In this document: piece by piece, positions 1 to 64,000 of the stretch
How the letters are laid out: every line of letters starts with the position of its first letter
How positions within the stretch are numbered: the first letter of the stretch is position 1
DNA from: a phage
Length of the DNA: 64,000 bases
Assembly (NCBI GenBank): GCA_012813795.1
Contig: GCA_012813795.1_4087.1
Strand: one strand, 5' to 3'
The notes under the pieces: generated by a model
Databases searched by the model: none
Seen by the model: only the letters and a program-made list of their open reading frames with translations
What the model was told of the DNA's origin: nothing
Translations under genes and position numbers: made by a program

Positions 1-310
1 GTATACAATTCCTAAGAGAACTCGTTGTGTAAGTACTTAAATCATTTTCTGTAATGAAATGAACATTCCAGTTGACTTGTACTGGATAATCTCGTTTAAA
101 AAACAAAACTACTATAGGTCTTTCAGTACTCAATGCATTAATAAATTCGATTACACTATCATAGATTTCAGTACGGATATTATTGGTTTTTATTGTACTT
201 ATGTAATTCTGTTTAATTCCGTGCTCTTCATTGATTTGATACTCAAAAAACTTTTTAAACAATTCTTTGGTTAAATCAGATGAATTTTTAATATTCGTTG
301 CGTTACTCAT
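1..310 (-). CDS. hypothetical protein, partial (runs off window start); N-terminus MSNATNIKNSSDLTKELFKK
   Basis: Minus-strand ATG at 310-308 followed by more than 100 sense codons to position 1 with no stop; absent from ORF track because no stop is inside the window; hydrophilic K/E-rich composition. Confidence 0.4.
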   Translation of the reverse strand, partial: MSNATNIKNSSDLTKELFKKFFEYQINEEHGIKQNYISTIKTNNIRTEIYDSVIEFINALSTERPIVVLFFKRDYPVQVNWNVHFITENDLSTYTTSSLRNCI

Positions 311-400
311 TCACTTCGTTCTCTCGTAACTCAAGAATTCGTTTCGTTATCTACGATAACTCACTCATTCATATTAATTAATATTGTATTGTACTTTTAA

Positions 401-950
401 AGATTGACGGGATTTGTTGAGGACATTTTCATCCCCCCGCAGGGGAATGATATTAAAAAAGAACCAATGAAGGTTCTTGATTTTGACGCTGATGGCATCG
501 GAATTTATCGAATTGCGAATTTCTCCATATTTTGGACGGTTCAAGGGTGTCCAATTTTTGGAGAACGAAAGCGGGTTGCTCTGTTTCTCTCTATCGCAGT
601 CATATGCAACGGTCGCAGGTATTTTCATCCCCTGCACTAAAGTACTGGAACTATTCGATCAATTCAGTACTCGTTTTACTCAATTTTTGGGTGCAACTTT
701 CCCGTAGAAAAATTGACCGCTTGTTTTAAGTAAAACTCCCTTAGCAAATCTGGTAAGGTGCGATCCTTATACATCTATCGAGGAACTCTCTGTATGCTTA
801 TCGGAGTTCTTTATTGAGCCGTGTCGCCGTGTGATCCGTGTCTTATTTCGCGTTTGTATGAATGCACTTGGATGGTACTAACGGGTTTCTTTTGCTCATC
901 GCCTCAGTGGGAAGGCTCATCTATCCTTTACATTTTCAAGAGAAGTAGGT
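401..950. repeat. Direct-repeat element copy A: long non-coding region with invariant cores at 567-597 and 736-771 and a GC hairpin at 433-445
   Basis: About 720 bp without a convincing ORF; shares blocks with 63490-63965 including identical 31-nt and 36-nt cores at the same spacing (139 vs 141 nt) and a stem whose loop differs between copies. Confidence 0.55.
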
Positions 951-1030
951 TCTTCTTGTCCGTTGTTAAAACGTCCACTGACATTTTCCATTACAATATA
1001 ATTATAGCACAATATAAAGTATTGTCCCAA

Positions 1031-1444
1031 TTACATATAAACTTTTTTCAATTCTTTGCTGCTTCGTTCAAATACTGTTTCAATGAACTCAATATCCTGA
1101 AGAAGCTGTAGAGTACTGGCATCTGTCTCATTGCGTGACACATTTCTGTACTTTTGTTCAGGGTGATTGAATACCACCTTGACTACACTATTTAGGTCTA
1201 CAAAATTTGACGTTTTTTTCGTATAGGAAGCCTGAAGCTTAATATACTTCCCATTATCTTGTAGATTAGTTTTATGAATTAGTTCTTCAATACCTGTAAG
1301 ATGTAAATAACTATCTTCTTCTTTGACGAATGTAATAGTCAACAGTACTGTCTTTTCGTCTCCCATGTCAGAGATATTTTTCACAGCACTAACAATTTCC
1401 AAGTTTGAAAAATCTAAATCTTTAAGCATTACACATATTTCCAC
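1031..1444 (-). CDS. hypothetical protein
   Basis: 137-aa minus-strand ORF, hydrophilic composition, packed with neighbours. Confidence 0.5.
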   Translation of the reverse strand: MEICVMLKDLDFSNLEIVSAVKNISDMGDEKTVLLTITFVKEEDSYLHLTGIEELIHKTNLQDNGKYIKLQASYTKKTSNFVDLNSVVKVVFNHPEQKYRNVSRNETDASTLQLLQDIEFIETVFERSSKELKKVYM

Positions 1445-1785
1445 AAAGTTCTATAAGTGATAATTTCTTCTCTGGTAACAGAAACTTCATTGCACTTAAC
1501 ACCATCCGTTTCATACTCGAATGGTCGTTGTGGTCGATATTCTGTTAAACCTCGTTCATACGTACAATGATAATACTTGTTCTCGTTTATGTCAAGAAAA
1601 ACAAGATCAAATTCTTCAGTAAATCGTCTATGCCCTTTACTTTCATTGCAAATGATTTTGTACTGCACATCTGGACCAAAGGTTTCAGTACTGTCATCCC
1701 ATGCACCATAGTCAGTATACAAATCATCTTCATCTAACTCTGCAAGATGCCACATTAACTGTGGTAAAAAGATTTTTGATTTCAT
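1429..1785 (-). CDS. hypothetical protein
   Basis: 118-aa ORF; GGAG 8 nt upstream of ATG; 16-bp overlap with downstream gene. Confidence 0.5.
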   Translation of the reverse strand: MKSKIFLPQLMWHLAELDEDDLYTDYGAWDDSTETFGPDVQYKIICNESKGHRRFTEEFDLVFLDINENKYYHCTYERGLTEYRPQRPFEYETDGVKCNEVSVTREEIITYRTLWKYV

Positions 1786-1797
1786 TTATTTTCTCCA

Positions 1798-1826
1798 TTA
1801 AAAAAGGACTTGATTTCTCAAGTCCC
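1798..1826 (-). terminator. Intrinsic terminator candidate after the HNH gene
   Basis: 8-bp stem ggacttga/tcaagtcc (1806-1825) with 4-nt loop, followed on the minus strand by a U6 run (plus-strand aaaaaa 1800-1805). Confidence 0.55.
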
Positions 1827-1838
1827 TATTATAACATA

Positions 1839-2450
1839 TTACTCATGTTTATCCAACAGCTTTTGTGCCTTTTTTAATGCTTTCATGTGTCGCCCGTACT
1901 CACGAACATGCCACAGATGATCGTTATCCCATAGCTCTTGACGCAATTTACGTTCTTCGATCATTTCTGGTGTAGGACGTTTACTTTCCTTCTCAATCTT
2001 ATTGAAATAACGATTCATATGTTCTTCAAGTAGATTTAGGTTTTTGACTTTCTCAAGGAATTCATCAACCGTTTCAGTTTTATTTGAACGCATTTGGTTG
2101 CATCTTGAGCACATTGTATTAAAGTTGGACTCCAAATCAGCACCACCTTTAGATGCAAGATGATTATGATCTACAGTCATCATAACTTCATAAAGACCAC
2201 ATACTGCATACACATTTAAATGCGGTTTACCATATACCGGATCACTACAGTTAGAACGTTCGATTCGAACTTCTGTAGCCTCGATGCCACAAGCAATGCA
2301 CTTACAATTCTTAACGAATGTTAGTACTTTTTGTGGAAAGTATCTGAAAGTAATACCATTATAAGTATAACGTTTCATTTTGGTACTAGTATGATTGAGT
2401 TCATCTAGTAAACTCAATTTGGTTACATAATAAACATGATATTTAGACAT
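1839..2450 (-). CDS. HNH-family endonuclease, possibly a free-standing homing endonuclease
   Basis: Cys-rich core CIACG ... VDHNHLASKGGADLESNFNTMCSRCN matches the HNH His/Asn metal-finger pattern; own terminator downstream. Confidence 0.55.
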   Translation of the reverse strand: MSKYHVYYVTKLSLLDELNHTSTKMKRYTYNGITFRYFPQKVLTFVKNCKCIACGIEATEVRIERSNCSDPVYGKPHLNVYAVCGLYEVMMTVDHNHLASKGGADLESNFNTMCSRCNQMRSNKTETVDEFLEKVKNLNLLEEHMNRYFNKIEKESKRPTPEMIEERKLRQELWDNDHLWHVREYGRHMKALKKAQKLLDKHE

Positions 2451-2451
2451 A

Positions 2452-2766
2452 CTATTCCTTAACTTTTATGTTAACACGAATATTTTGGTCTTGGAGTTTG
2501 CGAATTGTATCAATTAGTGCATCATATCTCAGTGCACATTCATTGTATATGGAATCCCAACGCGTCAGAACGTTAAGAATTTCATCACCAGCATATCCTC
2601 TATTACCATGTGAGTCAACAACAATTTTTTTAGGAATTGGTGTATCTTCTTCGCATCGTTCTAATAAGATTTCCTGGGTGATTATTGGTGACGCTTGAAC
2701 TGGAACCTTATTAGAACACCCAGTGATAAACATAAAAGTAATCAAGAATGTTAATATGTATTTCAT
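2452..2766 (-). CDS. o-spanin (outer-membrane lipoprotein subunit)
   Basis: Signal peptide with lipobox FITGC then a short mature protein; start overlaps the stop of the upstream i-spanin-like gene by 4 nt, as in the T4 pseT.3/pseT.2 pair. Confidence 0.6.
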   Translation of the reverse strand: MKYILTFLITFMFITGCSNKVPVQASPIITQEILLERCEEDTPIPKKIVVDSHGNRGYAGDEILNVLTRWDSIYNECALRYDALIDTIRKLQDQNIRVNIKVKE

Positions 2767-3137
2767 TTAAATTTCTCTCTAGCTGCAAGTGAATTTTGTT
2801 TTAGATCATTCAAAAGTTTTACCCCTTCTTCATCTAAACATACATTTCTATAAACTTCACGCTCAATAATAACTGGTACTTTAGTTTCTATTACCTTTGC
2901 ATTATTTTGCATTATATGTTTAGTTTCTACATAGTTTTTGGTATTTTGGCTTTCAATTTTACTTAAAGCCGCATCTACTTTCTTCTCTATTTTTAATTCA
3001 ATACTTTCTTTATACCCAGTATAAAAAGTATTAGCCTTCCAGCCACCAAAAGTACATGATGCCATCAGGAGAACAAACGCAATTGGTTTCCAGAACGGTA
3101 TCAGTACTTTTGAAACAATAATATCTAGTACACTCAT
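2763..3137 (-). CDS. i-spanin (inner-membrane subunit)
   Basis: N-terminal transmembrane helix (IAFVLLMASCTFGGW) followed by charged coiled-coil-like region; immediately upstream of lipoprotein gene. Confidence 0.55.
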   Translation of the reverse strand: MSVLDIIVSKVLIPFWKPIAFVLLMASCTFGGWKANTFYTGYKESIELKIEKKVDAALSKIESQNTKNYVETKHIMQNNAKVIETKVPVIIEREVYRNVCLDEEGVKLLNDLKQNSLAAREKFK

Positions 3138-3182
3138 AATAATATCTCCTATAGATGATGATATTATTTAGAGTGCTGAAAA

Positions 3183-3608
3183 TTAGCGTTTATCGATCAT
3201 TGTTTGTACATGTTCTACGAGATGTACGATTCTGGAATCACCTGATTCATACTTATCTTCGATCTCAACCTTAAATTCATCTTCAAGTTCCATGATCATT
3301 TCTACCCAGTCCAGTGAATCAAATTTGAATTTTTCTTCAATTTCTAAGGAGGTTAAATGTAAATTCATCAGTACATCTGCCTCTGATACATCACCATAAC
3401 GTCCAGAAATGAATTTTGCAATTGCTTTCTCAACGTCAGTTGGTCCACGTGTACGGTATTCTGGTTCAAGGAACCATTCACCCTTATTGATAGCTTCTAA
3501 TTCTAGTTTAATTTCATGCATTACTTTATAACGATCAGTACTTTTATGGATGCGGCTAACTTCGCGATTCAGTACACGTAGTGCATCAATAATTGTTGAA
3601 TTCAGCAT
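3183..3608 (-). CDS. Acyl-carrier-protein-like protein with N-terminal extension
   Basis: C-terminal half carries the ACP phosphopantetheine-attachment signature FDSLDWVEMIMELEDEFKVEIED (DSL serine followed by acidic helix). Confidence 0.5.
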   Translation of the reverse strand: MLNSTIIDALRVLNREVSRIHKSTDRYKVMHEIKLELEAINKGEWFLEPEYRTRGPTDVEKAIAKFISGRYGDVSEADVLMNLHLTSLEIEEKFKFDSLDWVEMIMELEDEFKVEIEDKYESGDSRIVHLVEHVQTMIDKR

Positions 3609-3617
3609 ATAATCCTC

Positions 3618-4859
3618 TTATTTTTTACCATACCACTGCATTTCTCGAATATCGATTAGAACTTTTGCAGCTAGTTGAATGTTTGGTTTCTTTGGTAGAA
3701 CTGACTTAGGATACACCACATTGCGGATATAGTCAACCTTTTCATTGAAATAATCCATGACTTCTTCATATTTCCATTTGCCGTTGCGGATATCCATTAG
3801 CATATCAGCATCAGGACGTTTAACAAGGATAATACCGCTTTGTAATGCTTCTTCGGCACTATTTAGCAGCCTGATCGTATGCATAGCATGTTTTAAATCG
3901 AAGCCGTGCTGTGATTCCATAAGAGCACGTTTAGCATTACGATTCTCTTTCCATTTGTGATAACTTTTACGGTTCTCACTGTTCTCACTGTATTCTTTTT
4001 CATTGAATTTGACAATGAGTTCAGGTCGCACTTTCAATTCTTCAGTACTGCGTTCTTTGTTGAAATAACGTAAAGAACCATCAGCGTTAATTGTACTTTC
4101 ATTAGGATTGATAATAACACCAAAGATATTTTCACCGTAATGAATTAATTCGTACCCATTGTTATAATCCAATAAGTTGAAATCACGGTCTAGTACTTTA
4201 TCAGTACTGTAATTATGTACTAAACGTACAAAATGATACTGTTTCAACGGATGAGTTGAAACTAACTGCAATGAAGTATCACGCATGTATTTTTCAAAAT
4301 CAATTTTCTTAGCATTAAATGGATGTAGTTTAGAAGTATCTAAACGTTCTACCAAATAGTGTGGGAAATTTTCATACATCCATGCTAAAGTTTCATCTAC
4401 TGGAAAATCTTCTAAGATTTCATTTAGACGTTTTTCAGCAATACGCTCTTTATCCATCCACCCGTGGTGATTAGACATACGCTTAACCTGATTATATGCA
4501 TAACCGGTATAAGAGAATGCAATCTTAGAACTAAGTAATTGTTGATTGAATGTACGTAGATAATCATAGATTTCAGTACTTTCTACGATGTGTTCAGGAT
4601 CGACCCATAGTGATTCAAGAATATTTGGGTTAGCCTCTGTATATAGTCTTAAGTACTGGTTTAGTTCATAGAATTTAGTATCTTCTTCTCTTGAATCAGA
4701 AACTTCCTTTACATTATAAAAAGGCGTAAGGATGAATTCTTTGTTAGCAAGAAAAATACCACGATAATCCGTATCACTTTCAGGTGTACTGGTTCCATAC
4801 GCTTGTGAACCTGCTAAGTGCTTCACAATTGTTTGTTCAAGAAATTTGTTATTATTCAT
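3618..4859 (-). CDS. Pol-beta-superfamily nucleotidyltransferase (RlaP/PF10127-like)
   Basis: N-terminal HLAGSQAYGTSTPESDTDYRGIF fits the GS-x(9-13)-D-x-D minimal nucleotidyltransferase motif; 413 aa. Confidence 0.5.
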   Translation of the reverse strand: MNNNKFLEQTIVKHLAGSQAYGTSTPESDTDYRGIFLANKEFILTPFYNVKEVSDSREEDTKFYELNQYLRLYTEANPNILESLWVDPEHIVESTEIYDYLRTFNQQLLSSKIAFSYTGYAYNQVKRMSNHHGWMDKERIAEKRLNEILEDFPVDETLAWMYENFPHYLVERLDTSKLHPFNAKKIDFEKYMRDTSLQLVSTHPLKQYHFVRLVHNYSTDKVLDRDFNLLDYNNGYELIHYGENIFGVIINPNESTINADGSLRYFNKERSTEELKVRPELIVKFNEKEYSENSENRKSYHKWKENRNAKRALMESQHGFDLKHAMHTIRLLNSAEEALQSGIILVKRPDADMLMDIRNGKWKYEEVMDYFNEKVDYIRNVVYPKSVLPKKPNIQLAAKVLIDIREMQWYGKK

Positions 4860-5257
4860 AGATGTAATGTTAGCTCCTTAAGAAACCCATTATAGTACTT
4901 CATGAAATCTTTATGAAGAACTTTGTATTCTGATAAACTAAAACCTAGATTGATTATAGTATCTTCTTGAAAGAACTTTTCTTCTTCGGATAAATCCAGA
5001 GAAATAGATTGTTTGCCACCATTTAATATTTTAGTAAAGTGTAAACCATCATTATTGATTTCAACGTACATGAAGTTATTTTCACGGTCACGAGGGCAAA
5101 CAATATTAATGGAACTTTCACCAGTATCATCGTATTCGAATGATATTACATCATACTCCCCGATTCCATAAAATTGTTTATCACTCTTGTAACCACTATA
5201 TACTTTTTTATACGAATCCATCTGTCTTATGGTGCTATACACATCATCAAGATCCAT
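4856..5257 (-). CDS. hypothetical protein
   Basis: 133-aa ORF, 4-nt overlap with upstream gene. Confidence 0.45.
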   Translation of the reverse strand: MDLDDVYSTIRQMDSYKKVYSGYKSDKQFYGIGEYDVISFEYDDTGESSINIVCPRDRENNFMYVEINNDGLHFTKILNGGKQSISLDLSEEEKFFQEDTIINLGFSLSEYKVLHKDFMKYYNGFLKELTLHL

Positions 5258-5260
5258 ATA

Positions 5261-5764
5261 TTAACTCCTGTAATATTGTAAGTATTCGTTCTTTGCATCA
5301 TCCAATTCTTTTTGTTCCTGAATTTTCTTGTCGATATCTTTCACGTTAGTAATACTGTTATATAGTGCGTGAAGTACAAGAAAATCAGATACAGAAGTTG
5401 AAAAATCCTTCCACCCACCCGACATTTTAATACGCACACGTATATCACGTCTGTCCATCCAGAACATGAACCCTCGATTCCCACGTAAATCATTAATCAT
5501 ATACACTTTAAAACAAGAATCTCGTGTGCTGCTTTCTCGTCTTTCAAAATCTACATGAATACTGAACAAGTTTTTTGAACAGTACTTACAAAATGCATAG
5601 ATAACAGGATCACATTTTGAAAGAAGATATTTGTTTTGAATAATTTCTCTGCGATCTTTGTCTGATTTAATATTAGGTACTAATAAAGTACTTTTGTTTA
5701 AAATCAACGCAACTAAGTACTGAAGAATATCATTATCTTTTACTTTATGTTTACCGAAGATCAT
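5261..5764 (-). CDS. hypothetical protein, member 3 of tandem paralog triplet
   Basis: Shares S/T-D-x-D-R-R/K ... I ... K ... LS motif and C-terminal charged helix with 5764-6264 and 6274-6834. Confidence 0.5.
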   Translation of the reverse strand: MIFGKHKVKDNDILQYLVALILNKSTLLVPNIKSDKDRREIIQNKYLLSKCDPVIYAFCKYCSKNLFSIHVDFERRESSTRDSCFKVYMINDLRGNRGFMFWMDRRDIRVRIKMSGGWKDFSTSVSDFLVLHALYNSITNVKDIDKKIQEQKELDDAKNEYLQYYRS

Positions 5765-6264
5765 TAGTATAATCCTTTTAGTTTATTAAATTCATTAAGT
5801 TTATGCTGCTCGTATTCTAACTTCTTGTACTTTGTTTCAAGCTCACGAAGTGCAACGAGTAAATGAAACAAAAACATTTGTTCATGTTTAGGTAGAATAT
5901 TCGCATCTCCGTTAATATAAACAAATGTATGTTTTTCATCATAATCTTTAGATGAATATGTTACTGCATTAAAATCAACCTTAGTTTCGGTATCAAACAA
6001 TTTTACACGGTTGATATGATTACCATATATGAATACTGGTTCATATAACCAACGTTCACCGTATGGTTCTTTAACTAGGTCAGTGATTAGTTTCATTAGA
6101 GAATGAGAACTTAACATTTCTTTAATTTTAAGTATAGTTCTACGATCTTCATCAGTACTGATAATTTCTTTTAAAGAATAGCTTTTCATCAGTACTGGAA
6201 GAATTAATGTACACCACTCTACATTTTCTCTTTTGTGATCATTATTTTTCTTTTTGAAAAACAT
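5764..6264 (-). CDS. hypothetical protein, member 2 of tandem paralog triplet
   Basis: KEIISTDEDRRTILKIKEMLSSH aligns with KDFVKTDNDRKSLIELKYKLSKH in the upstream paralog. Confidence 0.5.
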   Translation of the reverse strand: MFFKKKNNDHKRENVEWCTLILPVLMKSYSLKEIISTDEDRRTILKIKEMLSSHSLMKLITDLVKEPYGERWLYEPVFIYGNHINRVKLFDTETKVDFNAVTYSSKDYDEKHTFVYINGDANILPKHEQMFLFHLLVALRELETKYKKLEYEQHKLNEFNKLKGLY

Positions 6265-6273
6265 AGTAACCTC

Positions 6274-6834
6274 TTAATATAAATCAGTTATTCTCTTTTG
6301 GATTTTGAATTTACGCTGTTCTTCTTCAATTTGTGATAACTTTTCTTTAATATCTTCAGCACCAATAATCACATGGAACAGGATCATTAACTCATCATCA
6401 TCAAGCATATCATAATGAACACCGAAGTTTGAAGAAACAACACATGACAAATCTCTTGATTGAATGATAGTTTCTTCGGTTCTGTGTTCAATCCCTGCTG
6501 GTGTATACTCAACCTTAAACATGATTGCATTTTTTAAATCGCGTAGTATGAATTCTTCATCACCACCCCACAGTTTTTTTTGAACCATAGACCAACGATC
6601 ACTGAATGGATTTTGGGTGTATTCTGCCAGTAATCCATATAGTTTATGCTTACTTAACTTGTACTTAAGTTCGATAAGTGATTTACGATCATTATCGGTT
6701 TTCACAAAATCTTTAAGAGTTACACTTTTGCATAGCAAACGAACTACTAGTGTATTCTGAAAGTGCTGCTCTTTTTCTTTTAAACGTTGTAACTGTGCGG
6801 GTGACAGTGGTGGTCTAAAACGTGATTGTACCAT
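6274..6834 (-). CDS. hypothetical protein, member 1 of tandem paralog triplet
   Basis: AGGAGG 7 nt upstream of ATG; paralogous to the two downstream genes. Confidence 0.5.
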   Translation of the reverse strand: MVQSRFRPPLSPAQLQRLKEKEQHFQNTLVVRLLCKSVTLKDFVKTDNDRKSLIELKYKLSKHKLYGLLAEYTQNPFSDRWSMVQKKLWGGDEEFILRDLKNAIMFKVEYTPAGIEHRTEETIIQSRDLSCVVSSNFGVHYDMLDDDELMILFHVIIGAEDIKEKLSQIEEEQRKFKIQKRITDLY

Positions 6835-6865
6835 AGATTCCTCCTAGTTTTTTAGCATTATACAG

Positions 6866-6896
6866 ATAAAAGAAAAGCCTGTCAATAGACAGGCTT
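6866..6896 (-). terminator. Intrinsic terminator candidate after fibre-like gene
   Basis: Stem agcctgtc/gacaggct (6876-6895) with loop aata; U-rich tract follows on the minus strand. Confidence 0.5.
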
Positions 6897-6902
6897 AATT
6901 TT

Positions 6903-9671
6903 TTAACTCCAACGAGTACCAGATTGTGATGGTAACCCAGAACTAGCTGGGATAGCAGAACCACGATTGTAGGTACTTGGGCGGTATAGCAAGAATCTGG
7001 ACACTTTTTCAGACTCGATTGATGCAATACCATTAGCATCAGTTACTATCTTACCAATGTAGGTTGATGTCATAGTTTCTGATAATTGATATAGTGATAT
7101 CTGATACGAAGCTGTAGATGTACCTCTATCCATAACCGCATATATGTAGAATGTTGAATTATCTGGTGTAGTACTTATGGTAGATAAGTCTATCATAGTC
7201 GGTGGTATCTTTGCAAACTTTCCACCCAAGAAAACTGGTACTTCTTGTGAAAAGTACACGTTGAACCCTTGTGCCACATCCTGTGAAGCAACAACTAAGT
7301 ACTGTGATATCGTTTCATTACCAGATATTAGTTTATCCATATCTGCTTCAGTAGTACCACATACAGCAAAAACTGATTTAGTTTGATAATCGTTTTTGTT
7401 CATTTGGTAATATCCAAACCCAATCCCTGGAATTGTACCTATATCAAATTGTGCGTTTGAAATATAAGTTGTTTCCATATATCGTTGACTTGAAATAATA
7501 CCATTTTTCACTTTAGCAATCATGTTAGGATAACGAGTCCATCCTGGGGTATCAATGCCATATAAAATGTTCACACCTAAGTAGTTAAAACCACTAAACT
7601 TAGCAACCGTCATACCAGCCCAACGTTTGATCATTTCATTTGGTGAAATTTGGAATGTATTCGTGATTGATGTATATCTTGCTGTATCAACACTAATACC
7701 ACGTAAAATTATAGTACCACTTGTACCCAGTGCACTACATGATATTTCGGAAAAAATAATATAACACACGTTGGTAGTACCGTTTAGTGCAGAAGTGACT
7801 GCAATAGATTTAGAATATGTAGTATCAGGTACATAATAAAAAACAGTTTTATGTTCAGTTATTCCAGTCAATCCAGCTTTAGCAACGGCATTATAACCTA
7901 TACCTGATAATGTAGTTCCTGAAATTTCATATCTATCACTGTTAAAGTCCATTGTAACAGGGTCGAATTTTCCATAAGCTGGTTTATCGATACCTTCTAT
8001 TAAAGAAGATCCATAAGTGCTGACATTTCCATTGGCATCAACCAATGTTACCATACCTGCATATTTGTAATCAGTACTTAAATAGTGTCTATTACCTGAT
8101 GGTGCAAAACCATTCATTGTGGTATTTTGTTCCAAGTTTTTATAACTATAAGTTGGATTCTCACCTATTTCAGTAAAAACTGTACTATCATAACCATAAG
8201 AAATTCCATCAGCAGTACCAGAACATGCAACAAGTATCTTACGTTTATCAACGAAACGAACACCTATTAAGTTTTCACCTACAGGTGAACCATAAACGGG
8301 CATTACTTCTACGCGTTTTAAATTACTACCAGTACGTGTTTTAGCAACCCAACTATCATAAGGTGTACCAGAAACTTTGTATGTTTGTACTGCATAGGTC
8401 GGCATGGATGACCATCTTGCTTTGGTAGTGAAAACAAAACCATCAGAAGTTTGACAGATTGAACCATAGTTACCAAGTGCACCATCATAAAACCCTGTAA
8501 AGTTTTCCATATTGATTGAAAACGGGTTTCTCACTGTTATACTGCCAGTTGATGCATTAGCTGATACTCTGATTGGACCACGTTCAGAACCGTCAAGTGT
8601 CATTGTTTTAGTACTGATATCATATGTAAAGCTAATGCCAAGTGAATATACACTAGATGTTTTTGTTTCAGTAAAGACACGAAACCCTGGATATATCGCT
8701 ACTCTTATTTTTGTACCATCAGGGCTAAGAACTGCTTGGGTATTAAACGTGTAATGTTGCCAGTCATCGATTTTGGAAACCCCATTATCATATGCTATTA
8801 GTGCATCACCACCTGAACCCAATACTGAATAGCTATCATAAACGCGAATATTATTTGAAGCTGAATATGTTACATCTCGTATAGTTCTTCCTGAATAACC
8901 ACTAATTTGTGTTACTGTCGAAACTGAACCAGTATTAAATGCAGTTAAAGGTACTGTGTATATGATAAATGCACAACCGCGAACACTATTAAGAACACTT
9001 GAATCCCTACACCATATATAAACTGAATCATTTACGATGTGTGCATAGATTGGTTTATTTGTTATTGCTGTTTTTGGAATTCTACAGTGTTTATGAGCAG
9101 ATTCATTTAATGTTTCATTTGTTAATGTAAGGTAGTATGATGCTCTATCAGTTGATTCCCAAAATAGTAATTCATATGCATTTGACCCATAAAATTCATA
9201 AATGTAATCAGTGCTTGGTAGCACAGAAGGTCTATACATCGTGTTGGTTGTAATTATATTATCTTGAGTTAGTGTTTCTATATCTCTTATATTTTTAATA
9301 TAAGCATAATAGTAACCATACGAACTTCCATTTGTACCTGCACGTAAAATTACACCAGTACCATCATTTTCAATGATACAAGGTTGCATTATTTTTGCAA
9401 ATGAAAAGGAAGAAGCACCTTCAAATGTACCGTTAATACTCATCGGTAGGTAATCTTGATCACCTACCCTTGAAACTGGAAGCATATCAAACATCTGATC
9501 TACTTCCGCTTTGTCATAATATTGGTAAGTGATTTTACCAGCAGAATCAGCAGGGAATCCATTAAAGGAACGTAATGCATACTTTCCATTAATTTTCAAA
9601 TTCCCTAGTATTTCTGCGTTTCCTATAATTCGTCTCGAAGCCATATATATTCCTTTACCATTCTGTCCCAC
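6903..9671 (-). CDS. Fibre-like beta-rich structural protein (tail fibre / receptor-binding candidate), paralog 2
   Basis: 922 aa, S/T/G/N/Y-rich; N-terminal and C-terminal regions shared with 10256-12955, central region divergent. Confidence 0.5.
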   Translation of the reverse strand: MGQNGKGIYMASRRIIGNAEILGNLKINGKYALRSFNGFPADSAGKITYQYYDKAEVDQMFDMLPVSRVGDQDYLPMSINGTFEGASSFSFAKIMQPCIIENDGTGVILRAGTNGSSYGYYYAYIKNIRDIETLTQDNIITTNTMYRPSVLPSTDYIYEFYGSNAYELLFWESTDRASYYLTLTNETLNESAHKHCRIPKTAITNKPIYAHIVNDSVYIWCRDSSVLNSVRGCAFIIYTVPLTAFNTGSVSTVTQISGYSGRTIRDVTYSASNNIRVYDSYSVLGSGGDALIAYDNGVSKIDDWQHYTFNTQAVLSPDGTKIRVAIYPGFRVFTETKTSSVYSLGISFTYDISTKTMTLDGSERGPIRVSANASTGSITVRNPFSINMENFTGFYDGALGNYGSICQTSDGFVFTTKARWSSMPTYAVQTYKVSGTPYDSWVAKTRTGSNLKRVEVMPVYGSPVGENLIGVRFVDKRKILVACSGTADGISYGYDSTVFTEIGENPTYSYKNLEQNTTMNGFAPSGNRHYLSTDYKYAGMVTLVDANGNVSTYGSSLIEGIDKPAYGKFDPVTMDFNSDRYEISGTTLSGIGYNAVAKAGLTGITEHKTVFYYVPDTTYSKSIAVTSALNGTTNVCYIIFSEISCSALGTSGTIILRGISVDTARYTSITNTFQISPNEMIKRWAGMTVAKFSGFNYLGVNILYGIDTPGWTRYPNMIAKVKNGIISSQRYMETTYISNAQFDIGTIPGIGFGYYQMNKNDYQTKSVFAVCGTTEADMDKLISGNETISQYLVVASQDVAQGFNVYFSQEVPVFLGGKFAKIPPTMIDLSTISTTPDNSTFYIYAVMDRGTSTASYQISLYQLSETMTSTYIGKIVTDANGIASIESEKVSRFLLYRPSTYNRGSAIPASSGLPSQSGTRWS

Positions 9672-10245
9672 TATTCACATCTGGTGTACCAGAACTGATA
9701 GGGATAGCTGAACCAATTTTTGTAGCACTTACTCTGAAGTCGTCAAATCTTGACACTTTATTTATACTGACCCCTGTAATGCCATCTGGGAAAACTGTCA
9801 TTTGTCCTATGTACATATTAACATTACTTTCAGGGCGTTGAGTTTTAGAAATGATGTAGTCAGCTACCCCAACATCTAATATAACATATACATAATGTGT
9901 TTCAATATTAGTTCCAGTAACGCCTGGGTCCGTTATTGTTTTAGCAGGGAGGGTATAAACCGCTCCCGCCATGAACAATGGTAATTCTTTACTGAAAGTT
10001 AATTTGAACCCAGCAGCAGTAATACCTAATGGTTCAGTACTGTAAAGTGAACCAAATTGTGATAACGGAAAGGAACTGGTAATGTAATTCACATCATCTG
10101 TACTCATGAGTGGTACATCAACATTCCCATTAGCATCAGCTTGATACACATTACCAGAACGATCAGTTATCGTGGTCCCAGTATTTTTTCCTTGTGATTT
10201 AACGGAAGCATACGCTTCCACATCAGATCTAAATTTATAAGCCAT
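9655..10245 (-). CDS. Short protein carrying the C-terminal domain of the fibre-like paralogs
   Basis: 196 aa; last ~120 aa (YVYVILDVG ... KVSRFDDF ... SSGTPDVNSGTEW) align to the C-termini of both large neighbours. Confidence 0.5.
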   Translation of the reverse strand: MAYKFRSDVEAYASVKSQGKNTGTTITDRSGNVYQADANGNVDVPLMSTDDVNYITSSFPLSQFGSLYSTEPLGITAAGFKLTFSKELPLFMAGAVYTLPAKTITDPGVTGTNIETHYVYVILDVGVADYIISKTQRPESNVNMYIGQMTVFPDGITGVSINKVSRFDDFRVSATKIGSAIPISSGTPDVNSGTEW

Positions 10246-10255
10246 ATTATCTCCA

Positions 10256-12955
10256 TTACCAATTCACATTACCAGAACTTGAAGGGAACCCAGAACTAAC
10301 TGGGAAGGAACTTCCGGCAGCGTCGAATGATGAACCAAACAGGTCTAAACGCGAACGTTTTTCTATATTAATTTCGGTTATTTGTAAATCATCAGTTTTC
10401 ACTGTACCAATCCAGTATATTGAATGAGTTTCAGCTAATTCAGTTGTTGATATGTGATAGTTTGCAATACCCTGTACTAATTTAATATACACATAAAATG
10501 TAGTATTGGCAGGATTTGCTTTCACAGTTGTTAAATCTATATTTGATATTGGTAATTTATAGTGTTTACCTGATAGCAGTACTGGTGTCTCTTCGGTGAA
10601 GTATATAATAAAACCTTGAGCAACATCTTGGGAAACAAGACATATAAATGGATTTCCTTTATCAGTCCATGCATTATAATCCGCTAATGTAGTACCATAT
10701 GTTCTAAAAATTGTTTTGTTTGTATTATCTATACTTTGAAGAATACCAAACCCAATATTAGGTAAAGCGAATGGTTGACCATCTAATGCATAGATAGGAC
10801 GTGCACCAGCTATATGGAAATTATTAAATTGGGCTGTCGCTTTATCCACTGTAGCACGGAAAAATGGAGAGTTTGTATTACCAACTGTATTAAAGAAACC
10901 TGGAATACCACCACCAATGAAGTAGAAAGAACCAGCATCATATATAGTAATACCAATACTTCCACTATCAAGATGATATGCGGTATCTGTTTTGTAATCC
11001 CCAGCTTGAACACTTTCATGTACTAAACGTTTGAACGACCATGTTGTAATATCACCAGTTCTTGTATTGACATTCAATTCAACAACTCGTACATATAAAC
11101 CACGGGCTGTAGTAGATGCTGCAAGAACACCAAAAACAGGAATATCAGTTTGTTGTGGAACAAATACAGATAATGTTTTTATTGATTCTGGTGATATATT
11201 CCATGAACTAGCAACTTTAGCAAATTCGGAATTTCGAATAGCATTCATTATATCTTGAGACATACTGATTGTACCATTATTCAGTACATTACCTTTATAA
11301 TCAAAACTAATAGGAGTTGATGTTCTATTATCTGCCACCAAAACACCACCATTAGTAGTGACCGTTGAACCAGAAATTGAACTTATAAAAATTCTAGATT
11401 CTGGTGTAGTTATAAACGCTCGGTCTGGTGTTGGTTCATAACCAGGAACAGTACCATAGTCTAGAGACTTAAATGTAAAGTTCGGTGTAGCTTTATGTAC
11501 AGCATAGGATGGATAAAAACGACCATCACCAGAACGTCTTGAATATTGTTTAGTACTGTTATTTGGTAATAACTCTACACCTACTTGGTATGAACCAACT
11601 GCTGAACCAAATCTTGGTGATACTACACCATTAATAAAATTAGTTGCTGATACACTTCTAACATTCATTAAATTAAACAATGACTGTGGTGGATATTTCG
11701 CATATGATAAGTTCAATGCTTCTGCGAGGTTTGGTGAGAATGAACAAAATGCATCACCAGTTGATGGTACATAGCAATAATTACTAAAAATATTACGACC
11801 ACCCGCGTGAAGATAAAATGGATCTTTTGTTATGCATTGACCCGTTACATTCATACTTGAACCCGTGTCATTAACAGCAACTGGTGTAGTCGTTAACATA
11901 TTATCTAATTTACATTGTTTTGTCACAACATCAAAAGTCATACTAAAACCATGTTGTGGGCGTGTGTCATATCGTCCATTTGTCATCCACATATCACCAC
12001 ATAATCTAAATCTGAATTCGGATGTACCAGATTTCTGTGCAACATATAAATCTGGATCTGTCATATAAACACCAAACCCAATAATACCACTTGGAATTAA
12101 AACGTATGGATTATCATTGGTATTTGTTGAATTTATTTTCATAGTTGGAACAATATTGTCATCATATACCATTGCATTATAAAAAGTTCTTGTGGCCCAA
12201 CCAGTAATTCTAGTAACACTATAAGTACCACCACCTGGGTTATTACTTGGACTAAAAGTAACTTTAGTAACGGATATTTTAAGAGTATTGCTTGGTGTAT
12301 CTAAACTGAAAAAGTATAATGAACCATCTTCAGCACGAATAACAAATTGTATTGCACCAAAAGGTTGTACGGCTGTATGGTCTGATAGAATAATACCAGT
12401 GTGCATTGTATCATTCATAGTACCATTATTGACTGAAACAAAAACTCTATCAATATATGTACCATCAGAATTTTCAGTTCTCACCAAACCACAAGTAATA
12501 TCATCACTGCTTGGATACAAATAAACTGCATACCCAGCACCAAAATAATTTGGTTTATATGCACGAGTAGTATTAACCATACGACTTGTATTTGTTGTAC
12601 CAACCGCCTGGGTCATATAACTATAATAAATCCCCTGTGTACTTCCATTAGTACCCGGACGTAACATTACTAAAGTGTTATCATCTTCCAAAAATAATTT
12701 TGTATTTCTGGAACTAGCATTTTCTGAAGAACCAACTGTTGTACCATTGACACCAGCAGGTAGATAGTTTTGTGTACCATAACGAGAAATGGGTAACATA
12801 CCAACCATTTCCAGCATATCATCTTGTGTATATGCATCTATTGTGAGATTGCCATTTTCATCAAATACGTTATCATTGATGCTCTGAACACTTCTCTTAC
12901 CTTTGACTGTTACATTATGTGTAACATCAATGCCACCATATATTTTCTTTGCCAT
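10256..12955 (-). CDS. Fibre-like beta-rich structural protein (tail fibre / receptor-binding candidate), paralog 1
   Basis: 899 aa; shares MLPISRYGTQNYLP ... LRPGTNGS N-terminal motifs and the conserved C-terminal domain with 6903-9671. Confidence 0.5.
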   Translation of the reverse strand: MAKKIYGGIDVTHNVTVKGKRSVQSINDNVFDENGNLTIDAYTQDDMLEMVGMLPISRYGTQNYLPAGVNGTTVGSSENASSRNTKLFLEDDNTLVMLRPGTNGSTQGIYYSYMTQAVGTTNTSRMVNTTRAYKPNYFGAGYAVYLYPSSDDITCGLVRTENSDGTYIDRVFVSVNNGTMNDTMHTGIILSDHTAVQPFGAIQFVIRAEDGSLYFFSLDTPSNTLKISVTKVTFSPSNNPGGGTYSVTRITGWATRTFYNAMVYDDNIVPTMKINSTNTNDNPYVLIPSGIIGFGVYMTDPDLYVAQKSGTSEFRFRLCGDMWMTNGRYDTRPQHGFSMTFDVVTKQCKLDNMLTTTPVAVNDTGSSMNVTGQCITKDPFYLHAGGRNIFSNYCYVPSTGDAFCSFSPNLAEALNLSYAKYPPQSLFNLMNVRSVSATNFINGVVSPRFGSAVGSYQVGVELLPNNSTKQYSRRSGDGRFYPSYAVHKATPNFTFKSLDYGTVPGYEPTPDRAFITTPESRIFISSISGSTVTTNGGVLVADNRTSTPISFDYKGNVLNNGTISMSQDIMNAIRNSEFAKVASSWNISPESIKTLSVFVPQQTDIPVFGVLAASTTARGLYVRVVELNVNTRTGDITTWSFKRLVHESVQAGDYKTDTAYHLDSGSIGITIYDAGSFYFIGGGIPGFFNTVGNTNSPFFRATVDKATAQFNNFHIAGARPIYALDGQPFALPNIGFGILQSIDNTNKTIFRTYGTTLADYNAWTDKGNPFICLVSQDVAQGFIIYFTEETPVLLSGKHYKLPISNIDLTTVKANPANTTFYVYIKLVQGIANYHISTTELAETHSIYWIGTVKTDDLQITEINIEKRSRLDLFGSSFDAAGSSFPVSSGFPSSSGNVNW

Positions 12956-12999
12956 ATATATCCCTTTTATCTAGATATCCATAGTGTATTTATAATAGT

Positions 13000-13025
13000 A
13001 TAAAAAAAGCACCCAAAGGGTGCTT
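13000..13025 (-). terminator. Intrinsic terminator candidate downstream of nrdG and small ORF
   Basis: Stem agcaccc/gggtgct (13008-13024) with loop aaa, followed on the minus strand by U7. Confidence 0.5.
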
Positions 13026-13032
13026 CTTCATA

Positions 13033-13191
13033 TTAACCGCCGTGTTTAGAAAATTCAACTGCTCTTAATTGTTTAAGTGCTTCTTTTCTGGTTGGGTGAC
13101 GACCGAGAACTTTCTTCCCTGTGTGGTCAGTAACAACCCACTCATTTCCACGTTTCTGTATCTTTTCCGAAATAATATCAAGATAACGCAT
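13033..13191 (-). CDS. Small ORF (52 aa) MRYLDIISEKIQKRGNEWVVTDHTGKKVLGRHPTRKEALKQLRAVEFSKHGG
   Basis: Below ORF-track size cutoff; ATG at 13191-13189 preceded by GGAG; start overlaps nrdG stop; ends just before terminator. Confidence 0.35.
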   Translation of the reverse strand: MRYLDIISEKIQKRGNEWVVTDHTGKKVLGRHPTRKEALKQLRAVEFSKHGG

Positions 13192-13657
13192 AATCTACTC
13201 CTTTACGAAGAATACGTTGATTATTAGAGCCTCTAAATGGTAATTCTAAATTCTTTTCTTCAAGAATAAATTTACCATCAACTAATACATCAATGTACTC
13301 TAGTATTGCGGAGGCATGATTATTTATTATTTCCTCTAAAGTATAACCACTCCAGCACCAAATATCTTTATTTGGATATTTTTCTTTTACTACTTTACAT
13401 AACTCAACAACAGTACTGATATTCTTTGGCATCAATGGATCACCACCAAGAAGTGACAACCCTTGTACATATGGCTTGTTAAGTTCATTCAGGATGATAT
13501 CAACTGTTTCAGTACTGAATTCTGAACCACTGCGATAATCCCATGCTTTTTCGTTGAAGCATTCTTCACATCCGTGGCTACACCCTGAAACAAAAAGGGA
13601 GCATCTAACTCCCTCTCCATTGACTAAATCATCCTTGATTATCGTCTGGTAATTCAT
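13178..13657 (-). CDS. nrdG: Anaerobic ribonucleotide reductase activating protein (radical SAM)
   Basis: N-terminal VNGEGVRCSLFVSGCSHGCEEC cysteine cluster typical of NrdG activases; directly downstream of nrdD. Confidence 0.85.
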   Translation of the reverse strand: MNYQTIIKDDLVNGEGVRCSLFVSGCSHGCEECFNEKAWDYRSGSEFSTETVDIILNELNKPYVQGLSLLGGDPLMPKNISTVVELCKVVKEKYPNKDIWCWSGYTLEEIINNHASAILEYIDVLVDGKFILEEKNLELPFRGSNNQRILRKGVDYALS

Positions 13658-13964
13658 CTAATATTGCACTCACTATTTCAACAAGAACATCTCCGTGACA
13701 TGATTTGGGCTTACAAAAGCACCCAAGACGCTTCCCAGCCAATTCAAGTAGTTCTTCGATAGTAACCTCACCATTATCAATTCTTTGGATAAGATACTCT
13801 CTGAACTTCTCAATCGACTCTTCTCGTGTCGGAACTATAAACTCTGCCTTTGTTTGTTTGTCATTAATGTGGGTAAATGGATTTCCCCATTTAGACCCAC
13901 GACCAATATACACATCATATGGTTCTTTATATTTGTTAACTACAATTGGTTTTAAGTCCATCAT
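13629..13964 (-). CDS. Conserved hypothetical protein with Cys/His cluster (DUF4326-like)
   Basis: [12 protein letters not shown] ... [15 protein letters not shown] motif pattern; 111 aa. Confidence 0.45.
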
Positions 13965-14323
13965 AGACCTTTAGTAAAAGTACGATTGATTACATCATCT
14001 TGTTGTTCTTTTGTTAGTGAATTGAAACGAACTGCATAACCACTAACACGAATTGTAAGTTGCGGATACTTTTCTGGATTATTTTGTGCATCAATGAGTT
14101 GTTCTTTAGATAGAACATTTACATTCAAGTGCTGACCACCTTCAATATTCGGTGCGTGTTGAATTTCCACATCACGCAGTACCTCACCATCAAAAGTACT
14201 CAAAAGTACTTCATCATCTTCGGAAATGGTCTTTGATACAATAATACGTGCAATATCATTTTCTATTAGCATGATAGTTCCACGGTGCTCACCAGACATG
14301 ACTTGTTTACCTTGAATTGACAT
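13961..14323 (-). CDS. grcA: Autonomous glycyl radical cofactor, GrcA/YfiD-like
   Basis: C-terminal [10 protein letters not shown] ... [21 protein letters not shown] ... RTFT is near-identical to the conserved GrcA glycyl-radical domain. Confidence 0.85.
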
Positions 14324-14332
14324 AATATCTCC

Positions 14333-16138
14333 TTACATGTGTTGTATACGTTGAATAACTTCAGCTTGTTTACCTTTATTGAACGGGCGACTATTTGGGG
14401 CACTAAGATATCCCGAAACTCTGCGAATAACCGACATTGTGCGTTCATTGCGGTTGTCACATACCGGACAATGGAAACCATTTTTATCTACACTAAATTC
14501 ACCCTCAAAATCACATTCAAAACACTTATCGACCTTCTGATTAATACCAAAATATGGAATTTTAGTATAAGCAAAATTTATTAATGTTTCAAGTGCTTGT
14601 ATATTATTAGCTAGATTTGGTGTTTCAACATAGCTAATATTACCACCATTGCTTAGATAAGCAAAGTTTTCCTCATAATCCCATTTAGCAAAAGGTGTAC
14701 TTTCAACCCATACTGGTTGATGGAATGAGTTAGTGATAAAGTCACGTTTCAGTACTGAAGGATGTTTTGCCTCAATACAACGTGCAAATTTATAACATAG
14801 TGATTCTGCTGGTGTACCGTAAAGACTAAATGCAATGTTACTCTCTTTTTTGAATTCATCACATTTTGCTTTCATGTAGTTCAAAATACTCATACAGAAC
14901 TCTTTACTAATAGAACCAGTGAGGATCTCTGAACACTCAGATAACCCAACATAACCAATACTGATACTAGCATAACCATTATAAAATAAATGGTCAATAG
15001 TGTCTTCAGGATCAAGACGTGCAATCGCACCTTCAGCGAAAAGTATAGGGTTTTGTTTTGCCTTTGTACCTTTTAAACGTTCTACACGGTTCATCTGTGC
15101 TCTGTAAGCAATATTCATGTGCTCATCAATCTTATCAAAGAAATCACCATCAGACTCACTCTCAAGAGCAATTAGTGGTAAGTTGATAGACACAACGCCA
15201 AGGTTGAATCTACCATTGTATTTTTCTTCTCCTTGTATATTTTCCCATTTCCCTAAGAAACTTCTGCATCCCATAGGAGTAACAGGAATAGTTGTGCTTC
15301 CAGTAACTTTTTGATTCAAAGGTACGGATACAAAATCAGGATAGATGCGTTTAGCTGCACAACGCATAGCTAATTGTTTTAAGTCATAATTACAATCAGT
15401 ACTGTTCATATTAATTCCATCCTGAAGAAAGAATATTACTTTAGGAAATACTGGAGTAATCTTATCTTTACCTAGTCCATTTTCATGTACTTTCAAATAT
15501 TGTTCAGTGATTAGTTTTTCAAATTTAGATGTACCTAATCCTAAACTCAAAGAAATGAACGCAGCCTGGCCATTAGTACTGATCATTGAGTTTGTTTGAT
15601 ATAGAATTGTTTGACAACCGTCATAAACTTCCTTACGCAACTCATCTTCGATGAATTCAGTGCTAAGATTGTATTTCTTTTGTTTTTCTAGGAGTTTATC
15701 CCATGACTTTTGTACATATGGTGCAAGGCCAGTGTCAATGTGAGCCAACGACTGACCACCGTATTGTGAGCTTGCAACAGCCTGAACGATCTGGGTTAGT
15801 ACTGTACAAGCTACCCCAAAGCTTTTTGGTTCTTCAATCTTGGCACAACCAATCATGAAGCCATTAGCAAGCATATCAGGATAATTAACTAAACAACAGT
15901 TTGTTAATGGGCTAATGTAATAGTCTAAATCATGAATATGACCGTAACCTTCATTATGCCACTTCATCAATTCATCAGGAATCACATCTTGGGAATAATG
16001 TTTAGAAAGAATACCTGCCAATAAATCACGATGTGTATTAACACATTTAGCGTCTTTATTTGCATTTTCGTTTGTTAAATCAGCGTTACTCTGGTTGAGG
16101 AAGTTAGTTACGTCCGTATATAATTTATCTATTTGCAT
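14333..16138 (-). CDS. nrdD: Anaerobic ribonucleoside-triphosphate reductase (class III), intact and uninterrupted
   Basis: 601 aa; C-terminal Zn ribbon CFECDFEGEF ... CPVCDN and glycyl radical motif RRVSGYLSAPNSRPFNKGKQAEV. Confidence 0.9.
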   Translation of the reverse strand: MQIDKLYTDVTNFLNQSNADLTNENANKDAKCVNTHRDLLAGILSKHYSQDVIPDELMKWHNEGYGHIHDLDYYISPLTNCCLVNYPDMLANGFMIGCAKIEEPKSFGVACTVLTQIVQAVASSQYGGQSLAHIDTGLAPYVQKSWDKLLEKQKKYNLSTEFIEDELRKEVYDGCQTILYQTNSMISTNGQAAFISLSLGLGTSKFEKLITEQYLKVHENGLGKDKITPVFPKVIFFLQDGINMNSTDCNYDLKQLAMRCAAKRIYPDFVSVPLNQKVTGSTTIPVTPMGCRSFLGKWENIQGEEKYNGRFNLGVVSINLPLIALESESDGDFFDKIDEHMNIAYRAQMNRVERLKGTKAKQNPILFAEGAIARLDPEDTIDHLFYNGYASISIGYVGLSECSEILTGSISKEFCMSILNYMKAKCDEFKKESNIAFSLYGTPAESLCYKFARCIEAKHPSVLKRDFITNSFHQPVWVESTPFAKWDYEENFAYLSNGGNISYVETPNLANNIQALETLINFAYTKIPYFGINQKVDKCFECDFEGEFSVDKNGFHCPVCDNRNERTMSVIRRVSGYLSAPNSRPFNKGKQAEVIQRIQHM

Positions 16139-16189
16139 TTCACATTCCTTGTATGTTATTCGTTTGGGTGAATTTATTTAACTTCAACA

Positions 16190-16240
16190 AAGAGCATTAT
16201 AGCCTCATATTGGCCTTTTTCTCTTGACCTAAATCAAGGA
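16190..16240 (-). promoter_or_regulatory. Putative FNR-dependent class II promoter of nrdD
   Basis: TTGAC-CTAA-ATCAA palindrome at 16224-16237 (9/10 match to FNR box TTGAT-N4-ATCAA) centred 41.5 bp upstream of predicted start site; perfect TATAAT on minus strand at 16201-16196. Confidence 0.45.
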
Positions 16241-16269
16241 AAAGTGCAATTGATTAAGTACTGTACAAA

Positions 16270-16294
16270 CACAAAAAGCACCACTTGGGTGCTT
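16270..16294 (-). terminator. Intrinsic terminator candidate upstream of nrdD promoter
   Basis: Stem agcacc/ggtgct (16277-16293) with 5-nt loop and U5 on the minus strand. Confidence 0.45.
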
Positions 16295-16371
16295 TATAGA
16301 ATAGACAAAATAACAACTGACCAGATTAGCATAACATATAAATTGCAATTACACAGCATCCAATGAATAGT

Positions 16372-16557
16372 TTAATTAGTCTCATCTGGACTCCATGTAA
16401 TAGTTACAGTAAATGTACCTTCCTGGAAGCCATATTCATCTTGTGGGATTTGTTCAGCTAATGGGTTAAATCTTGAATCAAAAGCTTCATGCACATCTCT
16501 TTGGATATCATATAGACTTTCACCATCATATTCTTTTTTGAAGATTTCATTCTGCAT
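16372..16557 (-). CDS. hypothetical protein
   Basis: 61-aa ORF, acidic. Confidence 0.4.
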   Translation of the reverse strand: MQNEIFKKEYDGESLYDIQRDVHEAFDSRFNPLAEQIPQDEYGFQEGTFTVTITWSPDETN

Positions 16558-16957
16558 TTAAACGTAACGACCCTCTGAATGTGTCTGGATAACTGTCTAA
16601 TAGATCGATTAGTCTATTAAACGCATGAGTACTGATGAATGGATGTTTCTTCGCGAGTTCGATGCGTTTCTCAAAATCCATTAATGTAATCTCGGTTCTA
16701 TTGAAACTACCTTTACGTCTGTACGTTAGTAAACGCTCTTTGTGTCCATTAAGCTGGAAATCAAAATATGTTGTTGTAGTATAATCACTATCATCACTGA
16801 TAGGCTTTGAAAAATCCAGATTATACGTAGAACCAAATGCGAAAAAGAAACCACCATCTTCCAATGGGATATCTTTATCGCTTAGATTGAAATCTGATTC
16901 ATCGCATAAAATATCAAATATCTTTCTACTTAATTTTAGAAACTCATCTTCTAACAT
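16547..16957 (-). CDS. hypothetical protein
   Basis: 136-aa ORF. Confidence 0.45.
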   Translation of the reverse strand: MLEDEFLKLSRKIFDILCDESDFNLSDKDIPLEDGGFFFAFGSTYNLDFSKPISDDSDYTTTTYFDFQLNGHKERLLTYRRKGSFNRTEITLMDFEKRIELAKKHPFISTHAFNRLIDLLDSYPDTFRGSLRLNAE

Positions 16958-16959
16958 AG

Positions 16960-17181
16960 TTATTCCTCGTTTTCATTTGGAATACAATATACAAATACTA
17001 AATGCTTAAAGTGATCAGTACTGGAATATAATGCCAATTCATGTAATGGGAAATTTGTATCTTTAAATTTACCATTTTCGTATATAGTTATTTGTAACGA
17101 ATGTTTTGGCTCAAAAATATAATAGTACATTATTGATTCACCAAAAAGTACAGTATGGTGCTGATATCGTTCAATTTTCAT
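16960..17181 (-). CDS. hypothetical protein
   Basis: Track ORF 16960-17229 trimmed to internal ATG at 17181 (MKIERYQHH), immediately after the stop of the deaminase gene. Confidence 0.4.
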   Translation of the reverse strand: MKIERYQHHTVLFGESIMYYYIFEPKHSLQITIYENGKFKDTNFPLHELALYSSTDHFKHLVFVYCIPNENEE

Positions 17182-17546
17182 GTATGGATAATCTCTTTTA
17201 CCCCGTACTCCTGAATTGCTAATGTACAAATCTCACAAGGTTTAGCTGGTACTGGGATACCATCTTTGCTTACACGAGCGATAAGAAGAGTATGTACTTC
17301 AGCACGAGCAGCAAGAAGACACGAAATTTCAGCGTGTAAAAATTCCCCTTGTGGACGACCAGCACGAATTGCAAAGCCTTTCTGCTTAGGGTGAGTCTGT
17401 GTGTAAGAGTTGGTACGAGTAGCCAGTACTCGACCTTTCTTATCCAGTGCACGAGCAATTACTCTATACCGTTTGTAATTGCCAACTTGTTCAATCGGCG
17501 GCATCTCACGGAGTTCTTCTACCAGTTTAAGCAATTTCGGGTTCAT
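17178..17546 (-). CDS. Zinc-dependent cytidine/deoxycytidylate deaminase-family protein
   Basis: HAE ... PCEIC zinc-binding signature (FLHAEISCL ... AKPCEICTLAI); 122 aa; distinct from the dCMP deaminase at 38228-38707. Confidence 0.5.
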   Translation of the reverse strand: MNPKLLKLVEELREMPPIEQVGNYKRYRVIARALDKKGRVLATRTNSYTQTHPKQKGFAIRAGRPQGEFLHAEISCLLAARAEVHTLLIARVSKDGIPVPAKPCEICTLAIQEYGVKEIIHT

Positions 17547-18160
17547 ATGTTGTAGTCTATACCTTTTCTAAGTGATTCCTCAAGCACCCATAGTTTACAT
17601 TCCTCGGATTGTAAATGTTTGTTTGCCTCTTCTTGTTCTTCTATTGTACAAGTTTTGAGGAATTCTTTCAAGGCTTTTATTGTACCTTTAATGTTTTCAA
17701 TATCACCTGGAATATAATCAAGTTCAATTTCAGATAATTTTGAGTTCTCCCATGTGTTACGAAGTTCTTCTGGTTGGAACATTGATGAAGGAAAAACACT
17801 TTTCGTCACTACACGCTGATGTACAGAATCATACTTAGCTTCCGCTTCTTCTTGTGTGTAATCACCGTACTTTTCTAGGATCTTGGTGTATAAATTATCA
17901 ATTGCTTCTTCATATGTATCACCACCACAATCCAACTCGTACTCATGTCCACGAACAAACTTCCCTTCGTCTTCATCGAAAAAAGGAGTTAGCATTTCGA
18001 TCCAGTACTGTGTTTTTGTATTCAGGGCCGGATAATCTTCAATTCGATTTGTGATGGGACATACATCGTGTGGCTCAACATCAATGCGAGCATCAACGTA
18101 GTCTTTATTGATAAATTCAGGGTGTCCCAAAATCCACCAGTACTTTTGTGATGTAGTCAT
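17543..18160 (-). CDS. hypothetical protein
   Basis: 205-aa ORF, acidic. Confidence 0.5.
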   Translation of the reverse strand: MTTSQKYWWILGHPEFINKDYVDARIDVEPHDVCPITNRIEDYPALNTKTQYWIEMLTPFFDEDEGKFVRGHEYELDCGGDTYEEAIDNLYTKILEKYGDYTQEEAEAKYDSVHQRVVTKSVFPSSMFQPEELRNTWENSKLSEIELDYIPGDIENIKGTIKALKEFLKTCTIEEQEEANKHLQSEECKLWVLEESLRKGIDYNI

Positions 18161-18204
18161 ATAGTCTCCATAAAAAGTACTGCCACATGGACAGTACTGA
18201 ACTA

Positions 18205-19008
18205 TTAGTAGTCTTCGTTATATGCAAAAGCGTAATGAGAAATTAGTTTATCGTTATACGATACTAAGGTGTAATGTCTACCTTCATCTGATTCAAATAA
18301 GCGGTATTCGATTTGACCCCATTTTTCTTTTTTAATGCGTTTTGCTTTTTCAACATCATATTCTTGCTTTAGGAATGCTTTACAATCAGCAGTCGTTTTG
18401 ATATCAACGGAATCGGGACTATACAATGAACGCCCAATAACTTCAGACATAAAGGCATTAATACCTTTATTCTTACTTTCATCAATATCCATATGACTTT
18501 CAAAAGTGCCAATTTCAATCAATTCTAAATTAGAAAGCTTACTCCATTCTATTAATGTAATATTATCAAGAAGGCAGTAATCATCTTCAAGTTCACCGAT
18601 ATTGGTTTTCATACCAAACATTAGATAAGTTCCATCATTTGCAGTATCCGGTTTACCTAAAACGACAGTTCCATCACAATTGTTTAATGCACATTTTAGG
18701 TCATCTGCTTCTTCTTCACAATCAACATCGGCATTTTTATAAATCGTATCAAAAACCCATTGTTTGTCATGTAACGGAATAACAAAATCATCAACATTGG
18801 TAATCTGTTCTTTCCAATCTAGTAATGGACTTACGGTTTGATTGATTTCTGGAATAACTAAAACGTTTGGTTCAGAAACTACTTCATCATATACATTAAC
18901 ATCTTCATAAGTGACGAGAAGAGAACGAGAAGGTTTAGGACATTTCAATGTATGTGGTTCATGGTAGAATTTAGTTTTTGAACAATGCTTACAGATTGGA
19001 TTCGACAT
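18205..19008 (-). CDS. hypothetical protein
   Basis: Track ORF 18205-19176 trimmed to ATG at 19008 (MSNPICKHCSK), which has GAGGA 7 nt upstream and abuts the stop of the upstream gene; the longer N-terminus looks non-protein-like. Confidence 0.5.
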   Translation of the reverse strand: MSNPICKHCSKTKFYHEPHTLKCPKPSRSLLVTYEDVNVYDEVVSEPNVLVIPEINQTVSPLLDWKEQITNVDDFVIPLHDKQWVFDTIYKNADVDCEEEADDLKCALNNCDGTVVLGKPDTANDGTYLMFGMKTNIGELEDDYCLLDNITLIEWSKLSNLELIEIGTFESHMDIDESKNKGINAFMSEVIGRSLYSPDSVDIKTTADCKAFLKQEYDVEKAKRIKKEKWGQIEYRLFESDEGRHYTLVSYNDKLISHYAFAYNEDY

Positions 19009-19018
19009 GGATTGATCC

Positions 19019-19378
19019 TCAGATATAACGTTTCTTTTTATAATCATACCCGATTGCTTTATAAAAGTCAAACAATGAAGCATGGGTAAACGTAGGTAAT
19101 AGATCATATGGGTGCTGATAGTTTGCAATGCCAACAATTTTAAGCATTGATACCGCAGTTCTTGCATTATCTTCATCCCATTCGTCTAAACGCCAAAGGG
19201 AACAAAGCACTGCTCGTTCATGTTGCTTACCGAGAAAGAATTCAGCTTCACGGTCACGGAATGCACCTACGCTGATAGTACTTTTGTACCAGTCTTTCTC
19301 ACCATAAGCTGGTAGACGAATGATGTGCTTTTCTTCAGCTTTACCAAAACGATGTAGGAATGCAACATAATCACTCAT
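19019..19378 (-). CDS. hypothetical protein
   Basis: 119-aa ORF. Confidence 0.45.
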   Translation of the reverse strand: MSDYVAFLHRFGKAEEKHIIRLPAYGEKDWYKSTISVGAFRDREAEFFLGKQHERAVLCSLWRLDEWDEDNARTAVSMLKIVGIANYQHPYDLLPTFTHASLFDFYKAIGYDYKKKRYI

Positions 19379-19400
19379 AGTTTATATCCCATTACGTCTT

Positions 19401-19634
19401 TCATTGAGCATCCCTTGGGACTGTTGTTAAGCGTTTGCGGTTAACAATTTTGCGACACATAAGATTTAGATCCTGTCCGTGACGCATCTCATGACAGGCA
19501 TAGAGTGTGCCATTATGATTCAGTTTAGTTAAGTCCTTACGGATCATTTCTGCATCCATCTCGTTAACTTTAGGTGCACAGCCGACGAGTAAGGTTGTCC
19601 CAGCAACTAAACAAGAAATGATAATCTTTTTCAT
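19401..19634 (-). CDS. Small putative lipoprotein
   Basis: Signal peptide ending in lipobox LLVGC; AGAGGA upstream of ATG. Confidence 0.5.
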   Translation of the reverse strand: MKKIIISCLVAGTTLLVGCAPKVNEMDAEMIRKDLTKLNHNGTLYACHEMRHGQDLNLMCRKIVNRKRLTTVPRDAQ

Positions 19635-19841
19635 GAATTAATCCTCTTTGTAAATGTATTGTAATTTTGTTTCACCATTAATGACATACATCTGATTACT
19701 TTCTAGTAAACAGTTATCTGGTGCTTCTTCAAACACTGAATAGTATTGTGTACTGTATTTAAAGTCCATTAGTGAACAAGATGATATTAACATTAATACT
19801 AATACATATGCAAGTCTTTTTATGATTATTTTCCAATGTTT

Positions 19842-20492
19842 TTAAGTTTTGGTCTTAGCTAATGCAATCTGGATTCGTGTAATGAACTCACGCTCAATTT
19901 CATCGGCATTTGTACCTTGGTATTGCGTCTTGAATAGTTCCATAGCTTTAAGTGCCATTTGTACTGAAATGTCAGCAATGCTCTCAGTACTGGAATTGTC
20001 AAATACACATTTGAGGCTTAGTTCACCGTCACTTACATCATCTACTAAAATTGGCGTTTTGTTCTGTTCATCAATGTAACGCAACGCTTTGTACTCTGCT
20101 TTGGTTAGATTTTCATACCAACGCGGATGGTTGAACAAATCATACATTGTAACTTTCGCTGATTCCATGAGAAGCAATAGCTCTTCATTTCTGCGAATAT
20201 GTTTTTCTTCACCTTTGTGATTTTTGTAAGCATATGCACAACGCATAATGGCTAAACGAACTTCACCTGCTTTGGTGATAGTATATGAATGTGTTGCATT
20301 ATCATAATCACTTTCCCATTGCTGTCCAGCGTATTCATACCAAAGATCATTAGTTTCCCATTTCAGGAAATCAAATTCCAATAAATTATCAATCAACTTA
20401 GCCATATGACCAACGTATTCTCGGCTAATAATATTGAAAGAACCGTTATGTTTAGCGTGATACAGAATCTTTTCTTGAGTTACATTTTTCAT
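19842..20492 (-). CDS. hypothetical protein
   Basis: 216-aa ORF. Confidence 0.5.
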   Translation of the reverse strand: MKNVTQEKILYHAKHNGSFNIISREYVGHMAKLIDNLLEFDFLKWETNDLWYEYAGQQWESDYDNATHSYTITKAGEVRLAIMRCAYAYKNHKGEEKHIRRNEELLLLMESAKVTMYDLFNHPRWYENLTKAEYKALRYIDEQNKTPILVDDVSDGELSLKCVFDNSSTESIADISVQMALKAMELFKTQYQGTNADEIEREFITRIQIALAKTKT

Positions 20493-20821
20493 TACATGTA
20501 ATCCTTGATATATTTTAGAAGTTTAGATTTCTCTTCAGTACTTAATGATTTCTTGTTCATTAAATGTTTCATTTCTTGACGTTCAATTTCTTCGCGACGT
20601 TGTGATTCTAACTGCAAACGGATATTGTATTCTTCATCCGTTTCTTCTCGTGTCCAAATTACATTGTATCCATCGAAACCGCCGTAACCACCGTCTGGTG
20701 AAAGACTAATGTGTCCCTTGTACTCTGCACGGTACTTATTAAGAGTGTCAATCAATGTATCAATACAACACTGTTCAATTTCAATATAGCCAATAACTAC
20801 ATCAACATCAACTTTGCTCAT
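20492..20821 (-). CDS. hypothetical protein
   Basis: Track ORF 20492-20983 trimmed to ATG at 20821 (MSKVDVDVVIGYIEIEQ); a stem-loop (20843-20858) sits between it and the upstream gene. Confidence 0.4.
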   Translation of the reverse strand: MSKVDVDVVIGYIEIEQCCIDTLIDTLNKYRAEYKGHISLSPDGGYGGFDGYNVIWTREETDEEYNIRLQLESQRREEIERQEMKHLMNKKSLSTEEKSKLLKYIKDYM

Positions 20822-20849
20822 AACGTTTAACCTATAAAAATAGGGAGCA

Positions 20850-21407
20850 TTAGCTCCCTTTGTATTGTTTTTTACGCTTAGTACTGTATTTCCAGCCAGT
20901 ACTGTGTCTTGTTCTAAAATCGTCCCAATATGTCGGTAGTGAACGCATCTTGCGTTTTCCACGAATATCAGGTTCACCATCATCCTTCAGTACTGCACAC
21001 GCCATACGACGCTCTTGTTGGGTCTTAGGACGTTTGTAGCGAGAATGGTTATGCTTGTACATGTAAGAGCGTTTGTGTCGCCATTCGGTGTCACGGGCCT
21101 TACGTTTATGTTCCCAGTACTCATTATAGAGAACCATGTATTCACCCATAAGTAAATCAGGCGATACTAATAAACCTTTTTCAGTACAGAGATAATAACC
21201 GACAAACTTTTCAGGATACATTTCGTAATAGAAACGATTTTTCCAGAATGATTCACGATTCTTCTTGTTGAACTCGGATAAATCAAATTTCATTTTGCTG
21301 TGAAATAGATCAACCCCTTCGTGGTCAGCAATATATTGTAGAAGATTATCAACAATCTCTACTTTTCCAGAATCATGGTACAACGTAAATGTTTGGTCAA
21401 AGAACAT
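20850..21407 (-). CDS. hypothetical protein with basic C-terminal tail
   Basis: 185 aa; C-terminus rich in K/R (KRKKQYKGS). Confidence 0.45.
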   Translation of the reverse strand: MFFDQTFTLYHDSGKVEIVDNLLQYIADHEGVDLFHSKMKFDLSEFNKKNRESFWKNRFYYEMYPEKFVGYYLCTEKGLLVSPDLLMGEYMVLYNEYWEHKRKARDTEWRHKRSYMYKHNHSRYKRPKTQQERRMACAVLKDDGEPDIRGKRKMRSLPTYWDDFRTRHSTGWKYSTKRKKQYKGS

Positions 21408-21470
21408 ATTATTTTCTCCATTAAGTTAAAGTTCCTTAATGGAAAGTCATGCGACCTCTGAAAGTATCTT

Positions 21471-22217
21471 TCATACATCCTCCTTGGGGTATAATTTTCT
21501 AAATTCAGTCATCAGTTTGTTGCGAATCGGTTTCGCATAATCAATAACAGCTTGTGCTTTTACATGATAATCACCATATGTTTCATCATATATCTTATAG
21601 ATGTTGTCGCGAATGTTCAGCATTTCAAGCACATCAAACTCTTGTTTCATTGACGCAATATTCATTTCATGTTCAGTATTGGATCTGTACAGATTGTAAT
21701 AATGCGTAATGATATAGATGAAGTGAATGCTATGCCAGATGTTCTTCAGTCCTAACATCTTATCGTAATCTTCCAGTACTGTCAACTTCTTTTTTCCTTT
21801 ATTAAAGGCTTTATCTGATGCAGTACTGCAAATTTTACGAATCTCACTGTTACGGCGTGTCATCATAACCGAACCGATATGACCAAGGTACATCAAAAGA
21901 TGATTTGCACATTTCGGTACAATAGTACCAAAACCGATGGTATAGTATTTAACATCACCACGCATTAATTCGACACGAAGATGATTGAGAGTCATACATT
22001 CAATATTGACAGGTATATCAATACAATCTAATTTTACAGAGAACTCACCTTCTTCAAACTCTTCTGGTACTATATTAATAACATCAATATCATTTGGTAA
22101 TTTGTCATCATACTTATACAAACAAAAAGTATTCCACGAACCATAGATAAATGGGCATTTATAACCAATTTTGATTAGTTCGGTGATGATTGCTTCGGTT
22201 TGTTTTTCAAGATCCAT
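21471..22217 (-). CDS. hypothetical protein, possible minimal nucleotidyltransferase fold
   Basis: FIYGSWNTF ... NDIDVI resembles GS ... D-x-D; weak. Confidence 0.35.
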   Translation of the reverse strand: MDLEKQTEAIITELIKIGYKCPFIYGSWNTFCLYKYDDKLPNDIDVINIVPEEFEEGEFSVKLDCIDIPVNIECMTLNHLRVELMRGDVKYYTIGFGTIVPKCANHLLMYLGHIGSVMMTRRNSEIRKICSTASDKAFNKGKKKLTVLEDYDKMLGLKNIWHSIHFIYIITHYYNLYRSNTEHEMNIASMKQEFDVLEMLNIRDNIYKIYDETYGDYHVKAQAVIDYAKPIRNKLMTEFRKLYPKEDV

Positions 22218-22229
22218 AGTTTACCACCA

Positions 22230-22259
22230 ATAAAAAATCCCTGCCAATTGACAGGGATG
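22230..22259 (-). terminator. Intrinsic terminator candidate
   Basis: 7-bp stem atccctg/cagggat (22237-22258) with U6 on the minus strand. Confidence 0.45.
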
Positions 22260-22361
22260 AAAAACTTACTGAAATAACACATGGAGTTCTTTTTAAATTC
22301 ATAAAAAGTATTATTATTCTTATGAAAGTATTTATTAAGAACTCCAAAAAAACGCGTTAAA

Positions 22362-22550
22362 TCAAAAACCTTTTTGTGCAACCAGTTCACGATATTGTGC
22401 ACGTGTTAGTACACCTTGCTTACGTAGAGACTGAAGCCCACTTAAAGTTTCAGCTTTACGTAGCTCATAAGTGCGTTGTTCTTTGGATTGAATAACTTTC
22501 ACTTTTTTAACTTTAACTTCTGGTTCTTTTTTCTTAGGTTGTTTAGCCAT
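22362..22550 (-). CDS. Small basic protein (possible nucleic-acid binding)
   Basis: 62 aa, lysine-rich N-terminus KKKEPEVKVKKVKV. Confidence 0.45.
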   Translation of the reverse strand: MAKQPKKKEPEVKVKKVKVIQSKEQRTYELRKAETLSGLQSLRKQGVLTRAQYRELVAQKGF

Positions 22551-22618
22551 GATTTACTTCCTTCTTCGATAATGGTGTGTTCATTATAGCAATGAACACA
22601 TTTAATGTCAATAATAGA

Positions 22619-24058
22619 TTACATATTTTCTTCTGCAAACTCTGCAAGTGCAGAACGTACAACACCTTCCAATTCAATGATACGACACCCTTCCCAATCT
22701 TTGAATTTTTCAGTTACATATGTCAAACCACTATTAACTGGACTAATAAACTTACTATCAATCTGTGCTAAGTTACCCATAATGATAACCTTACAGTTTT
22801 GACCAGCACGGGTAAGAATAGTCTTTGCCTGTGCAGGGGTGATGTTCTGGAATTCATCTACAATTAGAATTGTATTAGTAAAAGAACGACCACGAATAAA
22901 GTTCAATGCTTTAAACTGCATTACGTTACGTTTGAGAATCTCTTCAATGCTACCTTGTGGGTTAGCATCATCTTTGTGTAGATACTCTAGAGCATCGATT
23001 GCAGCCCCACAGAATGGGATGACCTTTTCAGCTTCAGAACCAGGCAAGAAACCAATTTCTTCAAATTGAGAATCTTGTGTTTTGGAGAAGATTATACGAT
23101 CATATTTACGTTTTTCCAGCACTAATTCAAGGGAAGTAGCAACGGTAATCAGTGTTTTACCAGTACCTGCTGAACCTAGTAGTACTGTCAAATGTACATC
23201 AGGGTCAAGAATACTGTTAATTGCTAGTGCCTGTTGAATATTCTTTGCTTTAATATCCCAAACTTTAGCACGAAGAGCGATACTTTGACCAATATCCTGG
23301 AATACCAAAATATCTTCAGGTGTTAGTGAACCGTCTTCTTCTTCGATAGCAGATTGACCTTCGTATACGAATAGTACATCAGCATTATCATATAGATAAT
23401 CACCAATACATAGATTATCTGGTAGAACATCTTGAATCAATGCGGTTGGAATATAGTGATATAGACGGCGACCTTCTTGTTGGGATTTAATTTCAGCATT
23501 GTTAACTTCACTGAATGTTTTCCAGAAATCAATATCAAGGTGGTGCTGTCCAATATGAATCAACTCACTATCTTCGATTGCAACGTCATGGCGGTAATCT
23601 TGTACCTCAACACCGTAGCTCATTGCTTTGATACGCATGTTAATGTCGCGAGTTACCAGTACTGATTGTGATGCCAAAGCCACTAGAATGATTTTGTCAT
23701 CTGGTACAGTACTTTTAAGTAGAGTTTCTACTTTATCTTCACTGCCGCCCATACGAATAAGTGCTTCAGCTTCTTCATTCGTCATAACGAATAGCTTACT
23801 GGATGCATCCATATTTTTGTGGATATTGGCAATATTAACACCAGTACTGCTGATTTCTTCATGAGTAGCATCTTTCAGAATTGCATCGATGTTACGGATT
23901 GCGAAACGTGCATCACGTGATACGTCAACATTACGGCTCTTGATTGAATCAAGTTCTTCAAGAACAGTGAATGGTAGAATCACTGCTGCCCCATCAAATG
24001 CTACGGTTGCATTTGGATCGGATAGTAGTACGTTTGTGTCAATTGTGTATTTTTTCAT
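22619..24058 (-). CDS. phoH: PIN-domain / PhoH-like ATPase fusion (PhoH2/YlaK-type)
   Basis: N-terminal PIN-like acidic residues (YTIDTNVLL ... LEELD); C-terminal Walker A LLGSAGTGKT and PhoH core ILIVDEFQN; start set at ATG 24058 with AAGGA upstream. Confidence 0.8.
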   Translation of the reverse strand: MKKYTIDTNVLLSDPNATVAFDGAAVILPFTVLEELDSIKSRNVDVSRDARFAIRNIDAILKDATHEEISSTGVNIANIHKNMDASSKLFVMTNEEAEALIRMGGSEDKVETLLKSTVPDDKIILVALASQSVLVTRDINMRIKAMSYGVEVQDYRHDVAIEDSELIHIGQHHLDIDFWKTFSEVNNAEIKSQQEGRRLYHYIPTALIQDVLPDNLCIGDYLYDNADVLFVYEGQSAIEEEDGSLTPEDILVFQDIGQSIALRAKVWDIKAKNIQQALAINSILDPDVHLTVLLGSAGTGKTLITVATSLELVLEKRKYDRIIFSKTQDSQFEEIGFLPGSEAEKVIPFCGAAIDALEYLHKDDANPQGSIEEILKRNVMQFKALNFIRGRSFTNTILIVDEFQNITPAQAKTILTRAGQNCKVIIMGNLAQIDSKFISPVNSGLTYVTEKFKDWEGCRIIELEGVVRSALAEFAEENM

Positions 24059-24122
24059 AAAACATCCTTGAGTTATGAGCACATCCTTGTGCTCTACGGT
24101 AGATTATAGACTCAGACACTTC

Positions 24123-24422
24123 TTATTGTGGCTCATAGTCAACGTAGCAGCGGTGACCGCGAGCCTTTTCTGTCCAGCATTCATTGTAAACAATTTGCCC
24201 AACTGAAACTGGTTTCCTTGATGCTCCATACTTAATAGACCCATCTTCAGTCTTATAAGTAAATGAACATGTATTTTCTTCACACTGCCCTATGTCAGTA
24301 ACAACAGCAGTACGGTAGTATATATCTCTGTGTTTGGTTTGATCTTGATGATAAAAGAACCAAAACCCAATAAGAAATATAATACTTGTGATTATAAAGC
24401 TTTGTATATGATGTTTTGTCAA
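24123..24422 (-). CDS. Small membrane protein
   Basis: N-terminal transmembrane helix SFIITSIIFLIGFWFFY. Confidence 0.45.
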   Translation of the reverse strand: MTKHHIQSFIITSIIFLIGFWFFYHQDQTKHRDIYYRTAVVTDIGQCEENTCSFTYKTEDGSIKYGASRKPVSVGQIVYNECWTEKARGHRCYVDYEPQ

Positions 24423-24751
24423 TTGTCCCCTCTCAAAAATCTAAAACCATTCTGTAAGTACGTGTCAATGTTGACCTTCCCTACAGGATTACTGCTATGG
24501 ATGATATAATCGAATTCAGTACTGATATTGTTTTCGACCATATAATCAATTAGAAATTTTGCAAATGAATACCCTGTCTTTTCATCCTCCCCAACATCAC
24601 CTAAGTCATGATCGAAGCTAATAAATTGTGGTAAACCATGTTCATTTACATAAGCACATGCACTTTCATAATCACGACATAAAACCATGTTTTGATTTGG
24701 ATAATACTTTTCAGGATCACGAATATCATCCAGAAACATTGAGTAAGACAT
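24419..24751 (-). CDS. hypothetical protein
   Basis: 110-aa ORF. Confidence 0.45.
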   Translation of the reverse strand: MSYSMFLDDIRDPEKYYPNQNMVLCRDYESACAYVNEHGLPQFISFDHDLGDVGEDEKTGYSFAKFLIDYMVENNISTEFDYIIHSSNPVGKVNIDTYLQNGFRFLRGDN

Positions 24752-24762
24752 TATAATTCACC

Positions 24763-25311
24763 TTATAAGTAACTAATCAGTAAATTCTCGGATTGAACAA
24801 GATGTTCTAATTCCATTTTAGCAGTTCCTATGAAGTTTTGTGTCATAAGATTATTATATCCTGCTTCTCGGTTTTGTCCCTTTGAATAACGAGAAATGTG
24901 ACATAAATTAACACCAGCCACTTCTGCACTTGCATGTTTAGCAGTACTGTATCCATCGCGAATCGCTTTCAATTCTTCGTAAGTAACTTCATAACTATAG
25001 CTATGGGTATGTGCTCCTGGATATAGTTCGTAAGTTTTCAATGGTTTCAATTGTTCGATAAAAATATTATAATTCATCTCTTCCTGAATTTCACGGAATA
25101 GTGCATCTTCTAAGGTGGCATCGGTATCTTCGACTGTTCCACCACAACCACCCAGTAAACCATCCCAACGAAGCTGGAGTAATACCAGATTCACAACAGG
25201 GATATCATTTAATTCATAACCTTTATATGGGTTACAATTTCGAGCAAAGAAGTAACAGAATACAAAGTTTGCTCGTTTACCATACTCACCTAGAGGTACT
25301 TCTCGAATCAT
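24763..25311 (-). CDS. hypothetical protein, divergent Nudix-like motif
   Basis: GGTVEDTDATLEDALFREIQEEMN approximates the Nudix box G-x5-E-x7-REUxEE but with altered spacing; weak. Confidence 0.3.
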   Translation of the reverse strand: MIREVPLGEYGKRANFVFCYFFARNCNPYKGYELNDIPVVNLVLLQLRWDGLLGGCGGTVEDTDATLEDALFREIQEEMNYNIFIEQLKPLKTYELYPGAHTHSYSYEVTYEELKAIRDGYSTAKHASAEVAGVNLCHISRYSKGQNREAGYNNLMTQNFIGTAKMELEHLVQSENLLISYL

Positions 25312-26060
25312 TTCATTCTATCCTTAATGATAGTTTCCAGTACTGGAATCGCTTTTGTAGCTGGTTTTATAATTTTTTCATTGAACATGAAATCGTTATC
25401 ATTTTTTCTGATGTTGATATTAACACTAAAGCATGGTAAACAAGCAACCAGATGTGACCATTTCAGTACTGTGTCACTGCTACCAATGACTACAACTGTA
25501 TCATCTTCTGTTAAGGATTGCAATACTAAATTACGCTCATCGTATATTGGGAGTTTTTCACCATCAACATAACGATAATATTCACCAATGAACACTACGT
25601 TTGGTTTCGCAAAGACACCTTCTTTCGGAATGTACGGTTCATAACCACAATCCACAATACTATAATCGTCACCACCAATTGTAAAATTCTCAATAACTTC
25701 TTTTAAATTACCATGTAACTTTAATTCATTACCACCAATACGAGTATAGAGATCATCCATATTCGAAGTCATATGTAAAAAGTTATCCCCGTATGTATCT
25801 TCTAGAGATTTGATATAATAATGCATATCATTAGGAACACAATCTTTCATTTTATCACGTAATGTATTATAGAAAGTGTGTACTAAATGATACTTAGTAC
25901 TAAGACGTGCAATGTTACATACATCATTTATTTGAAATTGATCCCATAGACCATCGTCCATGCGAAACGGTTCCATCCCACTTTCAACGGATAGACCTGC
26001 ACCGGAAATAACCAATACACGTTTATTACCTTTATTTTTTATAAAAGAGTCAGAAATCAT
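25308..26060 (-). CDS. Sir2-family NAD-dependent protein
   Basis: VLVISGAGLSVESGMEPFR (GAGxS ... PxFR), LHGN, PNVVFIGE and VVVIGSSDTV match Sir2 NAD-binding motifs. Confidence 0.6.
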   Translation of the reverse strand: MISDSFIKNKGNKRVLVISGAGLSVESGMEPFRMDDGLWDQFQINDVCNIARLSTKYHLVHTFYNTLRDKMKDCVPNDMHYYIKSLEDTYGDNFLHMTSNMDDLYTRIGGNELKLHGNLKEVIENFTIGGDDYSIVDCGYEPYIPKEGVFAKPNVVFIGEYYRYVDGEKLPIYDERNLVLQSLTEDDTVVVIGSSDTVLKWSHLVACLPCFSVNINIRKNDNDFMFNEKIIKPATKAIPVLETIIKDRMK

Positions 26061-26269
26061 AGCTTACCTACTGTACCTAATGAACTCAAATCATATACAA
26101 ATAATATACACACAACAGAGATGATAATATGATATACCATCCATCCATTGAATTTCTCTTTGTTTTTGATAATTTTATATATACATTTAATATTATTGTA
26201 CGCTGCAACTGCTAGAAATACAACAACAAAATAAACAAAGCATAGTGAAAAGTAATTGATAGTTATCAT
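26057..26269 (-). CDS. Small membrane protein
   Basis: Two predicted transmembrane helices; AAGGAG upstream. Confidence 0.4.
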   Translation of the reverse strand: MITINYFSLCFVYFVVVFLAVAAYNNIKCIYKIIKNKEKFNGWMVYHIIISVVCILFVYDLSSLGTVGKL

Positions 26270-26299
26270 AGTTATAATACTCTCCTTATTAAATTAATA

Positions 26300-26328
26300 T
26301 AGGGGATTATAAGAATCCCCTTTTTTGT
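26300..26328. terminator. Hairpin-plus-T-tract terminator candidate, orientation ambiguous
   Basis: Stem ggggatt/aatcccc (26303-26321) followed on the plus strand by tttttt; lies between two minus-strand genes. Confidence 0.4.
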
Positions 26329-26329
26329 A

Positions 26330-26932
26330 TTACAGCTTAGGATAGCTTAGTAAATCATACTCAGCACTAACGCTGGTGACATTATCACTTACAATTTTGA
26401 AGATAGAATCGGTGCGGTCAACCATCTTAACACCTGTTTCTTTTTGAACTTCAATATATGCTTGCATAGCTGCAATTGCATGATATGTCCCACTACCTAC
26501 TGACGTAATTTGAGTCTTCGGCTGGAGTACTGAAAAATCCCCTTGAACTTCATAAATTGTATGATTGTGGAGAATAATAAACTGTCCACCACCAACGTCT
26601 TGAGTTGTATCACGAGCACCCCATTCTTCTTTAAAGAGTGTGCGAATACGTGGGATTACCTCAAGTACTAAGTACTGTGAGAATGTTTGGTTTGATTGCT
26701 GTTCAGGTAAATCAAGTTTATACGTCAGCAATTGTCCCATGCGGAAGCTCGACGTGTATCCCATTGCCATAACTTCTTTGGTGCGATTCAATCCACTTTC
26801 ATCGATTTTGATGAATTCTTTTTCAAACACTTTTGGTTCAGTTTGAATTGCTTTAGTGAAACCATTACTACCCAGTTTGTCACCAGCGATAAAAGATGTG
26901 TTACCATCAGTATAAGCAATAATACAAGTCAT
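26330..26932 (-). CDS. HslV/proteasome-beta-like Ntn hydrolase
   Basis: N-terminus MTCIIAYTDGNTSFIAGD (Thr after Met, then IAGD) and later VGSGTYHAIAAMQA resemble HslV TTIVSV ... IAGD and IGSGGPYAQAAA. Confidence 0.55.
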   Translation of the reverse strand: MTCIIAYTDGNTSFIAGDKLGSNGFTKAIQTEPKVFEKEFIKIDESGLNRTKEVMAMGYTSSFRMGQLLTYKLDLPEQQSNQTFSQYLVLEVIPRIRTLFKEEWGARDTTQDVGGGQFIILHNHTIYEVQGDFSVLQPKTQITSVGSGTYHAIAAMQAYIEVQKETGVKMVDRTDSIFKIVSDNVTSVSAEYDLLSYPKL

Positions 26933-26943
26933 TGATATCTCCG

Positions 26944-27207
26944 TTATAAAAGGTGTGTTACATCTAAGATTGTGTACATGAAATACAATAGTAAACCCAA
27001 AATTATGAGTAAAATTGTATACGAAATTTTAAAGAAATAATAAAAGTACTTTTCAGTTTTAGAAGAAAACTCACCATTTTCTTCAAGAAAACCACTCTTA
27101 AAATCACTTGCCATAATCACTGATAAAAGAACAATGATTCCATATGTAACTATAGTAGCATAGAAGATGAACTCTGTCCAGCCTTGAAGATGTGATAATT
27201 CTGTCAT
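26944..27207 (-). CDS. Small membrane protein
   Basis: Two hydrophobic helices. Confidence 0.45.
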   Translation of the reverse strand: MTELSHLQGWTEFIFYATIVTYGIIVLLSVIMASDFKSGFLEENGEFSSKTEKYFYYFFKISYTILLIILGLLLYFMYTILDVTHLL

Positions 27208-27333
27208 TTTTTGTTTCCTTGGTTGTTAATGTACAACCATTATATCTTAAAATCGGGTGGCAGTACACCACCCTTAACCAAAATCATGAATTAGTATTAG
27301 GATTATATCATTGCTTCATAAAAAATACAACTT

Positions 27334-27939
27334 TTATTGAATAATTCCCCATTTAACTAGATCTGTTCTTCGTAAGACAACGATATCCTCACCATGTTTA
27401 GTACTGATATCAATGAGTGTTTCAGCGGGGATACCGTTATGTGCGTACAGTGTAAAAAGATACCCAACTTTAGTTGAGACTTGATGTGTAAACTCCATCA
27501 ACTGTCTAACTGAAACGAATGTAGTATCTGGATCTGCACCATTCGTAGATACCAGTGAGATGTTATGTAAACCCATCACTGCGGTATCACTCATATCCCT
27601 ACGTTCAGTTGATGCAGAGAAAAAAACCAGACTACAAGACGAATTACATTGCTTTGGGACATAAACAGTTAACTTTTTAGCAGCCACAAACAATCCCAAA
27701 TCTAATCCTGCATCAAAATCTCCACCTGGTGATGTAATTGTTAAAATTTTAAATCTTGTTTCTTTCCACAACTTCTTCACTTCTTGTACAGTTTCATCAT
27801 TTAGTTCACCATCAATTGACACAACATGTTCATTTAATAGAAAAACAGATGATTTTTTTGAAACTTCTGCCGCTGCCGGAAAGTTTAATGCAGCGATTAA
27901 AACAACGGTTTGTACAATCTCTTTCAAGATTCGTTTCAT
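27334..27939 (-). CDS. Signal-peptide-bearing ClpP/NfeD-fold serine peptidase-like protein
   Basis: N-terminal signal peptide (LIAALNFPAAAEV) then ITSPGGDFDAGLDL resembling the ClpP-family SPGG oxyanion motif. Confidence 0.45.
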   Translation of the reverse strand: MKRILKEIVQTVVLIAALNFPAAAEVSKKSSVFLLNEHVVSIDGELNDETVQEVKKLWKETRFKILTITSPGGDFDAGLDLGLFVAAKKLTVYVPKQCNSSCSLVFFSASTERRDMSDTAVMGLHNISLVSTNGADPDTTFVSVRQLMEFTHQVSTKVGYLFTLYAHNGIPAETLIDISTKHGEDIVVLRRTDLVKWGIIQ

Positions 27940-28083
27940 TTATTACCTCGGATTTGAGTTAAGGAACATAAATAATAGTATAATAATTGATCAATTATGT
28001 CAAGTACAAAACTGAACAATTATGACTGTAGTATCAAGTGTTTTTGTTAAGTTCATTGATTTACCAATTGACCATTTGAACTA

Positions 28084-28096
28084 TGGTATCATATTG
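28084..28096 (+). promoter_or_regulatory. Possible extended -10 promoter for the plus-strand Ig-like cassette
   Basis: TGgTATCAT at 28084-28092 about 45 nt upstream of ATG 28139; in the 200-bp divergent intergenic region. Confidence 0.25.
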
Positions 28097-28138
28097 GGAG
28101 GCAGTTTGCAATCCCATTTTTTAAGGTAAGGAGATGTT

Positions 28139-31100
28139 ATGAAACCAATAGCTGGCTTAGATCAATTTCCATTTGTTATAGGTGGATTGCAGGTTACTGC
28201 TGCAAAGATAGAAGGGCAAGTATTTGTTAAAGAATTGTATGTTATAAAACAAAGAACATTCGATTCGTATGATTTGATATCTGAAAATTTCAAGATTTAC
28301 AAAGATATAAAAATCACAGGTAGAAATAAAGATAAATCAACATTGACGTATGATGATGACGATGCTGAAATTGCTAAATCTTTAGCAAATAATACATTTT
28401 GCATAAAAGAATCTGATGATTTTAACAAAAAATATGGTTTTGGTATACAATATCAATTGAATAAAATAAAATTACATAATGGTGAAGTGATATTTAGACA
28501 ATCCTCAATTCGACCATCAGTACTTAATGGTGTTTTCATTACACCGAGTTCATTTGAGATTGATGTTGGTCAACAACAAGTATTTGACGCGATATATGAT
28601 CCACAAAGTTGGATTAATAAAAATGGTACTTGGGATTATGATAAATCAGTTTTTGATGTGGTTTCTTTTACACAAACATCAATCACACTTCTCGCTAAAC
28701 AAGATGCCATTAATACAGAAATAAAATATTCACCTACTGGACGAGAAATAAATCGCATAGCAGTCAGTATAGGTTCAGTAGTAGATAACACTTCTATAAT
28801 TAAAAACATTTCAATAACACCTAATGTCATAAATTCCAAATTATCTGAAGATTTTACAGTTAATGTAGTTTATGATCCTATCAAATATAAATTCAAATCA
28901 GGTAAATGGTCTGTCAGTGATACATCAGTACTACAATTTGTTTCTGGTGATGGTGAAACTGCGACATTTAAACCTATCAGCGTTGGTTCTTCCACAATAA
29001 CATTCACATTAGATAAAGATAGTACAAAAACTGCAACTGCATCAGTTGAAGTATCTTATGCAGATTTAAAATCCGTCACAATATCACCAGAAAATGTAAC
29101 TGGTACTATAGGTGAAACTGGTAGTATTTCAATAAGTTATGTACCAGATAATGCACAAAAAGGTGGTTCATGGGCTATTTCTGATAAATTAATACTAAAA
29201 GAATTATCATCGACAATATCAGAATTTGATTATGAATTGGTTGGTAATGGAACAACATATGCTACATTCGTCCCATTAGCTAATTATGATGGTTCAATGA
29301 TAACTGCTAAATTTGATGTTAACTATTCAAAACTTGAAAACATTGTTCTTACACCTTCATCAGTTAGTAATCTAGTTCCAGGCGACACAGGAAAAATTAG
29401 TATTGAATATACACCAAGTACTGTTGAAACTGGTGGTACATGGTCATTCAATCCAACTGGTGTAATAGAACAAGATCTCAGCAAAAGTACGAGTACTGAA
29501 ATGTATTATAATGTATTAATCCCAGGTACATCAACTGCAACATTCCACCCAACTGCGTCATATGATGGAACTCCTAAAACTGTTTCATTTGAAGTTGGGA
29601 ATTCCGAGTTAACTGGTATTACGCTAACACCTACTACATCAACCGTAAAAATTGGTGATGATTTCTATATTGATATTACATATGAACCAAACACTGCTCT
29701 ACATGAAGGTACATGGAATACATCAGATTTTGAGAAATATGTAACACTCGAATCAGATAGTACACCTGATCGTGCACATTTTAAAGCTATAGGTGTGATT
29801 GATTCTGTTAATCTGACATATTCAAAAGGAACAATTAGTGCAACTAACAAATGTGCAGTTAATTATTCTGATTTAAAATCTATCACATTAAGTCCAACTG
29901 CAACATATGCTAAACTTGGTGATGATTTCTATGTAGATATTGCATATGATCCAGACACAGCACAACACACGGGTTCATGGAATACATCAGATTTTGAGAA
30001 ATATGTAACACTAGAATCAGATAGTACACCTGACCGTGCACACTTCAAAGCAATTGATTTAGTTGATGAAGTTGATTTGGTATATTCGAATGGTAATATA
30101 AGTGATACGAATTATTGTGGAGTTAGTCGTCCACCATTAATTTCAGTTTCATTGTCACCTTCTTCTGAAAAAGTTAAAGTTGGTGATTCCTTTAATGTGA
30201 AGATTACATATAACCCTAATACTGCTCAACATTACGGTGAATGGAATTTGGATGAAATAAAAGAATATCTTACATATGATTCGGATCTTAGTGTTTATGA
30301 TGTGGCTGTGTTTGATGTTATTAAACGTTCTGAAACACCAATAGAATTGAAATTTACAAGTGCAGGTAAAACTGCAACAAACACTTGTGAATTTGAAGAA
30401 GCTGTGTTAACCGGAATTTCATTGAAAATACAAGAAAATACGCCAATATACGACAGCCTATATGTTGTACCATATAAAGGTGACATATATATTGATGTTC
30501 TACCTATTCCAGCCGACGCAAAATTACCAGACGATATTGGAACCATCACTGATAATACGGGATTATATGATTTAACGTTTTTTGATTTTTTGAGTTTTAA
30601 TAAAGAAAAAAGTACAAATCACCGTTTGTATTTTGATTTTGTTTCATCATTTGATGAGTATATGTATTTTATTGAGGAATCTTCAAAAGGATTAATATTC
30701 ACATATACACTGTCTAATGGTATGACGGTAGACTCACCGGCAATGGTAACAAATTTTCCAGAACTGACGAAAGTCACCCTTGTGCCATCATCTGGAAAAT
30801 GTGATGTTAACTCAATAATAAAATGCGAGGCAACACTTGATAATGGTATGTCAACTTATTATATTAATCCGTTGAGTACTTATACAAGTGAACACGAGGA
30901 TTATTTGGTAATTGAAGATAGAACATCCTTTCAGCCGTTTGATGAATTCCTTGAACCAATTGAAATTGTAGGTAAACTTCCAACAAATATATATGTACCA
31001 GATGGTAATTACGTATATTTCACATATACACTATCAACCACACCTGCCCAACCGTTGATTGATTATAATATTTACATATATGATAGTAATGAATGTATAA

Positions 31101-31426
31101 AAGGACGTATAAAAAATCCAACAGACGTAGTTAACATAAAATATATGAATGTCTTTTTCTTTGACATAGAGAATAATCCACCAAATGCTTTATATAGAGG
31201 AAAAATGGAAGGTGGTATTCCTGTTACGTTTCAATATGACACCCAAAATTCTAGATTAAATTCGTATACTTATATGGTACAGGGGGTAACTGATGGACCA
31301 ATAACTCTAAAATACACTTCATCTGCTACTGGTGTTATTAGAACTGCACAAGTTGATGTTACTGGACCAATGACTGATGATAGTAATAAAACTGATGAGG
31401 GGGGTGATGGTGATTTACTTAAATGA
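28139..31426 (+). CDS. Giant Ig-like (Big_2/Hoc-like) repeat protein 1
   Basis: 1095 aa built from ~85-90-aa repeats with Y.DLKS ... GD.FY.DI.Y.PDTA.H.G.W ... F.A pattern; AAGGAGA upstream; two near-identical 264-bp tandem DNA repeats inside. Confidence 0.65.
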   Translation: MKPIAGLDQFPFVIGGLQVTAAKIEGQVFVKELYVIKQRTFDSYDLISENFKIYKDIKITGRNKDKSTLTYDDDDAEIAKSLANNTFCIKESDDFNKKYGFGIQYQLNKIKLHNGEVIFRQSSIRPSVLNGVFITPSSFEIDVGQQQVFDAIYDPQSWINKNGTWDYDKSVFDVVSFTQTSITLLAKQDAINTEIKYSPTGREINRIAVSIGSVVDNTSIIKNISITPNVINSKLSEDFTVNVVYDPIKYKFKSGKWSVSDTSVLQFVSGDGETATFKPISVGSSTITFTLDKDSTKTATASVEVSYADLKSVTISPENVTGTIGETGSISISYVPDNAQKGGSWAISDKLILKELSSTISEFDYELVGNGTTYATFVPLANYDGSMITAKFDVNYSKLENIVLTPSSVSNLVPGDTGKISIEYTPSTVETGGTWSFNPTGVIEQDLSKSTSTEMYYNVLIPGTSTATFHPTASYDGTPKTVSFEVGNSELTGITLTPTTSTVKIGDDFYIDITYEPNTALHEGTWNTSDFEKYVTLESDSTPDRAHFKAIGVIDSVNLTYSKGTISATNKCAVNYSDLKSITLSPTATYAKLGDDFYVDIAYDPDTAQHTGSWNTSDFEKYVTLESDSTPDRAHFKAIDLVDEVDLVYSNGNISDTNYCGVSRPPLISVSLSPSSEKVKVGDSFNVKITYNPNTAQHYGEWNLDEIKEYLTYDSDLSVYDVAVFDVIKRSETPIELKFTSAGKTATNTCEFEEAVLTGISLKIQENTPIYDSLYVVPYKGDIYIDVLPIPADAKLPDDIGTITDNTGLYDLTFFDFLSFNKEKSTNHRLYFDFVSSFDEYMYFIEESSKGLIFTYTLSNGMTVDSPAMVTNFPELTKVTLVPSSGKCDVNSIIKCEATLDNGMSTYYINPLSTYTSEHEDYLVIEDRTSFQPFDEFLEPIEIVGKLPTNIYVPDGNYVYFTYTLSTTPAQPLIDYNIYIYDSNECIKGRIKNPTDVVNIKYMNVFFFDIENNPPNALYRGKMEGGIPVTFQYDTQNSRLNSYTYMVQGVTDGPITLKYTSSATGVIRTAQVDVTGPMTDDSNKTDEGGDGDLLK

Positions 31427-31462
31427 TTATAAATTAATTTTAATGCTAAGGAGAAATATTTT

Positions 31463-33982
31463 ATGGCAGAATTAAAATCAATTAGATTTAACAATAATGG
31501 TGTTGTAAACAGCACCATTTATAAAACCAGTACTATAACGGTTACATATGACCCAGTTGATTGGTATGATCAAACTGGGAAATGGGTATATGATAGTACG
31601 TATATTAAAGTGTTGTATAGGAGTGGTGAGAAACTTATTTTCAAAACACTCAAAGAAGGAAACACAAATATATCATTTTCACCAACTAATTATGATTCTT
31701 TAAAACAAACGTGTACTGTTGATATTCATACCGATACAGTTCAAAGTATCTCATTGAATCCAACTGAAAACATGTTGAAGTATAGTTCTGAATTTGAAAT
31801 CGATGTCACTTATAACCCACCAATTGGCACGGATCTTCCAACATGGACATATGATAAAAATGTTTTAACATATGATGCTGAAAAAAGTACAAGGGATAAA
31901 GCTTTCTTTAAAGTAAATTCTAGTGTTTTAAGTCCAGTATCAGGTAAGATTACATGTACGTATGGTGTAGATTTATCAGCGGAAAGTTTTTATTACGTGT
32001 CCGAAAACCCCGCATCACGTGTAAAATTGTCTCCTGATACATCAAACGTACTACTTGGTGATACGTTCTCAGTTAATATTTTATATGATCCACTTGGGTG
32101 TGATAAAACTGGTGTATGGAGTTACGATGATACATGTCTTGAATACAACGAATCACGCTCAACTTCTGATGTTGCATATTTTAAAGCAATTAAAACACCA
32201 GAAGGAAATAATGACACGTTAAAATTAACATATAAATGTGCATCATCCGTGTCCGATTCAACAACGTGTACAATATCATATGATCCATTGCAATCAGTTA
32301 AATTGACAACAATCCCAGCTTCATTGAATCCAGATGCAATGATAAACGTAAAAGCTGGGGATGGGTTTAGTGTTAAGGTCACATATGTCCCAGACACCGC
32401 CAGACATGATGGTGTTTTGAATTTTAACCCACTATATTTCACCTATGAAAAAGACCAATCTGCACAAGACACTTTTTTAATCACACCAATTCTACCATCT
32501 ATAGACACTGATGAACCTGTGCAGCCGATATCTTTTACTTCTAACGGGATTATATCAAATATACTCAATTTCACAATAGATTATTCTGACCTTGTTTCGG
32601 TATCTTTTGACCCACCAGAAGTTAATACAACCGCTGGTTCTGTATTTGGTGTAACTGTGATTTATAATCCAAGCACAGCTAAAAATGACGGTGAATGGAA
32701 CATTGCTAATGTTCTGGATTATATTAAAAAAGGAACAACAGTCGGTGATTCAACTTCATTCCAATCTTTGAAAGCCACAGTTGATAGTGATGGAAACCCA
32801 TCAAGTATAGATATGGTTTACAAAAGTGGTTATATCAGTACACCTATTAAATGTAACATTGATTATAGTGAGTTGAAATCTATTAATGTAAAATGTGATC
32901 CGTCATATCCACTGAATACTTCTCTTGGGATAATAGCAACATATACACCAGACACCGCAAAACATGATGGTGTATGGACATGTTCATCAGATTTAATTCC
33001 AGGTGCATCTACTCCAGATCTTGGGTCATTCCGTACAGGTAAATTAGTAAATGCAAAAAGTGTAGTTACTGTAACATCTAAATCCAATAAAGATATTGGT
33101 GCATCATGTGGATTTACCTCAACTTATTCTAAGTTAAAAGGTATAACAGTAACACCACTTGGAACAACAACAGTTAAACCTGGTGATTCATTTGGTATAC
33201 AAATATCGTATAATCCAAACACTGCACAGCATCTTGGTATGTATAATTGGGATTTTAACCCTGATTATTTTGAATATAACTATGAGTTGTCAGAGCCAAA
33301 CAAAGATATACAATATTTTAATGCTTTATTACCCACACCAGAAGAAGGTTCAGTACTAACATGTCTCCCACCTGAAGGGTCTGGTGCTACATCTGGTAAA
33401 TGTGTAATAACCGTTAGTTATCCTCCAATCAAATCAGTGTCTATTGAACCACCTGAATCAACTCATAAATTTGGTGATGTGTTCAACCTTATCGTGAAAT
33501 ATGATCCAGATACAGCAAGAAAAATGGGTACATGGGAATATGATAAAGATCGAATAGCATTAGTTAATCCGGTAACCGACCTTAACGATCAAGCAACATT
33601 TTATGTTATCAATAACGGTATAGGTGGAGAAACGGATATATCATATTCATATTATCCAGGCGTAACTGCAACACATAAGTGTACTGTAGAATATGAAAAC
33701 TTGGATACCCTAAGTTTAGTTCCTCCAAGAATCAAGAAAAAACCAGGTAATACTTTCTATATAAAAATCATATACACACCAGATGGTGCATTACATGATG
33801 GTACATGGACATACAATAAAACTGTATTTGAATATACACAGGAAAGTACTAAAGATTTGGGAGTTTTTAAAATTTCCGACACTGCTCCTGAAGGTGCATA
33901 CCAATTATCATATCAACCAAAAACTGCTGATCCAGATCAAACATTCCCACCTGTAATTTTACAATGCACTATTACAAAATAA
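31463..33982 (+). CDS. Giant Ig-like repeat protein 2
   Basis: 839 aa with the same repeat signature (YNPNTAQHLGMYNWD, YTPDTAKHDGVWT); AAGGAGA upstream. Confidence 0.65.
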   Translation: MAELKSIRFNNNGVVNSTIYKTSTITVTYDPVDWYDQTGKWVYDSTYIKVLYRSGEKLIFKTLKEGNTNISFSPTNYDSLKQTCTVDIHTDTVQSISLNPTENMLKYSSEFEIDVTYNPPIGTDLPTWTYDKNVLTYDAEKSTRDKAFFKVNSSVLSPVSGKITCTYGVDLSAESFYYVSENPASRVKLSPDTSNVLLGDTFSVNILYDPLGCDKTGVWSYDDTCLEYNESRSTSDVAYFKAIKTPEGNNDTLKLTYKCASSVSDSTTCTISYDPLQSVKLTTIPASLNPDAMINVKAGDGFSVKVTYVPDTARHDGVLNFNPLYFTYEKDQSAQDTFLITPILPSIDTDEPVQPISFTSNGIISNILNFTIDYSDLVSVSFDPPEVNTTAGSVFGVTVIYNPSTAKNDGEWNIANVLDYIKKGTTVGDSTSFQSLKATVDSDGNPSSIDMVYKSGYISTPIKCNIDYSELKSINVKCDPSYPLNTSLGIIATYTPDTAKHDGVWTCSSDLIPGASTPDLGSFRTGKLVNAKSVVTVTSKSNKDIGASCGFTSTYSKLKGITVTPLGTTTVKPGDSFGIQISYNPNTAQHLGMYNWDFNPDYFEYNYELSEPNKDIQYFNALLPTPEEGSVLTCLPPEGSGATSGKCVITVSYPPIKSVSIEPPESTHKFGDVFNLIVKYDPDTARKMGTWEYDKDRIALVNPVTDLNDQATFYVINNGIGGETDISYSYYPGVTATHKCTVEYENLDTLSLVPPRIKKKPGNTFYIKIIYTPDGALHDGTWTYNKTVFEYTQESTKDLGVFKISDTAPEGAYQLSYQPKTADPDQTFPPVILQCTITK

Positions 33983-34052
33983 TAGACTGAAATTACTTTA
34001 CAAAAAAAATGTGGTTGAATATTCAACCACATAATAAGAAGGAAACATAATT

Positions 34053-35678
34053 ATGATAGAAGATTCAAAAAATCTTATTTCAGTTAGTTTAAACAAAAGA
34101 ACTATTAGAACTTCTGTTCGTGATGTTAACACATTATATGTTAGTTTTAATCCACCTGACTATATTAATCAGGTTGGAACATGGACATATGATGAACAGT
34201 ATATTGAAATGATCACACAAGATAATTTGGTTTTTGTTTTTAAATCTATAAAAAGTGGTGTAACCACCATAACATACACACCACGTGATAATAAAGCATT
34301 ATCGAAGAATTGTATAGTTAATATTGAAAAAATACCATTATCATCAATTAGTCTTAACCCAAATTATATAACTTTATACAAAGGTCAAACTTTTGATATT
34401 GATATATCATATATCCCAGATGGAGCAGTTCATTCGGGTAATTGGAGTAATTTAAACAATGATATATTGTATATAGGTCAACAAAGTACACCTGATAAAT
34501 CAAGAATGCAAGTACTAACAACTGATGCTAAGATGATAACTTTATATTATACCAGTGGCGAAATATCAGTTCCTTTGAATTGTACTATATTGAACAACCC
34601 AGCAGATGAAATTATTTTCGATCCACCATCACCAATTAATGTAACAGTTGGTGAGAGTTTTTTTGTAAACATAAACTATGCACCAGAAAATGCGGATAAG
34701 GTTGGATTCTGGGAATATGATGATTCAGTACTGATGTTATTGAATGATAGTGATAAGGCATCCAGTGCACATTTTGTGGCTACCAAAAAAACCACATCAA
34801 CTGGAACTGAACTTAAATTCCGTTCAGGTGATGTGTACTCAACGTTACAGTGCTTTATAACTCCTGGTGTTTTAGATTTATTAACATTAACACCTAGTTA
34901 TGAAACGGTGGTTGTTGGTGACGCGTTTGACATTGGAATAACCTATTACCCAGAAGACATAATTCACAAAGGTATATGGGAATATGATTCTACATATTTC
35001 AAAAAAATGTTCGATGACTCAAATACTGCAACATTTAGATTAATCAAAAAATCCGACATACCATTAAAATTAAGATATATCTCTTATGGGAGAGCATTTA
35101 ATAATATATGCACTACTGTTGAAAATGGTGATTTAGTTTCATTACAATTAAACCCTAATTCCGAATCAGTTGAGGTTGGTAAAAGTTTTGATATCGCAAT
35201 AACATATAAACCTGATAATGCTTTACATAGTGGTATATGGGATTTCGATTCGGAATATATTAAATTGGAAAAATCAAGTACAGTGGATAAAGCAACATTT
35301 ACAGTACTGAAATATAATCCAAATCCATTAACATTAACTTATAAATCAGGTAAAACAACTGCAACAAACAAATGTATTACTGTAAAAAATACACCAGTAT
35401 TAAGTAGTATTAAAGTATCCCCAGAATCAACTGAAATGAAAGTTGGTGATACAGTATTATTATCAATTTCATACAACCCTAATACAGTAGAGCATATGGG
35501 AATGTGGTATTATGATAAAAAACTATTCAAATTAATAGACACAGGTCAAACACATGACTATGGTATATTTGAATGCTTGGCGGTGTCAGACGCAAAATCA
35601 CCAATAGTATTTTCAAGTGCTGGAAATGCTGATGCTTGTATTGTCACAACTAAAGAAAAAACAACTAAAGAGGATTAA
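34053..35678 (+). CDS. Giant Ig-like repeat protein 3
   Basis: 541 aa, same repeat signature (YIPDGAVHSGNW, YKPDNALHSGIW). Confidence 0.65.
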   Translation: MIEDSKNLISVSLNKRTIRTSVRDVNTLYVSFNPPDYINQVGTWTYDEQYIEMITQDNLVFVFKSIKSGVTTITYTPRDNKALSKNCIVNIEKIPLSSISLNPNYITLYKGQTFDIDISYIPDGAVHSGNWSNLNNDILYIGQQSTPDKSRMQVLTTDAKMITLYYTSGEISVPLNCTILNNPADEIIFDPPSPINVTVGESFFVNINYAPENADKVGFWEYDDSVLMLLNDSDKASSAHFVATKKTTSTGTELKFRSGDVYSTLQCFITPGVLDLLTLTPSYETVVVGDAFDIGITYYPEDIIHKGIWEYDSTYFKKMFDDSNTATFRLIKKSDIPLKLRYISYGRAFNNICTTVENGDLVSLQLNPNSESVEVGKSFDIAITYKPDNALHSGIWDFDSEYIKLEKSSTVDKATFTVLKYNPNPLTLTYKSGKTTATNKCITVKNTPVLSSIKVSPESTEMKVGDTVLLSISYNPNTVEHMGMWYYDKKLFKLIDTGQTHDYGIFECLAVSDAKSPIVFSSAGNADACIVTTKEKTTKED

Positions 35679-35681
35679 ATC

Positions 35682-37883
35682 ATGTCAAAAGATGATCAAT
35701 TAACATCTGTTACCCTACAACCAGAATCAGTAACACTGAATGTGGGTGACAATAAAATTGTATATGCAGTTTATACACCAAATACATATACACCAAAAAA
35801 AGGTAAATGGATATATGATGCAAATATTGTATCTGTTACACATGAAGAAGATACCTTTATGCAATTCATTGCAGTAAAACCTTCTGAAACTGAAATAACG
35901 TACATTCCATTGGGTGCACCTGAATTTGCTTGTAGTACAGTTGTTACAATTAAAGGTACTGATCCAACAGATGATTTGGTATTAGATCCAGAAAACGAAA
36001 CAGTTCAGGTCAATACTGATTTTTATATTAATGTAAAATATAATCAAGCAGATGGTATCCCAACATGGAAATATGACCAATCTGTAGTTAAATATATGCC
36101 TGATAGTACACCTAGTAAAGCACACTTTAAAGCACTAAAAACTACTGCGAATAGTATTCCTTTGGTTTGTGAATGCGGAAATAACACTAAAATGAATTTA
36201 TGTACAGTTGTTGATACTGCGGCCACCATATCATTGAATCCACAACACGTAACTAAACAAGTTGGTGACGACTATTATGTTGATATTTTTTACTCCAAAA
36301 AAGTTCAAGATCCAGTAGTTACATGGGACGGTACTGATGAGTTTTTAGAATTACAACCTGATAGCAACCCATACCGTGCTCATTTCAAAGTTGTAAAATA
36401 TTCTGAAGATCTTGTTTCAAGAAGAATTACAACTTCAATGGGTAAAAGTGCCACACATACCTGTGTTACACGTTATAGTGATTTGAAAAACATTTTCATT
36501 GATTATCCAAGTAAAAATTTAATGGTTGGTGACCAATTTAAATTAACAGCGTTGTATTATCCAGATACGGCAAATCATGATGCTAAATGGTCGTTTGATT
36601 CTGGTAATTTTATTATTGATAGTAGTAGAACCACGCCAAATGAAGCATACTTCACTGCACTAAAAGCAACATCAGGGGCAGACTTCAAGAGTATTACATT
36701 GAGTAGTGGTACATTTAAAGATGAATGTAAATGTATAATTAATGAATCCTCATACTCAGAAGAAGATAATGTGCCAGTACTAAATCAACGTGCAAGTGGG
36801 GATTTGGATAGTGTTGTAGTAACTCCATTAACAATTGCATCCAGAGTTGGGCAGCCTAAAATTATATCTGCGGTTTTCGAACCAAGAGATTATAGTGATA
36901 AATCAGGAACTTGGATGTATGATCCACAAACACTTGACGTATTGTCTGAACAAGATAACTATATAATCATAAAACCGAACCATATTAGTAATACATTTGT
37001 TGAATTTGTTTCCAATGATAAACCTTCATTTAGTTCTAATTGTTCCATCGTGGTTTCAAGTGATGGTTTTGTAATTTCACCAACACACCAACATGTAAAA
37101 TTAACTGAAGATTTTTATATTGATGTTTTATTCGATGAATCGAAAGGTAAACCAGTATGGAGATACGATACTAATTACATAAAAATGTTGGATGACAGTA
37201 CTGATACCAAACCACATTTTCAAGCATTTAATATGACAAGTGAGGATGAATTAATAACCAAATTAGTATGTTCGTATGACAATATGGAACAAATATTCAC
37301 TTGTTATATTGATAAAAATACTAACCCAATATCATGTCACCCATCAAAATCATTACAATTTATGTCATCTGATTTTTGGATAAATGTTGCATATGATAAA
37401 GAAAATACAAAATCTTCTTTATTGGATGTCGATTTTATTACATGGGATGATGATAATGAATACGTTGAACTACAACCTGACAGTACCTCTTTCGTAGCCC
37501 ATTTCAAAGTTGTGAAATATAAAAATGGTCAAATTACAAGAACAGCAACCTCCAAATCTGGACATACCGCCACATTTGCCATATCATTATATTCACCATA
37601 TACTTACATCGATATGACACCACAATTTGAAACTTATTCTATGAATAGTATTATAGTTTTGAGCATAAATTACGGAGGTAGTCCATATACACCTGAATAC
37701 AAAAAATTCAATGACATGTTAAATTATGATTCTAGATTTCTGCAATTGGAGGATGATAGTACTGGCGATAAACTATACTTCACTCCTTTATCTCCAACAG
37801 GAAATAACTTTACAACTGTTATATTTTCCGACGATAACACACGTTTGATGTCTGCAAAAAGTTGCATTACAATTAAAAAATAA
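35682..37883 (+). CDS. Giant Ig-like repeat protein 4
   Basis: 733 aa; more diverged repeats (YYPDTANHDAKWSFD); AGAGGA upstream; ends at bidirectional terminator. Confidence 0.6.
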   Translation: MSKDDQLTSVTLQPESVTLNVGDNKIVYAVYTPNTYTPKKGKWIYDANIVSVTHEEDTFMQFIAVKPSETEITYIPLGAPEFACSTVVTIKGTDPTDDLVLDPENETVQVNTDFYINVKYNQADGIPTWKYDQSVVKYMPDSTPSKAHFKALKTTANSIPLVCECGNNTKMNLCTVVDTAATISLNPQHVTKQVGDDYYVDIFYSKKVQDPVVTWDGTDEFLELQPDSNPYRAHFKVVKYSEDLVSRRITTSMGKSATHTCVTRYSDLKNIFIDYPSKNLMVGDQFKLTALYYPDTANHDAKWSFDSGNFIIDSSRTTPNEAYFTALKATSGADFKSITLSSGTFKDECKCIINESSYSEEDNVPVLNQRASGDLDSVVVTPLTIASRVGQPKIISAVFEPRDYSDKSGTWMYDPQTLDVLSEQDNYIIIKPNHISNTFVEFVSNDKPSFSSNCSIVVSSDGFVISPTHQHVKLTEDFYIDVLFDESKGKPVWRYDTNYIKMLDDSTDTKPHFQAFNMTSEDELITKLVCSYDNMEQIFTCYIDKNTNPISCHPSKSLQFMSSDFWINVAYDKENTKSSLLDVDFITWDDDNEYVELQPDSTSFVAHFKVVKYKNGQITRTATSKSGHTATFAISLYSPYTYIDMTPQFETYSMNSIIVLSINYGGSPYTPEYKKFNDMLNYDSRFLQLEDDSTGDKLYFTPLSPTGNNFTTVIFSDDNTRLMSAKSCITIKK

Positions 37884-37901
37884 TTATTATATTAAATAAT
37901 T

Positions 37902-37930
37902 TAAAGGAGCCATAAGGCTCCTTTTCTTTT
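37902..37930. terminator. Bidirectional intrinsic terminator between convergent genes
   Basis: 8-bp stem aaggagcc/ggctcctt (37904-37923) with ataa loop and T-rich tracts on both sides. Confidence 0.55.
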
Positions 37931-38231
37931 ATAGTTCAATATTACCAGATAACACACTGTAATCTTTATTCATAAGTTCACAAACATATGATACAGTTGA
38001 AACATCTTTGTAATAAATTGTTAACCCAAAACGACCACGGATACGTTCTTCTTTTTCTTGATACATGAATGTTCGTACAACGTAGTACTTATTATTCTTT
38101 GGTTCATAACGTGCTTCGTACCCTTTAACTTTGTAAGCACTAGTAGAAGTACAAATAATCAATGACACAATAACCCACACGATTATAAAGAATGCCATTA
38201 GTCCAAGAAAAACAAAAGCTTGAATCATCAT
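37929..38231 (-). CDS. Small membrane protein
   Basis: N-terminal hydrophobic helices AFVFLGLMAFFIIVWVIVSLII. Confidence 0.45.
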   Translation of the reverse strand: MMIQAFVFLGLMAFFIIVWVIVSLIICTSTSAYKVKGYEARYEPKNNKYYVVRTFMYQEKEERIRGRFGLTIYYKDVSTVSYVCELMNKDYSVLSGNIEL

Positions 38232-38707
38232 TTTAATCCCATGTCAAATATACAGTTAACTTCAATCCCAGCATCTTCCAGTACTTTAATAGCTTCTAGT
38301 GGAGTGCGAGGATACGATTTTTCGTAAATTACACGAGAAATACCACTACCAGCGATTAACTTAGAACAAGTATAGCACGGTTGGAGTGTGGTGTAAAGTG
38401 TTGCACCCTGACGTTCTTGTGGTGAACTATATAGTAATGCATTCATTTCCGCATGGATCTCATGAATGTTGCTCCACTCGTGATGTAAGTGTTTTGCATC
38501 TTCATCAATCCAATTTTGAAATTGACCATTGTTTACGAGATGTTTATTAACATCACAACAGTTAGGTTGCTTTGATGGTGTACCGTTATATCCAGTACTC
38601 AATACTCGGTTATTCTTTACAATAACACAACCTACTTTCTGGGAAAGACACTTACTTTCCTCAGCAACGACACTGGCTATCTTCAACCACGTTGTATGTT
38701 TCATCAT
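38228..38707 (-). CDS. cd: Deoxycytidylate (dCMP) deaminase
   Basis: HAEMNALL and PCYTCSKLIAGSGI zinc-binding motifs and overall similarity to T4 Cd as recalled from memory (not aligned). Confidence 0.8.
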   Translation of the reverse strand: MMKHTTWLKIASVVAEESKCLSQKVGCVIVKNNRVLSTGYNGTPSKQPNCCDVNKHLVNNGQFQNWIDEDAKHLHHEWSNIHEIHAEMNALLYSSPQERQGATLYTTLQPCYTCSKLIAGSGISRVIYEKSYPRTPLEAIKVLEDAGIEVNCIFDMGLK

Positions 38708-39182
38708 ATGTCCCTAAATTGGTTAATAGTTCTTTACAGATCTGATGCGTACGTAAAATACGCATATAGTCTACTATATCTTTCTGGGTAATGTCAAATG
38801 GTTTTGAGCTATAAACATTCCAGCAACGAACGATTTCCAGAATGAAATCCACTTCCTTATTCATAATCTTATCAACTGCCACGATAACATCTTTTTCGTT
38901 TTGTTCTAATGTACGACCAGTATCTGAAAAAATCCCACCTAATGTGAACATCGCCCCACTATACAACCCAATAAAAATATCAGATGGTTTGTACATATTA
39001 TACATAGTAAGTGCATAAATTTTCATGAAGATATTACGGTGAAAGTGTTTGTATGTTTTTTCTTTAGCTTCGTCTGATACACGGTCAGCTTCCGAAATAC
39101 ATTGTCGCACAAGTTCCAACGTATTGTTTACGTTCTTTAGCCAAATATCAGTATCTTCTTGTGATAATTGATTATAGTTCAT
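38661..39182 (-). CDS. hypothetical protein
   Basis: 173-aa ORF. Confidence 0.45.
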   Translation of the reverse strand: MNYNQLSQEDTDIWLKNVNNTLELVRQCISEADRVSDEAKEKTYKHFHRNIFMKIYALTMYNMYKPSDIFIGLYSGAMFTLGGIFSDTGRTLEQNEKDVIVAVDKIMNKEVDFILEIVRCWNVYSSKPFDITQKDIVDYMRILRTHQICKELLTNLGTYDETYNVVEDSQCRC

Positions 39183-39183
39183 A

Positions 39184-39693
39184 TCACTCCTTTAATTTTA
39201 AAGATTCAACCATCTCTTCACACATTTTCATGTGATGATATTGTTTTTCATCTAAAGTATATGGGATATTACGACTTTGTAAATCCATACTAATATCATA
39301 ATTTCTATACATAAATGACGAGTGCTTAATCATAAATGTTACAGCTTCCCAAACTTTACCCGATTCTTCATATATTTCCTTAGTATTGATTGATGTTAAT
39401 TTTCTAATTTTTTTAATATCCATACCAACAATTGTTGAATTGAAATCAAGTCCAATGTAATTAAAATTCATACAATTATATCTTAATACTAGTCCATCTC
39501 CCTCAGTTATAGTAGTAAGAAACCACTGGTAATCATTAATTTTATGATACCATTTTCTTGTATTCAAATAATTATCGTACCATTTCTTGGTTATTTCTAT
39601 TGCTTCAGTACTGATATTTTTTGCGTACTCATTTATTAAAAACATATTTTTTGAGAACTCAATACTGCTTTCTTTAGTGATTTTAAAGATCAT
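39184..39693 (-). CDS. hypothetical protein
   Basis: 169-aa ORF. Confidence 0.45.
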   Translation of the reverse strand: MIFKITKESSIEFSKNMFLINEYAKNISTEAIEITKKWYDNYLNTRKWYHKINDYQWFLTTITEGDGLVLRYNCMNFNYIGLDFNSTIVGMDIKKIRKLTSINTKEIYEESGKVWEAVTFMIKHSSFMYRNYDISMDLQSRNIPYTLDEKQYHHMKMCEEMVESLKLKE

Positions 39694-40046
39694 TAAAGTA
39701 TTACCTCCTTCCTAGTGTTACTTGCGTCGCACCAATAAAAGACGTGCCAGTCAGGAAACTCCTTCTTTATTTGTACTGCACAAGCTTGACTTAATATATG
39801 TGATGCTTGTTGGATCATAAACATCCCAGGTGCTTCCACATTTATCATATCCGATGGTGACAGATATGAACTCCAATTGGATGCCTCCCAAATTTGCTGG
39901 TAAACATACAAGCTATGCATTAAACCTGCACTAAAAAGTTTTTTGTATCCATCAAGATCATCATTAATCCAATAGTCTCCTGTTTTAGAAGTCCATATAG
40001 GATCAGATGAATAATCCATATCAACAGAAATGTAAACTTTACTCAT
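39693..40046 (-). CDS. hypothetical protein
   Basis: 117-aa ORF. Confidence 0.45.
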   Translation of the reverse strand: MSKVYISVDMDYSSDPIWTSKTGDYWINDDLDGYKKLFSAGLMHSLYVYQQIWEASNWSSYLSPSDMINVEAPGMFMIQQASHILSQACAVQIKKEFPDWHVFYWCDASNTRKEVIL

Positions 40047-40094
40047 ATAATTTACCTATGCGAAAAGGGAGTACAATGACTCCCATTTATTTAA

Positions 40095-40541
40095 TCACTT
40101 TTCGGTCGGTGTATAGTTATATTGTTGACAATCTTCAACAGTTAATACACCTTCATCGTAGCCGTACTGAAGTACAATATCAAATGCTTCATCTACCATA
40201 GTAACAACATCACGATAACGGACAATAGTATGTGCACGTTTTTCAACAGCTTTCATGATACCCATTAGCAGCCATTTACCTTCGTCGGTATGTAGTTTTG
40301 CAAAACGTGGTCGTTTAGTTGCTGCCATAATATCAGTCCAATCAGCCTTAAACACTTCAGGACGTTTAGGAATATCAAACAATGTAGTTGGGAAGGTTAC
40401 ATTGTTTTTCTTCATTGCGTCAGCTTGTGCAGCACGATAGCCTTGACGGAAAATTGGATGCTGCATTTTAAGTTGTTCTGGTGACAATACTAGTTTATTT
40501 TTAAACGCATCATAACCATCTTTGTATTGTTCATTAGCCAT
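40095..40541 (-). CDS. hypothetical protein
   Basis: Track ORF 40095-40634 trimmed to ATG at 40541 (MANEQYKDGY) with AAGGA upstream, just after the stop of the upstream gene. Confidence 0.45.
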   Translation of the reverse strand: MANEQYKDGYDAFKNKLVLSPEQLKMQHPIFRQGYRAAQADAMKKNNVTFPTTLFDIPKRPEVFKADWTDIMAATKRPRFAKLHTDEGKWLLMGIMKAVEKRAHTIVRYRDVVTMVDEAFDIVLQYGYDEGVLTVEDCQQYNYTPTEK

Positions 40542-40545
40542 TGTA

Positions 40546-40839
40546 TTATTCCTTATCTTCTGTGCTGACAGCTTTTTTCTCGTTGAATGAACCGTGTTCG
40601 GCTCGCAAATTTGCAGCATATTGCACTGCATCAATTGGTTTAATATTGTTCTTCATAAGAACTTCTTGCATCAATTCAAGAATTTCAGCCATACCAACCA
40701 GTAGGTCTTCTGATTCTTTAATGTCTTTTAGTGCTAACGCTTGAGTACTGATCTGCTCTAGTGCAGTACTGATGAATTCCGAATCATCAAGAATTTCAAC
40801 TTCTTCAGTGCTAGAGTTTCGTACAAGTTTCTTTGACAT
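40546..40839 (-). CDS. hypothetical acidic protein
   Basis: 97-aa ORF. Confidence 0.45.
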   Translation of the reverse strand: MSKKLVRNSSTEEVEILDDSEFISTALEQISTQALALKDIKESEDLLVGMAEILELMQEVLMKNNIKPIDAVQYAANLRAEHGSFNEKKAVSTEDKE

Positions 40840-40903
40840 TTTAACTCCTTAGAAAATGCCCCACATAGTGAGGCATAATATATTTTAAGTTTTTAGTACT
40901 GAA

Positions 40904-41599
40904 TTATACCCACTCTTCCACGCCACCGCGACGTTTAACTAGGTATTGACCTTTTTCATTACGTGGACCAAGGATAATACCATCGATAAATCCAAGTTCA
41001 CCATACTCAAGTGCTTCATCTGCACTCAACCACAAATCGCGGTCCGCATCTTCTAGTAGTTTTTCATGAGAAACACCTACAGCTTCAGCGATTTCTTTCG
41101 TCAGCAATGTGTTCAATGCATCAGAGTGTTTTAGTGCAATTTTCTGATCAGTGATCAGACCTTGTGTACCAGAACTTACTTGGTGACACATAAAGTACGA
41201 GCGTTTACCACCAAGACGATAACCTTTAGTACCAACTACTGATTGTGTGTAGCAACCCATTGATGCTGCATAACCCATCACTACTGTGCGGATTGGTGAT
41301 ACACAAGATTTAGCAATATCAGAAATACCCAAACCTGCATGAACACTACCACCCGGCGAGGAAATATAAAGAGTAATTGGTTCAGAACCTTGAGAATCCA
41401 ACCACACCAATTGTTGCTTGATGATATGTGCCATTTGGTCGTTGAAATCAGTATCAAGGAAAATGATACGGTCTTGCATCATACGAGATGCTAGATCATA
41501 AGTACGTTCGTTGCCATTAACTTTTTCAACTACATATGGAATTGAAATGTTAGTTGTTTCACCATTCGCATAACCACCAAACATAAATTGTTGAGTCAT
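40904..41599 (-). CDS. clpP: ATP-dependent Clp protease proteolytic subunit-like peptidase
   Basis: LYISSPGGSVHAGLGI and VVMGYAASMGCY match ClpP oxyanion and catalytic-Ser regions (GxAASMG). Confidence 0.8.
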   Translation of the reverse strand: MTQQFMFGGYANGETTNISIPYVVEKVNGNERTYDLASRMMQDRIIFLDTDFNDQMAHIIKQQLVWLDSQGSEPITLYISSPGGSVHAGLGISDIAKSCVSPIRTVVMGYAASMGCYTQSVVGTKGYRLGGKRSYFMCHQVSSGTQGLITDQKIALKHSDALNTLLTKEIAEAVGVSHEKLLEDADRDLWLSADEALEYGELGFIDGIILGPRNEKGQYLVKRRGGVEEWV

Positions 41600-41659
41600 T
41601 GTATATTTTCCTCTATTGTTTCATTGATGTGAGTATTATATCACAGTGTTCTTATTTGT

Positions 41660-42043
41660 CTACAATTTTCTTGTAAAATCTAGTAAACCGTAAATTGTTT
41701 CTTTGTTGTACAGAGTTGGGTCTATCTTCAGTAACCTAACCATACCTGTATCATACACAGAAGTGTTGGTAATGTCAAACAAAGAATGTGTATAAAATCG
41801 GTCAGTACTGACATAAATGAAGAATTCGTTCGATTTATCTAAATCTTCAAAGAAAACTGCATCATAGTATTCAGCATTGCCATCAATATACACTTCAACT
41901 GAATCATCATCAAGCCAGTAGTGAGAGATTTCAGTACTGTTCTGTTGTAACTTTGTTTCACCTCTCGTGTGGTGTAAGTTTGCATTTAACACGTACTTGA
42001 TTTCGTTATTATATACGATTGTGTACACAGTAATAAGTTTCAT
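41660..42043 (-). CDS. hypothetical protein
   Basis: 127-aa ORF. Confidence 0.45.
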   Translation of the reverse strand: MKLITVYTIVYNNEIKYVLNANLHHTRGETKLQQNSTEISHYWLDDDSVEVYIDGNAEYYDAVFFEDLDKSNEFFIYVSTDRFYTHSLFDITNTSVYDTGMVRLLKIDPTLYNKETIYGLLDFTRKL

Positions 42044-42438
42044 CAGTACTCCCTAATTGATACCAGTGCGTTAAGAAATTCTAAACGAATTCCACATGGT
42101 ATGGTATCAAAATCAACCTCAATCATTCTTAATGAATCAGAGAGTTCATTTCTAAAGAACATATTACATGCAAAAGTACTGAAAGGTAACACATCACCTT
42201 TACTATCATCACAAACAACAACGTACACTTTACCACTAAAAGAATCCAAATCATCTGCTCTCTGGATATCACGACTATAGTGATACCTATCTTTCAGTAC
42301 TGAGTTGATTCCTTTCTTATCATCATAGAATTGAACTTTATCACAATATGTCACCAGACGCATACCATATCTTTGGAACATACGAGCACTTCCATTGATT
42401 ACGATCATTTTGTCTTTTGTATGCAATGTATATATCAT
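42043..42438 (-). CDS. hypothetical protein
   Basis: 131-aa ORF. Confidence 0.45.
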   Translation of the reverse strand: MIYTLHTKDKMIVINGSARMFQRYGMRLVTYCDKVQFYDDKKGINSVLKDRYHYSRDIQRADDLDSFSGKVYVVVCDDSKGDVLPFSTFACNMFFRNELSDSLRMIEVDFDTIPCGIRLEFLNALVSIREY

Positions 42439-42447
42439 AGTAATCCC

Positions 42448-43239
42448 TTAGATTTCGAATACCAATTTAGGATTGTAATCGAAATTCTCACAAGCTCCAC
42501 TATAAGATTCGTAACCTCTTGGATTACAAATGATACGTGTCTTACCGATGTGGTAATCAAAGCTACTATGAACATGACCATGAATCCAAACATCAGCACC
42601 CAAATCTTCAATGTACTGATCCATGTCTGAACAGTAACAACCATTCAGTGAATCGTTTTTATATTTTGGTGAAACACTTTGAAAACTCGGTGCGTGATGG
42701 GTAATCACGATGACCTTGAAATCATTATCCTGCATTAAGCGTACTGTGTCAACTGAATTTTTGATAAATTGTTTATCTTTGTAATGCATGAACTCAGTAT
42801 CTTCTGGTGTCAGTTTCTTACGCCAAGGCTCGGATGTTGTTCCATGACGGATGTGTTTGTAATCGTTCATCTTCTGACGAGCATCAAACTTCGTCATGGA
42901 ATTACCTTTGTCAAAGTCTGTCCACAGAGTACTACCAACGAGCAAAACACCATCCAGCCATACAAATTTGTTTTGCAAAAAGATGAAATTAGGAAACTCA
43001 TCTTGCATATCGGACAGTACTTGATGCGTTTTGTAAATGTTCGAACCGTAGTACTCGTGATTACCAGGAACCAGTACTACATTCTTGAACTGCTTACACA
43101 GTGATTCGATACCAGTACGATAACGACTACGTTTAACTTCATCGAAGTCCCCAGCAATGATCAGTACTGTGTCACTGTAATCACCACTATGGAGGTAATC
43201 AGTGCCACCGTGTACATCAGATGTTACGACAAATTTCAT
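42448..43239 (-). CDS. Calcineurin-like metallophosphoesterase
   Basis: VTSDVHG, GDFDE, GNHEY, ITHHAP and WIHGHVH motifs; start trimmed to MKFVVTSDVHGG. Confidence 0.7.
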   Translation of the reverse strand: MKFVVTSDVHGGTDYLHSGDYSDTVLIIAGDFDEVKRSRYRTGIESLCKQFKNVVLVPGNHEYYGSNIYKTHQVLSDMQDEFPNFIFLQNKFVWLDGVLLVGSTLWTDFDKGNSMTKFDARQKMNDYKHIRHGTTSEPWRKKLTPEDTEFMHYKDKQFIKNSVDTVRLMQDNDFKVIVITHHAPSFQSVSPKYKNDSLNGCYCSDMDQYIEDLGADVWIHGHVHSSFDYHIGKTRIICNPRGYESYSGACENFDYNPKLVFEI

Positions 43240-43258
43240 AATTACCTCCAATAAATGT

Positions 43259-44677
43259 TTAGCCAAGTGATTCAATAATACTGTTTGAGAAGACCTCAAC
43301 TGCACTATCACGAATTTCTAAGATACGAGTATAATCGTCACAAGTGTTTTTGTCAAATCTAAATTCAATAAACACTGGTAAAAATAGTGATGGCTCACCA
43401 GTACGCTTGTCGAATACAATGTCATTACACTCAACTGTAACCACTTTACCAATAAGTTCTTGCATTCTTTCCCAAATGGTTTTAAATGTCCATTCAGCAT
43501 CTTTTTCGCGGATTCCTGTTCCTACGCTTACTTTTAGTGTACCACAAGCACTTTCCAGTTGTAAAGAACCAAGCATACCTTTACGCTTACCTTCACCTTC
43601 ATTGAAACCAACAATACGCAAGTCCAGTTGCATTTTCAATTTCATTTTCAACTGCTTAGGAGAAGTATGTGATTTCCAGATACCATCTTCACATTTCAGT
43701 ACTGAACCTTCTTCACCTGAACTCATGAGTTCAGAGTTGTAAGCAAAGGCTTCTTTGAGATCCTTCACCTTACGATATCCAACCATACGCACGAATTCAC
43801 TACCTAATGCATTGATTGCACCTTCAAGAATCTCGCGACGTTCCTTACGTTTTACATCCCAGATACCATCACAATATGCATCGTATGGCACTACATCCCA
43901 GAGAACGAATACTGTACGCATTGCTTCGTTTTGGGTGATAGTATCTTTACCTGCTTTCTGAATGATGCCGTTACCAGTTGTACGTGGAAGAATAGTTTCC
44001 CCATCAGTATCCAGTACTAAACCCTCGCCCATAAAGACTACACCACTACTGAAACGTTCATCTGTACTTTGGATATGATGAGCAAGGCCAGCCATTTCAG
44101 CATCACGACAACCGAGGAAGTCGTAAATCTTACCATTACGGGAAGTGGATGTTAATGATGCATTGATAACAACGTGGTTCAAGTACTGACCATCCATCTT
44201 AACTTCAGCAACGGCATAACCATAATCTTTGAAGTTGATGTTCTTAGCAGTTTTCTTGTCAATCAATGAACAACGCATATAAGGTTCATCTTTAATGAAG
44301 CCTTTACCGAATACATCATTACAGTTCTTTTCCTGAATACCACAATCAAGGTTCTTCGTGAGCATTTTACGGAGAACTTCCTGGTCATCTTCAGGAACAG
44401 CACCCAGTACTGAAGCAATGAAATCACGCCCTGTATTACCCGTCACACCACGCTTATAGATGCATTCTAGCTTATCAATAGCTTCATCTAACGTCATATG
44501 TTGATACACGTCAGCAGCGTCTGGTAGCTTCTTATAGCCACTTACGATAGTAGGGTCTAGCGTATATTTCAGTACTTTTTTGAGTGTTTCATTGTTTTTG
44601 TTTTCTTCAAGGATTGCTTTCTTACCAAGTGTACTTGAAGTCTTTTTGATTTGTTCCAGAATTGCTAAAATGCTCAT
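43259..44677 (-). CDS. ATP-dependent DNA ligase
   Basis: Adenylation motif I AVAEVKMDGQ (KxDG); N-terminus MSILAILEQIKKTSSTLGKKAILEENKNNETLKKV resembles T4 gp30 as recalled. Confidence 0.85.
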   Translation of the reverse strand: MSILAILEQIKKTSSTLGKKAILEENKNNETLKKVLKYTLDPTIVSGYKKLPDAADVYQHMTLDEAIDKLECIYKRGVTGNTGRDFIASVLGAVPEDDQEVLRKMLTKNLDCGIQEKNCNDVFGKGFIKDEPYMRCSLIDKKTAKNINFKDYGYAVAEVKMDGQYLNHVVINASLTSTSRNGKIYDFLGCRDAEMAGLAHHIQSTDERFSSGVVFMGEGLVLDTDGETILPRTTGNGIIQKAGKDTITQNEAMRTVFVLWDVVPYDAYCDGIWDVKRKERREILEGAINALGSEFVRMVGYRKVKDLKEAFAYNSELMSSGEEGSVLKCEDGIWKSHTSPKQLKMKLKMQLDLRIVGFNEGEGKRKGMLGSLQLESACGTLKVSVGTGIREKDAEWTFKTIWERMQELIGKVVTVECNDIVFDKRTGEPSLFLPVFIEFRFDKNTCDDYTRILEIRDSAVEVFSNSIIESLG

Positions 44678-44686
44678 TATATTCCC

Positions 44687-45886
44687 TTATAGATAATAGG
44701 TTCCATAAAAAATAGGACAGTCAGTGCTAATATGAACCATAGGTTTTTTATTAGATTCTGATGTATTATTACTGTATCGTTTGGTTGGTGGATAGAAAGG
44801 TGAATTATAACCACGCCATGTATTGAAAGATGTATGTTTATCGATATCAACATCCATTGACATTACACCATTCGCATCAACTTCTACTGGGTATCCGCAG
44901 TATTTTTCAAAATCACCCTTGTACGCTATAGAATAATCATGGCGATAATATCCATAGGAATTTCTGCTGTTGTTATCTGAAATACCAAAGAATACACGAT
45001 ATTTTTGACCATTCTGTTCAGTCATGAATAATACGTTTTCATTGAAACGACCATTAACAAGAACGTCTTTAGTGATTTCAGTGTATTTTACTTTCATATC
45101 AGTACTTTTAAATGATTTAGTACTGATCAGTACTGGTCTATTGCATTCACCTAATGCGTTCTCAGTTCGCATTCGGTACGTATTGAAATACGCATTTGCT
45201 TTAACAATTTCAGCTTCCATTGTTGTTTTAACGTTATGGAGTGCTCTGGGTGTTAATTCGTATCGGTCAAGGCTTGCACATACACCATATGTACCATCAG
45301 CGATACAATACACCATATGATAGAAAGAACTTTTGTTAGGTAAAGAGAATTCTTTAGTTTTCTTCAAACAAAGAGTATGAACGCGACCACAATAGTAGTA
45401 CTCTTTTTTGTTATAAAGGAATCCATCACCAACTTTCAACTCACCAACAACGCATTTACGTTCTTCAGCTTTCTCTTGCTTCTCTTGCATCTTAGCAAAT
45501 GTTTTTGTATTACCATTAATGAGTTCAAGATTATTATTAAAGAACATAGCATCTTGGAATACACCATTAACGATATCATTGTGTGTGATTAAGTCCAGCA
45601 TATTGTTTGCAGTGATATTGAACTCAAATCCTTCTGGGTGACGGCAAACGAAATAAGTATCTCGACCACTGTGAATCAATTTCTGAACAATAGCGAAACC
45701 TTTTTTCGGTTCATTGTCGAGTGTAAGTGACGGCATATTATTGGTTCTTGCCCAGTACTCAACACGTTCTTTCTTATTTTCAAATGCTTTAGTGTGAGTT
45801 TTAGTTGCGTCGATAATAAATCCGTCAACCTGATCTCCACTAACAAAACGTCTTGCGACGAAAATCTTTTCAGGAAAATTCATCAA
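44687..45886 (-). CDS. hypothetical protein
   Basis: 399-aa ORF. Confidence 0.5.
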   Translation of the reverse strand: MMNFPEKIFVARRFVSGDQVDGFIIDATKTHTKAFENKKERVEYWARTNNMPSLTLDNEPKKGFAIVQKLIHSGRDTYFVCRHPEGFEFNITANNMLDLITHNDIVNGVFQDAMFFNNNLELINGNTKTFAKMQEKQEKAEERKCVVGELKVGDGFLYNKKEYYYCGRVHTLCLKKTKEFSLPNKSSFYHMVYCIADGTYGVCASLDRYELTPRALHNVKTTMEAEIVKANAYFNTYRMRTENALGECNRPVLISTKSFKSTDMKVKYTEITKDVLVNGRFNENVLFMTEQNGQKYRVFFGISDNNSRNSYGYYRHDYSIAYKGDFEKYCGYPVEVDANGVMSMDVDIDKHTSFNTWRGYNSPFYPPTKRYSNNTSESNKKPMVHISTDCPIFYGTYYL

Positions 45887-46302
45887 ATAGTCCTCATTGT
45901 ACTCATAGCTTTTAGTGTTTCGTACATATGACCGTATTTGGAAAATAGCTGTAAATCAGACATTGGGTCGTTAGTACGCATCAGTGCCATGTCATCAATC
46001 ATTTCTTCAGTGCATAGTACTGCTACACTAGTGAGGGTATCGTTCAAACCTGGTTCATTGAATTTAGCAAATGGAACCTTGCCCTGTTTGGATAGATTCT
46101 CGTAATGAGTGGTTAATTTATCTTGGTTGCCAGCATTGAGAATTACAATAGTTTCGTGCTCATTATACCATTCATCGATTAGAGTACTGAATACTGTACC
46201 TTCATATTCTTTGACGAGTTTAATACCAGCATGAAATGCCTGAACGCCAGCCTGAACACCCTGACAGTACATGTTTGTTAAGCAATATAGTTTCACTTCC
46301 AT
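45883..46302 (-). CDS. hypothetical protein
   Basis: 139-aa ORF. Confidence 0.45.
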   Translation of the reverse strand: MEVKLYCLTNMYCQGVQAGVQAFHAGIKLVKEYEGTVFSTLIDEWYNEHETIVILNAGNQDKLTTHYENLSKQGKVPFAKFNEPGLNDTLTSVAVLCTEEMIDDMALMRTNDPMSDLQLFSKYGHMYETLKAMSTMRTI

Positions 46303-46520
46303 ACCTCTTGTTTTTCTACATATCCTTTACCATCACAATCTGGACATGCATAATAGCGACGAAATTCTTCATCGGGAACTTGTTGTGATCCGTTACATTT
46401 AGGACAAATGCGACGAACACCAGAAATAATACGTTCATGATGCTCAGCTTGTTTAGCTGAATCAAAAATGCGACCATCTTCAGTTTGATATTTTTCAACC
46501 TGAACATAAATTACTTTCAT
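46293..46520 (-). CDS. Small zinc-ribbon protein
   Basis: CPKCNG ... CPDCDG paired CxxC motifs. Confidence 0.45.
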   Translation of the reverse strand: MKVIYVQVEKYQTEDGRIFDSAKQAEHHERIISGVRRICPKCNGSQQVPDEEFRRYYACPDCDGKGYVEKQEVWK

Positions 46521-46529
46521 TTTATATCC

Positions 46530-46808
46530 TTATAAAAAAGTTAAATCTTCAGTACTTAATTGTACAAAACATTTGTTAGTTTCATTGTCAACCAGAATTT
46601 CAACATACACCTTCACTTCATGAATTGTTACAATTCTATGAATCACACCAACAGTAGTTCCATCTATATATGGTAGCTCAACCCAACGACCAACCAATTT
46701 ATCACTTAAATGGTCTTTCATTTGTTGGTTGGTATCATTGATTATTGTATCGAGTGATTTTTTAAAAAAGTTAAATTCGGTTAATGAACTATCAATCATG
46801 TCATGCAT
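46530..46808 (-). CDS. Small-protein paralog family member
   Basis: 92 aa; N-terminal helix then DKLVGRWVEL motif of the K-x-[YL]-[IV]-G-[KR] family. Confidence 0.45.
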   Translation of the reverse strand: MHDMIDSSLTEFNFFKKSLDTIINDTNQQMKDHLSDKLVGRWVELPYIDGTTVGVIHRIVTIHEVKVYVEILVDNETNKCFVQLSTEDLTFL

Positions 46809-46813
46809 AATAA

Positions 46814-47557
46814 TTACCTCTTGAATCGACTAAATGAATATTCGTCTTTTTCTTTACGCAAATAACACATCTTACCACCTTGAGGGGTAGCAATAGTCAA
46901 ATCACCAGTAAGAAACTGACTGTCAATCCAGATACGGTTACCATAAATGAGGGGATCAAACACGGCAGTATGCCCACTAAGTACATAATCTACGTTGGTA
47001 ATACGTGATGCATTAAAGACGTTGTTGGCTTTACAGAAATCAAATGTCTTTCTGTCCCATAGGCATGACTCAATTGTATCACTGGACATTGATTTTGTCC
47101 CAGTAATGAACTTATTCCAGTCAGTGTGCTTAAGGTCTACACTTGCATGTACGAGGCCAATCTTGAGTCCTCTGTGATTGATTTGGATAATCATAGGTAG
47201 CTGGTTCAAGTACTGACGGAAGAATTCCACTCCTGATACACCAACTTCTTCCAGGAACTTATCGCCCCCATTCTGTGTCCAGCAATGATACCAGTCACGA
47301 TGAGTTGCAGAATCAACACACATCGATTCATGATTGCCCATGATCATATATCGATTCTCAGCGAATAAAAACTCAAACAAAAGGTGAGCACTTTGCTCAC
47401 CTCTGTCAATTAAATCGCCTAAACTGAATACATAATCTTCAGGAGTAATACCAAATTCTTTCTTGGTATGTTCCCATAGTTTTGCATTACCGTGAATGTC
47501 TCCTACTATATACAAATCTTTTTCATCAGGAACTGTTACTTCTAAGAAATGTTTCAT
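46814..47557 (-). CDS. Ser/Thr protein phosphatase (lambda-PPase/ApaH-like)
   Basis: GDIHGN, GDLIDRG and GNHE phosphoesterase signature motifs. Confidence 0.75.
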   Translation of the reverse strand: MKHFLEVTVPDEKDLYIVGDIHGNAKLWEHTKKEFGITPEDYVFSLGDLIDRGEQSAHLLFEFLFAENRYMIMGNHESMCVDSATHRDWYHCWTQNGGDKFLEEVGVSGVEFFRQYLNQLPMIIQINHRGLKIGLVHASVDLKHTDWNKFITGTKSMSSDTIESCLWDRKTFDFCKANNVFNASRITNVDYVLSGHTAVFDPLIYGNRIWIDSQFLTGDLTIATPQGGKMCYLRKEKDEYSFSRFKR

Positions 47558-47808
47558 TGTTCTTTAATCCATATAATTCTATCATAGGTGACAACTTGAG
47601 TATTGGCAATTTGGTCATTGACATAGCAATCTACGTAATATCGCACATCACCATGATATGTTCCCATATCTCTTATGCATATTTTTTGCCAACCTCTGGA
47701 GTGTTTAAGAAGAATTTCTTGACCAATATATTTGTGCTTAGCACGTTGGACAAAATCATCATATAACGATTGTAACATCTTTAACTGTTCAATTTCAGTC
47801 TTTGTCAT
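47554..47808 (-). CDS. Small-protein paralog family member
   Basis: 84 aa; KHKYIGQEILL motif. Confidence 0.45.
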   Translation of the reverse strand: MTKTEIEQLKMLQSLYDDFVQRAKHKYIGQEILLKHSRGWQKICIRDMGTYHGDVRYYVDCYVNDQIANTQVVTYDRIIWIKEQ

Positions 47809-48031
47809 GTTTCTTCTTCTTGAATTTTGTTAGTGTATTGTAAAAATCTTTACAGATTGAAATGAAAAGATACACCAACGACACAGGCCACAGTACTGAT
47901 AACATAGAGCAGGTACTAATATTAATCATTGTGGTATGGGTATCTTTAAAAGAACCCCAGTTGATGATAAGAAAAGTACTCAAAAATGTACTCAGTACTC
48001 CTACACCATACAAAGCAAAAAATAAAATCAT
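47795..48031 (-). CDS. Small membrane protein
   Basis: Two hydrophobic helices. Confidence 0.4.
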   Translation of the reverse strand: MILFFALYGVGVLSTFLSTFLIINWGSFKDTHTTMINISTCSMLSVLWPVSLVYLFISICKDFYNTLTKFKKKKHDKD

Positions 48032-48376
48032 TTATTCCTCTTCTATTAGTTCTAAACGATCTAAACGGTAAGTGAATCCGTACCATTCAGAACTTTTTGG
48101 ATTTTCATATTCCACATCAACATAGATTGATGAATTCTTTACTCGCAACAAAGTAATAAACATAACTGTATTTTCGTTGATATGAGAAGCTTCATCATCA
48201 CAATAAATCCAGTCAGAATCTACTTCATCCTCCTTAGCCTTATTGATGTGGTCAATATACTCTTGAGTGAATTTTACTTTTTTGCCTATTAATTTATTTT
48301 TTAAGGTACTAACGAATTCTGATTGAAGATCAAGGAGAGATTCGAAGTACCTTAGTTCAGATGATAACGGAACCAT
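48032..48376 (-). CDS. Small-protein paralog family member
   Basis: 114 aa; KNKLIGKKVKF motif. Confidence 0.45.
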   Translation of the reverse strand: MVPLSSELRYFESLLDLQSEFVSTLKNKLIGKKVKFTQEYIDHINKAKEDEVDSDWIYCDDEASHINENTVMFITLLRVKNSSIYVDVEYENPKSSEWYGFTYRLDRLELIEEE

Positions 48377-48984
48377 TAATCACAGCTTCCTGAACTTGAG
48401 CTTGAACTATCACAAGAGCCACTATCATAAGAGGAAGATGAGTCGCTATAGGATGAAGTACTGATAATTGCGGCAGTTGTTGCTGCTGTCAGTAGAACAG
48501 TGCTTGTACCATCATCAGTACTGGTAGTACTGGAAGATGCTTCCTTATCAGTTTTAGTGCTTTTGCGAGTTGTACTGGTTTTTTTGGTATTTTTAGTGCT
48601 AGTCTTGCGACCTTTTGTTTTCTTAGAAGTTTTTGCTTTTGTTTTAGTTGTTGGTGCTTTTGGTTGTGGTTCTTCTTTTACTGGAACTTCTTCCTGAACT
48701 GATTTAACTTCTTCAGCAGCACCATCAATGTAAACGTCATCAACTGTTAAAGTTGGCGTATATCCTTCAAAAACTGGTACATCATGTACTGCTTTATCAC
48801 GATTATCGTCAATGACTAGTGACATGTCACGGCGACCCATAATAATGAGTAAACCTAGTTCTAGTACTGGCGTAAAAATAATACCAAATACTGTGTATAC
48901 CAGTGCATTACGGTTGTAAGATTTTGCCAAAAACCAACCAATAACCAGACCAAGTACGTATAGTACGTATAGTGCATAAATCAT
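48376..48984 (-). CDS. Membrane-anchored protein with basic K/T-rich and Ser-rich low-complexity tail
   Basis: N-terminal transmembrane helices, then TKTKAKTSKKTKGRK ... SSSSYDSGSCDSSSSSSGSCD. Confidence 0.45.
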   Translation of the reverse strand: MIYALYVLYVLGLVIGWFLAKSYNRNALVYTVFGIIFTPVLELGLLIIMGRRDMSLVIDDNRDKAVHDVPVFEGYTPTLTVDDVYIDGAAEEVKSVQEEVPVKEEPQPKAPTTKTKAKTSKKTKGRKTSTKNTKKTSTTRKSTKTDKEASSSTTSTDDGTSTVLLTAATTAAIISTSSYSDSSSSYDSGSCDSSSSSSGSCD

Positions 48985-49280
48985 AGTATGACTCCTTTAA
49001 TTACAATTATTTTACCGATATCTTCGATATAATTAGAAAAGTGATAGTTGTCTTGGTATATCAACCACGCACCAAACCCATCTACTATTTCGATTATATT
49101 AATTTCTTCAATTGGATTATTTTTACATTCAGCAACGAACGGACAAAAATAATCATTTAAAATTTGAAGATATATTTTACTTACCTCTAACCATTCAGTT
49201 CTATTATAGTATTTGTCAAAAATAAAAGTTTCCCACAGAAGTTTATATGTTTCTTCTGCTTCATATAATGTTTTAATCAT
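48981..49280 (-). CDS. hypothetical protein
   Basis: 99-aa ORF. Confidence 0.4.
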   Translation of the reverse strand: MIKTLYEAEETYKLLWETFIFDKYYNRTEWLEVSKIYLQILNDYFCPFVAECKNNPIEEINIIEIVDGFGAWLIYQDNYHFSNYIEDIGKIIVIKGVIL

Positions 49281-49579
49281 ATACTAATAATTTCGTTAGT
49301 GGATACTACTCTTCCGTACATCAATGGGATTACGTACACATTTGGAATCGAAATCCCCACTGATTTAATTGTATCACATAGCTCATTATTTGTCCTGGCA
49401 TTTTTGAACTTTATTTCTCTACCTTCAAATGCATCAATAACAGATTGTGAATATGAATCCATTAACACCCTGAAGTTAATCATCATAGTTGGGTAGTCTA
49501 GTATCCCCTCAATTCGCATATCATGGCACGTTCTGAATAGCATAATGTATGTTTTATGACAAAGTAATAGTTCATTCAT
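49277..49579 (-). CDS. hypothetical protein
   Basis: 100-aa ORF. Confidence 0.4.
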   Translation of the reverse strand: MNELLLCHKTYIMLFRTCHDMRIEGILDYPTMMINFRVLMDSYSQSVIDAFEGREIKFKNARTNNELCDTIKSVGISIPNVYVIPLMYGRVVSTNEIISI

Positions 49580-49893
49580 ATGAAAATCTCATCCAGATAC
49601 AATGTAGTACTGGGTCTGTCTGTATTAACATCAGTACTGCAATCAATCATCAGACCGTAGTCAGTACCCCATATTTGCTTGATATAAATGTCATAATCAC
49701 GACTGGTATTTGCTTCATATACTACATTATTATAAAAAAGATCAGTCAATTCGTAATAGAAATCTTTAACAAGTTTATTCACCTCTTTTCTGTACATATC
49801 CATCTCAACGTTATCAATGTACAATAACCATTTCAGACAATAATTAAAATGATTCTCGTACATTATTAATTTATTATATTCTTCTTGTGTCAT
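49576..49893 (-). CDS. hypothetical protein, paralog of 49890-50213
   Basis: IWGTDYGLMIDC ... YLDEIFI parallels VFGTSHGIFVDY ... MYIEEIEL in the neighbour. Confidence 0.45.
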   Translation of the reverse strand: MTQEEYNKLIMYENHFNYCLKWLLYIDNVEMDMYRKEVNKLVKDFYYELTDLFYNNVVYEANTSRDYDIYIKQIWGTDYGLMIDCSTDVNTDRPSTTLYLDEIFI

Positions 49894-50213
49894 AGTTCAA
49901 TCTCTTCTATGTACATACTATTTTCTGTGTACGGATCAAATGGGTGTATTTTATAATCAACAAAGATTCCATGTGATGTACCAAAAACACCATGAATATA
50001 TACAATTTCATCTTCGCACTTAATAGTTCTGTACTTAAATCTCTTTTCCAATGATTCATATATTTCACTAATTATACAGTTAATATAGTTCTTAAACTGA
50101 CGGTTTGATTTAGTGCATTGTTCTTCAAGAAGTATATTATATATAATCAGAAAGTGTCTGTTTATATAATTCAAATAATCTAATTCACTTTTTGTTATTA
50201 AAGTGTTGCTCAT
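49890..50213 (-). CDS. hypothetical protein, paralog of 49576-49893
   Basis: 107-aa ORF, tandem paralog. Confidence 0.45.
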   Translation of the reverse strand: MSNTLITKSELDYLNYINRHFLIIYNILLEEQCTKSNRQFKNYINCIISEIYESLEKRFKYRTIKCEDEIVYIHGVFGTSHGIFVDYKIHPFDPYTENSMYIEEIEL

Positions 50214-50601
50214 ATATAATCTCTATCTCGTTTGAATCGTAATATGCTTTATGGGTTCTTGTTTTATTTTGGTATTTTATTTTGGTTTTGATAAAATATA
50301 TAACCTTTTTCCATTCATAATACACGTACTCAATTTTACCATAGTCACCAGTACTAAGTAATACTTTTTTACCTTTGTACAGTTCTTGTAATTGTGTTTT
50401 ATAATCCTCAAGAAATCTACTTTCAAAAATTTTTACATCACTTTCCATCACAAGGTCGATAAGAATAGCAAGATGCCTATCCAATAATAGTAAGTTCTCT
50501 TGATCGTATTGCATAATATCTTTGTCCATTATCAGATTTTGCCGTATACATGTATGCCCCATAAGAATATGATATGTTGGTAATTTCAACTTCTCTTCCA
50601 A
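50185..50601 (-). CDS. Small-protein paralog family member (start uncertain)
   Basis: ELYKGKKVLL motif; N-terminal part of track ORF overlaps upstream gene, true start probably internal. Confidence 0.35.
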   Translation of the reverse strand: MEEKLKLPTYHILMGHTCIRQNLIMDKDIMQYDQENLLLLDRHLAILIDLVMESDVKIFESRFLEDYKTQLQELYKGKKVLLSTGDYGKIEYVYYEWKKVIYFIKTKIKYQNKTRTHKAYYDSNEIEIIYEQHFNNKK

Positions 50602-50782
50602 GATATATAGCTTTTGTTCCTACGTATTTTTTAAGCAGTGGTGTAGTTAGTTCAAGGAGATAGGTTTCAAGGAAATCGGAAATATCATAAGATGGATAAT
50701 AATCATCCATTTGGGTATGAAAGAAACGACGTGTATCTCTTATTAATTTCACGTGCCTGTCATACAATTCTAATTTCGTCAT
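50477..50782 (-). CDS. Small-protein paralog family member (start uncertain)
   Basis: KKYVGTKAIYLGREVEI motif; track ORF begins at a TTG, so trimmed to ATG at 50782. Confidence 0.35.
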   Translation of the reverse strand: MTKLELYDRHVKLIRDTRRFFHTQMDDYYPSYDISDFLETYLLELTTPLLKKYVGTKAIYLGREVEITNISYSYGAYMYTAKSDNGQRYYAIRSRELTIIG

Positions 50783-51041
50783 ATGTTGCATCCCATAAAA
50801 AACCTGCTCGTTCGCACCTGTACAAAATATTACCATTCCATGTCGCCACTTCAATAATTGTCCAAGTTAAATCAGTATCATCTAGAACATTGACACCAAA
50901 AACCGATTTAGACAATTCGTTCTCGTAATTATCCATCAGTACTGATAATGATGTTAGTAATCTTTCATCGGATTCTGAAAAATATAAACTACGTAAAATA
51001 CGATAATGATAATAAAAAAACTTCAATGAATCATTATTCAT
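50760..51041 (-). CDS. hypothetical small protein
   Basis: 93-aa ORF. Confidence 0.4.
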   Translation of the reverse strand: MNNDSLKFFYYHYRILRSLYFSESDERLLTSLSVLMDNYENELSKSVFGVNVLDDTDLTWTIIEVATWNGNILYRCERAGFLWDATYDEIRIV

Positions 51042-51343
51042 GAAAAAATAAACCTCGAATATATTCTTGAGCGAAATGTTATATCACTTGGGATATATTT
51101 GCAACAAAGGTATGGATATCCGTAAGTACTGGATTCGATTTCGGTAATAATAACATCACTACCTCGATATTTGCACTGAACATTTGAGTATTTTTTATTC
51201 AAAAAGTCAAGATATTCATCATGGAAATAAATGAGTTGTTCTTCAAACTTGTATTGTTTTTCATTATACATTGCAAGAGATTCTTCTTTAAGAAGATATA
51301 ATGTTTTCATTAATGCTTGGAATTCATTCGTATTCATATCCAT
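51038..51343 (-). CDS. hypothetical small protein
   Basis: 101-aa ORF. Confidence 0.4.
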   Translation of the reverse strand: MDMNTNEFQALMKTLYLLKEESLAMYNEKQYKFEEQLIYFHDEYLDFLNKKYSNVQCKYRGSDVIITEIESSTYGYPYLCCKYIPSDITFRSRIYSRFIFS

Positions 51344-51590
51344 CCACTGTAGTTATTGTTGCTCGCGTTGTGAATTGGTATCTATGCCCATACATATCAA
51401 CGCCAGATACAACTATATTATTGTTAGTATCAAGATATACTGAATCAATTTTAATAATGCGTTCCCAGTCACTTGTATCATAGACACATTTAACATATGT
51501 ATCTTTATATTTTTCTGATAGTTGCTTTACTAAATTTTTCAGTACTTGAATATGTGAATTAACAAATTGGAAATCTATATTAATATTCAT
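51324..51590 (-). CDS. hypothetical small protein
   Basis: 88-aa ORF. Confidence 0.4.
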   Translation of the reverse strand: MNINIDFQFVNSHIQVLKNLVKQLSEKYKDTYVKCVYDTSDWERIIKIDSVYLDTNNNIVVSGVDMYGHRYQFTTRATITTVDGYEYE

Positions 51591-51592
51591 GT

Positions 51593-51853
51593 TTATTCAT
51601 CCGATATAGATAATTCAGAGATAATTTTTACCATATGTTCACCCAAGAAATCGTTAGATCCAGTTAGGAATATTTTAGCTTTTATTTTAATTTCATCACT
51701 AAGTGGAGAATAATAAATCTCTACAATTTGCCCACGTCTTCCAGTTGATAAACATGTAGCAATTTTGCCTATGTACTTGATTCGCAACTCTTCCATTAGG
51801 GAGTGTAAAACCAACTGGCATTGTTTGAAATGTACATCATAACTATTATCCAT
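51593..51853 (-). CDS. Small-protein paralog family member
   Basis: 86 aa; RIKYIGKIATCL motif. Confidence 0.45.
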   Translation of the reverse strand: MDNSYDVHFKQCQLVLHSLMEELRIKYIGKIATCLSTGRRGQIVEIYYSPLSDEIKIKAKIFLTGSNDFLGEHMVKIISELSISDE

Positions 51854-51868
51854 TATATCACCTAAATT

Positions 51869-51897
51869 AAAAGAAAAGGGATCAGTACTGATCCCTT
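51869..51897 (-). terminator. Intrinsic terminator candidate after pseT; stem is a perfect palindrome centred on AGTACT
   Basis: aagggatcagtactgatccctt (51876-51897) perfect 22-nt palindrome followed on the minus strand by ttttctt. Confidence 0.5.
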
Positions 51898-51905
51898 TGT
51901 AATAA

Positions 51906-52838
51906 TCAAAATAGTCCAGGTTCCACCTGAAATACTTTCAAGCCTAGTAGCTTACGCCACATGAATACAACTTGTGATCTATCATCAAATACTTTCTTAA
52001 CATCGTAATGATTAACAACGTTATTCATATACAACTCGAATTTGACAACATCATCAGGACGTTTATCATCGATAGCTCGCATTAACAATACATCGTAGGG
52101 AATGCCCCAATTCTTAAGCCACTGTTCAGTATCAGCACGACACCCTTCAGTACGCCCACTCATGACGATTACCTTACGCTTATGGAAAACAGCCTCAGCA
52201 ATGACAGACAGAATTACTTCTTCATCTGGTGTATCCTGAAGGACAGTACTTTCATCAAACGGGTTACGTCCCCACTTATGAGCAAGAGTACCGTCGATAT
52301 CAACAATGATAGCAGCTTCACGTGCATTACCATAGTAACCAATGTGCATCGCCTTACTATAATAGTACGTATTTGCCATAGTGTCAATGATTTCATCTTG
52401 TACTGAACGCTCACGCTGGAGGTTATATTTCTTACAAAGTTTTACGAACTCTTTAATCTTAAAGAATTCATGAACATCTGCACCACGGTCTTCATTAGGT
52501 ACAAAATCATCATAGAAGTTCTTTTCTTTGTAATCATAACCATTATCTTTAGCCCACATTTTCCATTGATCACGGAAATGTGGTTTAAGGTTCGTATCGG
52601 ATACGATGATATTCCAACTATTCTCCGCTGCTGAATTTGCTGCACTGAACTGTAAATTAGTTACGTACTTCTCATTAGCATCGTTGAATTTGTAAGCATC
52701 ATGTGACCCAGCCATAGATTCACGAATATCATCACGGTTGATGTTGATAGTCTTGGATTTGGCTTTTTTAATCTCTTGCACTGCCCATGTAGTTTTACCA
52801 CACCCTGGCAATCCAACTGTTAGTGTAATAGTTGGCAT
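51906..52838 (-). CDS. pseT: Polynucleotide 5'-kinase / 3'-phosphatase
   Basis: N-terminal Walker A GLPGCGKTT and C-terminal HAD phosphatase motif IVDIDGTLA. Confidence 0.85.
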   Translation of the reverse strand: MPTITLTVGLPGCGKTTWAVQEIKKAKSKTININRDDIRESMAGSHDAYKFNDANEKYVTNLQFSAANSAAENSWNIIVSDTNLKPHFRDQWKMWAKDNGYDYKEKNFYDDFVPNEDRGADVHEFFKIKEFVKLCKKYNLQRERSVQDEIIDTMANTYYYSKAMHIGYYGNAREAAIIVDIDGTLAHKWGRNPFDESTVLQDTPDEEVILSVIAEAVFHKRKVIVMSGRTEGCRADTEQWLKNWGIPYDVLLMRAIDDKRPDDVVKFELYMNNVVNHYDVKKVFDDRSQVVFMWRKLLGLKVFQVEPGLF

Positions 52839-53150
52839 TTAATCCTCAATAAATTTCACATTCTTTAGATTGTACCACGAAAAACGTTCATGACGTGTGT
52901 TGTGTCCTATAGTTACTTCTACATAGCACTCGTCAGTAATGTGATGAGTAACTACATGAAATTTGACATTAACATCACTAATGATAGTTTCGAACCATGT
53001 TTTAGTGTTGTAATCCCAGCATTCAACTTTCTTACCAATGAGTGATTTCTTGTATTGTGTAATCATATCATGAACAATTTCAGAAATAGTATTAGTTAAT
53101 TCAATTTCTGCATTCATTAAATTATGAAGTTCTTTTAATGCTTTATTCAT
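52839..53150 (-). CDS. Small-protein paralog family member
   Basis: 103 aa; KKSLIGKKVECW motif. Confidence 0.45.
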   Translation of the reverse strand: MNKALKELHNLMNAEIELTNTISEIVHDMITQYKKSLIGKKVECWDYNTKTWFETIISDVNVKFHVVTHHITDECYVEVTIGHNTRHERFSWYNLKNVKFIED

Positions 53151-53422
53151 TAGATTACCTCAATAATATCATCAATTGAGATATCAATACAATTATCGAC
53201 AATGATATTCAATGTAAAATCATCATCTACATATACATTAGTGATTTTACCATAAACATTCATCCCATCATAAGATGATTTATAACGTACTCTTTTGTTA
53301 ATATATTTTGCACGTAGAGTATTACTCTCACGGTACAATATATCCGTCAAACATTCTGATAGTACTTTATAATATAACAAATCACTTGAATGATTGTTTT
53401 TCATTGTATTTCCCAACTCCAA
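53150..53422 (-). CDS. Small-protein paralog family member
   Basis: 90 aa; RAKYINKRVRYK motif. Confidence 0.4.
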   Translation of the reverse strand: MELGNTMKNNHSSDLLYYKVLSECLTDILYRESNTLRAKYINKRVRYKSSYDGMNVYGKITNVYVDDDFTLNIIVDNCIDISIDDIIEVI

Positions 53423-53618
53423 ATCGCTTGGAGATTTTTACAAGTACAGCTTCATCACAACGAATACTAGCAGTGTTATTGGATGAACTGTACTTTAAGG
53501 GGGTCCACTGTAATTGAGATTCTTCAAGGAACTTGATACATCTGAAGTAATCTTTCAGAGAAAGAAACTTAACCACTGACATATCCTGAACAATACTATG
53601 CTGAACTTCAACTTTCAT
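53382..53618 (-). CDS. hypothetical small protein
   Basis: 78-aa ORF. Confidence 0.4.
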   Translation of the reverse strand: MKVEVQHSIVQDMSVVKFLSLKDYFRCIKFLEESQLQWTPLKYSSSNNTASIRCDEAVLVKISKRFGVGKYNEKQSFK

Positions 53619-53627
53619 ATGAACTCC

Positions 53628-53885
53628 TTATAGTGGATCGAATTTATTTTCACGTTTCGATGTATAGCGAGTTACATCATGTATTCTCGGCTTAACATCC
53701 TTTGGTTTCCTTTTCTTCTTATATTCAGTACTACTACACCCAAAAGTATTCTCGATTCGCTTCTTACTAATCTTCACACCTTTCATTGAGCGTTTGTGCT
53801 GTAAATCATCGATTTCTTGTTGTATTTTCCTGAACTCAGTAGGAGAAAGGGAACCATCATTTTTATACTTAGGTTTAGCCATCAC
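53628..53885 (-). CDS. Small basic protein
   Basis: 85 aa, K/R-rich (KKKRKPKDVKPR). Confidence 0.45.
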   Translation of the reverse strand: MMAKPKYKNDGSLSPTEFRKIQQEIDDLQHKRSMKGVKISKKRIENTFGCSSTEYKKKRKPKDVKPRIHDVTRYTSKRENKFDPL

Positions 53886-53911
53886 TTCTCCTTGTGCTGG
53901 GCTAGTTAGTA

Positions 53912-55057
53912 CTAAAAATCCTTTAGTACATCTTTGTAGTACTTTAGTAAAGTCTCTTTATAATCGACACTTTTGCCATTGTACAACGCAAAGGCCAAGC
54001 CTTGTCGGTTCAATACATTAGGTAAATCTTGCTGAACCTTTTGAGCGAATTCCTTTCGCTCTAAGTGCTTGTATGCATGGACGAAGCTTTCTACCTCATC
54101 TTGTAAAGCATTATAGCACGAAAATACCAATTGTTCCATTCTTAATATCTTATCCATAGCATATGTATCAGTACTGAACAATTGTTTTAAGTCATCACTT
54201 GCACCAGTCAGTACAGCTTCATATAAATGGGAATCAATAAGAATGGAATCTTTTGTTAAATGCAAAGAGCAATACCAGTCAGTTTTGATTTTGCACATTG
54301 TACCATCTTTCATTATACACACAAAACCTTCAATGTCAAGCATAGAACGTACTTTATCGATTGACTCTTTAAATGTAGGCATAATCGGGAATGTATGATG
54401 AATGTCATTACCTGTCATATTAGTACTGTACTGTGAAAGGCATGGAAACTTATCACGTAGTGCTTTACCGCATAACAACTCACCACTAATACGATGACGA
54501 ACGTTAAGAACAAATAACTGTTCCACCTGATATGGTAACACAATTCGATACTCTGGGCTTGTGTATTCCAGATTCACAGTATAGCCCAAACGGTCTGCTT
54601 CATCAATGTATTGATAGAGATTTTGGTTCTCGTTCAAAAGTCGAGTACTGTTAATAGCATGGTCAGAAGATAACGAAGTGTGTGATTTACAACGGATTTC
54701 ACCATCGTTATCACGGAATGTGCTGATGATAGAACCATCTAGCTTAGGCATTACAACCGCAATATCATCACAGGTAGTATCAGTACTGAACATTGTGTAC
54801 GGGTTTTCATATGCATTGAAGAACTTTTTCATTGTACGTGCTGCACAACGAATCATAATTCCGTTGGAATCGATTTCCCACATAGAACCACGAGTTTCTA
54901 GTGCATTTTTATTTGTGAAATCGGTATAAGATGCCAGACGATAGGTGAATACACGGTATAAACCACCACCAGGGCTTGTATGATCTATATAGAAAAATGC
55001 ATCATTAGATTCACATAGTTCCATTAAATCATTGTATATTTCTCGCAAATTACTCAT
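53912..55057 (-). CDS. rnlA: RNA ligase 1
   Basis: Nucleotidyltransferase motif I VVMPKLDGSI (KxDG); N-terminus LMELCESNDAFFY and VCIMKDGTMCKIKTDWY parallel T4 Rnl1 as recalled. Confidence 0.85.
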   Translation of the reverse strand: MSNLREIYNDLMELCESNDAFFYIDHTSPGGGLYRVFTYRLASYTDFTNKNALETRGSMWEIDSNGIMIRCAARTMKKFFNAYENPYTMFSTDTTCDDIAVVMPKLDGSIISTFRDNDGEIRCKSHTSLSSDHAINSTRLLNENQNLYQYIDEADRLGYTVNLEYTSPEYRIVLPYQVEQLFVLNVRHRISGELLCGKALRDKFPCLSQYSTNMTGNDIHHTFPIMPTFKESIDKVRSMLDIEGFVCIMKDGTMCKIKTDWYCSLHLTKDSILIDSHLYEAVLTGASDDLKQLFSTDTYAMDKILRMEQLVFSCYNALQDEVESFVHAYKHLERKEFAQKVQQDLPNVLNRQGLAFALYNGKSVDYKETLLKYYKDVLKDF

Positions 55058-55362
55058 CTAATTACCTCTATATCTACATCTGTGCCATAGTAGGAAACGT
55101 AACCATTATCTGACTTACATTGAATTGATAACTCTGATTCATAGTATGTTACTTTGTTCACTGTTAGAACTTTTTCTTCAATTTCTCCCGTTAAATAATC
55201 CATTTCACGAACACGAACGTTGGTTCCTTTTGGGAGTTCTTGTGCAATTTTATTAACAAGTTCAAAAGCAGCTTCTTCAAGTGTGTGCAACAATTGCAAT
55301 CTATCTTGGATATTCATATTATTTCCACCAACTGGTATCTCGACCACCAGACAAAGATTCAT
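55054..55362 (-). CDS. hypothetical small protein
   Basis: 102-aa ORF. Confidence 0.4.
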   Translation of the reverse strand: MNLCLVVEIPVGGNNMNIQDRLQLLHTLEEAAFELVNKIAQELPKGTNVRVREMDYLTGEIEEKVLTVNKVTYYESELSIQCKSDNGYVSYYGTDVDIEVIR

Positions 55363-56008
55363 TGTACTGATGCCTGAAATTAGTATTTGGATTATTTGTC
55401 ATTGTACTAATAAAATCAAATTTAGTGTTCTCTTGGATATATTCAATAACACTATCTTTAAACTTGATAGTACTGAAATCTAAATCCAAATGTTCATACG
55501 ATACTGGATGACAAAACTCATGATTACACAATGATCTCATCGTATCTTTAATGTATTGTACGGTGTTAATCATTGCTTCATAGTCTGGCATTGCACGCAT
55601 CATCATAAGCTGGAAGTGTTCTTCCTCTGTCATTGATTCATCCAAATCAATAACAACTTCTTCATTCTTAGAGTCATATACTTTAATCTTACTATTCGTA
55701 GGGTCAAGCATAGCCCAATCAGGGTACAGGCATGTTTTCCAGAAAGGATTATTACACTGAAACATACTGACCAGTACTTGATTTTTATCGAAGATTGCAA
55801 AACCAAGATCATTACTGGGCTGTACTTCACACACATATATATCATATGCAGAGTCTTCAGTGCAGAATGAACCAACTACATTTGATATATGAGTGTATGG
55901 AGTTTCTCTTGATTTTAATTCAAAGGCTCTCTCCATGCGGTTAATCTGTGGTTGTAAAGTAATTACACCCCTTAGTACATATAAAATTCTATCTAAATCT
56001 TTAATCAA
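55319..56008 (-). CDS. hypothetical protein
   Basis: 229-aa ORF. Confidence 0.45.
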   Translation of the reverse strand: MIKDLDRILYVLRGVITLQPQINRMERAFELKSRETPYTHISNVVGSFCTEDSAYDIYVCEVQPSNDLGFAIFDKNQVLVSMFQCNNPFWKTCLYPDWAMLDPTNSKIKVYDSKNEEVVIDLDESMTEEEHFQLMMMRAMPDYEAMINTVQYIKDTMRSLCNHEFCHPVSYEHLDLDFSTIKFKDSVIEYIQENTKFDFISTMTNNPNTNFRHQYNESLSGGRDTSWWK

Positions 56009-56583
56009 AATTCTATCCCCGTGTCGGTTAATTTTGCCCCGTCCATGTACCTGACAGTTATTTCAATACGACTCTCGGTACTCAATTTCTGAAGTTCACT
56101 GTAGTACAATTTAAATTCTTCAAAGAACTCAAACGGTGGAATATCGAATAGAGTACTCATCTGGAAGTGCTCAGGTAAGCCAAAATCTAATATATTAATC
56201 TTAGGAATAAGACCATCTGATGCTGCACCTTCAGGTGTACTGCTATCTGCTATATAAAACATAGAATCACCATGACGCTGGATAACGAATATACAATCAT
56301 CTTCAGTTACATAAATTATATTTCCTAGGTATGGATCATTATCACACCACTCATCATGGACGAGTTCTTCAACTTGAAGTAAATCTTTTATAATTCCCTG
56401 CCCACTATCATCAACTCGAATATGTAAACTAGAATCATCTTTACTCAACCAGCGGTATCTGGCATCTGATTCTGATTCCATGAATGGATATTTGGAAAAA
56501 TCCATATCAGTACCGTTATAATACCAATTGTACCACTCATTACGCATAGTAATCAGCTTAGTACTTAATTCTACAATATTCAT
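56005..56583 (-). CDS. hypothetical protein
   Basis: 192-aa ORF. Confidence 0.45.
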   Translation of the reverse strand: MNIVELSTKLITMRNEWYNWYYNGTDMDFSKYPFMESESDARYRWLSKDDSSLHIRVDDSGQGIIKDLLQVEELVHDEWCDNDPYLGNIIYVTEDDCIFVIQRHGDSMFYIADSSTPEGAASDGLIPKINILDFGLPEHFQMSTLFDIPPFEFFEEFKLYYSELQKLSTESRIEITVRYMDGAKLTDTGIEF

Positions 56584-56879
56584 TTTAGTTTTAACCTTTT
56601 AGCAACATATTCTCTTAATTTTCCATCAGGAAGTTCTACTACAAAATATGGATGATATGTTAGTCTCAGTGTAACCCTTTTTATTACACCTCGGTCATAT
56701 GATATGGGAATTCCATAGGGATCATCAATTTCAACTTCCTTGCCATATAACATTGCATTGCAGGTATAGGTGTATTGCGTGAGTATACCGTGCATAGCAC
56801 TGACGGAACCACCACTGCTCCATCTGGCAGCATCTGCGAGCATTGTTATCGTACTACTAACTAATTGTATTTTGTCCAT
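56580..56879 (-). CDS. Small-protein paralog family member
   Basis: 99 aa; AMLYGKEVEI motif. Confidence 0.4.
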   Translation of the reverse strand: MDKIQLVSSTITMLADAARWSSGGSVSAMHGILTQYTYTCNAMLYGKEVEIDDPYGIPISYDRGVIKRVTLRLTYHPYFVVELPDGKLREYVAKRLKLK

Positions 56880-56922
56880 AATGTACCTACAAAAAAGACC
56901 AGCAATCCATGCTGGCCTGTAC

Positions 56923-57201
56923 TTATTTTAATTCTTTATACGTGTATATACCAACAGTATCATTTGAGAAAATAATATAAAAATACACACCATGTGTATC
57001 AAAATCAATTTCATCAATGATACCTGATTTATTCATTGATTTATGTGTAACTTCTTTATTAGTATAAAGTGGAATAAACTCAGAAGAAAAATCATCTATC
57101 AAAGCCCTTATATCGTCTATGTATGGTTTATTTTTAATATACATATCACCATAAAGTTCTAAAAGATATTCATATATCCACACATCTCTTTGTAAATTCA
57201 T
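56923..57201 (-). CDS. hypothetical small protein
   Basis: 92-aa ORF. Confidence 0.4.
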   Translation of the reverse strand: MNLQRDVWIYEYLLELYGDMYIKNKPYIDDIRALIDDFSSEFIPLYTNKEVTHKSMNKSGIIDEIDFDTHGVYFYIIFSNDTVGIYTYKELK

Positions 57202-57209
57202 AACTTACC

Positions 57210-57938
57210 TTAGAAGTAAATCATACCAAGTAATTCAGAATCATCAGGTCTGTTATAATCTTGCTTCTTAACTTTGAAGTAGAAAGACTCATGTTCTTCT
57301 AAATTATATCTCTTTTTAAGGCAACGTGTATAAGTTTGACAGTTAGGTGTGACCCATTCATAAATGTGGACACCATTCTCATCATAACCATTTACACTAC
57401 AACGATTGCCTTCGTGCTTTTTGTAGTTTTTACTCTTTTCAGTAAATTCACGAGCACATGTGGTATGTGGTTTTTTATAATCAAAAGGTACTTCAGTTAT
57501 ACGGAAATAATAGAAAAATTCGTCTTCATCATATCCCAAGAGCACTGTGTTAGTTTCACGTACATTGTAATGATTCTTACTTTTTGCTTCATTTTCGTAT
57601 ATATCTTTCAGTACTTCATCAAATACTACATCACTTGCAGCATTCGGGTTTGACACACCTGATACACGGCGTTCAATAATAAAATCGGTAAACTTACGTT
57701 CTTCTTCAATATCACCGTTCATATACAGACTAACAAACTTATCCTTGTATGTTTTGACTGAATATTGTTTACCTTGCACTTCACTGTATACATCAGCTAG
57801 TAAATTCTCTTGTCCGCATTGGACACCACTTACTGAATATGCAGTTGCATGTTCTGCCATTACGGATGTTAGCATTTGGAAATTTGCAATGTTTAATTGG
57901 TTTGCTAACTCGCTGGCAAATCTGATACGGTCAATCAC
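57210..57938 (-). CDS. hypothetical protein
   Basis: 242-aa ORF. Confidence 0.5.
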   Translation of the reverse strand: MIDRIRFASELANQLNIANFQMLTSVMAEHATAYSVSGVQCGQENLLADVYSEVQGKQYSVKTYKDKFVSLYMNGDIEEERKFTDFIIERRVSGVSNPNAASDVVFDEVLKDIYENEAKSKNHYNVRETNTVLLGYDEDEFFYYFRITEVPFDYKKPHTTCAREFTEKSKNYKKHEGNRCSVNGYDENGVHIYEWVTPNCQTYTRCLKKRYNLEEHESFYFKVKKQDYNRPDDSELLGMIYF

Positions 57939-57996
57939 TCTACACGCTCCTTGTGTTAGATATTATTCCATACCAACAATTATATCACTACTTATA

Positions 57997-58299
57997 CTAC
58001 TGTCCCGCTTTATAACAATAAAGATTCTCTAATTTGAAGTCCGCAAGGTCACATTCAGAACGTACTCGGTTCTTGTTCCAGTACAAAATACGAATCCTTT
58101 CATAATCACGATAAACACTAATAATGCTTTTGTGCTTGGATTTATAGTATTCCTGCACAGTCACAAGATACACGGTCCTCAATAAAGACTTAATGGGATA
58201 GGGCATATTCTGTGCTGTAGTAATACTATAAATCATCTTCATTGTTTCAGCAATAAGTACTTCATTTGTTTGATTTGTCATTGAAATCCTTACATACAC
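57997..58299 (-). CDS. hypothetical small protein
   Basis: 100-aa ORF. Confidence 0.4.
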   Translation of the reverse strand: MYVRISMTNQTNEVLIAETMKMIYSITTAQNMPYPIKSLLRTVYLVTVQEYYKSKHKSIISVYRDYERIRILYWNKNRVRSECDLADFKLENLYCYKAGQ

Positions 58300-58444
58300 T
58301 ATGTAAAGTAAATCCTAAACCTACACCTACGAATGGGAATAGTAAATTAATGTACCAGACATTCATTGTCGATAAGAAACAAATCCCACCTACTGTCAGT
58401 ACTGCAAGAGAAAAAAGACTCCAGATAAAAAATAATGTTCTCAT
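58262..58444 (-). CDS. Small membrane protein
   Basis: 60 aa, two hydrophobic helices. Confidence 0.35.
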   Translation of the reverse strand: MRTLFFIWSLFSLAVLTVGGICFLSTMNVWYINLLFPFVGVGLGFTLHSVCKDFNDKSNK

Positions 58445-58731
58445 AAAAAGGTTACCTCATCGAATGAAAAGTTTAAGTACGTTGGTGAATTTTGGTCTAA
58501 ACTATGAATGGTAATATGACCATTGAAATAAAAAGAAACATCTTCTACTTGAAGTTTTGGATATTTTCTAGTACTGAAATATCTTCCTACTACTAAGTCA
58601 GAAAACATATTTCTGTATTCTTGTGTTACGTTTTTGTATAGGTTATGTAGAGCACTTTCTTGTGAATCGAAAGTAATGGAATAATCTTTCACCAATATAG
58701 CATATGTTTTCTGTATTAAAATAATATTCAC
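58441..58731 (-). CDS. Small-protein paralog family member
   Basis: 96 aa; DLVVGRYFST motif. Confidence 0.4.
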   Translation of the reverse strand: MNIILIQKTYAILVKDYSITFDSQESALHNLYKNVTQEYRNMFSDLVVGRYFSTRKYPKLQVEDVSFYFNGHITIHSLDQNSPTYLNFSFDEVTFL

Positions 58732-58991
58732 AAATCACCTAAGATTTCAAAAATTATTGATACTGGGTATACTGGGTTATCAGTTGAAGTAATACATACT
58801 ATTAGTACGTTTTTTCCGGGTGCTATATCTTTTATCGTGAAATTAAAATCATTAAGATTCAGTGATTTTCCAAGATAATGTTCTTTTAAGGATTCAATAA
58901 AATAGTCCAGTACTGGATTATCTGCACCACAGGATAACTCAGTACTGGCTATCATTTTATATGTATGAACTATTAGTTCAGCTTTAGTCAT
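58728..58991 (-). CDS. hypothetical small protein
   Basis: Track ORF trimmed to ATG at 58991, which overlaps the upstream stop as ATGACTAA. Confidence 0.4.
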   Translation of the reverse strand: MTKAELIVHTYKMIASTELSCGADNPVLDYFIESLKEHYLGKSLNLNDFNFTIKDIAPGKNVLIVCITSTDNPVYPVSIIFEILGDL

Positions 58992-59184
58992 GTACACGCT
59001 CACAATTAAGGCAATAAATGCACTCAATGTCTGGTCGCCATGATTTATCAAAATCTTTGTGCTGTTCTTCAGTGTATTCCGCATCATCATTGATGGGAAA
59101 GAAATCCCCAGCACCAGTGGCCCAGTCTGAATCTAAGCGGAAACGAGCTAATTGAGTACTGTTACAATATGGACACTTATTCAA
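58984..59184 (-). CDS. Small zinc-ribbon protein
   Basis: CPYC ... CIYCLNC paired Cys motifs. Confidence 0.4.
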   Translation of the reverse strand: MNKCPYCNSTQLARFRLDSDWATGAGDFFPINDDAEYTEEQHKDFDKSWRPDIECIYCLNCERVHD

Positions 59185-59464
59185 AATTTATTCCTTCTAA
59201 CTGATATACGTTTAATGAAAATGACCCACTATTATTATCGCATCTGAAACACAGTGTTAAAGAACCATTAAAACTAACGACATCCGTACAGGTACATTTT
59301 TCACCATTGGATATGATAGATTTTCCTATATATAAATCTCTTACTATAGTACGGTAATGTTGCCATAAAAAATAATACACACTTTCATAGTACTCATCTG
59401 TTACATATGACAAGTATAAGAATCTATAAAATACTTGTATTTCCTTTAAGTTGTTTTTCATCAT
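59177..59464 (-). CDS. Small-protein paralog, member of 5-gene tandem array
   Basis: RDLYIGKSIISNGEKCTCTDVVSFNGSL aligns with the three genes upstream. Confidence 0.45.
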   Translation of the reverse strand: MMKNNLKEIQVFYRFLYLSYVTDEYYESVYYFLWQHYRTIVRDLYIGKSIISNGEKCTCTDVVSFNGSLTLCFRCDNNSGSFSLNVYQLEGINFE

Positions 59465-59724
59465 TTAAAATCCAGTAAATTTATACCAATGAAGTCCCCG
59501 TCTCTGCGGTAGAATTCTAAACGCAACCTACCTCTATGACTTACTACATCAGTACAACGATAGTTTTTATTATTTCTACGTATTGGAAGTCCTATAAAAT
59601 GATGTTGTATCTCAGATAGATAATTTGACCATATTTTATTATGTACTTCATAGTAGAAACCTAATTCGTTATTCATATCATCATATAAAAGTTGATACGT
59701 GAATTGTAAATCATGATAGTTCAT
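59461..59724 (-). CDS. Small-protein paralog, member of 5-gene tandem array
   Basis: MNYHDLQFTYQLLY ... HHFIGLPI ... RCTDVVSHRGRL. Confidence 0.5.
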   Translation of the reverse strand: MNYHDLQFTYQLLYDDMNNELGFYYEVHNKIWSNYLSEIQHHFIGLPIRRNNKNYRCTDVVSHRGRLRLEFYRRDGDFIGINLLDFK

Positions 59725-59996
59725 AGGTACTCCAAATCAACAAATCCGCTTTTCGCCTTTTCATTGTTATAGTAAATTCCAACAAGACTTCCATTATAAC
59801 TTTTAATTCTGATAATACGTACAGTCATGTCGTCAATCATATATTCTTTATCAACAAAAATCTCGTTAATCATTGCCAAATATTCACACCACAATGTAAG
59901 AAAAAAATCTCGTTCATCGTAAGTTAATATTCCTTCACCACGTTCATATTGTTCATGAAGAATTTTGTACGTGAATTGTAAATCCTTATAATTCAT
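59721..59996 (-). CDS. Small-protein paralog, member of 5-gene tandem array
   Basis: Trimmed to ATG at 59996 so protein begins MNYKDLQFTYKIL like its neighbours. Confidence 0.45.
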   Translation of the reverse strand: MNYKDLQFTYKILHEQYERGEGILTYDERDFFLTLWCEYLAMINEIFVDKEYMIDDMTVRIIRIKSYNGSLVGIYYNNEKAKSGFVDLEYL

Positions 59997-60252
59997 AGAT
60001 ATAAATCTCATGTAATCCATCACTAGAATCTCTACCCCTGAAGCATAGATCCCCGTTGTAACTATCAACTTGAAATATTTTTACTGTTTTACCTTCGTAT
60101 TGAATTATAGTACCTATAAAATGTTCACGTAAAGATTTTATATAATCACTCCACAAACGATGATAAAATGCATTATCCATGCAGTTGTTATCAGCGTAAC
60201 GATACATATAAAATGTTAGTTTATAGGTGAAATGTAAATCCTTATAATTCAT
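59986..60252 (-). CDS. Small-protein paralog, member of 5-gene tandem array
   Basis: MNYKDLHFTYKL ... EHFIGTIIQYEGK ... VDSYNGDL. Confidence 0.5.
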   Translation of the reverse strand: MNYKDLHFTYKLTFYMYRYADNNCMDNAFYHRLWSDYIKSLREHFIGTIIQYEGKTVKIFQVDSYNGDLCFRGRDSSDGLHEIYIYEL

Positions 60253-60524
60253 TATAATATCTCTAAATTTATAGATTGTTGTCCAATAATAGAATCAGTA
60301 TAGAATAACACAATTTCACCACCTATACTATCAACGCGTGTTAGCTTACGCATTTCACCATCTATAAAGATTTCGTTAGCGTAAAAGTAATTTTGAATCA
60401 TTGTAAAATATTCATTCCATATAATATAAACTGGATTTTTATAAATGATAGGATTATGTACTTTACTTTCAATATATGTTTTGTATAAAGCTTTATATGT
60501 TCTATTCAGTACTCGATAATCCAT
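60252..60524 (-). CDS. Small-protein paralog, member of 5-gene tandem array
   Basis: MDYRVLNRTYKALY ... RVDSIGGEI. Confidence 0.45.
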   Translation of the reverse strand: MDYRVLNRTYKALYKTYIESKVHNPIIYKNPVYIIWNEYFTMIQNYFYANEIFIDGEMRKLTRVDSIGGEIVLFYTDSIIGQQSINLEIL

Positions 60525-60569
60525 TTACTTTTCCTTAAAAAGATGCCCGAACTAAGTCGGGCATAATTA

Positions 60570-61226
60570 TTATTCATCGTCGTCATCATCATCCAGTTCG
60601 ATGTAGATTTCACCATCATCGTCATCAAAGCTTTCAACGATAACACCTGGAATGTTCAGAGTACTGAATAATACGTCATATTTTTCATCTGAAGGAATTA
60701 AGACAAATTCTTCAATATCTTGAATCTCTGGCATCTTATCTTCAGGGATACCCATCTGAAGAAGTGATTGAACCATCTTTGCTTTGAATTCTTCAAATTT
60801 CTCTTTAGATGCAAAATCCATGATAAGTTGTGCTACATATCCATCTTCATTACCAAAAGCAATTGCCATTTGTGGATCTGTACCTACTAAACACCATGTA
60901 GTTTTTGCTGTGTTAGTTTCAATAAATTTATGAATTTCTTTGATTACATCATGTCTTGAACTGTTTACGATGCAATCTAGATTCTCAATGCCGTTCATAA
61001 TACCAGTACTGTCATTGGTTTCTTCAAACTCACCGAAGTCACCCAGAACATACTGTACACCATCATCATAAATGGAATATGCATAATCTAAATCAGCAAG
61101 AGAATCACATTTACCTCGAATTGGACGAAGGGATAGCCCAAGGCGTAGATAACGAAAATAAGTATTACTGTTTGTATTTGTCAAAATAGTTCTCCTTGGT
61201 GAGATAGAATAAATGATCACTTCCAA
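60570..61226 (-). CDS. hypothetical protein with poly-acidic C-terminus (start uncertain)
   Basis: Ends DDDDGEIYIELDDDDDDE; N-terminal part of track ORF overlaps upstream gene. Confidence 0.4.
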   Translation of the reverse strand: MEVIIYSISPRRTILTNTNSNTYFRYLRLGLSLRPIRGKCDSLADLDYAYSIYDDGVQYVLGDFGEFEETNDSTGIMNGIENLDCIVNSSRHDVIKEIHKFIETNTAKTTWCLVGTDPQMAIAFGNEDGYVAQLIMDFASKEKFEEFKAKMVQSLLQMGIPEDKMPEIQDIEEFVLIPSDEKYDVLFSTLNIPGVIVESFDDDDGEIYIELDDDDDDE

Positions 61227-61455
61227 GATAAATTATATATCCAGTATATGAAAGACTCGGTGATGACCTCACTGTACACAGTTTACCTTCAGTACTGTGC
61301 GAAGTCAAGAGTTTTTTGCATTCAGTACTGAAGCCATTGATACCACGGCATTTAATGTGCCATAGTTCTATACCGTCTAGTACTGAAAATGTTTCGTATG
61401 ATCCTAAAATACACTCATCCAATATGATAGAAGTGATATCATTTATTTCAGACAT
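61165..61455 (-). CDS. hypothetical small protein
   Basis: 96-aa ORF. Confidence 0.4.
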   Translation of the reverse strand: MSEINDITSIILDECILGSYETFSVLDGIELWHIKCRGINGFSTECKKLLTSHSTEGKLCTVRSSPSLSYTGYIIYLGSDHLFYLTKENYFDKYKQ

Positions 61456-61741
61456 GTAAATTGTCCAGTAAGTTGATTACATCATCGTGTGTAAGTTCAG
61501 TATCAGTACAAAGGAAGTTCATAATGAACTGCATTTGTGAATAAAGATTAGCGAGAAATTCAACTTCATCCAGACGATATGAATAACCCATTGGAACCAC
61601 TTGACATGTCCATTCACCTAGGGTTTTGTTCGCAACAACCGATACAATAGTGTTACCTTTGTATTCTACTTGGATATTACGATATCCTGAACTTTCATTT
61701 TGTTCCCATAGTACTGGGTTAGTTTTGAAGAGTACTGTCAT
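61448..61741 (-). CDS. hypothetical small protein
   Basis: 97-aa ORF. Confidence 0.4.
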   Translation of the reverse strand: MTVLFKTNPVLWEQNESSGYRNIQVEYKGNTIVSVVANKTLGEWTCQVVPMGYSYRLDEVEFLANLYSQMQFIMNFLCTDTELTHDDVINLLDNLHV

Positions 61742-62277
61742 GGTTCTTTCCTCATGTATTTTATTACATCTTTAAAAAGTTTTATTTTCAAGTCATTATC
61801 ATCACCTGGTAGATAAGAACTAAAGCTTTCAAAATCATCACGCTTAGCAAAAGAACGCATTTCAGTTGAACTGTACTTGCTAACGTTTCGGTCAATACCA
61901 GCTTGGATTGCTTTTATATTACGAAAATTATACAAGTTTCCATTGTATCTGTCAAGTACATTTTGAAAGTTTTCTATCCTGTCTGAACCACATATGAAAA
62001 GAACATCACTGTACTTACCATTCAATTCCTGCATAATATCAAAAAGATTATCTTCAGTACTGATGTTGTGTTGAATTCTTGGATAGAAACCCTCAGTGTA
62101 ATACATTTTCAATTCAGGTGGTAATGGATTCTTAATACAATCTTGTGTAGTACTAAGGTATATTTTTAAATCAGCATTGTATTGTTCTTTCATCGATACG
62201 GCTTTATCAAAAATTAACCCATGTCCCAAATGCACTGGATTTATACGTCCATACGTTACTATACAAGTGTCTTTCAT
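61738..62277 (-). CDS. HxGH-family nucleotidyltransferase, NMN adenylyltransferase-like (NadM/PPAT type)
   Basis: N-terminal YGRINPVHLGHG (GRxxPxHxGH) and later KYSSTEMR (ISSTxxR-like) motifs; 179 aa. Confidence 0.55.
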   Translation of the reverse strand: MKDTCIVTYGRINPVHLGHGLIFDKAVSMKEQYNADLKIYLSTTQDCIKNPLPPELKMYYTEGFYPRIQHNISTEDNLFDIMQELNGKYSDVLFICGSDRIENFQNVLDRYNGNLYNFRNIKAIQAGIDRNVSKYSSTEMRSFAKRDDFESFSSYLPGDDNDLKIKLFKDVIKYMRKEP

Positions 62278-62801
62278 ATATTCTTCATCACCTGACCGAG
62301 AGATTTAAGATAGTTGATTTTAGCTGGTGTTAAGTACTTATCCAGTACTATTAAACAGCTAGGGAATGGAGCACTATCAGTCTTTTTATCTGGTTCTTCA
62401 GGGATGCCAAATTTTAAACGTCCTTTAATAAAACAAATACAGTCACAAAGCTTAGATGCATATTCCTGAAATGCAATTGTATCAGTACGTGATGGAACAA
62501 GTATCAGTACTGTTGCACCATTATTATAAGCATCAACTGCCTTAGATAGCCAAGGTTTTAAGTCACTGTAAGGGGGATTTAACCAGACGATATTGTTTCC
62601 CCAATCCTGTGAAAGACTATCATCTTCCGGTGTAAAAAACTTGTCACATAATGCAGTTTCTTTAACACATGCTGCATCCAGTGTGAATTCCCAGACTTCA
62701 TCCAAATCTTCAAAGAATTCCTTTGGAGTAGTCCAGTTATCTTTTCCAGTACTGAAGTGTACCGAATGTTTGTTTTTTGTGGGATTATCCTTTTTCCCCA
62801 T
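62274..62801 (-). CDS. Phage-type DNA N6-adenine methyltransferase (Dam family)
   Basis: WTTPKEFF ... FTLDAAC ... VWLNPPYS matches the Dam motif pattern (DAAC, NPPY). Confidence 0.8.
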   Translation of the reverse strand: MGKKDNPTKNKHSVHFSTGKDNWTTPKEFFEDLDEVWEFTLDAACVKETALCDKFFTPEDDSLSQDWGNNIVWLNPPYSDLKPWLSKAVDAYNNGATVLILVPSRTDTIAFQEYASKLCDCICFIKGRLKFGIPEEPDKKTDSAPFPSCLIVLDKYLTPAKINYLKSLGQVMKNI

Positions 62802-62818
62802 ATCATTAAGTCCTTTAA

Positions 62819-63361
62819 TTATAGACAGTTCTGTAAGATATTATCGAACAGTTTACTGTCCAGGTTGTACTCATATAAAAATTTAAATCTAGAACCGTAC
62901 TTCATCATTATATTGAATGCTTCATCTTCTGCTAATACATAGAAGTTGAAGTCATCTACTGTACCATTGAACCCAATAAAATCCATAATTTCAATAGTAA
63001 CATCATGTCCTTGATGGAAGTACTTCACTGACAAAGGGAGTCCAAGAACACTATATTGTCTGGATTCCCCTTCTAATTTCCCATCTACTACATGGAATTT
63101 CCTTGATACTGTATTAGAATTATATCGCTCTTCTCCGTAATGTCCATAGCGAACAGAAAAAATTACTGGGTTTTTTGTAGGTCTACAAGTGATTTTTGCT
63201 AGTTCTACACCTCCCATGTACTCAACAATATGATTGATAGTTCCTTTTTCTTTTACTATTTTATATCCATCAAATGAATCTCTATCAAATTCTTCTAGTA
63301 CTTCAAATTCTTTTGATTTATAAATGATCTCTGTTGTTTTGTTCTTTGAAAATACAGGCAT
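62819..63361 (-). CDS. hypothetical protein
   Basis: 180-aa ORF; AAGGA upstream; lies immediately downstream of repeat element copy B. Confidence 0.5.
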   Translation of the reverse strand: MPVFSKNKTTEIIYKSKEFEVLEEFDRDSFDGYKIVKEKGTINHIVEYMGGVELAKITCRPTKNPVIFSVRYGHYGEERYNSNTVSRKFHVVDGKLEGESRQYSVLGLPLSVKYFHQGHDVTIEIMDFIGFNGTVDDFNFYVLAEDEAFNIMMKYGSRFKFLYEYNLDSKLFDNILQNCL

Positions 63362-63489
63362 TATTATTCCTTTTTAGGAAACATCAAATAATGTACTCGA
63401 TATTGATTTCGTTTGCACTCAATCAACATCAGTAGAATTAATTCATCGCTACGCTCTGAATAATTCTAATAGTACTAAATGGTTTTAAT

Positions 63490-63965
63490 TAATATTGACG
63501 AGGTTTGGAAGAGCATATTTCATCCCCCCACTGGGGGAAAGAATTAAAATTTGACGCTGGTGGTCTTCACATATTTCATATCACGAATTCTCTTAACGAG
63601 GCGAAAGCGGGTTGCTCTGTTTCTCTCTATCGCGGTTCTTGTAGCAACGGTCGTCGGTCTTAAACATCCCGACACATAATACGAGTACCATATGAACAGT
63701 ACTGGTATTTGATTTCACCAAATTTTGGACGCAACTATCTTGTACAAATAGTTGACCGCAATTTCTAATGAAATCTCCCTTAGCAAATCTGGTAAGGTGC
63801 GATCCTTATATGTCTATCTAGGAACTCTCTGTGTGCTTATCGGAGTTCTTTATACAGCCGCATTGCCGTGAGGGGTTCATAATATGCCCACATCTGACGG
63901 GTTTCATCTGCTGTTCGTACTGAAAGGACTACTCATCTACCCTCTACATTTTCGAGTGGATTAGG
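63490..63965. repeat. Direct-repeat element copy B: invariant cores at 63603-63633 and 63774-63809, GC hairpin at 63524-63538
   Basis: No ORF of 60 aa or more in 63362-64000; same block order, spacing and conserved terminal segment as copy A. Confidence 0.55.
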
Positions 63966-64000
63966 CTCTTAATCATTTCCATATGGAACCTTTCAGGATT

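Follow-up and report, generated by a model that had tools for sequence, protein, structure and literature searches.

A small gene in a phage genome, situated directly downstream of the gene for the class III (anaerobic) ribonucleotide reductase NrdD, is assigned by homology to the GrcA/YfiD/T4-Y06I type of autonomous glycyl radical proteins. The DNA analysed here (the window) is a stretch of 64,000 nucleotides, and the gene belongs to a unit that is read as five genes, nrdD, grcA, a DUF4326 gene, nrdG and a conserved short ORF (orf52), with predicted terminators on both sides. The encoded protein probably repairs the oxygen-damaged pyruvate formate-lyase (PFL) of the host, as part of an nrdD operon that would be switched by FNR. 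The observation holds up and forms a coherent whole, although it is not new: the characterisation of the family dates back to 2001, and annotations of the gene exist for A4, RaK2, K64-1 and Muenster, in agreement with the preliminary description, which did not regard the gene as novel.

The open reading frame is present as it was first described (Table 1). Its product matches the Pfam family Gly_radical (PF01228) with 64 bits, against a cut-off of 22, and the NCBIfam GrcA model TIGR04365 with E=6e-37 over residues 19-119. The phage vs.6 family, phrog_1209, is matched with E=1.5e-50, and here residues 4-119 of the protein correspond to positions 2-120 of the 121 in the profile, so that the N-terminal half is included. 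The best match in a PDB sequence search is to residues 669-758 of PFL (PDB 2pfl, 1h16; E=3e-30), aligned with residues 28-119 of the phage protein, and the NMR structure of YfiD (6owr) is matched with E=2e-29. In the core (residues 59-120) the protein shares 77% of its residues with E. coli GrcA and 79% with PflB; the corresponding values are 52% and 51% for the whole protein, and 26% and 20% for the N-terminal half. The GrcA signature had been called almost unchanged. This is true of the three blocks quoted in its support (RTFT among them), which are identical to those of E. coli GrcA, but it does not extend to the core or to the protein as a whole, as the identities above indicate.

The alignment to E. 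coli GrcA and T4 Y06I confirmed that the glycine radical motif is conserved. One segment of the radical loop is identical across PflB, GrcA, T4 vs.6 and the protein described here, and G95 together with 24 further positions is invariant among 65 homologs. The existence of a T4 homolog, mentioned in the preliminary description, is equally well founded: Y06I is the product of gene vs.6, carries the name GrcA in RefSeq and shares 61% identity with the phage protein, and its activity is given as biochemically validated in PMC8683613. The equivalog cut-off of TIGR04365 (170 bits) is missed by the phage protein, which scores 126.7 bits. In the controls, E. coli GrcA reached 233.9 bits and the validated Y06I 151.1 bits, which is also under the cut-off. 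Because the validated T4 protein falls short as well, the cut-off divides bacterial GrcA from phage members rather than functional from non-functional proteins, and it was rejected as unsuitable for deciding on membership.

The phage protein is small and stands alone, lacking both a catalytic barrel and a Cys-Cys active site; it contains no cysteine at all, and its gene has its own ribosome-binding site, start and stop codons. In the AF2 model, the C-terminal half superposes on YfiD (6owr) and on PFL, with the glycine loop forming a beta-hairpin packed on helices, and the N-terminal half is predicted to be a small SH3-like beta-barrel. At the codon level the gene is under purifying selection, with dN/dS values of 0.12-0.26 relative to its relatives, at dS of up to 0.5-2.2. 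Mimics of host domains are frequent in phages, and an anti-host role may be considered, in which the protein is a decoy soaking up PflA or SAM, or capping PFL, and redirects the pyruvate flux. The divergent N-terminal half, only 26% identical to bacterial GrcA and predicted to form a barrel, would suit such a role; the solved YfiD structure spans just 60 residues, and a review calls the YfiD N-terminus disordered. A decoy is nevertheless very improbable. Strong purifying selection has left no variation at the radical glycine or anywhere in the loop, as would suit a functional carrier of the radical. PFL activity is restored by the T4 homolog (PMC8683613), and co-expression with a formate-consuming reductase favours keeping PFL active.

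The preliminary description had placed the gene in an nrdD-grcA-nrdG operon. The shared unit is retained, and its map is corrected to five genes, with the DUF4326 gene between grcA and nrdG and with orf52 after nrdG. The distance between nrdD and grcA, given before as about 10 bp, measures 9 bp (TAA-GGAGATATT-ATG), and this gap contains the Shine-Dalgarno GGAG; the grcA-like gene is read from this arrangement as translationally coupled to nrdD. The start of the DUF4326 gene overlaps the grcA stop codon as ATGA, and nrdG overlaps both of its neighbours, the overlap with the DUF4326 gene being 29 nt. Homologs of orf52 are found at the same place in K64-1 and RaK2.

Table 1. Features of the nrdD-grcA-nrdG region, in the order of transcription
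Feature	Position in the window	Strand	Basis and remarks
Intrinsic terminator of the preceding transcription unit	16275..16295	minus	AAAGCACCCAAGTGGTGCTTT followed by a T-run; terminator scan; stem kept in 8/8 aligned phages
FNR-like box TTGATTTAGGTCAA	16224..16237	minus	9/10 consensus positions of TTGAT-N4-ATCAA; function predicted
Predicted -10 hexamer TATAAT	16196..16201	minus	No -35 hexamer, class II activator-dependent layout; invariant in 8/8 aligned phages
nrdD, complete class III (anaerobic) ribonucleotide reductase, T4/E. coli type	14333..16138	minus	601 aa; Pfam NRDD E=7e-163
Shine-Dalgarno GGAG of the grcA-like gene	14329..14332	minus	Directly after the nrdD stop codon; sequence read
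grcA-like gene, autonomous glycyl radical protein	13961..14323	minus	ATG start, 120 aa; radical glycine G95 at 14039..14041
DUF4326 gene (T4 NrdA.1-like)	13629..13964	minus	Pfam PF14216 E=9e-25; phrog_464; nrdA.1-like in the RaK2 and Muenster annotation
nrdG, radical SAM activase of NrdD	13178..13657	minus	TIGR02491 200.8 bits, cut-off 126
Conserved 52-aa ORF (orf52)	13033..13191	minus	Overlaps the nrdG end; own AAGGAG ribosome-binding site; phrog_3684 E=1.4e-17
Strong intrinsic terminator closing the operon	13007..13025	minus	AAGCACCC-TTT-GGGTGCTT followed by T7

The position of a second radical domain so close to nrdD raises the question of whether the small ORF stems from an nrdD that was split by an intron or fragmented, and is its displaced 3′ exon or a remnant of its radical domain. 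The nrdD gene of T4 does carry a group I intron, and PHROGs families of fragmentary NrdD (phrog_4218, phrog_29160) match the 3′ part of the NrdD encoded here. This NrdD is full length, as had been claimed: it reaches 766 bits on NF006732, the equivalog model of the E. coli type (cut-off 657), aligns end to end with T4 NrdD (PDB 1h78) with 560 bits, and retains the thiyl (catalytic) cysteine of PMGCRSFL, the asparagine of NLGVV, the CxxC...CxxC zinc site and its own glycyl radical motif, RRVSGYL. A ribosome-binding site and an ATG belong to the ORF itself, and the best matches of its product are PFL and GrcA, not NrdD; identity to the C-terminus of the neighbouring NrdD is 17.7% over the whole protein and 28% in the core, compared with 79% between the cores of the phage protein and PflB. 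A scan of positions 12900-16500 against Rfam found no family at threshold and no intron, the sole listing being a chance-level sRNA (E=0.94). With a full-length NrdD, a PFL-type ORF and no intron model, the exon reading is already refuted by the data and its probability is close to nil, and the earlier view of a separate protein next to a complete NrdD is upheld.

The unit is preceded by a candidate class II FNR promoter. The box lies 22 nt upstream of TATAAT and, taking the transcription start to be about 7 nt after the -10 hexamer, is centred near -41.5. Among the FNR-activated promoters of E. coli with a known start, 19 of 23 have the site at -41.5 +/- 4 (PMC3688515), and the position of the phage box agrees with this rule. 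The host genes yfiD, focA-pflB and nrdD are themselves FNR targets in E. coli (PMC3688515), and the E. coli grcA promoter (TTGATTTAAATCAA, 22 nt, TATATA) has a layout like that of the phage. The motif TTGAT-N4-[A/G]TCAA is located 22-23 nt upstream of TATAAT in nine phages from at least two genera, with a diverging sequence in the spacer between the box and the -10 hexamer. The box, the hexamer and the 22-23 nt spacing are kept in A4, 121Q, ph0011, UE-S1, Muenster, K64-1, RaK2 and Munch, five with the perfect consensus. FNR-like 14-mers are not enriched in the window as a whole, with 11 observed and 9.85 expected by chance, and so it is the position and the conservation across phages that carry the promoter call. 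On these grounds the FNR promoter proposed in the preliminary description holds computationally, and the prediction of a class II FNR promoter is well supported but unproven.

YfiD and T4 Y06I are the sole validated spare parts among the glycyl radical proteins (PMC8683613). In the account of their action given in PMC8683613, which cites Wagner et al. 2001, the activase PFL-AE installs the radical, and the activated spare part then forms a complex with oxygen-cleaved PFL, the activity of which is restored. A review also cites the in vivo rescue of an inactive full-length PflB by GrcA. For the phage protein, a mechanism like that of Y06I is the best inference because of the 61% identity, the identical loop segment and the radical domain superposing on YfiD. 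With a mass of 13-14 kDa, the protein would amount to a duplicate of the glycyl radical domain found at the C-terminus of PFL. First, the host PFL activase PflA would put the radical on G95 of the RVSGYAV loop. Second, the activated protein would dock on host PFL that had been cut by oxygen at G734. Third, it would supply the missing radical domain, and pyruvate could again be converted to acetyl-CoA and formate. With the predicted class II FNR-type promoter in front of the unit, transcription by host RNA polymerase would be expected at low oxygen only. The likely benefit is that the host PFL would keep running during a microaerobic infection, which would sustain the supply of ATP and provide formate for the class III reductase.

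The neighbourhood of the gene allows a different partner to be proposed, namely the phage's own NrdD, with the protein being activated by NrdG and replacing the C-terminus of NrdD cut off by oxygen. NrdD is also cut by oxygen at its radical glycine, the gene is coupled to nrdD and shares the operon with nrdG, the phage unit contains no PflA-type activase, and the RVSGY pentapeptide is common to the protein and to RRVSGYL of NrdD; spare parts for other glycyl radical enzymes have also been a matter of speculation in PMC8683613. The similarity of the protein points elsewhere, since its core resembles PflB far more closely than the NrdD C-terminus (79% versus 28%, with 17.7% to NrdD for the whole protein). 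A zinc ribbon, which in NrdD stands before the glycine loop, is missing from the protein, and so is any cysteine. The T4 and T5-like homologs are unlinked to nrdD, the T4 homolog rescues PFL in vitro (PMC8683613), and 121Q possesses nrdDG without grcA. A spare part for NrdD is thus improbable, and the repair of host PFL is retained as the probable function.

It can be asked why a PFL spare part should adjoin nrdD. Most of the class III ribonucleotide reductases (RNRs) that have been studied use formate as the reductant, and formate is also the product of PFL (PMC4390871). The NrdD encoded here is of the T4/E. coli type, and the adjacency could therefore reflect the supply of formate to the reductase. 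This rationale is tentative and has clearly less than even chances, because most phages leave grcA and nrdDG unlinked. Homologs of the gene occur in 1,585 deposited phage records. Within the IMG/VR viral loci, nrdD or nrdG lies within 5 kb of grcA in only 6 of 80, and a general linkage of phage grcA to nrdDG was dismissed on this count. The T4 gene, vs.6, belongs to the vs/regB region, and its counterparts in T5-like phages are found among small early genes. With so few linked loci, and with the T4 and T5-like genes elsewhere, a coupling through formate cannot apply in general.

Where the linkage exists, it is seen in two forms. The order nrdD-grcA-(DUF4326)-nrdG is common to A4, ph0011, UE-S1, RaK2, K64-1, Muenster and Munch, the last of these without the DUF4326 gene, while the Aeromonas T4-like phages have the order nrdD-nrdG-vs.6-nrdC-nrdH. 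The comparison of gene orders indicates that the linkage to nrdDG is lineage-specific and arose in two different arrangements, one in RaK2-like jumbo phages and the other in Aeromonas T4-like phages. Phage 121Q, from the same genus as A4, keeps the FNR-box promoter and the order nrdD-DUF4326-nrdG. A tblastn search of its whole 348.5 kb genome with five queries found no grcA homolog and nothing better than E=0.5, with E=4e-79 obtained on the window as a control, and a relocated copy of grcA in 121Q was excluded on this basis. Because 121Q has no homolog, grcA is regarded, from these genome comparisons, as an accessory and dispensable gene.

A more elaborate proposal can be made for the RaK2-like jumbo phages, in which a PFL spare part would be wired into an FNR-switched nrdD-nrdG unit and would secure formate, the reductant on which the class III reductase would depend, while oxygen fluctuates; the phage NrdG, and not host PflA alone, might charge both radical proteins, and the conserved N-terminal SH3-like barrel would dock the protein or recruit the activase in a phage-specific way. 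Taken as a whole, this proposal is unlikely. No description of a formate-RNR coupling by a PFL spare part was found in the searchable literature.

The closest relative of the region is Escherichia phage A4 (ON286972), which is 98.8% identical over the full length of positions 13000-16300. Phage A4 is an Asteriusvirus, a jumbo phage of 355 kb with E. coli LF82 as the isolation host. The next nucleotide relatives of the same segment are ph0011 (82%) and UE-S1 (80%), and the Klebsiella Alcyoneusviruses K64-1 and Muenster are 73% identical to it. The GrcA-like protein is 99.2% identical to A4_491, which bears the name 'pyruvate formate-lyase' in GenBank. The enterobacterial host suggested in the preliminary description is confirmed by the identity of the region to the E. 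coli phage A4. The argument originally used, from the near-identity of the GrcA core, is weak, as the identical motif is also present in Aeromonas phages and in one protein of a Bacilli metagenome-assembled genome (MAG).

The origin of the gene was judged by codon-level and indel characters, since a 62-residue core at about 80% identity would resolve poorly in a phylogeny. A recent capture of a host grcA or pflB fragment, with no phage-specific role, would account for the conserved motif blocks that are identical to the host protein. That phages and hosts exchange sequence at grcA is shown by T4: at the end of vs.6, ~190 nt match E. coli grcA with 97-100% identity, this identity does not extend beyond the stop codon, and the 5′ part is unrelated at the DNA level; the ~95% nucleotide identity of the 3′ half of vs.6 to the host gene therefore indicates a recent exchange. 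The gene at 13961..14323 shows a different pattern. The codons of its core have 69% nucleotide identity to E. coli grcA, with 48% at third positions, which is near saturation. A BLASTN search of the gene against 5,426 E. coli genomes returned no close copy, the best match being 71.6% over 176 nt. Its GC content of 35.8% is near that of the phage window (34.4%) and not that of host grcA (47.7%).

The relatives of the protein agree with this picture. Where a source name or the length of the contig makes the origin identifiable, the best 120 of them, from a search of 5.8 billion proteins, belong with few exceptions to phages (jumbo, T4-like and T5-like); the exceptions are one Bacilli MAG protein and two entries labelled E. 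coli on contigs of 168-350 kb. In an alignment of 125 sequences (these 120 database matches and five references), 33 belong to the GrcA type: a 2-aa insert precedes IEGGQH in them, and their cores average 91% identity to E. coli GrcA. The insert is missing from the remaining 92, the protein described here among them, and these stand at the same distance from GrcA as from PflB. The gene also occupies the same position in at least two genera of jumbo phages. The BLASTN maximum, the third-position identity and the phage-like GC were taken to rule out a recent host capture, which these sequence comparisons already refute for this gene, so that hardly any probability can be given to it. The gene is best read as an old resident of phages under purifying selection, in view of its phage relatives, the match of at most 71.6% to E. 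coli genomes, the 48% identity at third positions, the phage-like GC and the dN/dS of 0.12-0.26.

The additions made here to the existing knowledge are modest: the operon map is corrected, the FNR promoter gains support across genera, evidence is given against a recent origin from the host, and 121Q is found to lack the gene. The main value lies in annotation, as the products named 'pyruvate formate-lyase' in A4, ph0011, UE-S1 and K64-1 should be renamed autonomous glycyl radical cofactor (Y06I/vs.6 family). The region also offers a compact example of phage genes placed under a host oxygen sensor, with a predicted class II FNR promoter that is conserved in at least two jumbo-phage genera. Such a promoter implies that anaerobic dNTP synthesis and PFL repair would be switched on together, and only at low oxygen, which is plausible in phages of gut Enterobacteria. 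The link between formate and the reductase, if true, would explain why the attachment to nrdDG was made twice; it is a hypothesis, and many phages have the gene unlinked or do not have it.

One of the known systems closest to the protein is T4 Y06I. Both have 120 aa and the same two-part layout, with an overall identity of 61% (radical domain 79%, N-terminal half 41%); both share the ARIIVSKT block, belong to phrog_1209 and fall below the NCBIfam GrcA cut-off. The T4 gene differs in its location, an early region (vs/regB/denV) remote from nrdD and nrdG, and in its radical domain, which is of the GrcA type and carries the 2-aa insert ahead of IEGGQH and the LTPEQQR motif; the 3′ half of the gene is 95% identical in nucleotides to host grcA. 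In contrast, the GrcA-like gene described here has no insert, reads LTKEQQD, is equally distant from GrcA and PflB and contains no tract identical to the host.

E. coli YfiD/GrcA (6owr) is likewise a stand-alone PFL radical domain, with a 77% identical core, and its gene has a class II FNR-type box at the same 22-nt spacing to the -10 hexamer. The phage protein is 7 residues shorter, the N-terminal halves are only 26% identical, and the transcription units differ: grcA of E. coli is monocistronic, and its phage counterpart comes second in the nrdD operon. The C-terminal domain of PflB shares with the phage protein a 79% identical core, the lack of the 2-aa insert and the LTKEQQ motif. Unlike PflB, the phage protein is without the other ~640 residues of PFL and without the catalytic pair C418/C419; it cannot act as a formate-lyase on its own, and the GenBank name 'pyruvate formate-lyase' on the homologs of A4, K64-1 and ph0011 is a misnomer.

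Among the jumbo phages, the Asteriusviruses of the 121Q type are without grcA. In Serratia phage BF and Yersinia phage fHe-Yen9-04, grcA is 0.4-1.2 kb away from the portions of nrdD and nrdG that were matched, a distance suggestive of inserted sequence. The RaK2-like module (nrdD-vs.6-nrdA.1-nrdG), represented by RaK2, K64-1 and Muenster and also by Munch and these Serratia and Yersinia phages, resembles the present unit in gene order and in its FNR-box promoter, and its GrcA-like proteins are 71-74% identical to the one described here; the gene is annotated as vs.6 in RaK2 and as 'autonomous glycyl radical cofactor' in Muenster.

The presence of the grcA-like gene differs between close relatives. 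Escherichia phage 121Q, which belongs to the same genus (Asteriusvirus) as phage A4, retains the predicted FNR-box promoter and the nrdD-DUF4326-nrdG order, with 8 bp between nrdD and DUF4326, and no GrcA homolog was found in its entire 348.5 kb genome (records L002 and L011-L018). The grcA-like gene is cleanly present or absent inside one genus.

The DNA of the T4 homolog vs.6 (L004:13558-13920) was compared with E. coli grcA (L005:402-785). The T4 gene has a sharp mosaic structure. Its 5′ part of ~225 nt has ~45% identity to the host gene and is unrelated to it at the DNA level; its final ~190 nt are 97-100% identical, and this identity ends at the stop codon. Over the 62 core codons the two genes share 94.6% identity, with 92% at third positions. 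Such a pattern suggests that T4 and the E. coli chromosome recently exchanged sequence by gene conversion.

The homologs of A4 (L001:4962-5324), ph0011 (L007:2289-2651), UE-S1 (L008:2251-2610) and K64-1 (L009:2277-2639) are deposited as 'pyruvate formate-lyase', which is wrong, because this 120-aa protein has no catalytic barrel. Eight 'viral' IMG/VR contigs retrieved by the GrcA profile (L081-L083, L085-L089) in fact carry bacterial pflB; upstream of the matched segment they are 94-100% identical to E. coli PflB. Matches to the GrcA family in viral collections thus include host pyruvate formate-lyase, on misbinned or prophage-flanking contigs.

Features of the window discussed in this part
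Feature	Position	Strand	Annotation
52-aa ORF, conserved	13033-13191	-	phrog_3684, E=1.4e-17
DUF4326 gene (T4 NrdA.1-like)	13629-13964	-	embedded in anaerobic reductase operon
GrcA-like N-terminal half, residues 1-52	14167-14323	-	predicted beta-barrel
PIN-PhoH fusion, 487 aa	22619-24082	-	PF13638 (N-terminal PIN domain), PF02562 (PhoH)
Four consecutive large ORFs (1095, 839, 541, 733 aa)	28139-37883	+	weak Ig-like Pfam matches

Translational coupling links the DUF4326 gene to both of its neighbours. In 121Q, RaK2, K64-1 and Muenster this gene likewise adjoins nrdG, whereas Munch lacks it. The association of DUF4326 with ribonucleotide reductase genes is a recurring one. The 52-aa ORF, the final cistron ahead of the terminator, has its own AAGGAG site and overlaps the end of nrdG; homologs occupy the equivalent position in K64-1 and RaK2, and neither Pfam nor NCBIfam gave a match. 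Outside the operon, the PIN-PhoH protein has its counterpart in 121Q gene 480 ('PhoH-like'). The four large ORFs, encoded on the strand opposite to nearly all remaining genes and matching only Ig-like families, and these weakly (HYDIN/VesB-like, Cep192), may be virion or fibre proteins.

The N-terminal half of the GrcA-like protein is predicted to fold into a small SH3/KOW-like beta-barrel (pLDDT ~90). This half is conserved in the homologs of jumbo and T4-like phages, with Q7, G15, I17 and R50 nearly invariant, and in T5-like homologs the match starts at residue 31. For YfiD, the solved structure spans only 60 residues, and the N-terminus is called disordered in a review.

What the first reader, a model, noticed from the sequence alone, without database searches (positions are those of the whole stretch)
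16190..16240. Near-consensus FNR box centred at -41.5 upstream of phage nrdD
In the 230-bp region upstream of nrdD, the palindrome TTGAC-CTAA-ATCAA (16224-16237; TTGAT-TTAG-GTCAA on the coding strand) matches the E. coli FNR consensus TTGAT-N4-ATCAA at 9 of 10 positions. A perfect TATAAT lies on the minus strand at 16201-16196, placing the FNR site 41.5 bp upstream of the predicted start site, which is the canonical class II activation geometry. This implies the phage anaerobic reductase (nrdD, nrdG and the GrcA-like gene downstream) is wired into the host oxygen-sensing regulator, as host nrdDG is in enterobacteria.
Basis: partly seen in the sequence, partly recalled or inferred. Interest (0 to 1): 0.6.

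Follow-up and report, generated by a model that had tools for sequence, protein, structure and literature searches.

The report
Host oxygen-sensor site before phage nrdD
A giant E. coli phage carries, just upstream of its oxygen-sensitive DNA-precursor enzyme genes, a binding site for the host's oxygen sensor FNR; the site is conserved in all 18 related giant-phage genomes compared, so the phage probably switches these genes on only when oxygen is absent.

Summary
TTGATTTAGGTCAA (minus strand 16237-16224) matches the FNR consensus at 9 of 10 positions. A perfect TATAAT follows 22 nt downstream (16201-16196) with no -35 hexamer, which puts the site at about -41.5. The window alone does not prove function: such boxes occur at the chance rate, although this is the only intergenic one. 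Comparison with relatives decides it. The window is an Asteriusvirus jumbo phage, 98% identical to Escherichia phage A4. All 17 other Rak2-like genomes compared keep a TTGA-N6-TCAA box upstream of nrdD, a perfect consensus in ten of them, while the flanks diverge. Ten of them keep TATAAT at the same 22-nt spacing. FNR-like boxes also precede nrdD in four unrelated phages whose nrdD has its own upstream region. No phage FNR/CRP homologue, no NrdR boxes and no similarity to E. coli DNA were found. The best reading is a class II FNR-activated sigma-70 promoter driving nrdD, a grcA-like gene, DUF4326 and nrdG. It matches this clade's late-promoter core, so control is probably dual. The mechanism is textbook, but I found no report of it in phages. 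Nothing was tested experimentally.

The parts
16224..16237 (-). FNR-type inverted repeat TTGATTTAGGTCAA (9/10 to TTGAT-N4-ATCAA); centre at 16230.5
   Evidence: The TTGA...TCAA core is invariant in all 18 Rak2-like genomes compared, and ten of them carry a perfect consensus.
16202..16223 (-). 22-nt spacer with no recognisable -35 hexamer (AGAGAA at 17-nt spacing, 1/6 to TTGACA)
   Evidence: The sigma-70 scan finds no -35/-10 pair on the minus strand in 16139-16371. The spacer sequence diverges between lineages, but its length is fixed at 22 nt, or 23 nt in some genera.
16196..16201 (-). Consensus -10 hexamer TATAAT
   Evidence: It is identical and at the same spacing in A4, 121Q, PBECO4, WPEC3, UE-S1, ph0011, RaK2, K64-1, Muenster, EJP2 and Hallingskeid.
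16188..16189 (-). Predicted transcription start, 7-8 nt after the -10; not mapped
   Evidence: Inferred from standard sigma-70 geometry. No transcript data were available.
16174..16180 (-). Invariant TAAATAA, 42 nt upstream of the ATG; probably a clade-specific late-type promoter core
   Evidence: It is invariant except for its last base and lies exactly 43 nt from the box in all 18 Rak2-like genomes. nTAAATA sits 31-56 nt (63 in one case) upstream of many A4 structural genes. The CBB late-promoter list has ATAAATA and CTAAATA (PMC5259590).
16145..16150 (-). Shine-Dalgarno AAGGAA, 6 nt before the nrdD ATG
   Evidence: Read from the sequence; conserved as AAGGA/GGAG in relatives.
16266..16295 (-). 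Intrinsic terminator (AAAGCACC-CAAGT-GGTGCTTT plus a T-run) that insulates the nrdD operon from upstream transcription
   Evidence: It is conserved in relatives, and EJP2 has a different stem sequence that still pairs.
14333..16138 (-). nrdD, anaerobic ribonucleoside-triphosphate reductase (601 aa, no ATP cone)
   Evidence: Pfam NRDD 7e-163. NCBIfam NF006732 scores 766 bits against a cut-off of 657.
13961..14323 (-). grcA-like glycyl-radical 'spare part' protein (120 aa)
   Evidence: Pfam Gly_radical. The best NCBIfam match is GrcA at 126.7 bits, below the cut-off of 170.
13629..13964 (-). DUF4326 protein (111 aa)
   Evidence: Pfam PF14216, 9e-25.
13178..13657 (-). nrdG, radical-SAM activase of NrdD
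   Evidence: NCBIfam TIGR02491 scores 200.8 bits against a cut-off of 126.
13002..13025 (-). Terminator that ends the operon, after a 52-aa ORF at 13033-13191
   Evidence: AAGCACCCTTTGGGTGCTTTTTTT on the minus strand.

Best explanation
This is a class II FNR-activated promoter read by host sigma-70 RNA polymerase. When oxygen is absent, the host's [4Fe-4S] FNR dimer binds TTGATTTAGGTCAA, centred about 41.5 bp upstream of the start. That position overlaps where a -35 element would normally sit. FNR recruits polymerase to a promoter that has a consensus -10 but no -35. Transcription then runs through nrdD, the grcA-like gene, DUF4326, nrdG and a 52-aa ORF to the terminator near 13002-13025. A terminator immediately upstream (16266-16295) blocks read-through, so this promoter region controls the roughly 3.2-kb unit. 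In air FNR is inactive, and the oxygen-labile glycyl-radical enzymes are not made from this promoter. An invariant TAAATAA 20 bp further downstream is probably a second, late-type promoter read with the phage's gp55-like sigma factor. Shown here: the sequence elements, their geometry, their conservation, and the absence of alternative elements. Inferred, not shown: FNR binding, the start site and oxygen dependence.
For: The box, spacing and -10 are as described, and no -35 is present. It is the only intergenic box with at most 1 mismatch in the window. It is the only one with class II geometry outside a gene in 164 kb of this or the near-identical A4 genome, about 46% of it. All 17 other Rak2-like genomes examined keep TTGA-N6-TCAA upstream of nrdD. 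Their recorded hosts are E. coli, Klebsiella, Salmonella, Yersinia, Erwinia, Pectobacterium, Cronobacter and, for one, Xanthomonas. Ten of them have a perfect consensus. Across 13 non-redundant sequences the box core carries 2.0 bits per position, against 0.6-0.9 in the flanks. EJP2 keeps the box, the spacing and the -10 although the surrounding sequence is largely different. Both half-sites have the T that separates FNR sites from CRP sites (sequence, plus established knowledge). tblastn with E. coli FNR finds no homologue in any Rak2-like phage. The phage's early promoters are plain sigma-70 plus UP-element promoters, so host polymerase is used. Four unrelated phages whose nrdD has its own upstream region also carry a box with at most 1 mismatch within 100 bp: phAPEC8 and AMO3598 with exactly 22 nt to TAGAAT or TAAAAT, Aeromonas phiA019 with 21 nt, and a T5-like phage. 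Five phages whose nrdD sits inside an operon have none. Literature: the consensus is TTGATnnnnATCAA, 19 of 23 FNR-activated promoters lie at -41.5 +/- 4, host yfiD (grcA) is directly FNR-activated, and nrdD has an FNR ChIP-seq peak and is listed as FNR-activated with nitrate/nitrite (PMC3688515).
Against: No binding, transcript or oxygen data exist for any of these phages. Within the window alone the composite motif is expected 0.6 times by chance. A consensus -10 could give some FNR-independent transcription. The conserved TAAATAA suggests a second, possibly oxygen-independent route to expression. In the Mimasvirus and Eneladusvirus phages the -10 is weaker and shifted by 1 nt, and in Yersinia phage fHe-Yen9-04 it is poor (TTGAAT) although the box is perfect. 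What stays strictly invariant is the distance from the box to TAAATAA. It is unknown whether these phages alter host polymerase early in infection in a way that would block class II activation.
Confidence: 0.72

Rival explanations
1. FNR binds the box but acts mainly, or additionally, on the downstream TAAATAA late-type promoter from a class I-like position. If TAAATA occupies -11 to -6, as in the T4 late TATAAATA box (recalled from memory), the box centre lies at -61.5. FNR would then contact the polymerase alpha subunit while the phage sigma reads the -10.
For: The box-to-TAAATAA distance is exactly 43 nt in all 18 Rak2-like genomes, including those where the sigma-70 -10 has shifted or decayed. 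TAAATA is the late-promoter core in this clade. The two putative starts are about 20 bp apart, so the box faces the same side of the helix for both. FNR can act from about -61.5 (PMC3688515).
Against: Few FNR promoters use class I positions (PMC3688515). I know of no precedent for FNR acting with a gp55-type sigma. A perfect TATAAT at exactly 22 nt is kept in 11 of the 18 genomes, which the class I reading does not need. The fixed distance could simply reflect two adjacent constrained elements with no room for insertions or deletions.
Confidence: 0.12
2. The palindrome is bound by a protein other than FNR, either host CRP or an unidentified phage-encoded dimeric regulator, and the resemblance to the FNR consensus is coincidental or mimicry.
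For: Binding was not tested. Jumbo phages encode hundreds of proteins of unknown function. CRP and FNR sites differ at only one position per half-site.
Against: All 18 Rak2-like genomes keep T, not G, at the discriminating position, and the window site is only 6/10 to TGTGA-N6-TCACA. No CRP/FNR-family protein is detectable in these phages. The same box appears in unrelated phages that share only the host group and the nrdD gene, which fits a host factor. The -41.5 geometry with no -35 is what CRP/FNR-family activators use.
Confidence: 0.07
3. The match is a chance occurrence with no regulatory role. nrdD is transcribed from the bare -10, from the late-type promoter, or by read-through.
For: Boxes with at most 1 mismatch occur at the chance rate in the window (11 against 9.85), and the composite motif is expected 0.6 times per 64 kb.
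Against: The box core is invariant in all 18 genomes compared while the flanking and spacer sequences diverge. Ten relatives have a better, perfect consensus. The site recurs in unrelated phages. A conserved terminator blocks read-through.
Confidence: 0.02

Closest known systems
Class II FNR-activated promoters of E. coli (for example dmsA, narG, nirB, ydfZ; yfiD/grcA at -40.5)
   Same: A TTGAT-N4-ATCAA-type site centred near -41.5, overlapping and replacing the -35; a sigma-70 -10; and downstream genes that work only without oxygen (PMC3688515). The phage operon even contains a grcA-like gene, and host grcA (yfiD) is itself FNR-activated.
   Different: It lies in the genome of a lytic jumbo phage and shows no DNA similarity to any E. 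coli genome. It is followed 20 bp downstream by a phage late-type promoter motif.
Host nrdDG promoter of E. coli and Salmonella (FNR plus NrdR control)
   Same: The same enzyme pair (NrdD and NrdG) is placed under the same oxygen sensor (PMC4009431; PMC2892513).
   Different: The host promoter has two FNR-like boxes 31 bp apart (TTGAGCTACATCAA and TTGATGCAAAGCAC) and two NrdR boxes scoring 13/16. From memory, the literature places the FNR sites at -64.5 and -33.5. The phage has one box at -41.5 and nothing NrdR-like above background. The wiring looks independently built, not copied.
Lytic cyanophage genes controlled by the host PhoBR system through pho boxes
   Same: A lytic phage places host-sensor binding sites upstream of its own metabolic genes, so that they respond to the host's environment (PMC10976474).
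   Different: The sensor (phosphate rather than oxygen), the transcription-factor family, the host group and the target genes all differ. The cyanophage case has experimental support and this one does not.
T4 nrdD/nrdG
   Same: Homologous anaerobic reductase genes in a lytic coliphage, about 43% identical at the protein level.
   Different: T4 nrdD directly follows gene 49 with no intergenic region, and no FNR-like box lies upstream. The same holds for a T4-like Klebsiella phage, rV5, A7_1 and a FelixO1-like phage.

Membership tests
Class II FNR-activated sigma-70 promoter | Inverted repeat matching TTGAT-N4-ATCAA | tested here: met
   9/10 in the window, with the core TTGA/TCAA at 8/8. Ten relatives are 10/10.
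Class II FNR-activated sigma-70 promoter | Half-sites of FNR type (TTGA) rather than CRP type (GTGA) | tested here: met
   T is present at the discriminating position on both arms in all 18 Rak2-like genomes. The window site is 6/10 to the CRP consensus.
Class II FNR-activated sigma-70 promoter | Site centred about 41.5 bp upstream of the transcription start | tested here: inconclusive
   The geometry relative to the -10 is exact: a 22-nt gap gives -41.5 if TATAAT is at -12 to -7. The start site itself is not mapped.
Class II FNR-activated sigma-70 promoter | Recognisable -10 with a weak or absent -35 | tested here: met
   TATAAT is 6/6. The best -35 candidate is 1/6, and the sigma-70 scan finds no pair in the gap.
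Class II FNR-activated sigma-70 promoter | Activity requires FNR and the absence of oxygen | not testable with these tools
   This needs reporter or transcript assays in wild-type and fnr-mutant hosts, with and without oxygen.
Class II FNR-activated sigma-70 promoter | The phage uses host sigma-70 polymerase for at least part of infection | tested here: met
   The A4 early region carries dozens of UP-element/TTGCA-N17-TATAAT promoters. PMC5259590 reports RpoD-like promoters in the relative CBB.
Host-type nrdDG promoter (dual FNR sites plus NrdR boxes) | Two FNR sites about 31 bp apart | tested here: not met
   There is only one box. The 14-mer 31 bp upstream has 5 mismatches (read from the sequence). 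In E. coli both boxes were confirmed.
Host-type nrdDG promoter (dual FNR sites plus NrdR boxes) | Tandem NrdR boxes | tested here: not met
   The E. coli boxes score 13/16 twice. The phage regions score at most 11/16, which equals the background for 233-bp chunks of the window.
Rak2-like late promoter (T4-late-like) | TAAATA core about 30-60 nt upstream of the start codon | tested here: met
   TAAATAA lies 42 nt upstream of the nrdD ATG. The same core sits 31-56 nt (63 in one case) upstream of A4 structural genes. The CBB list has ATAAATA and CTAAATA.
Rak2-like late promoter (T4-late-like) | Transcription by the phage gp55-like sigma late in infection | not testable with these tools
   This needs timed transcript mapping.

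The most novel reading that the evidence does not exclude
One host FNR site serves two tandem promoters read by different sigma factors. It would act on a sigma-70 promoter from -41.5 (class II) and on a phage late-sigma TAAATA promoter from about -61.5 (class I-like). The box-to-TAAATAA distance of 43 nt is identical in all 18 Rak2-like genomes compared. Host oxygen sensing would then feed into phage late transcription, and FNR wiring of nrdD would be a general, independently evolved trait of enterobacterial phages (Rak2-like, phAPEC8-like, Aeromonas and T5-like).
Probability: 0.15. Interest if true: 0.75.

Novelty: new member of a known kind. Interest (0 to 1): 0.5.

Why it matters
If true, a large clade of lytic gut and plant-pathogen phages reads the host's oxygen sensor directly. 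They would make their oxygen-labile ribonucleotide reductase, its activase and a glycyl-radical spare part only where these proteins can work. That would be a clear enterobacterial example of a lytic phage tying a metabolic gene module to a host environmental regulator, comparable to PhoB-controlled genes in cyanophages. The model makes simple predictions about phage gene expression and fitness in the anaerobic gut compared with aerated laboratory culture. This matters for phage therapy candidates in this clade, many of which were isolated on pathogenic E. coli and Klebsiella. It also provides a compact, conserved natural oxygen-responsive promoter of about 50 bp. The mechanism itself is textbook, so the interest lies in the phage context and its breadth, not in a new principle.

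Tried and rejected
(1) I scanned IMG/VR for TTGAT-N4-RTCAA-N22-TATAAT. Chance matches dominate, so the result is uninformative.

(2) The search for related loci with NrdD in viral contigs returned only the 121Q genome.

(3) I tested a 5'-UTR hairpin presenting TAAATAA in its loop. The arms differ between lineages and sometimes pair, but predicted stabilities run from 0 to -7.8 kcal/mol and four lineages form no hairpin. I rejected it as the main explanation.

(4) NrdR boxes: none above background.

(5) CRP site: rejected on the discriminating bases.

(6) A phage-encoded FNR/CRP homologue: none found by tblastn.

(7) Recent capture of a host promoter: no blastn match in 5,426 E. coli genomes.

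(8) A known RNA family in the gap: only a sub-threshold chance hit.

(9) The CBB-type 'middle' promoter (TGAAACG-N13-TGnTATAAT): the nrdD upstream sequence does not fit it, and nrdD (orf141) appears in none of the CBB promoter tables.

(10) Five literature searches found no report of FNR control of a phage nrdD. The main survey of phage ribonucleotide reductases mentions neither FNR, NrdR nor promoters. The library lacks most subscription journals, so this absence is not proof.

Full report
**What is there**

On the coding (minus) strand the gap upstream of nrdD holds these elements in order:
- the stop codon of a 61-aa ORF (16372-16557), overlapped by a 19-codon leftover ORF (16385-16326);
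- an intrinsic terminator at 16295-16266;
- TTGATTTAGGTCAA at 16237-16224;
- 22 nt with no -35-like hexamer;
- TATAAT at 16201-16196;
- 15 nt, then TAAATAA at 16180-16174;
- AAGGAA at 16150-16145, then the ATG at 16138.

The genes that follow are nrdD, a grcA-like glycyl-radical protein, DUF4326 and nrdG. nrdD and nrdG pass the NCBIfam equivalog cut-offs. The grcA-like protein matches GrcA best but falls below its cut-off. After them come a 52-aa ORF and a terminator near 13002-13025. The unit is therefore bracketed by two terminators.

**Is it more than chance?**

Within the window, no:
- Boxes with at most 1 mismatch occur 11 times against 9.85 expected.
- The composite of box, 21-23 nt and a good -10 occurs twice against 0.6 expected.

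Position and conservation point the other way:
- The nrdD box is the only one of the 11 that lies outside a gene.
- No other intergenic box with class II geometry exists in a further 100 kb of the near-identical phage A4.
- The box lies directly upstream of the gene one would name in advance as an FNR target.

**Identity and comparison with relatives**

The window is an Asteriusvirus, a Rak2-like jumbo phage. It is 98% identical to Escherichia phage A4, which was isolated on a gut E. coli strain.

I extracted the nrdD upstream region from 17 other Rak2-like genomes:
- A4, 121Q, PBECO4, WPEC3, UE-S1, ph0011 and EJP2 (Escherichia)
- RaK2, K64-1 and Muenster (Klebsiella)
- Munch (Salmonella)
- fHe-Yen9-04 (Yersinia)
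- pEa_SNUABM_12 and Hallingskeid (Erwinia)
- CBB (Pectobacterium)
- GAP32 (Cronobacter)
- XbC2 (recorded host Xanthomonas)

All 17 keep TTGA-N6-TCAA upstream of nrdD, and ten have a perfect TTGAT-N4-ATCAA. Anchored on the box, across 13 non-redundant sequences, the eight core positions carry 2.0 bits each. The upstream flank, the spacer and the downstream region carry 0.6-0.9 bits.

Ten of the 17 keep TATAAT after exactly 22 nt, as the window does. These include EJP2 and Hallingskeid, whose surrounding sequence is largely different. Munch has TGATATAAT after 23 nt. The Mimasvirus and Eneladusvirus phages have TATTAT or TATTTT after 23 nt. One Yersinia phage has only TTGAAT. This is the pattern of a site under purifying selection, not of a chance match.

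**Which protein binds it?**

- Both half-sites have TTGA, the FNR-specific form, rather than the GTGA of CRP, in every genome. That this base discriminates the two is established knowledge.
- tblastn with E. coli FNR against 50,697 phage records finds no homologue in any jumbo phage of this clade.
- These phages' early promoters are ordinary sigma-70 promoters with UP elements (PMC5259590). Host polymerase, and hence a host activator, is therefore available.
- Per PMC3688515, FNR-activated promoters cluster at -41.5 +/- 4 (19 of 23), host yfiD/grcA is directly FNR-activated (site at -40.5), and nrdD has an FNR ChIP-seq peak and is listed as FNR-activated with nitrate/nitrite.

**Relation to the host promoter**

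The E. coli nrdDG upstream region has two FNR-like boxes 31 bp apart and two NrdR boxes scoring 13/16. The phage region has one box, NrdR scores at background level, and no blastn similarity to 5,426 E. coli genomes. The phage has reached the same regulatory logic with a different and simpler architecture.

**Beyond this clade**

I sampled nine unrelated phage nrdD loci.
- Four have their own upstream region, and each carries a box with at most 1 mismatch within about 100 bp of the start:
  - phAPEC8: TTGATTTTCCTCAA, then 22 nt, then TAGAAT.
  - AMO3598: TTGACTAAGATCAA, then 22 nt, then TAAAAT, although a terminator-like hairpin follows.
  - Aeromonas phiA019: TTGATTTGGGTCAA, then 21 nt, then TGATAAAAT.
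  - T5-like DaisyDussoix: TTGACTCAGATCAA, with non-canonical geometry.
- Five have nrdD abutting the previous gene and carry no box: T4, a T4-like Klebsiella phage, rV5, A7_1 and a FelixO1-like phage.

The sample is small, but it suggests that FNR wiring of phage nrdD recurs.

TAAATAA at 16180-16174 is invariant except for its last base, and lies exactly 43 nt from the box, in all 18 genomes, even where the sigma-70 -10 has shifted or weakened.
- nTAAATA sits 31-56 nt (63 in one case) upstream of many A4 structural genes.
- The published CBB late-promoter list consists of ATAAATA and CTAAATA variants. CBB also encodes a gp55-like sigma factor.
- A perfect TATAAATA precedes the next gene in the window, at 12987-12994.

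The most likely reading is a second, late-type promoter 20 bp downstream of the FNR-dependent one. A hairpin explanation was tested and found weak. If TAAATA occupies -11 to -6, as in T4 late promoters (from memory), the FNR box would sit at -61.5, a class I position. The speculative 'one site, two promoters' reading rests on this.

**Mechanism**

The best-supported model (confidence 0.72) is as follows.
- Without oxygen, host FNR binds at -41.5 and recruits sigma-70 polymerase to a promoter that lacks a -35. This switches on nrdD, the grcA-like gene, DUF4326 and nrdG.
- In air this promoter is silent.
- The late-type promoter may give additional expression that is independent of oxygen or boosted by FNR.

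Shown here: the elements, their geometry and conservation, and the absence of rival elements. Inferred: binding, the start site and oxygen dependence.

**Novelty**

- None of the GenBank records examined annotates a promoter at this position.
- The CBB paper lists no promoter for nrdD.
- The main bioinformatic survey of phage ribonucleotide reductases does not mention FNR, NrdR or promoters.
- Five full-text searches found no report.

The library is incomplete, so prior description cannot be excluded. The mechanism is textbook. The new part is its presence, and its clade-wide conservation, in lytic jumbo phages. The closest conceptual precedent is control of cyanophage genes by the host PhoB regulator (PMC10976474).

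**Verdict**

It is a new member of a known kind, of moderate interest, and easy to test.

Noticed in passing
whole window (e.g. 16257-16262); also L147, L148, L006, L009, L010, L133, L142-L146: The palindrome AGTACT occurs 165 times in the window against 17.3 +/- 4.3 expected, and CAGTACTG 55 times against 0.7 expected. It lies in genes in all three frames and in intergenic DNA, with extended consensus ttCAGTACTGaa. The density is 1.7-4.6 per kb in every Rak2-like genome sampled, but 0-0.3 per kb in phAPEC8, T4, a T5-like phage and E. coli. It is built into A4 early promoters (AAAAAGTACTTGCA and tAGTACTGTATAAT). No paper in the library holds both 'AGTACT' and 'jumbo'. Its function is unknown. 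This deserves its own follow-up.
   Followed up: partly
window 16174-16180 (minus strand): An invariant TAAATAA lies 42 nt upstream of the nrdD ATG and exactly 43 nt downstream of the FNR box in all 18 Rak2-like genomes. It matches the clade's late-promoter core, so it is probably a second promoter.
   Followed up: partly
L134 pos 1419; L150 pos 307; L136 pos 1104; L138 pos 1324: FNR-like boxes with at most 1 mismatch lie upstream of nrdD in unrelated phages: phAPEC8, AMO3598, Aeromonas phiA019 and T5-like DaisyDussoix. The first three have a -10-like hexamer 21-22 nt downstream. Phages whose nrdD sits inside an operon (T4, rV5, A7_1, FelixO1-like, a T4-like Klebsiella phage) have none.
   Followed up: partly
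window 16326-16385 (minus strand): A 19-codon ORF (MRLIKLFIGCCVIAIYMLC) overlaps the stop codon of the upstream gene. In 121Q, PBECO4 and RaK2 the same position encodes a membrane peptide of about 38-42 aa. The window and A4 appear to carry a truncated version.
   Followed up: no
window 12987-12994 (minus strand): A perfect T4-type late promoter box TATAAATA follows the operon terminator, 39 nt upstream of the 899-aa gene at 10256-12955.
   Followed up: no
window 28560-28573 (+ strand): This is the second composite match in the window: TTGATGTTGGTCAA, then 21 nt, then TATGAT. It lies 420 nt inside the 1095-aa gene at 28139-31426 and is probably a chance match.
   Followed up: no
L133 1422-1445; the same position in L141-L144: The Mimasvirus and Eneladusvirus phages carry a perfect inverted repeat (ATACCCC-N7-GGGGTAT) between the FNR box and the -10, running into the -10 itself. 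It could be a second operator or a structural element.
   Followed up: no
L004, L005, L006 versus window 13961-14323: The grcA-like gene is present in the window, A4, ph0011, UE-S1, the RaK2 group, Munch and the Eneladusvirus phages. It is absent from PBECO4, 121Q and WPEC3, where nrdD is followed directly by DUF4326.
   Followed up: no
L144 (Xanthomonas phage XbC2): A Mimasvirus recorded as infecting Xanthomonas keeps a perfect enterobacterial-type FNR box and an nrdD 87% identical to that of the Erwinia phage pEa_SNUABM_12, like Cronobacter phage GAP32. Either the Xanthomonas host has an FNR-type regulator with this specificity, or the recorded host is not the natural one.
   Followed up: no

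What the first reader, a model, noticed from the sequence alone, without database searches (positions are those of the whole stretch)
17178..17546. Second small zinc deaminase in addition to dCMP deaminase
A 122-aa protein with HAE...PC..C zinc-binding motifs (FLHAEISCL...AKPCEICTLAI) lies among unknown genes, while a clear T4-like dCMP deaminase is at 38228-38707. A second minimal cytidine-deaminase-fold enzyme could act on a different substrate (free nucleoside or nucleotide, tRNA or DNA bases) and may relate to nucleotide pool or DNA modification chemistry.
Basis: partly seen in the sequence, partly recalled or inferred. Interest (0 to 1): 0.45.

Follow-up and report, generated by a model that had tools for sequence, protein, structure and literature searches.

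The report
Phage mini zinc cytosine deaminase
This giant E. coli phage carries, besides its ordinary T4-type dCMP deaminase, a real second zinc deaminase that belongs to a large, phage-only family of unusually small and very basic enzymes whose substrate nobody has tested.

Summary
The minus-strand ORF 17178-17546 encodes a 122-aa protein with intact HAE and PCxxC zinc motifs. It passes Pfam PF00383 (30 bits, cut-off 25) and AlphaFold models it confidently (pLDDT 93) as a deaminase core. A T4 Cd-like dCMP deaminase sits at 38228-38707.

The window is an Asteriusvirus jumbo phage, 98% identical to Escherichia phage A4, where this gene is already annotated 'dCMP deaminase'. The paper on the related phage CBB already lists two CMP/dCMP deaminases.

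What is new is the nature of the family:
- It is phage-restricted, with about 600 representatives at 50% identity.
- Members are 100-140 aa and strongly basic (median pI 9.65).
- By profile it is closest to dCMP deaminases (cyanophage S-TIM5 enzyme, E 4.5e-11).
- It lacks their second zinc site, helix 4 and the rest of the C-terminus.
- Longer relatives end in a beta4-beta5 hairpin; the window protein stops after beta4.

It co-resides with canonical dCMP deaminases in several lineages, sometimes as the adjacent gene. It usually lies in replication and nucleotide-metabolism modules (RNR, ThyX, DnaB, PolA).

Best reading (about 0.5): a minimal cytosine-nucleotide deaminase without the usual regulatory region, distinct from Cd in substrate form or control. 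Main rival (about 0.25): it acts on polynucleotides. The substrate is inferred, not shown.

The parts
17178..17546 (-). Mini zinc deaminase, 122 aa, pI 9.7. Predicted zinc ligands are H71, C104 and C107; the catalytic residue is E73; N46 is the sugar-contacting Asn. The family signature is N46-S-Y-x-(K/Q)-T-H52-P53-x-Q55 plus R91. The chain ends right after beta4 (residues 118-121).
38228..38707 (-). Canonical T4 Cd-like dCMP deaminase, 159 aa, pI 7.0. It aligns to T4 Cd across the segments that hold the second (structural) zinc site. It is the co-resident 'first' deaminase.
17543..18160 (-). Upstream ORF, 205 aa, of unknown function (PHROG 16370). Its stop overlaps the deaminase start by ATGA. 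It sits directly upstream in all five Rak2-like loci examined and in none of the other lineages.
16960..17181 (-). Downstream small ORF, 73 aa from its ATG, whose start overlaps the deaminase stop by ATGA. It has no family match and is not conserved among relatives, so it is unlikely to be a partner.
13178..16138 (-). Anaerobic ribonucleotide reductase cluster (nrdD 14333-16138, two small ORFs, nrdG 13178-13657), about 1 kb downstream on the same strand. This is the nearest nucleotide-metabolism context.

Best explanation
The gene encodes an active, stand-alone zinc-dependent cytosine deaminase from a phage-restricted 'mini' offshoot of the dCMP-deaminase lineage.

Proposed chemistry (inferred from conserved residues): H71, C104 and C107 hold a zinc-bound water and E73 shuttles protons. 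N46 and the hydrophobic beta1 residue I30, together with A72 and P103, hold the deoxycytidine moiety. Conserved basic residues around the pocket (R91, K94, K102, and position 50, which is K in most members and Q here) hold phosphate.

The protein lacks the second zinc site, helix 4, beta5 and the remainder of the C-terminus of T4-type dCMP deaminases. I therefore infer that it lacks their control by dCTP and dTTP, and that its active site is more open.

Most likely role: it deaminates a deoxycytidine nucleotide. The phosphorylation state (dCMP, dCDP or dCTP) or a 5-substituent is undetermined but probably differs from what Cd handles. This would feed dUMP/dUTP into dTTP synthesis for a 34% G+C genome replicating in a roughly 51% G+C host (host value from my own knowledge), alongside the regulated Cd enzyme.

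Shown: the fold, the catalytic residues, the family distribution, the truncation, the charge and the gene context. Inferred: the substrate, the absence of allostery and the physiological role.
For: - Catalytic motifs are nearly invariant across 142 diverse members: N46 99%, H71 99%, E73 100%, P103/C104/C107 99%.
- The residues that contact the dC moiety in T4 Cd are Val24, Asn40, Ala105, Glu106 and Pro131, and its catalytic-zinc ligands are His104, Cys132 and Cys135 (PMC12697855). All have conserved counterparts here: I30, N46, A72, E73 and P103, and H71, C104 and C107. This mapping rests on my gap-free alignment of the beta1-beta2 segment and on the profile alignment.
- In a family-profile search of PDB sequences the nearest solved relatives are dCMP deaminases: S-TIM5 4.5e-11, S. 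mutans 1.1e-7, T4 4.4e-6, human 6.9e-6. PHROG 174 'dCMP deaminase' matches at 5.8e-13.
- Gene context is replication and nucleotide metabolism. NrdD/NrdG lie about 1 kb downstream here and in other Rak2-like phages.
- In other phage lineages, NrdA/NrdB lie within 6 kb in 3 lineages, DnaB in 7 and PolA in 3.
- ThyX lies 5-9 kb away on the same strand in 6 lineages, and 5 of these have no canonical dCMP deaminase within 10 kb.
- The window is AT-rich at 34.4% G+C.
- Phage enzymes of the dCMP-deaminase family are experimentally known to differ in preferred substrate (dCMP, dCDP, dCTP, 5mC nucleotides), so two paralogues need not be redundant (PMC12697855; bioRxiv 10.1101/2024.12.05.627091).
Against: - No biochemical data exist for any member.
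- The family is uniformly very basic: median pI 9.65, 194 of 200 above 8.5, and 12 alignment columns conserved as K/R. Co-resident canonical dCMP deaminases have pI 5-7, apart from one of pI 9.0 whose start codon is uncertain. That much conserved positive charge is more than a mononucleotide site needs and suggests a polyanionic ligand.
- The dCMP-deaminase signature HAExNA is replaced by HAEIxAL, which resembles the TadA motif as I recall it.
- The C-terminal topology of longer relatives is a beta4-beta5 hairpin, as I recall for cytidine and blasticidin-S deaminases, not the helix-4 arrangement of dCMP deaminases.
- No neighbour is conserved across lineages, and much of the co-localisation with ThyX and RNR is what any gene in a compact replication module would show.
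Confidence: 0.5

Rival explanations
1. It is a polynucleotide deaminase. The open active site and the conserved positive surface let it bind and edit cytosine (or adenine) in ssDNA, mRNA or tRNA, for host takeover, for tuning tRNA decoding, or for damaging host or competitor DNA.
For: - Extreme and conserved basicity: median pI 9.65, 12 conserved basic columns, and the 4th most basic of 101 ORFs in the window.
- The protein is minimal. It has no helix 4, and in this clade no beta5, and I infer that this leaves the pocket more open. Longer relatives have the hairpin topology that, as I recall, bacterial toxin DNA deaminases also have. DddB and SsdA appear among the structural matches, though weakly.
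- In a published screen, 56 of 194 soluble phage 'dCMP deaminase' homologues deaminated ssDNA in vitro (bioRxiv 10.1101/2024.12.05.627091).
- Coexistence with a canonical Cd argues for a different job.
Against: - It has none of the C-terminal helices that, as I recall, TadA uses to grip the anticodon loop.
- No family member carries a fused nucleic-acid-binding or targeting domain.
- There are no tRNA genes in this window.
- Gene context is nucleotide metabolism and replication rather than translation.
- An untargeted DNA deaminase would also mutate the phage's own genome, and no inhibitor or immunity partner is conserved next to it.
Confidence: 0.25
2. It is simply a redundant second dCMP deaminase (the current database annotation), doing the same reaction as Cd on the same substrate and merely increasing flux.
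For: It is annotated so in phage A4 and other relatives. The CBB paper treats both copies as dUMP suppliers (PMC5259590). The nearest solved sequence relatives are dCMP deaminases.
Against: - The two proteins share no detectable pairwise similarity.
- They differ in size, charge, the second zinc site and the C-terminal part.
- Both types are retained together in unrelated lineages, sometimes as adjacent genes (L115; one gene apart in DC31). This is hard to reconcile with pure redundancy in streamlined phage genomes.
Confidence: 0.12
3. It deaminates a small cytosine- or adenine-containing molecule other than a DNA precursor. Candidates are free cytidine/deoxycytidine, a nucleoside antibiotic, or a cytosine-containing immune signal such as cCMP, in which case it would act as a salvage or counter-defence enzyme.
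For: - The best Foldseek matches are tetrameric cytidine deaminases and blasticidin-S deaminases of the same size.
- It has a beta3-loop-PCxxC spacing that I recall as typical of cytidine deaminases, and relatives have the beta4-beta5 hairpin.
- It often sits among small early-type genes of unknown function.
Against: - It scores 14.4 bits against the 113.65 cut-off of TIGR01354 tetrameric cytidine deaminase.
- It has HAE rather than the CAE that I recall as typical of cytidine deaminases, and Tyr at position 48 where, from memory, they carry a ribose-binding Glu in an N-x-E motif.
- It has no PADLOC match.
- No link to any defence or anti-defence locus was seen.
Confidence: 0.08

Closest known systems
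dCMP deaminases of the T4 Cd / ComEB / DCTD family (PF00383, IPR016473), especially the compact 138-aa cyanophage S-TIM5 enzyme (PDB 4P9C)
   Same: Same catalytic HAE and PCxxC zinc site. The residues equivalent to the dC-moiety contacts of T4 Cd are conserved, and the beta1-turn-beta2 segment aligns without gaps. This is the best profile match among solved structures (E 4.5e-11). The phage replication and nucleotide-metabolism gene context is also shared.
   Different: - No second zinc site.
- No helix 4, no parallel beta5 and no further C-terminal segment, where I infer (from memory of the family) that part of the hexamer and effector-binding region lies.
- HAEIxAL instead of HAExNA.
- An insertion of about 10 residues between beta3 and PCxxC.
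- pI about 9.7 against about 5-7.
- 100-125 aa against 138-193 aa.
- No pairwise similarity to the phage's own Cd.
Homotetrameric cytidine deaminase and blasticidin-S deaminase
   Same: Similar size (120-135 aa). These are the top Foldseek matches (TM 0.5-0.58). They share the loop between beta3 and the PCxxC helix, and longer relatives share the beta4-beta5 hairpin.
   Different: HAE instead of CAE. No N-x-E ribose motif and no C-terminal tail; from memory, the tail completes the neighbouring active site in these enzymes. TIGR01354 scores 14 bits against a cut-off of 114. In the window clade beta5 itself is missing.
tRNA adenosine deaminase TadA / ADAT2-ADAT3
   Different: It lacks the C-terminal helices that, as I recall, bind the tRNA anticodon loop. 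There is no NCBIfam TadA match, and profile E-values to the classical TadA chains are only 3e-4 or weaker.
Phage 'dCMP deaminase' homologues with altered substrates: PBS1, PhiR1-37 and DSS3_VP1 dCTP deaminases, and the 5mC-selective mSCD-B5
   Same: These are phage-encoded single-domain zinc deaminases of the same superfamily whose real substrate differs from the annotation (dCTP, 5mC nucleotides, ssDNA). They are a precedent for a non-redundant second deaminase.
   Different: Those enzymes are full-length (about 154 aa for mSCD-B5) with the prototypical dCMP-deaminase fold. Many of them sit beside a thymidylate-synthase homologue. The mini family is a separate, shorter clade that has not been tested.

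Membership tests
Cytidine/deoxycytidylate deaminase zinc-binding superfamily (Pfam PF00383, CDA fold) | Profile match above the curated threshold | tested here: met
   30 bits against a gathering cut-off of 25; 141 of 142 family members match PF00383 at E<=0.01.
Cytidine/deoxycytidylate deaminase zinc-binding superfamily (Pfam PF00383, CDA fold) | H/C-A-E and P-C-x-x-C zinc and catalytic motifs at the N-termini of two helices packed on a beta-sheet | tested here: met
   In the AF2 model (pLDDT 93), HAE 71-73 starts helix 72-80 and PCEIC 103-107 starts helix 105-114, on a sheet of strands 29-34, 40-45, 86-92 and 118-121. All significant structural matches are deaminases.
Cytidine/deoxycytidylate deaminase zinc-binding superfamily (Pfam PF00383, CDA fold) | Five-stranded core sheet (beta1-beta5) | tested here: not met
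   The chain ends at residue 122, directly after beta4. 106 of 190 family members have only 15-17 residues after CxxC. A longer relative does have beta5.
T4 Cd-type dCMP deaminase | Residues contacting the deoxycytidine moiety (T4 Val24, Asn40, Ala105, Glu106, Pro131) | tested here: met
   The counterparts I30, N46, A72, E73 and P103 are conserved. The mapping comes from sequence alignment, not from a complex structure.
T4 Cd-type dCMP deaminase | Second, structural zinc site (T4 Cys19, Cys49, His94, Glu102) | tested here: not met
   There are no equivalent Cys or His residues in the 122-aa sequence. The phage's canonical Cd aligns to T4 Cd across the segments that hold this site.
T4 Cd-type dCMP deaminase | Helix 4 plus parallel beta5 and the C-terminal segment; allosteric control by dCTP and dTTP | tested here: not met
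   The sequence ends after beta4. Relatives have only a 10-15-residue hairpin extension. Allostery itself cannot be tested here.
T4 Cd-type dCMP deaminase | dCMP to dUMP activity | not testable with these tools
   This needs an enzyme assay.
Homotetrameric cytidine deaminase (TIGR01354) | Profile match above the equivalog cut-off | tested here: not met
   14.4 bits against a cut-off of 113.65.
tRNA adenosine deaminase TadA | Profile match, and C-terminal helices that bind the anticodon loop | tested here: not met
   There is no NCBIfam TadA hit at E<=10 and no sequence after beta4. Structural similarity is limited to the shared core.
Anti-phage defence deaminases (PADLOC) | Match to a defence-system deaminase model | tested here: not met
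   The mini deaminase has no PADLOC family. The canonical Cd matches the dCTPase model, as expected for a shared domain.

The most novel reading that the evidence does not exclude
The family is a natural ultra-compact (100-122 aa, four- or five-stranded) nucleic-acid deaminase that phages use to edit cytosines in ssDNA, mRNA or tRNA during infection. It would be among the smallest known polynucleotide deaminases and a new class of phage host-manipulation enzyme, with obvious value as a base-editor scaffold.
Probability: 0.2. Interest if true: 0.75.

Novelty: new variant of a known kind. Interest (0 to 1): 0.4.

Why it matters
If the mini deaminase uses a different substrate or escapes the regulation of the canonical Cd, it would show how large lytic phages split control of pyrimidine pools between two enzymes. 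It would also explain why both are kept together in unrelated lineages.

The family is abundant in viral metagenomes, is uncharacterised, and is annotated inconsistently as 'dCMP deaminase', 'TadA' or 'hypothetical'. One biochemical study would therefore correct many annotations.

A deaminase core of about 100 residues that still keeps every catalytic residue marks the lower size limit of this fold. If it accepts polynucleotides, it would be an attractive compact editing domain.

Tried and rejected
- A single-sequence search of PDB sequences found no deaminase. Only a family profile did.
- I looked for a conserved partner gene. Clustering neighbours across 16 and then 115 loci found none outside the Rak2-like group. 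The translationally coupled downstream 73-aa ORF is not conserved, so it does not supply a missing beta5 in trans.
- No domain fusions were seen in the longer members checked.
- L018's 205-aa 'fusion' looks like a frameshifted copy.
- There are no tRNA genes in the window and no PADLOC match.
- The neighbours have no Pfam family, and their PHROGs are of unknown function.
- The ThyA motif scan found nothing. The ThyX motif scan gave three short false positives, which I discarded.
- The first locus scan with the broad alignment failed for lack of a conserved stretch.
- Literature searches found no study of this mini family. The S-TIM5 structure paper was not held.
- Whole-genome co-occurrence with canonical Cd, Dcd or Dut in phiKZ-like phages and cyanophages could not be measured, because only 10-kb flanks were available.

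Full report
**1. The observation**

The minus-strand ORF 17178..17546 is present and encodes 122 aa beginning MNPKLLKLVEELREMPP.... The quoted motifs are there: FLHAEISCL at residues 69-77 and AKPCEICTLAI at 101-111. Its ATG overlaps the stop of the upstream 205-aa ORF, and its TGA overlaps the ATG of a downstream 73-aa ORF, both as ATGA. It is therefore one gene in a dense minus-strand array.

It is not a chance motif match. Pfam PF00383 scores 30 bits against a cut-off of 25, and PHROG 174 'dCMP deaminase' gives 5.8e-13. The two proteins have no detectable pairwise similarity.

**2. Where the window comes from, and what is already annotated**

The region is 98.3% identical to Escherichia phage A4 (Asteriusvirus, 355 kb) and about 81% identical to 121Q, PBECO4 and Sharanji-type jumbo phages. 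In A4 the gene is A4_486, annotated 'dCMP deaminase', and the canonical one is A4_461, 'CMP/dCMP deaminase'. [quoted passage not shown] The bare fact of a second deaminase is therefore known at the annotation level. Other sources call homologues 'hypothetical', 'cytidine deaminase' or 'TadA'.

**3. The family**

- *Size and length.* Word-indexed and exhaustive searches give 51 close homologues and 597 cluster representatives (E<=1e-3). Of the 200 retrieved, most are 100-140 aa and all are 71-166 aa.
- *Phage distribution.* tblastn against GenBank phages finds the family in Asteriusvirus and other Rak2-like jumbo phages, Pectobacterium CBB, Erwinia and Yersinia jumbo phages, phiKZ-like Pseudomonas phages, Synechococcus phages (at least one a Kyanoviridae member), Aeromonas phages and a Limnohabitans phage.
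- *Restriction to phages.* One signature pattern (NSYxK[TS]HPxQ) found only 10 loci in representative genomes of 185,579 prokaryotic species, all on metagenome-assembled (MAG) contigs and nine of them shorter than 10 kb. With one further pattern it found at least 567 loci in IMG/VR. The family is thus essentially phage-restricted.
- *Conserved residues.* In 142 diverse members the conserved positions are A31, D35, G38, N46, S47, Y48, K50 (Q in the window protein), T51, H52, P53, Q55, A59, G63, L70, H71, A72, E73, R91, G96, A101, P103, C104 and C107.
- *Catalytic motifs.* HAE...PCxxC is kept in 190 of 200; seven of the other ten read HSE for HAE. This is the pattern of an active enzyme.
- *Architecture.* No domain fusions were seen.

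**4. Structure**

AlphaFold2 on a 52-sequence alignment gives pLDDT 93 and pTM 0.85. The elements are helix 3-14, strands 29-34 and 40-45, helix 53-61, the HAE helix 72-80, strand 86-92, a loop, the PCxxC helix 105-114 and strand 118-121, after which the chain ends.

The protein lacks helix 4 and beta5. Across the family, 106 of 190 members have only 15-17 residues after CxxC, and most of the rest have 23-31. A 137-aa relative of the longer kind (P0050) is modelled at pLDDT 90 with beta4 (123-128) and beta5 (131-136) joined by a two-residue turn. That is a C-terminal hairpin, the arrangement I recall for cytidine and blasticidin-S deaminases, not the helix-4 arrangement of dCMP deaminases and TadA. 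The window clade has lost even that hairpin. Some members of about 100 aa also lack the N-terminal helix.

**5. Nearest relatives by sequence**

The single sequence finds nothing relevant in the PDB. A profile of 142 members does:

| Solved structure | E-value |
|---|---|
| Cyanophage S-TIM5 dCMP deaminase (4P9C) | 4.5e-11 |
| M. capricolum tRNA deaminase | 1.1e-7 |
| S. mutans dCMP deaminase | 1.1e-7 |
| T4 Cd | 4.4e-6 |
| Human DCTD | 6.9e-6 |
| B. subtilis cytidine deaminase | 1.5e-4 |

Published analysis of T4 Cd lists the catalytic-zinc ligands His104, Cys132 and Cys135, the second-zinc ligands Cys19, Cys49, His94 and Glu102, and the contacts to the dC moiety Val24, Asn40, Ala105, Glu106 and Pro131 (PMC12697855). 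The beta1-turn-beta2 segment aligns without gaps (T4 VGAVIEKNGRIISTGYN against IARALDKKGRVLATRTN; my own alignment). On that basis the dC contacts map to I30, N46, A72, E73 and P103, all conserved. The second zinc site has no counterpart. The dCMP-deaminase signature HAExNA is replaced by HAEIxAL. The family is best described as a divergent, truncated offshoot of the dCMP-deaminase lineage and not as a member of the T4 Cd type.

**6. Charge**

The protein has pI 9.67 and net charge about +8. Family-wide the median pI is 9.65, 194 of 200 are above 8.5, and the median charge is about +9. Twelve alignment columns are conserved as K/R and only two as D/E. In the window it is the fourth most basic of 101 ORFs, whose median pI is 5.6. 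The phage's Cd has pI 7.0. Canonical dCMP deaminases that co-reside with mini deaminases in other contigs have pI 4.95-6.9, except one of pI 9.0 whose start codon is uncertain. This is the strongest hint that the ligand may be more polyanionic than a mononucleotide.

**7. Genomic context**

In the window the gene lies about 1 kb upstream of nrdD and nrdG. The six ORFs from 16372 to 19378 that flank it have no known function. The upstream 205-aa gene is conserved and directly adjacent only within the Rak2-like group. The downstream 73-aa ORF is not conserved.

Across 115 loci (107 clustered into 47 lineages at 70% identity) there is no universal neighbour. Recurrent neighbours within 6 kb are replication and nucleotide-metabolism genes: DnaB in 7 lineages, PolA in 3 and NrdA/NrdB in 3, verified with Pfam. 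ThyX lies 5-9 kb away on the same strand in 6 lineages, verified with Pfam. In 5 of those 6 there is no canonical dCMP deaminase within 10 kb.

Conversely, canonical and mini deaminases co-reside in several places:
- Asteriusvirus and CBB;
- Limnohabitans phage DC31, one gene apart and with ThyX nearby;
- IMG/VR contigs L115 (adjacent genes), L016, L047 and L093.

Retention of both, sometimes side by side, argues against plain redundancy.

**8. Interpretation**

Catalysis by a zinc-activated water with E73 as proton shuttle is a safe inference from the invariant residues. The substrate is not established. I favour a deoxycytidine nucleotide (confidence about 0.5). The reasons are the dCMP-deaminase ancestry, the conserved dC-contact residues, the replication, RNR and ThyX context, and the demand for dTTP in a 34.4% G+C genome.

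I propose that the enzyme differs from Cd in the phosphorylation state or 5-substituent it accepts, and that it lacks dCTP/dTTP control, because the parts of Cd beyond beta4 are absent. Experimental precedent shows that phage enzymes annotated 'dCMP deaminase' can be dCTP- or dCDP-preferring (PMC12697855). Others are 5mC-selective and active on ssDNA (bioRxiv 10.1101/2024.12.05.627091).

The main rival (about 0.25) is a polynucleotide substrate, supported by the charge, the probably more open minimal fold and the TadA-like helix motif. It is weakened by the lack of any RNA- or DNA-binding extension or protective partner and by the metabolic gene context. Plain redundancy with Cd (about 0.12) and a non-precursor small-molecule substrate (about 0.08) are less likely.

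**9. Novelty and verdict**

The finding is real and the fold assignment is right, but the second deaminase is already annotated in relatives. The added value is that it belongs to a large, phage-only, uncharacterised clade of very small, very basic deaminases with a truncated sheet, distinct from T4 Cd, cytidine deaminase and TadA by explicit membership tests. I found no paper describing this clade in the library searched. I rate it a new variant of a known kind, of moderate interest (0.4). Interest would rise substantially if a polynucleotide or otherwise unexpected substrate were shown.

**Caveats**

Only the window and database sequences should be relied on.
- The following also rest on my own knowledge and not on a tool result: the division of the deaminase fold into helix-4 and C-terminal-hairpin types; the CAE and N-x-E motifs and C-terminal tail of cytidine deaminases; the HAEIxAL motif and tRNA-binding helices of TadA; the E. 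coli G+C value; and the location of the allosteric region of dCMP deaminases.

Noticed in passing
L115:1239-3112 (IMG/VR contig IMGVR_UViG_3300037041_002424): A viral contig carries an ammonia/methane monooxygenase subunit C gene (AmoC, PF04896, 424 bits). It sits immediately upstream of a canonical dCMP deaminase and a 102-aa mini deaminase, and is followed by an AdoMet decarboxylase. This looks like an auxiliary metabolic gene in a phage of ammonia or methane oxidisers.
   Followed up: partly
window 28139-37883 (+ strand): Four large plus-strand ORFs (1095, 839, 541 and 733 aa) interrupt the otherwise minus-strand gene array. The corresponding stretch of phage A4 appears much shorter (one 2.2-kb gene plus small 'structural' genes), so this block differs between otherwise 98%-identical phages.
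   Followed up: no
window 51906-52838 and 53912-55057 (-); also 43259-44677 (-): ORFs of the same sizes as A4's polynucleotide kinase/3'-phosphatase (310 aa), RNA ligase (381 aa) and DNA ligase (472 aa) are present, suggesting a T4-like tRNA-repair set. The phAPEC6 paper suggests this counters the Prr abortive-infection system. I assigned them by length and gene order only and did not search them here.
   Followed up: no
window 25308-26060 (-) and 22619-24082 (-): By position and size these correspond to A4's Sir2-like protein (250 aa) and PhoH-like protein (487 aa). A phage-encoded Sir2-like gene may be of interest for NAD-related host-phage conflict.
   Followed up: no
L018:9986-10603: The mini-deaminase homologue runs on as a 205-aa ORF that has lost the second Cys of PCxxC (PCSICEGGNQ...). 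This is probably a frameshift or assembly error, or a decaying copy, and not a true fusion.
   Followed up: partly
window 13629-14323 (-): Two small ORFs sit between nrdD and nrdG: a 120-aa ORF annotated in A4 as 'pyruvate formate-lyase', and a 111-aa DUF4326-type ORF with weak PHROG matches to NrdA-like and DNA-repair families. From its position and name, the first may be a spare glycyl-radical domain for NrdD.
   Followed up: no
Pseudomonas phage Cassandra OR805292.1 54454-54777: A 288-kb Pseudomonas phage has a region of only about 108 aa that matches the canonical Cd query (34% identity) and is annotated dCMP deaminase. It may be another short deaminase type in jumbo phages.
   Followed up: no
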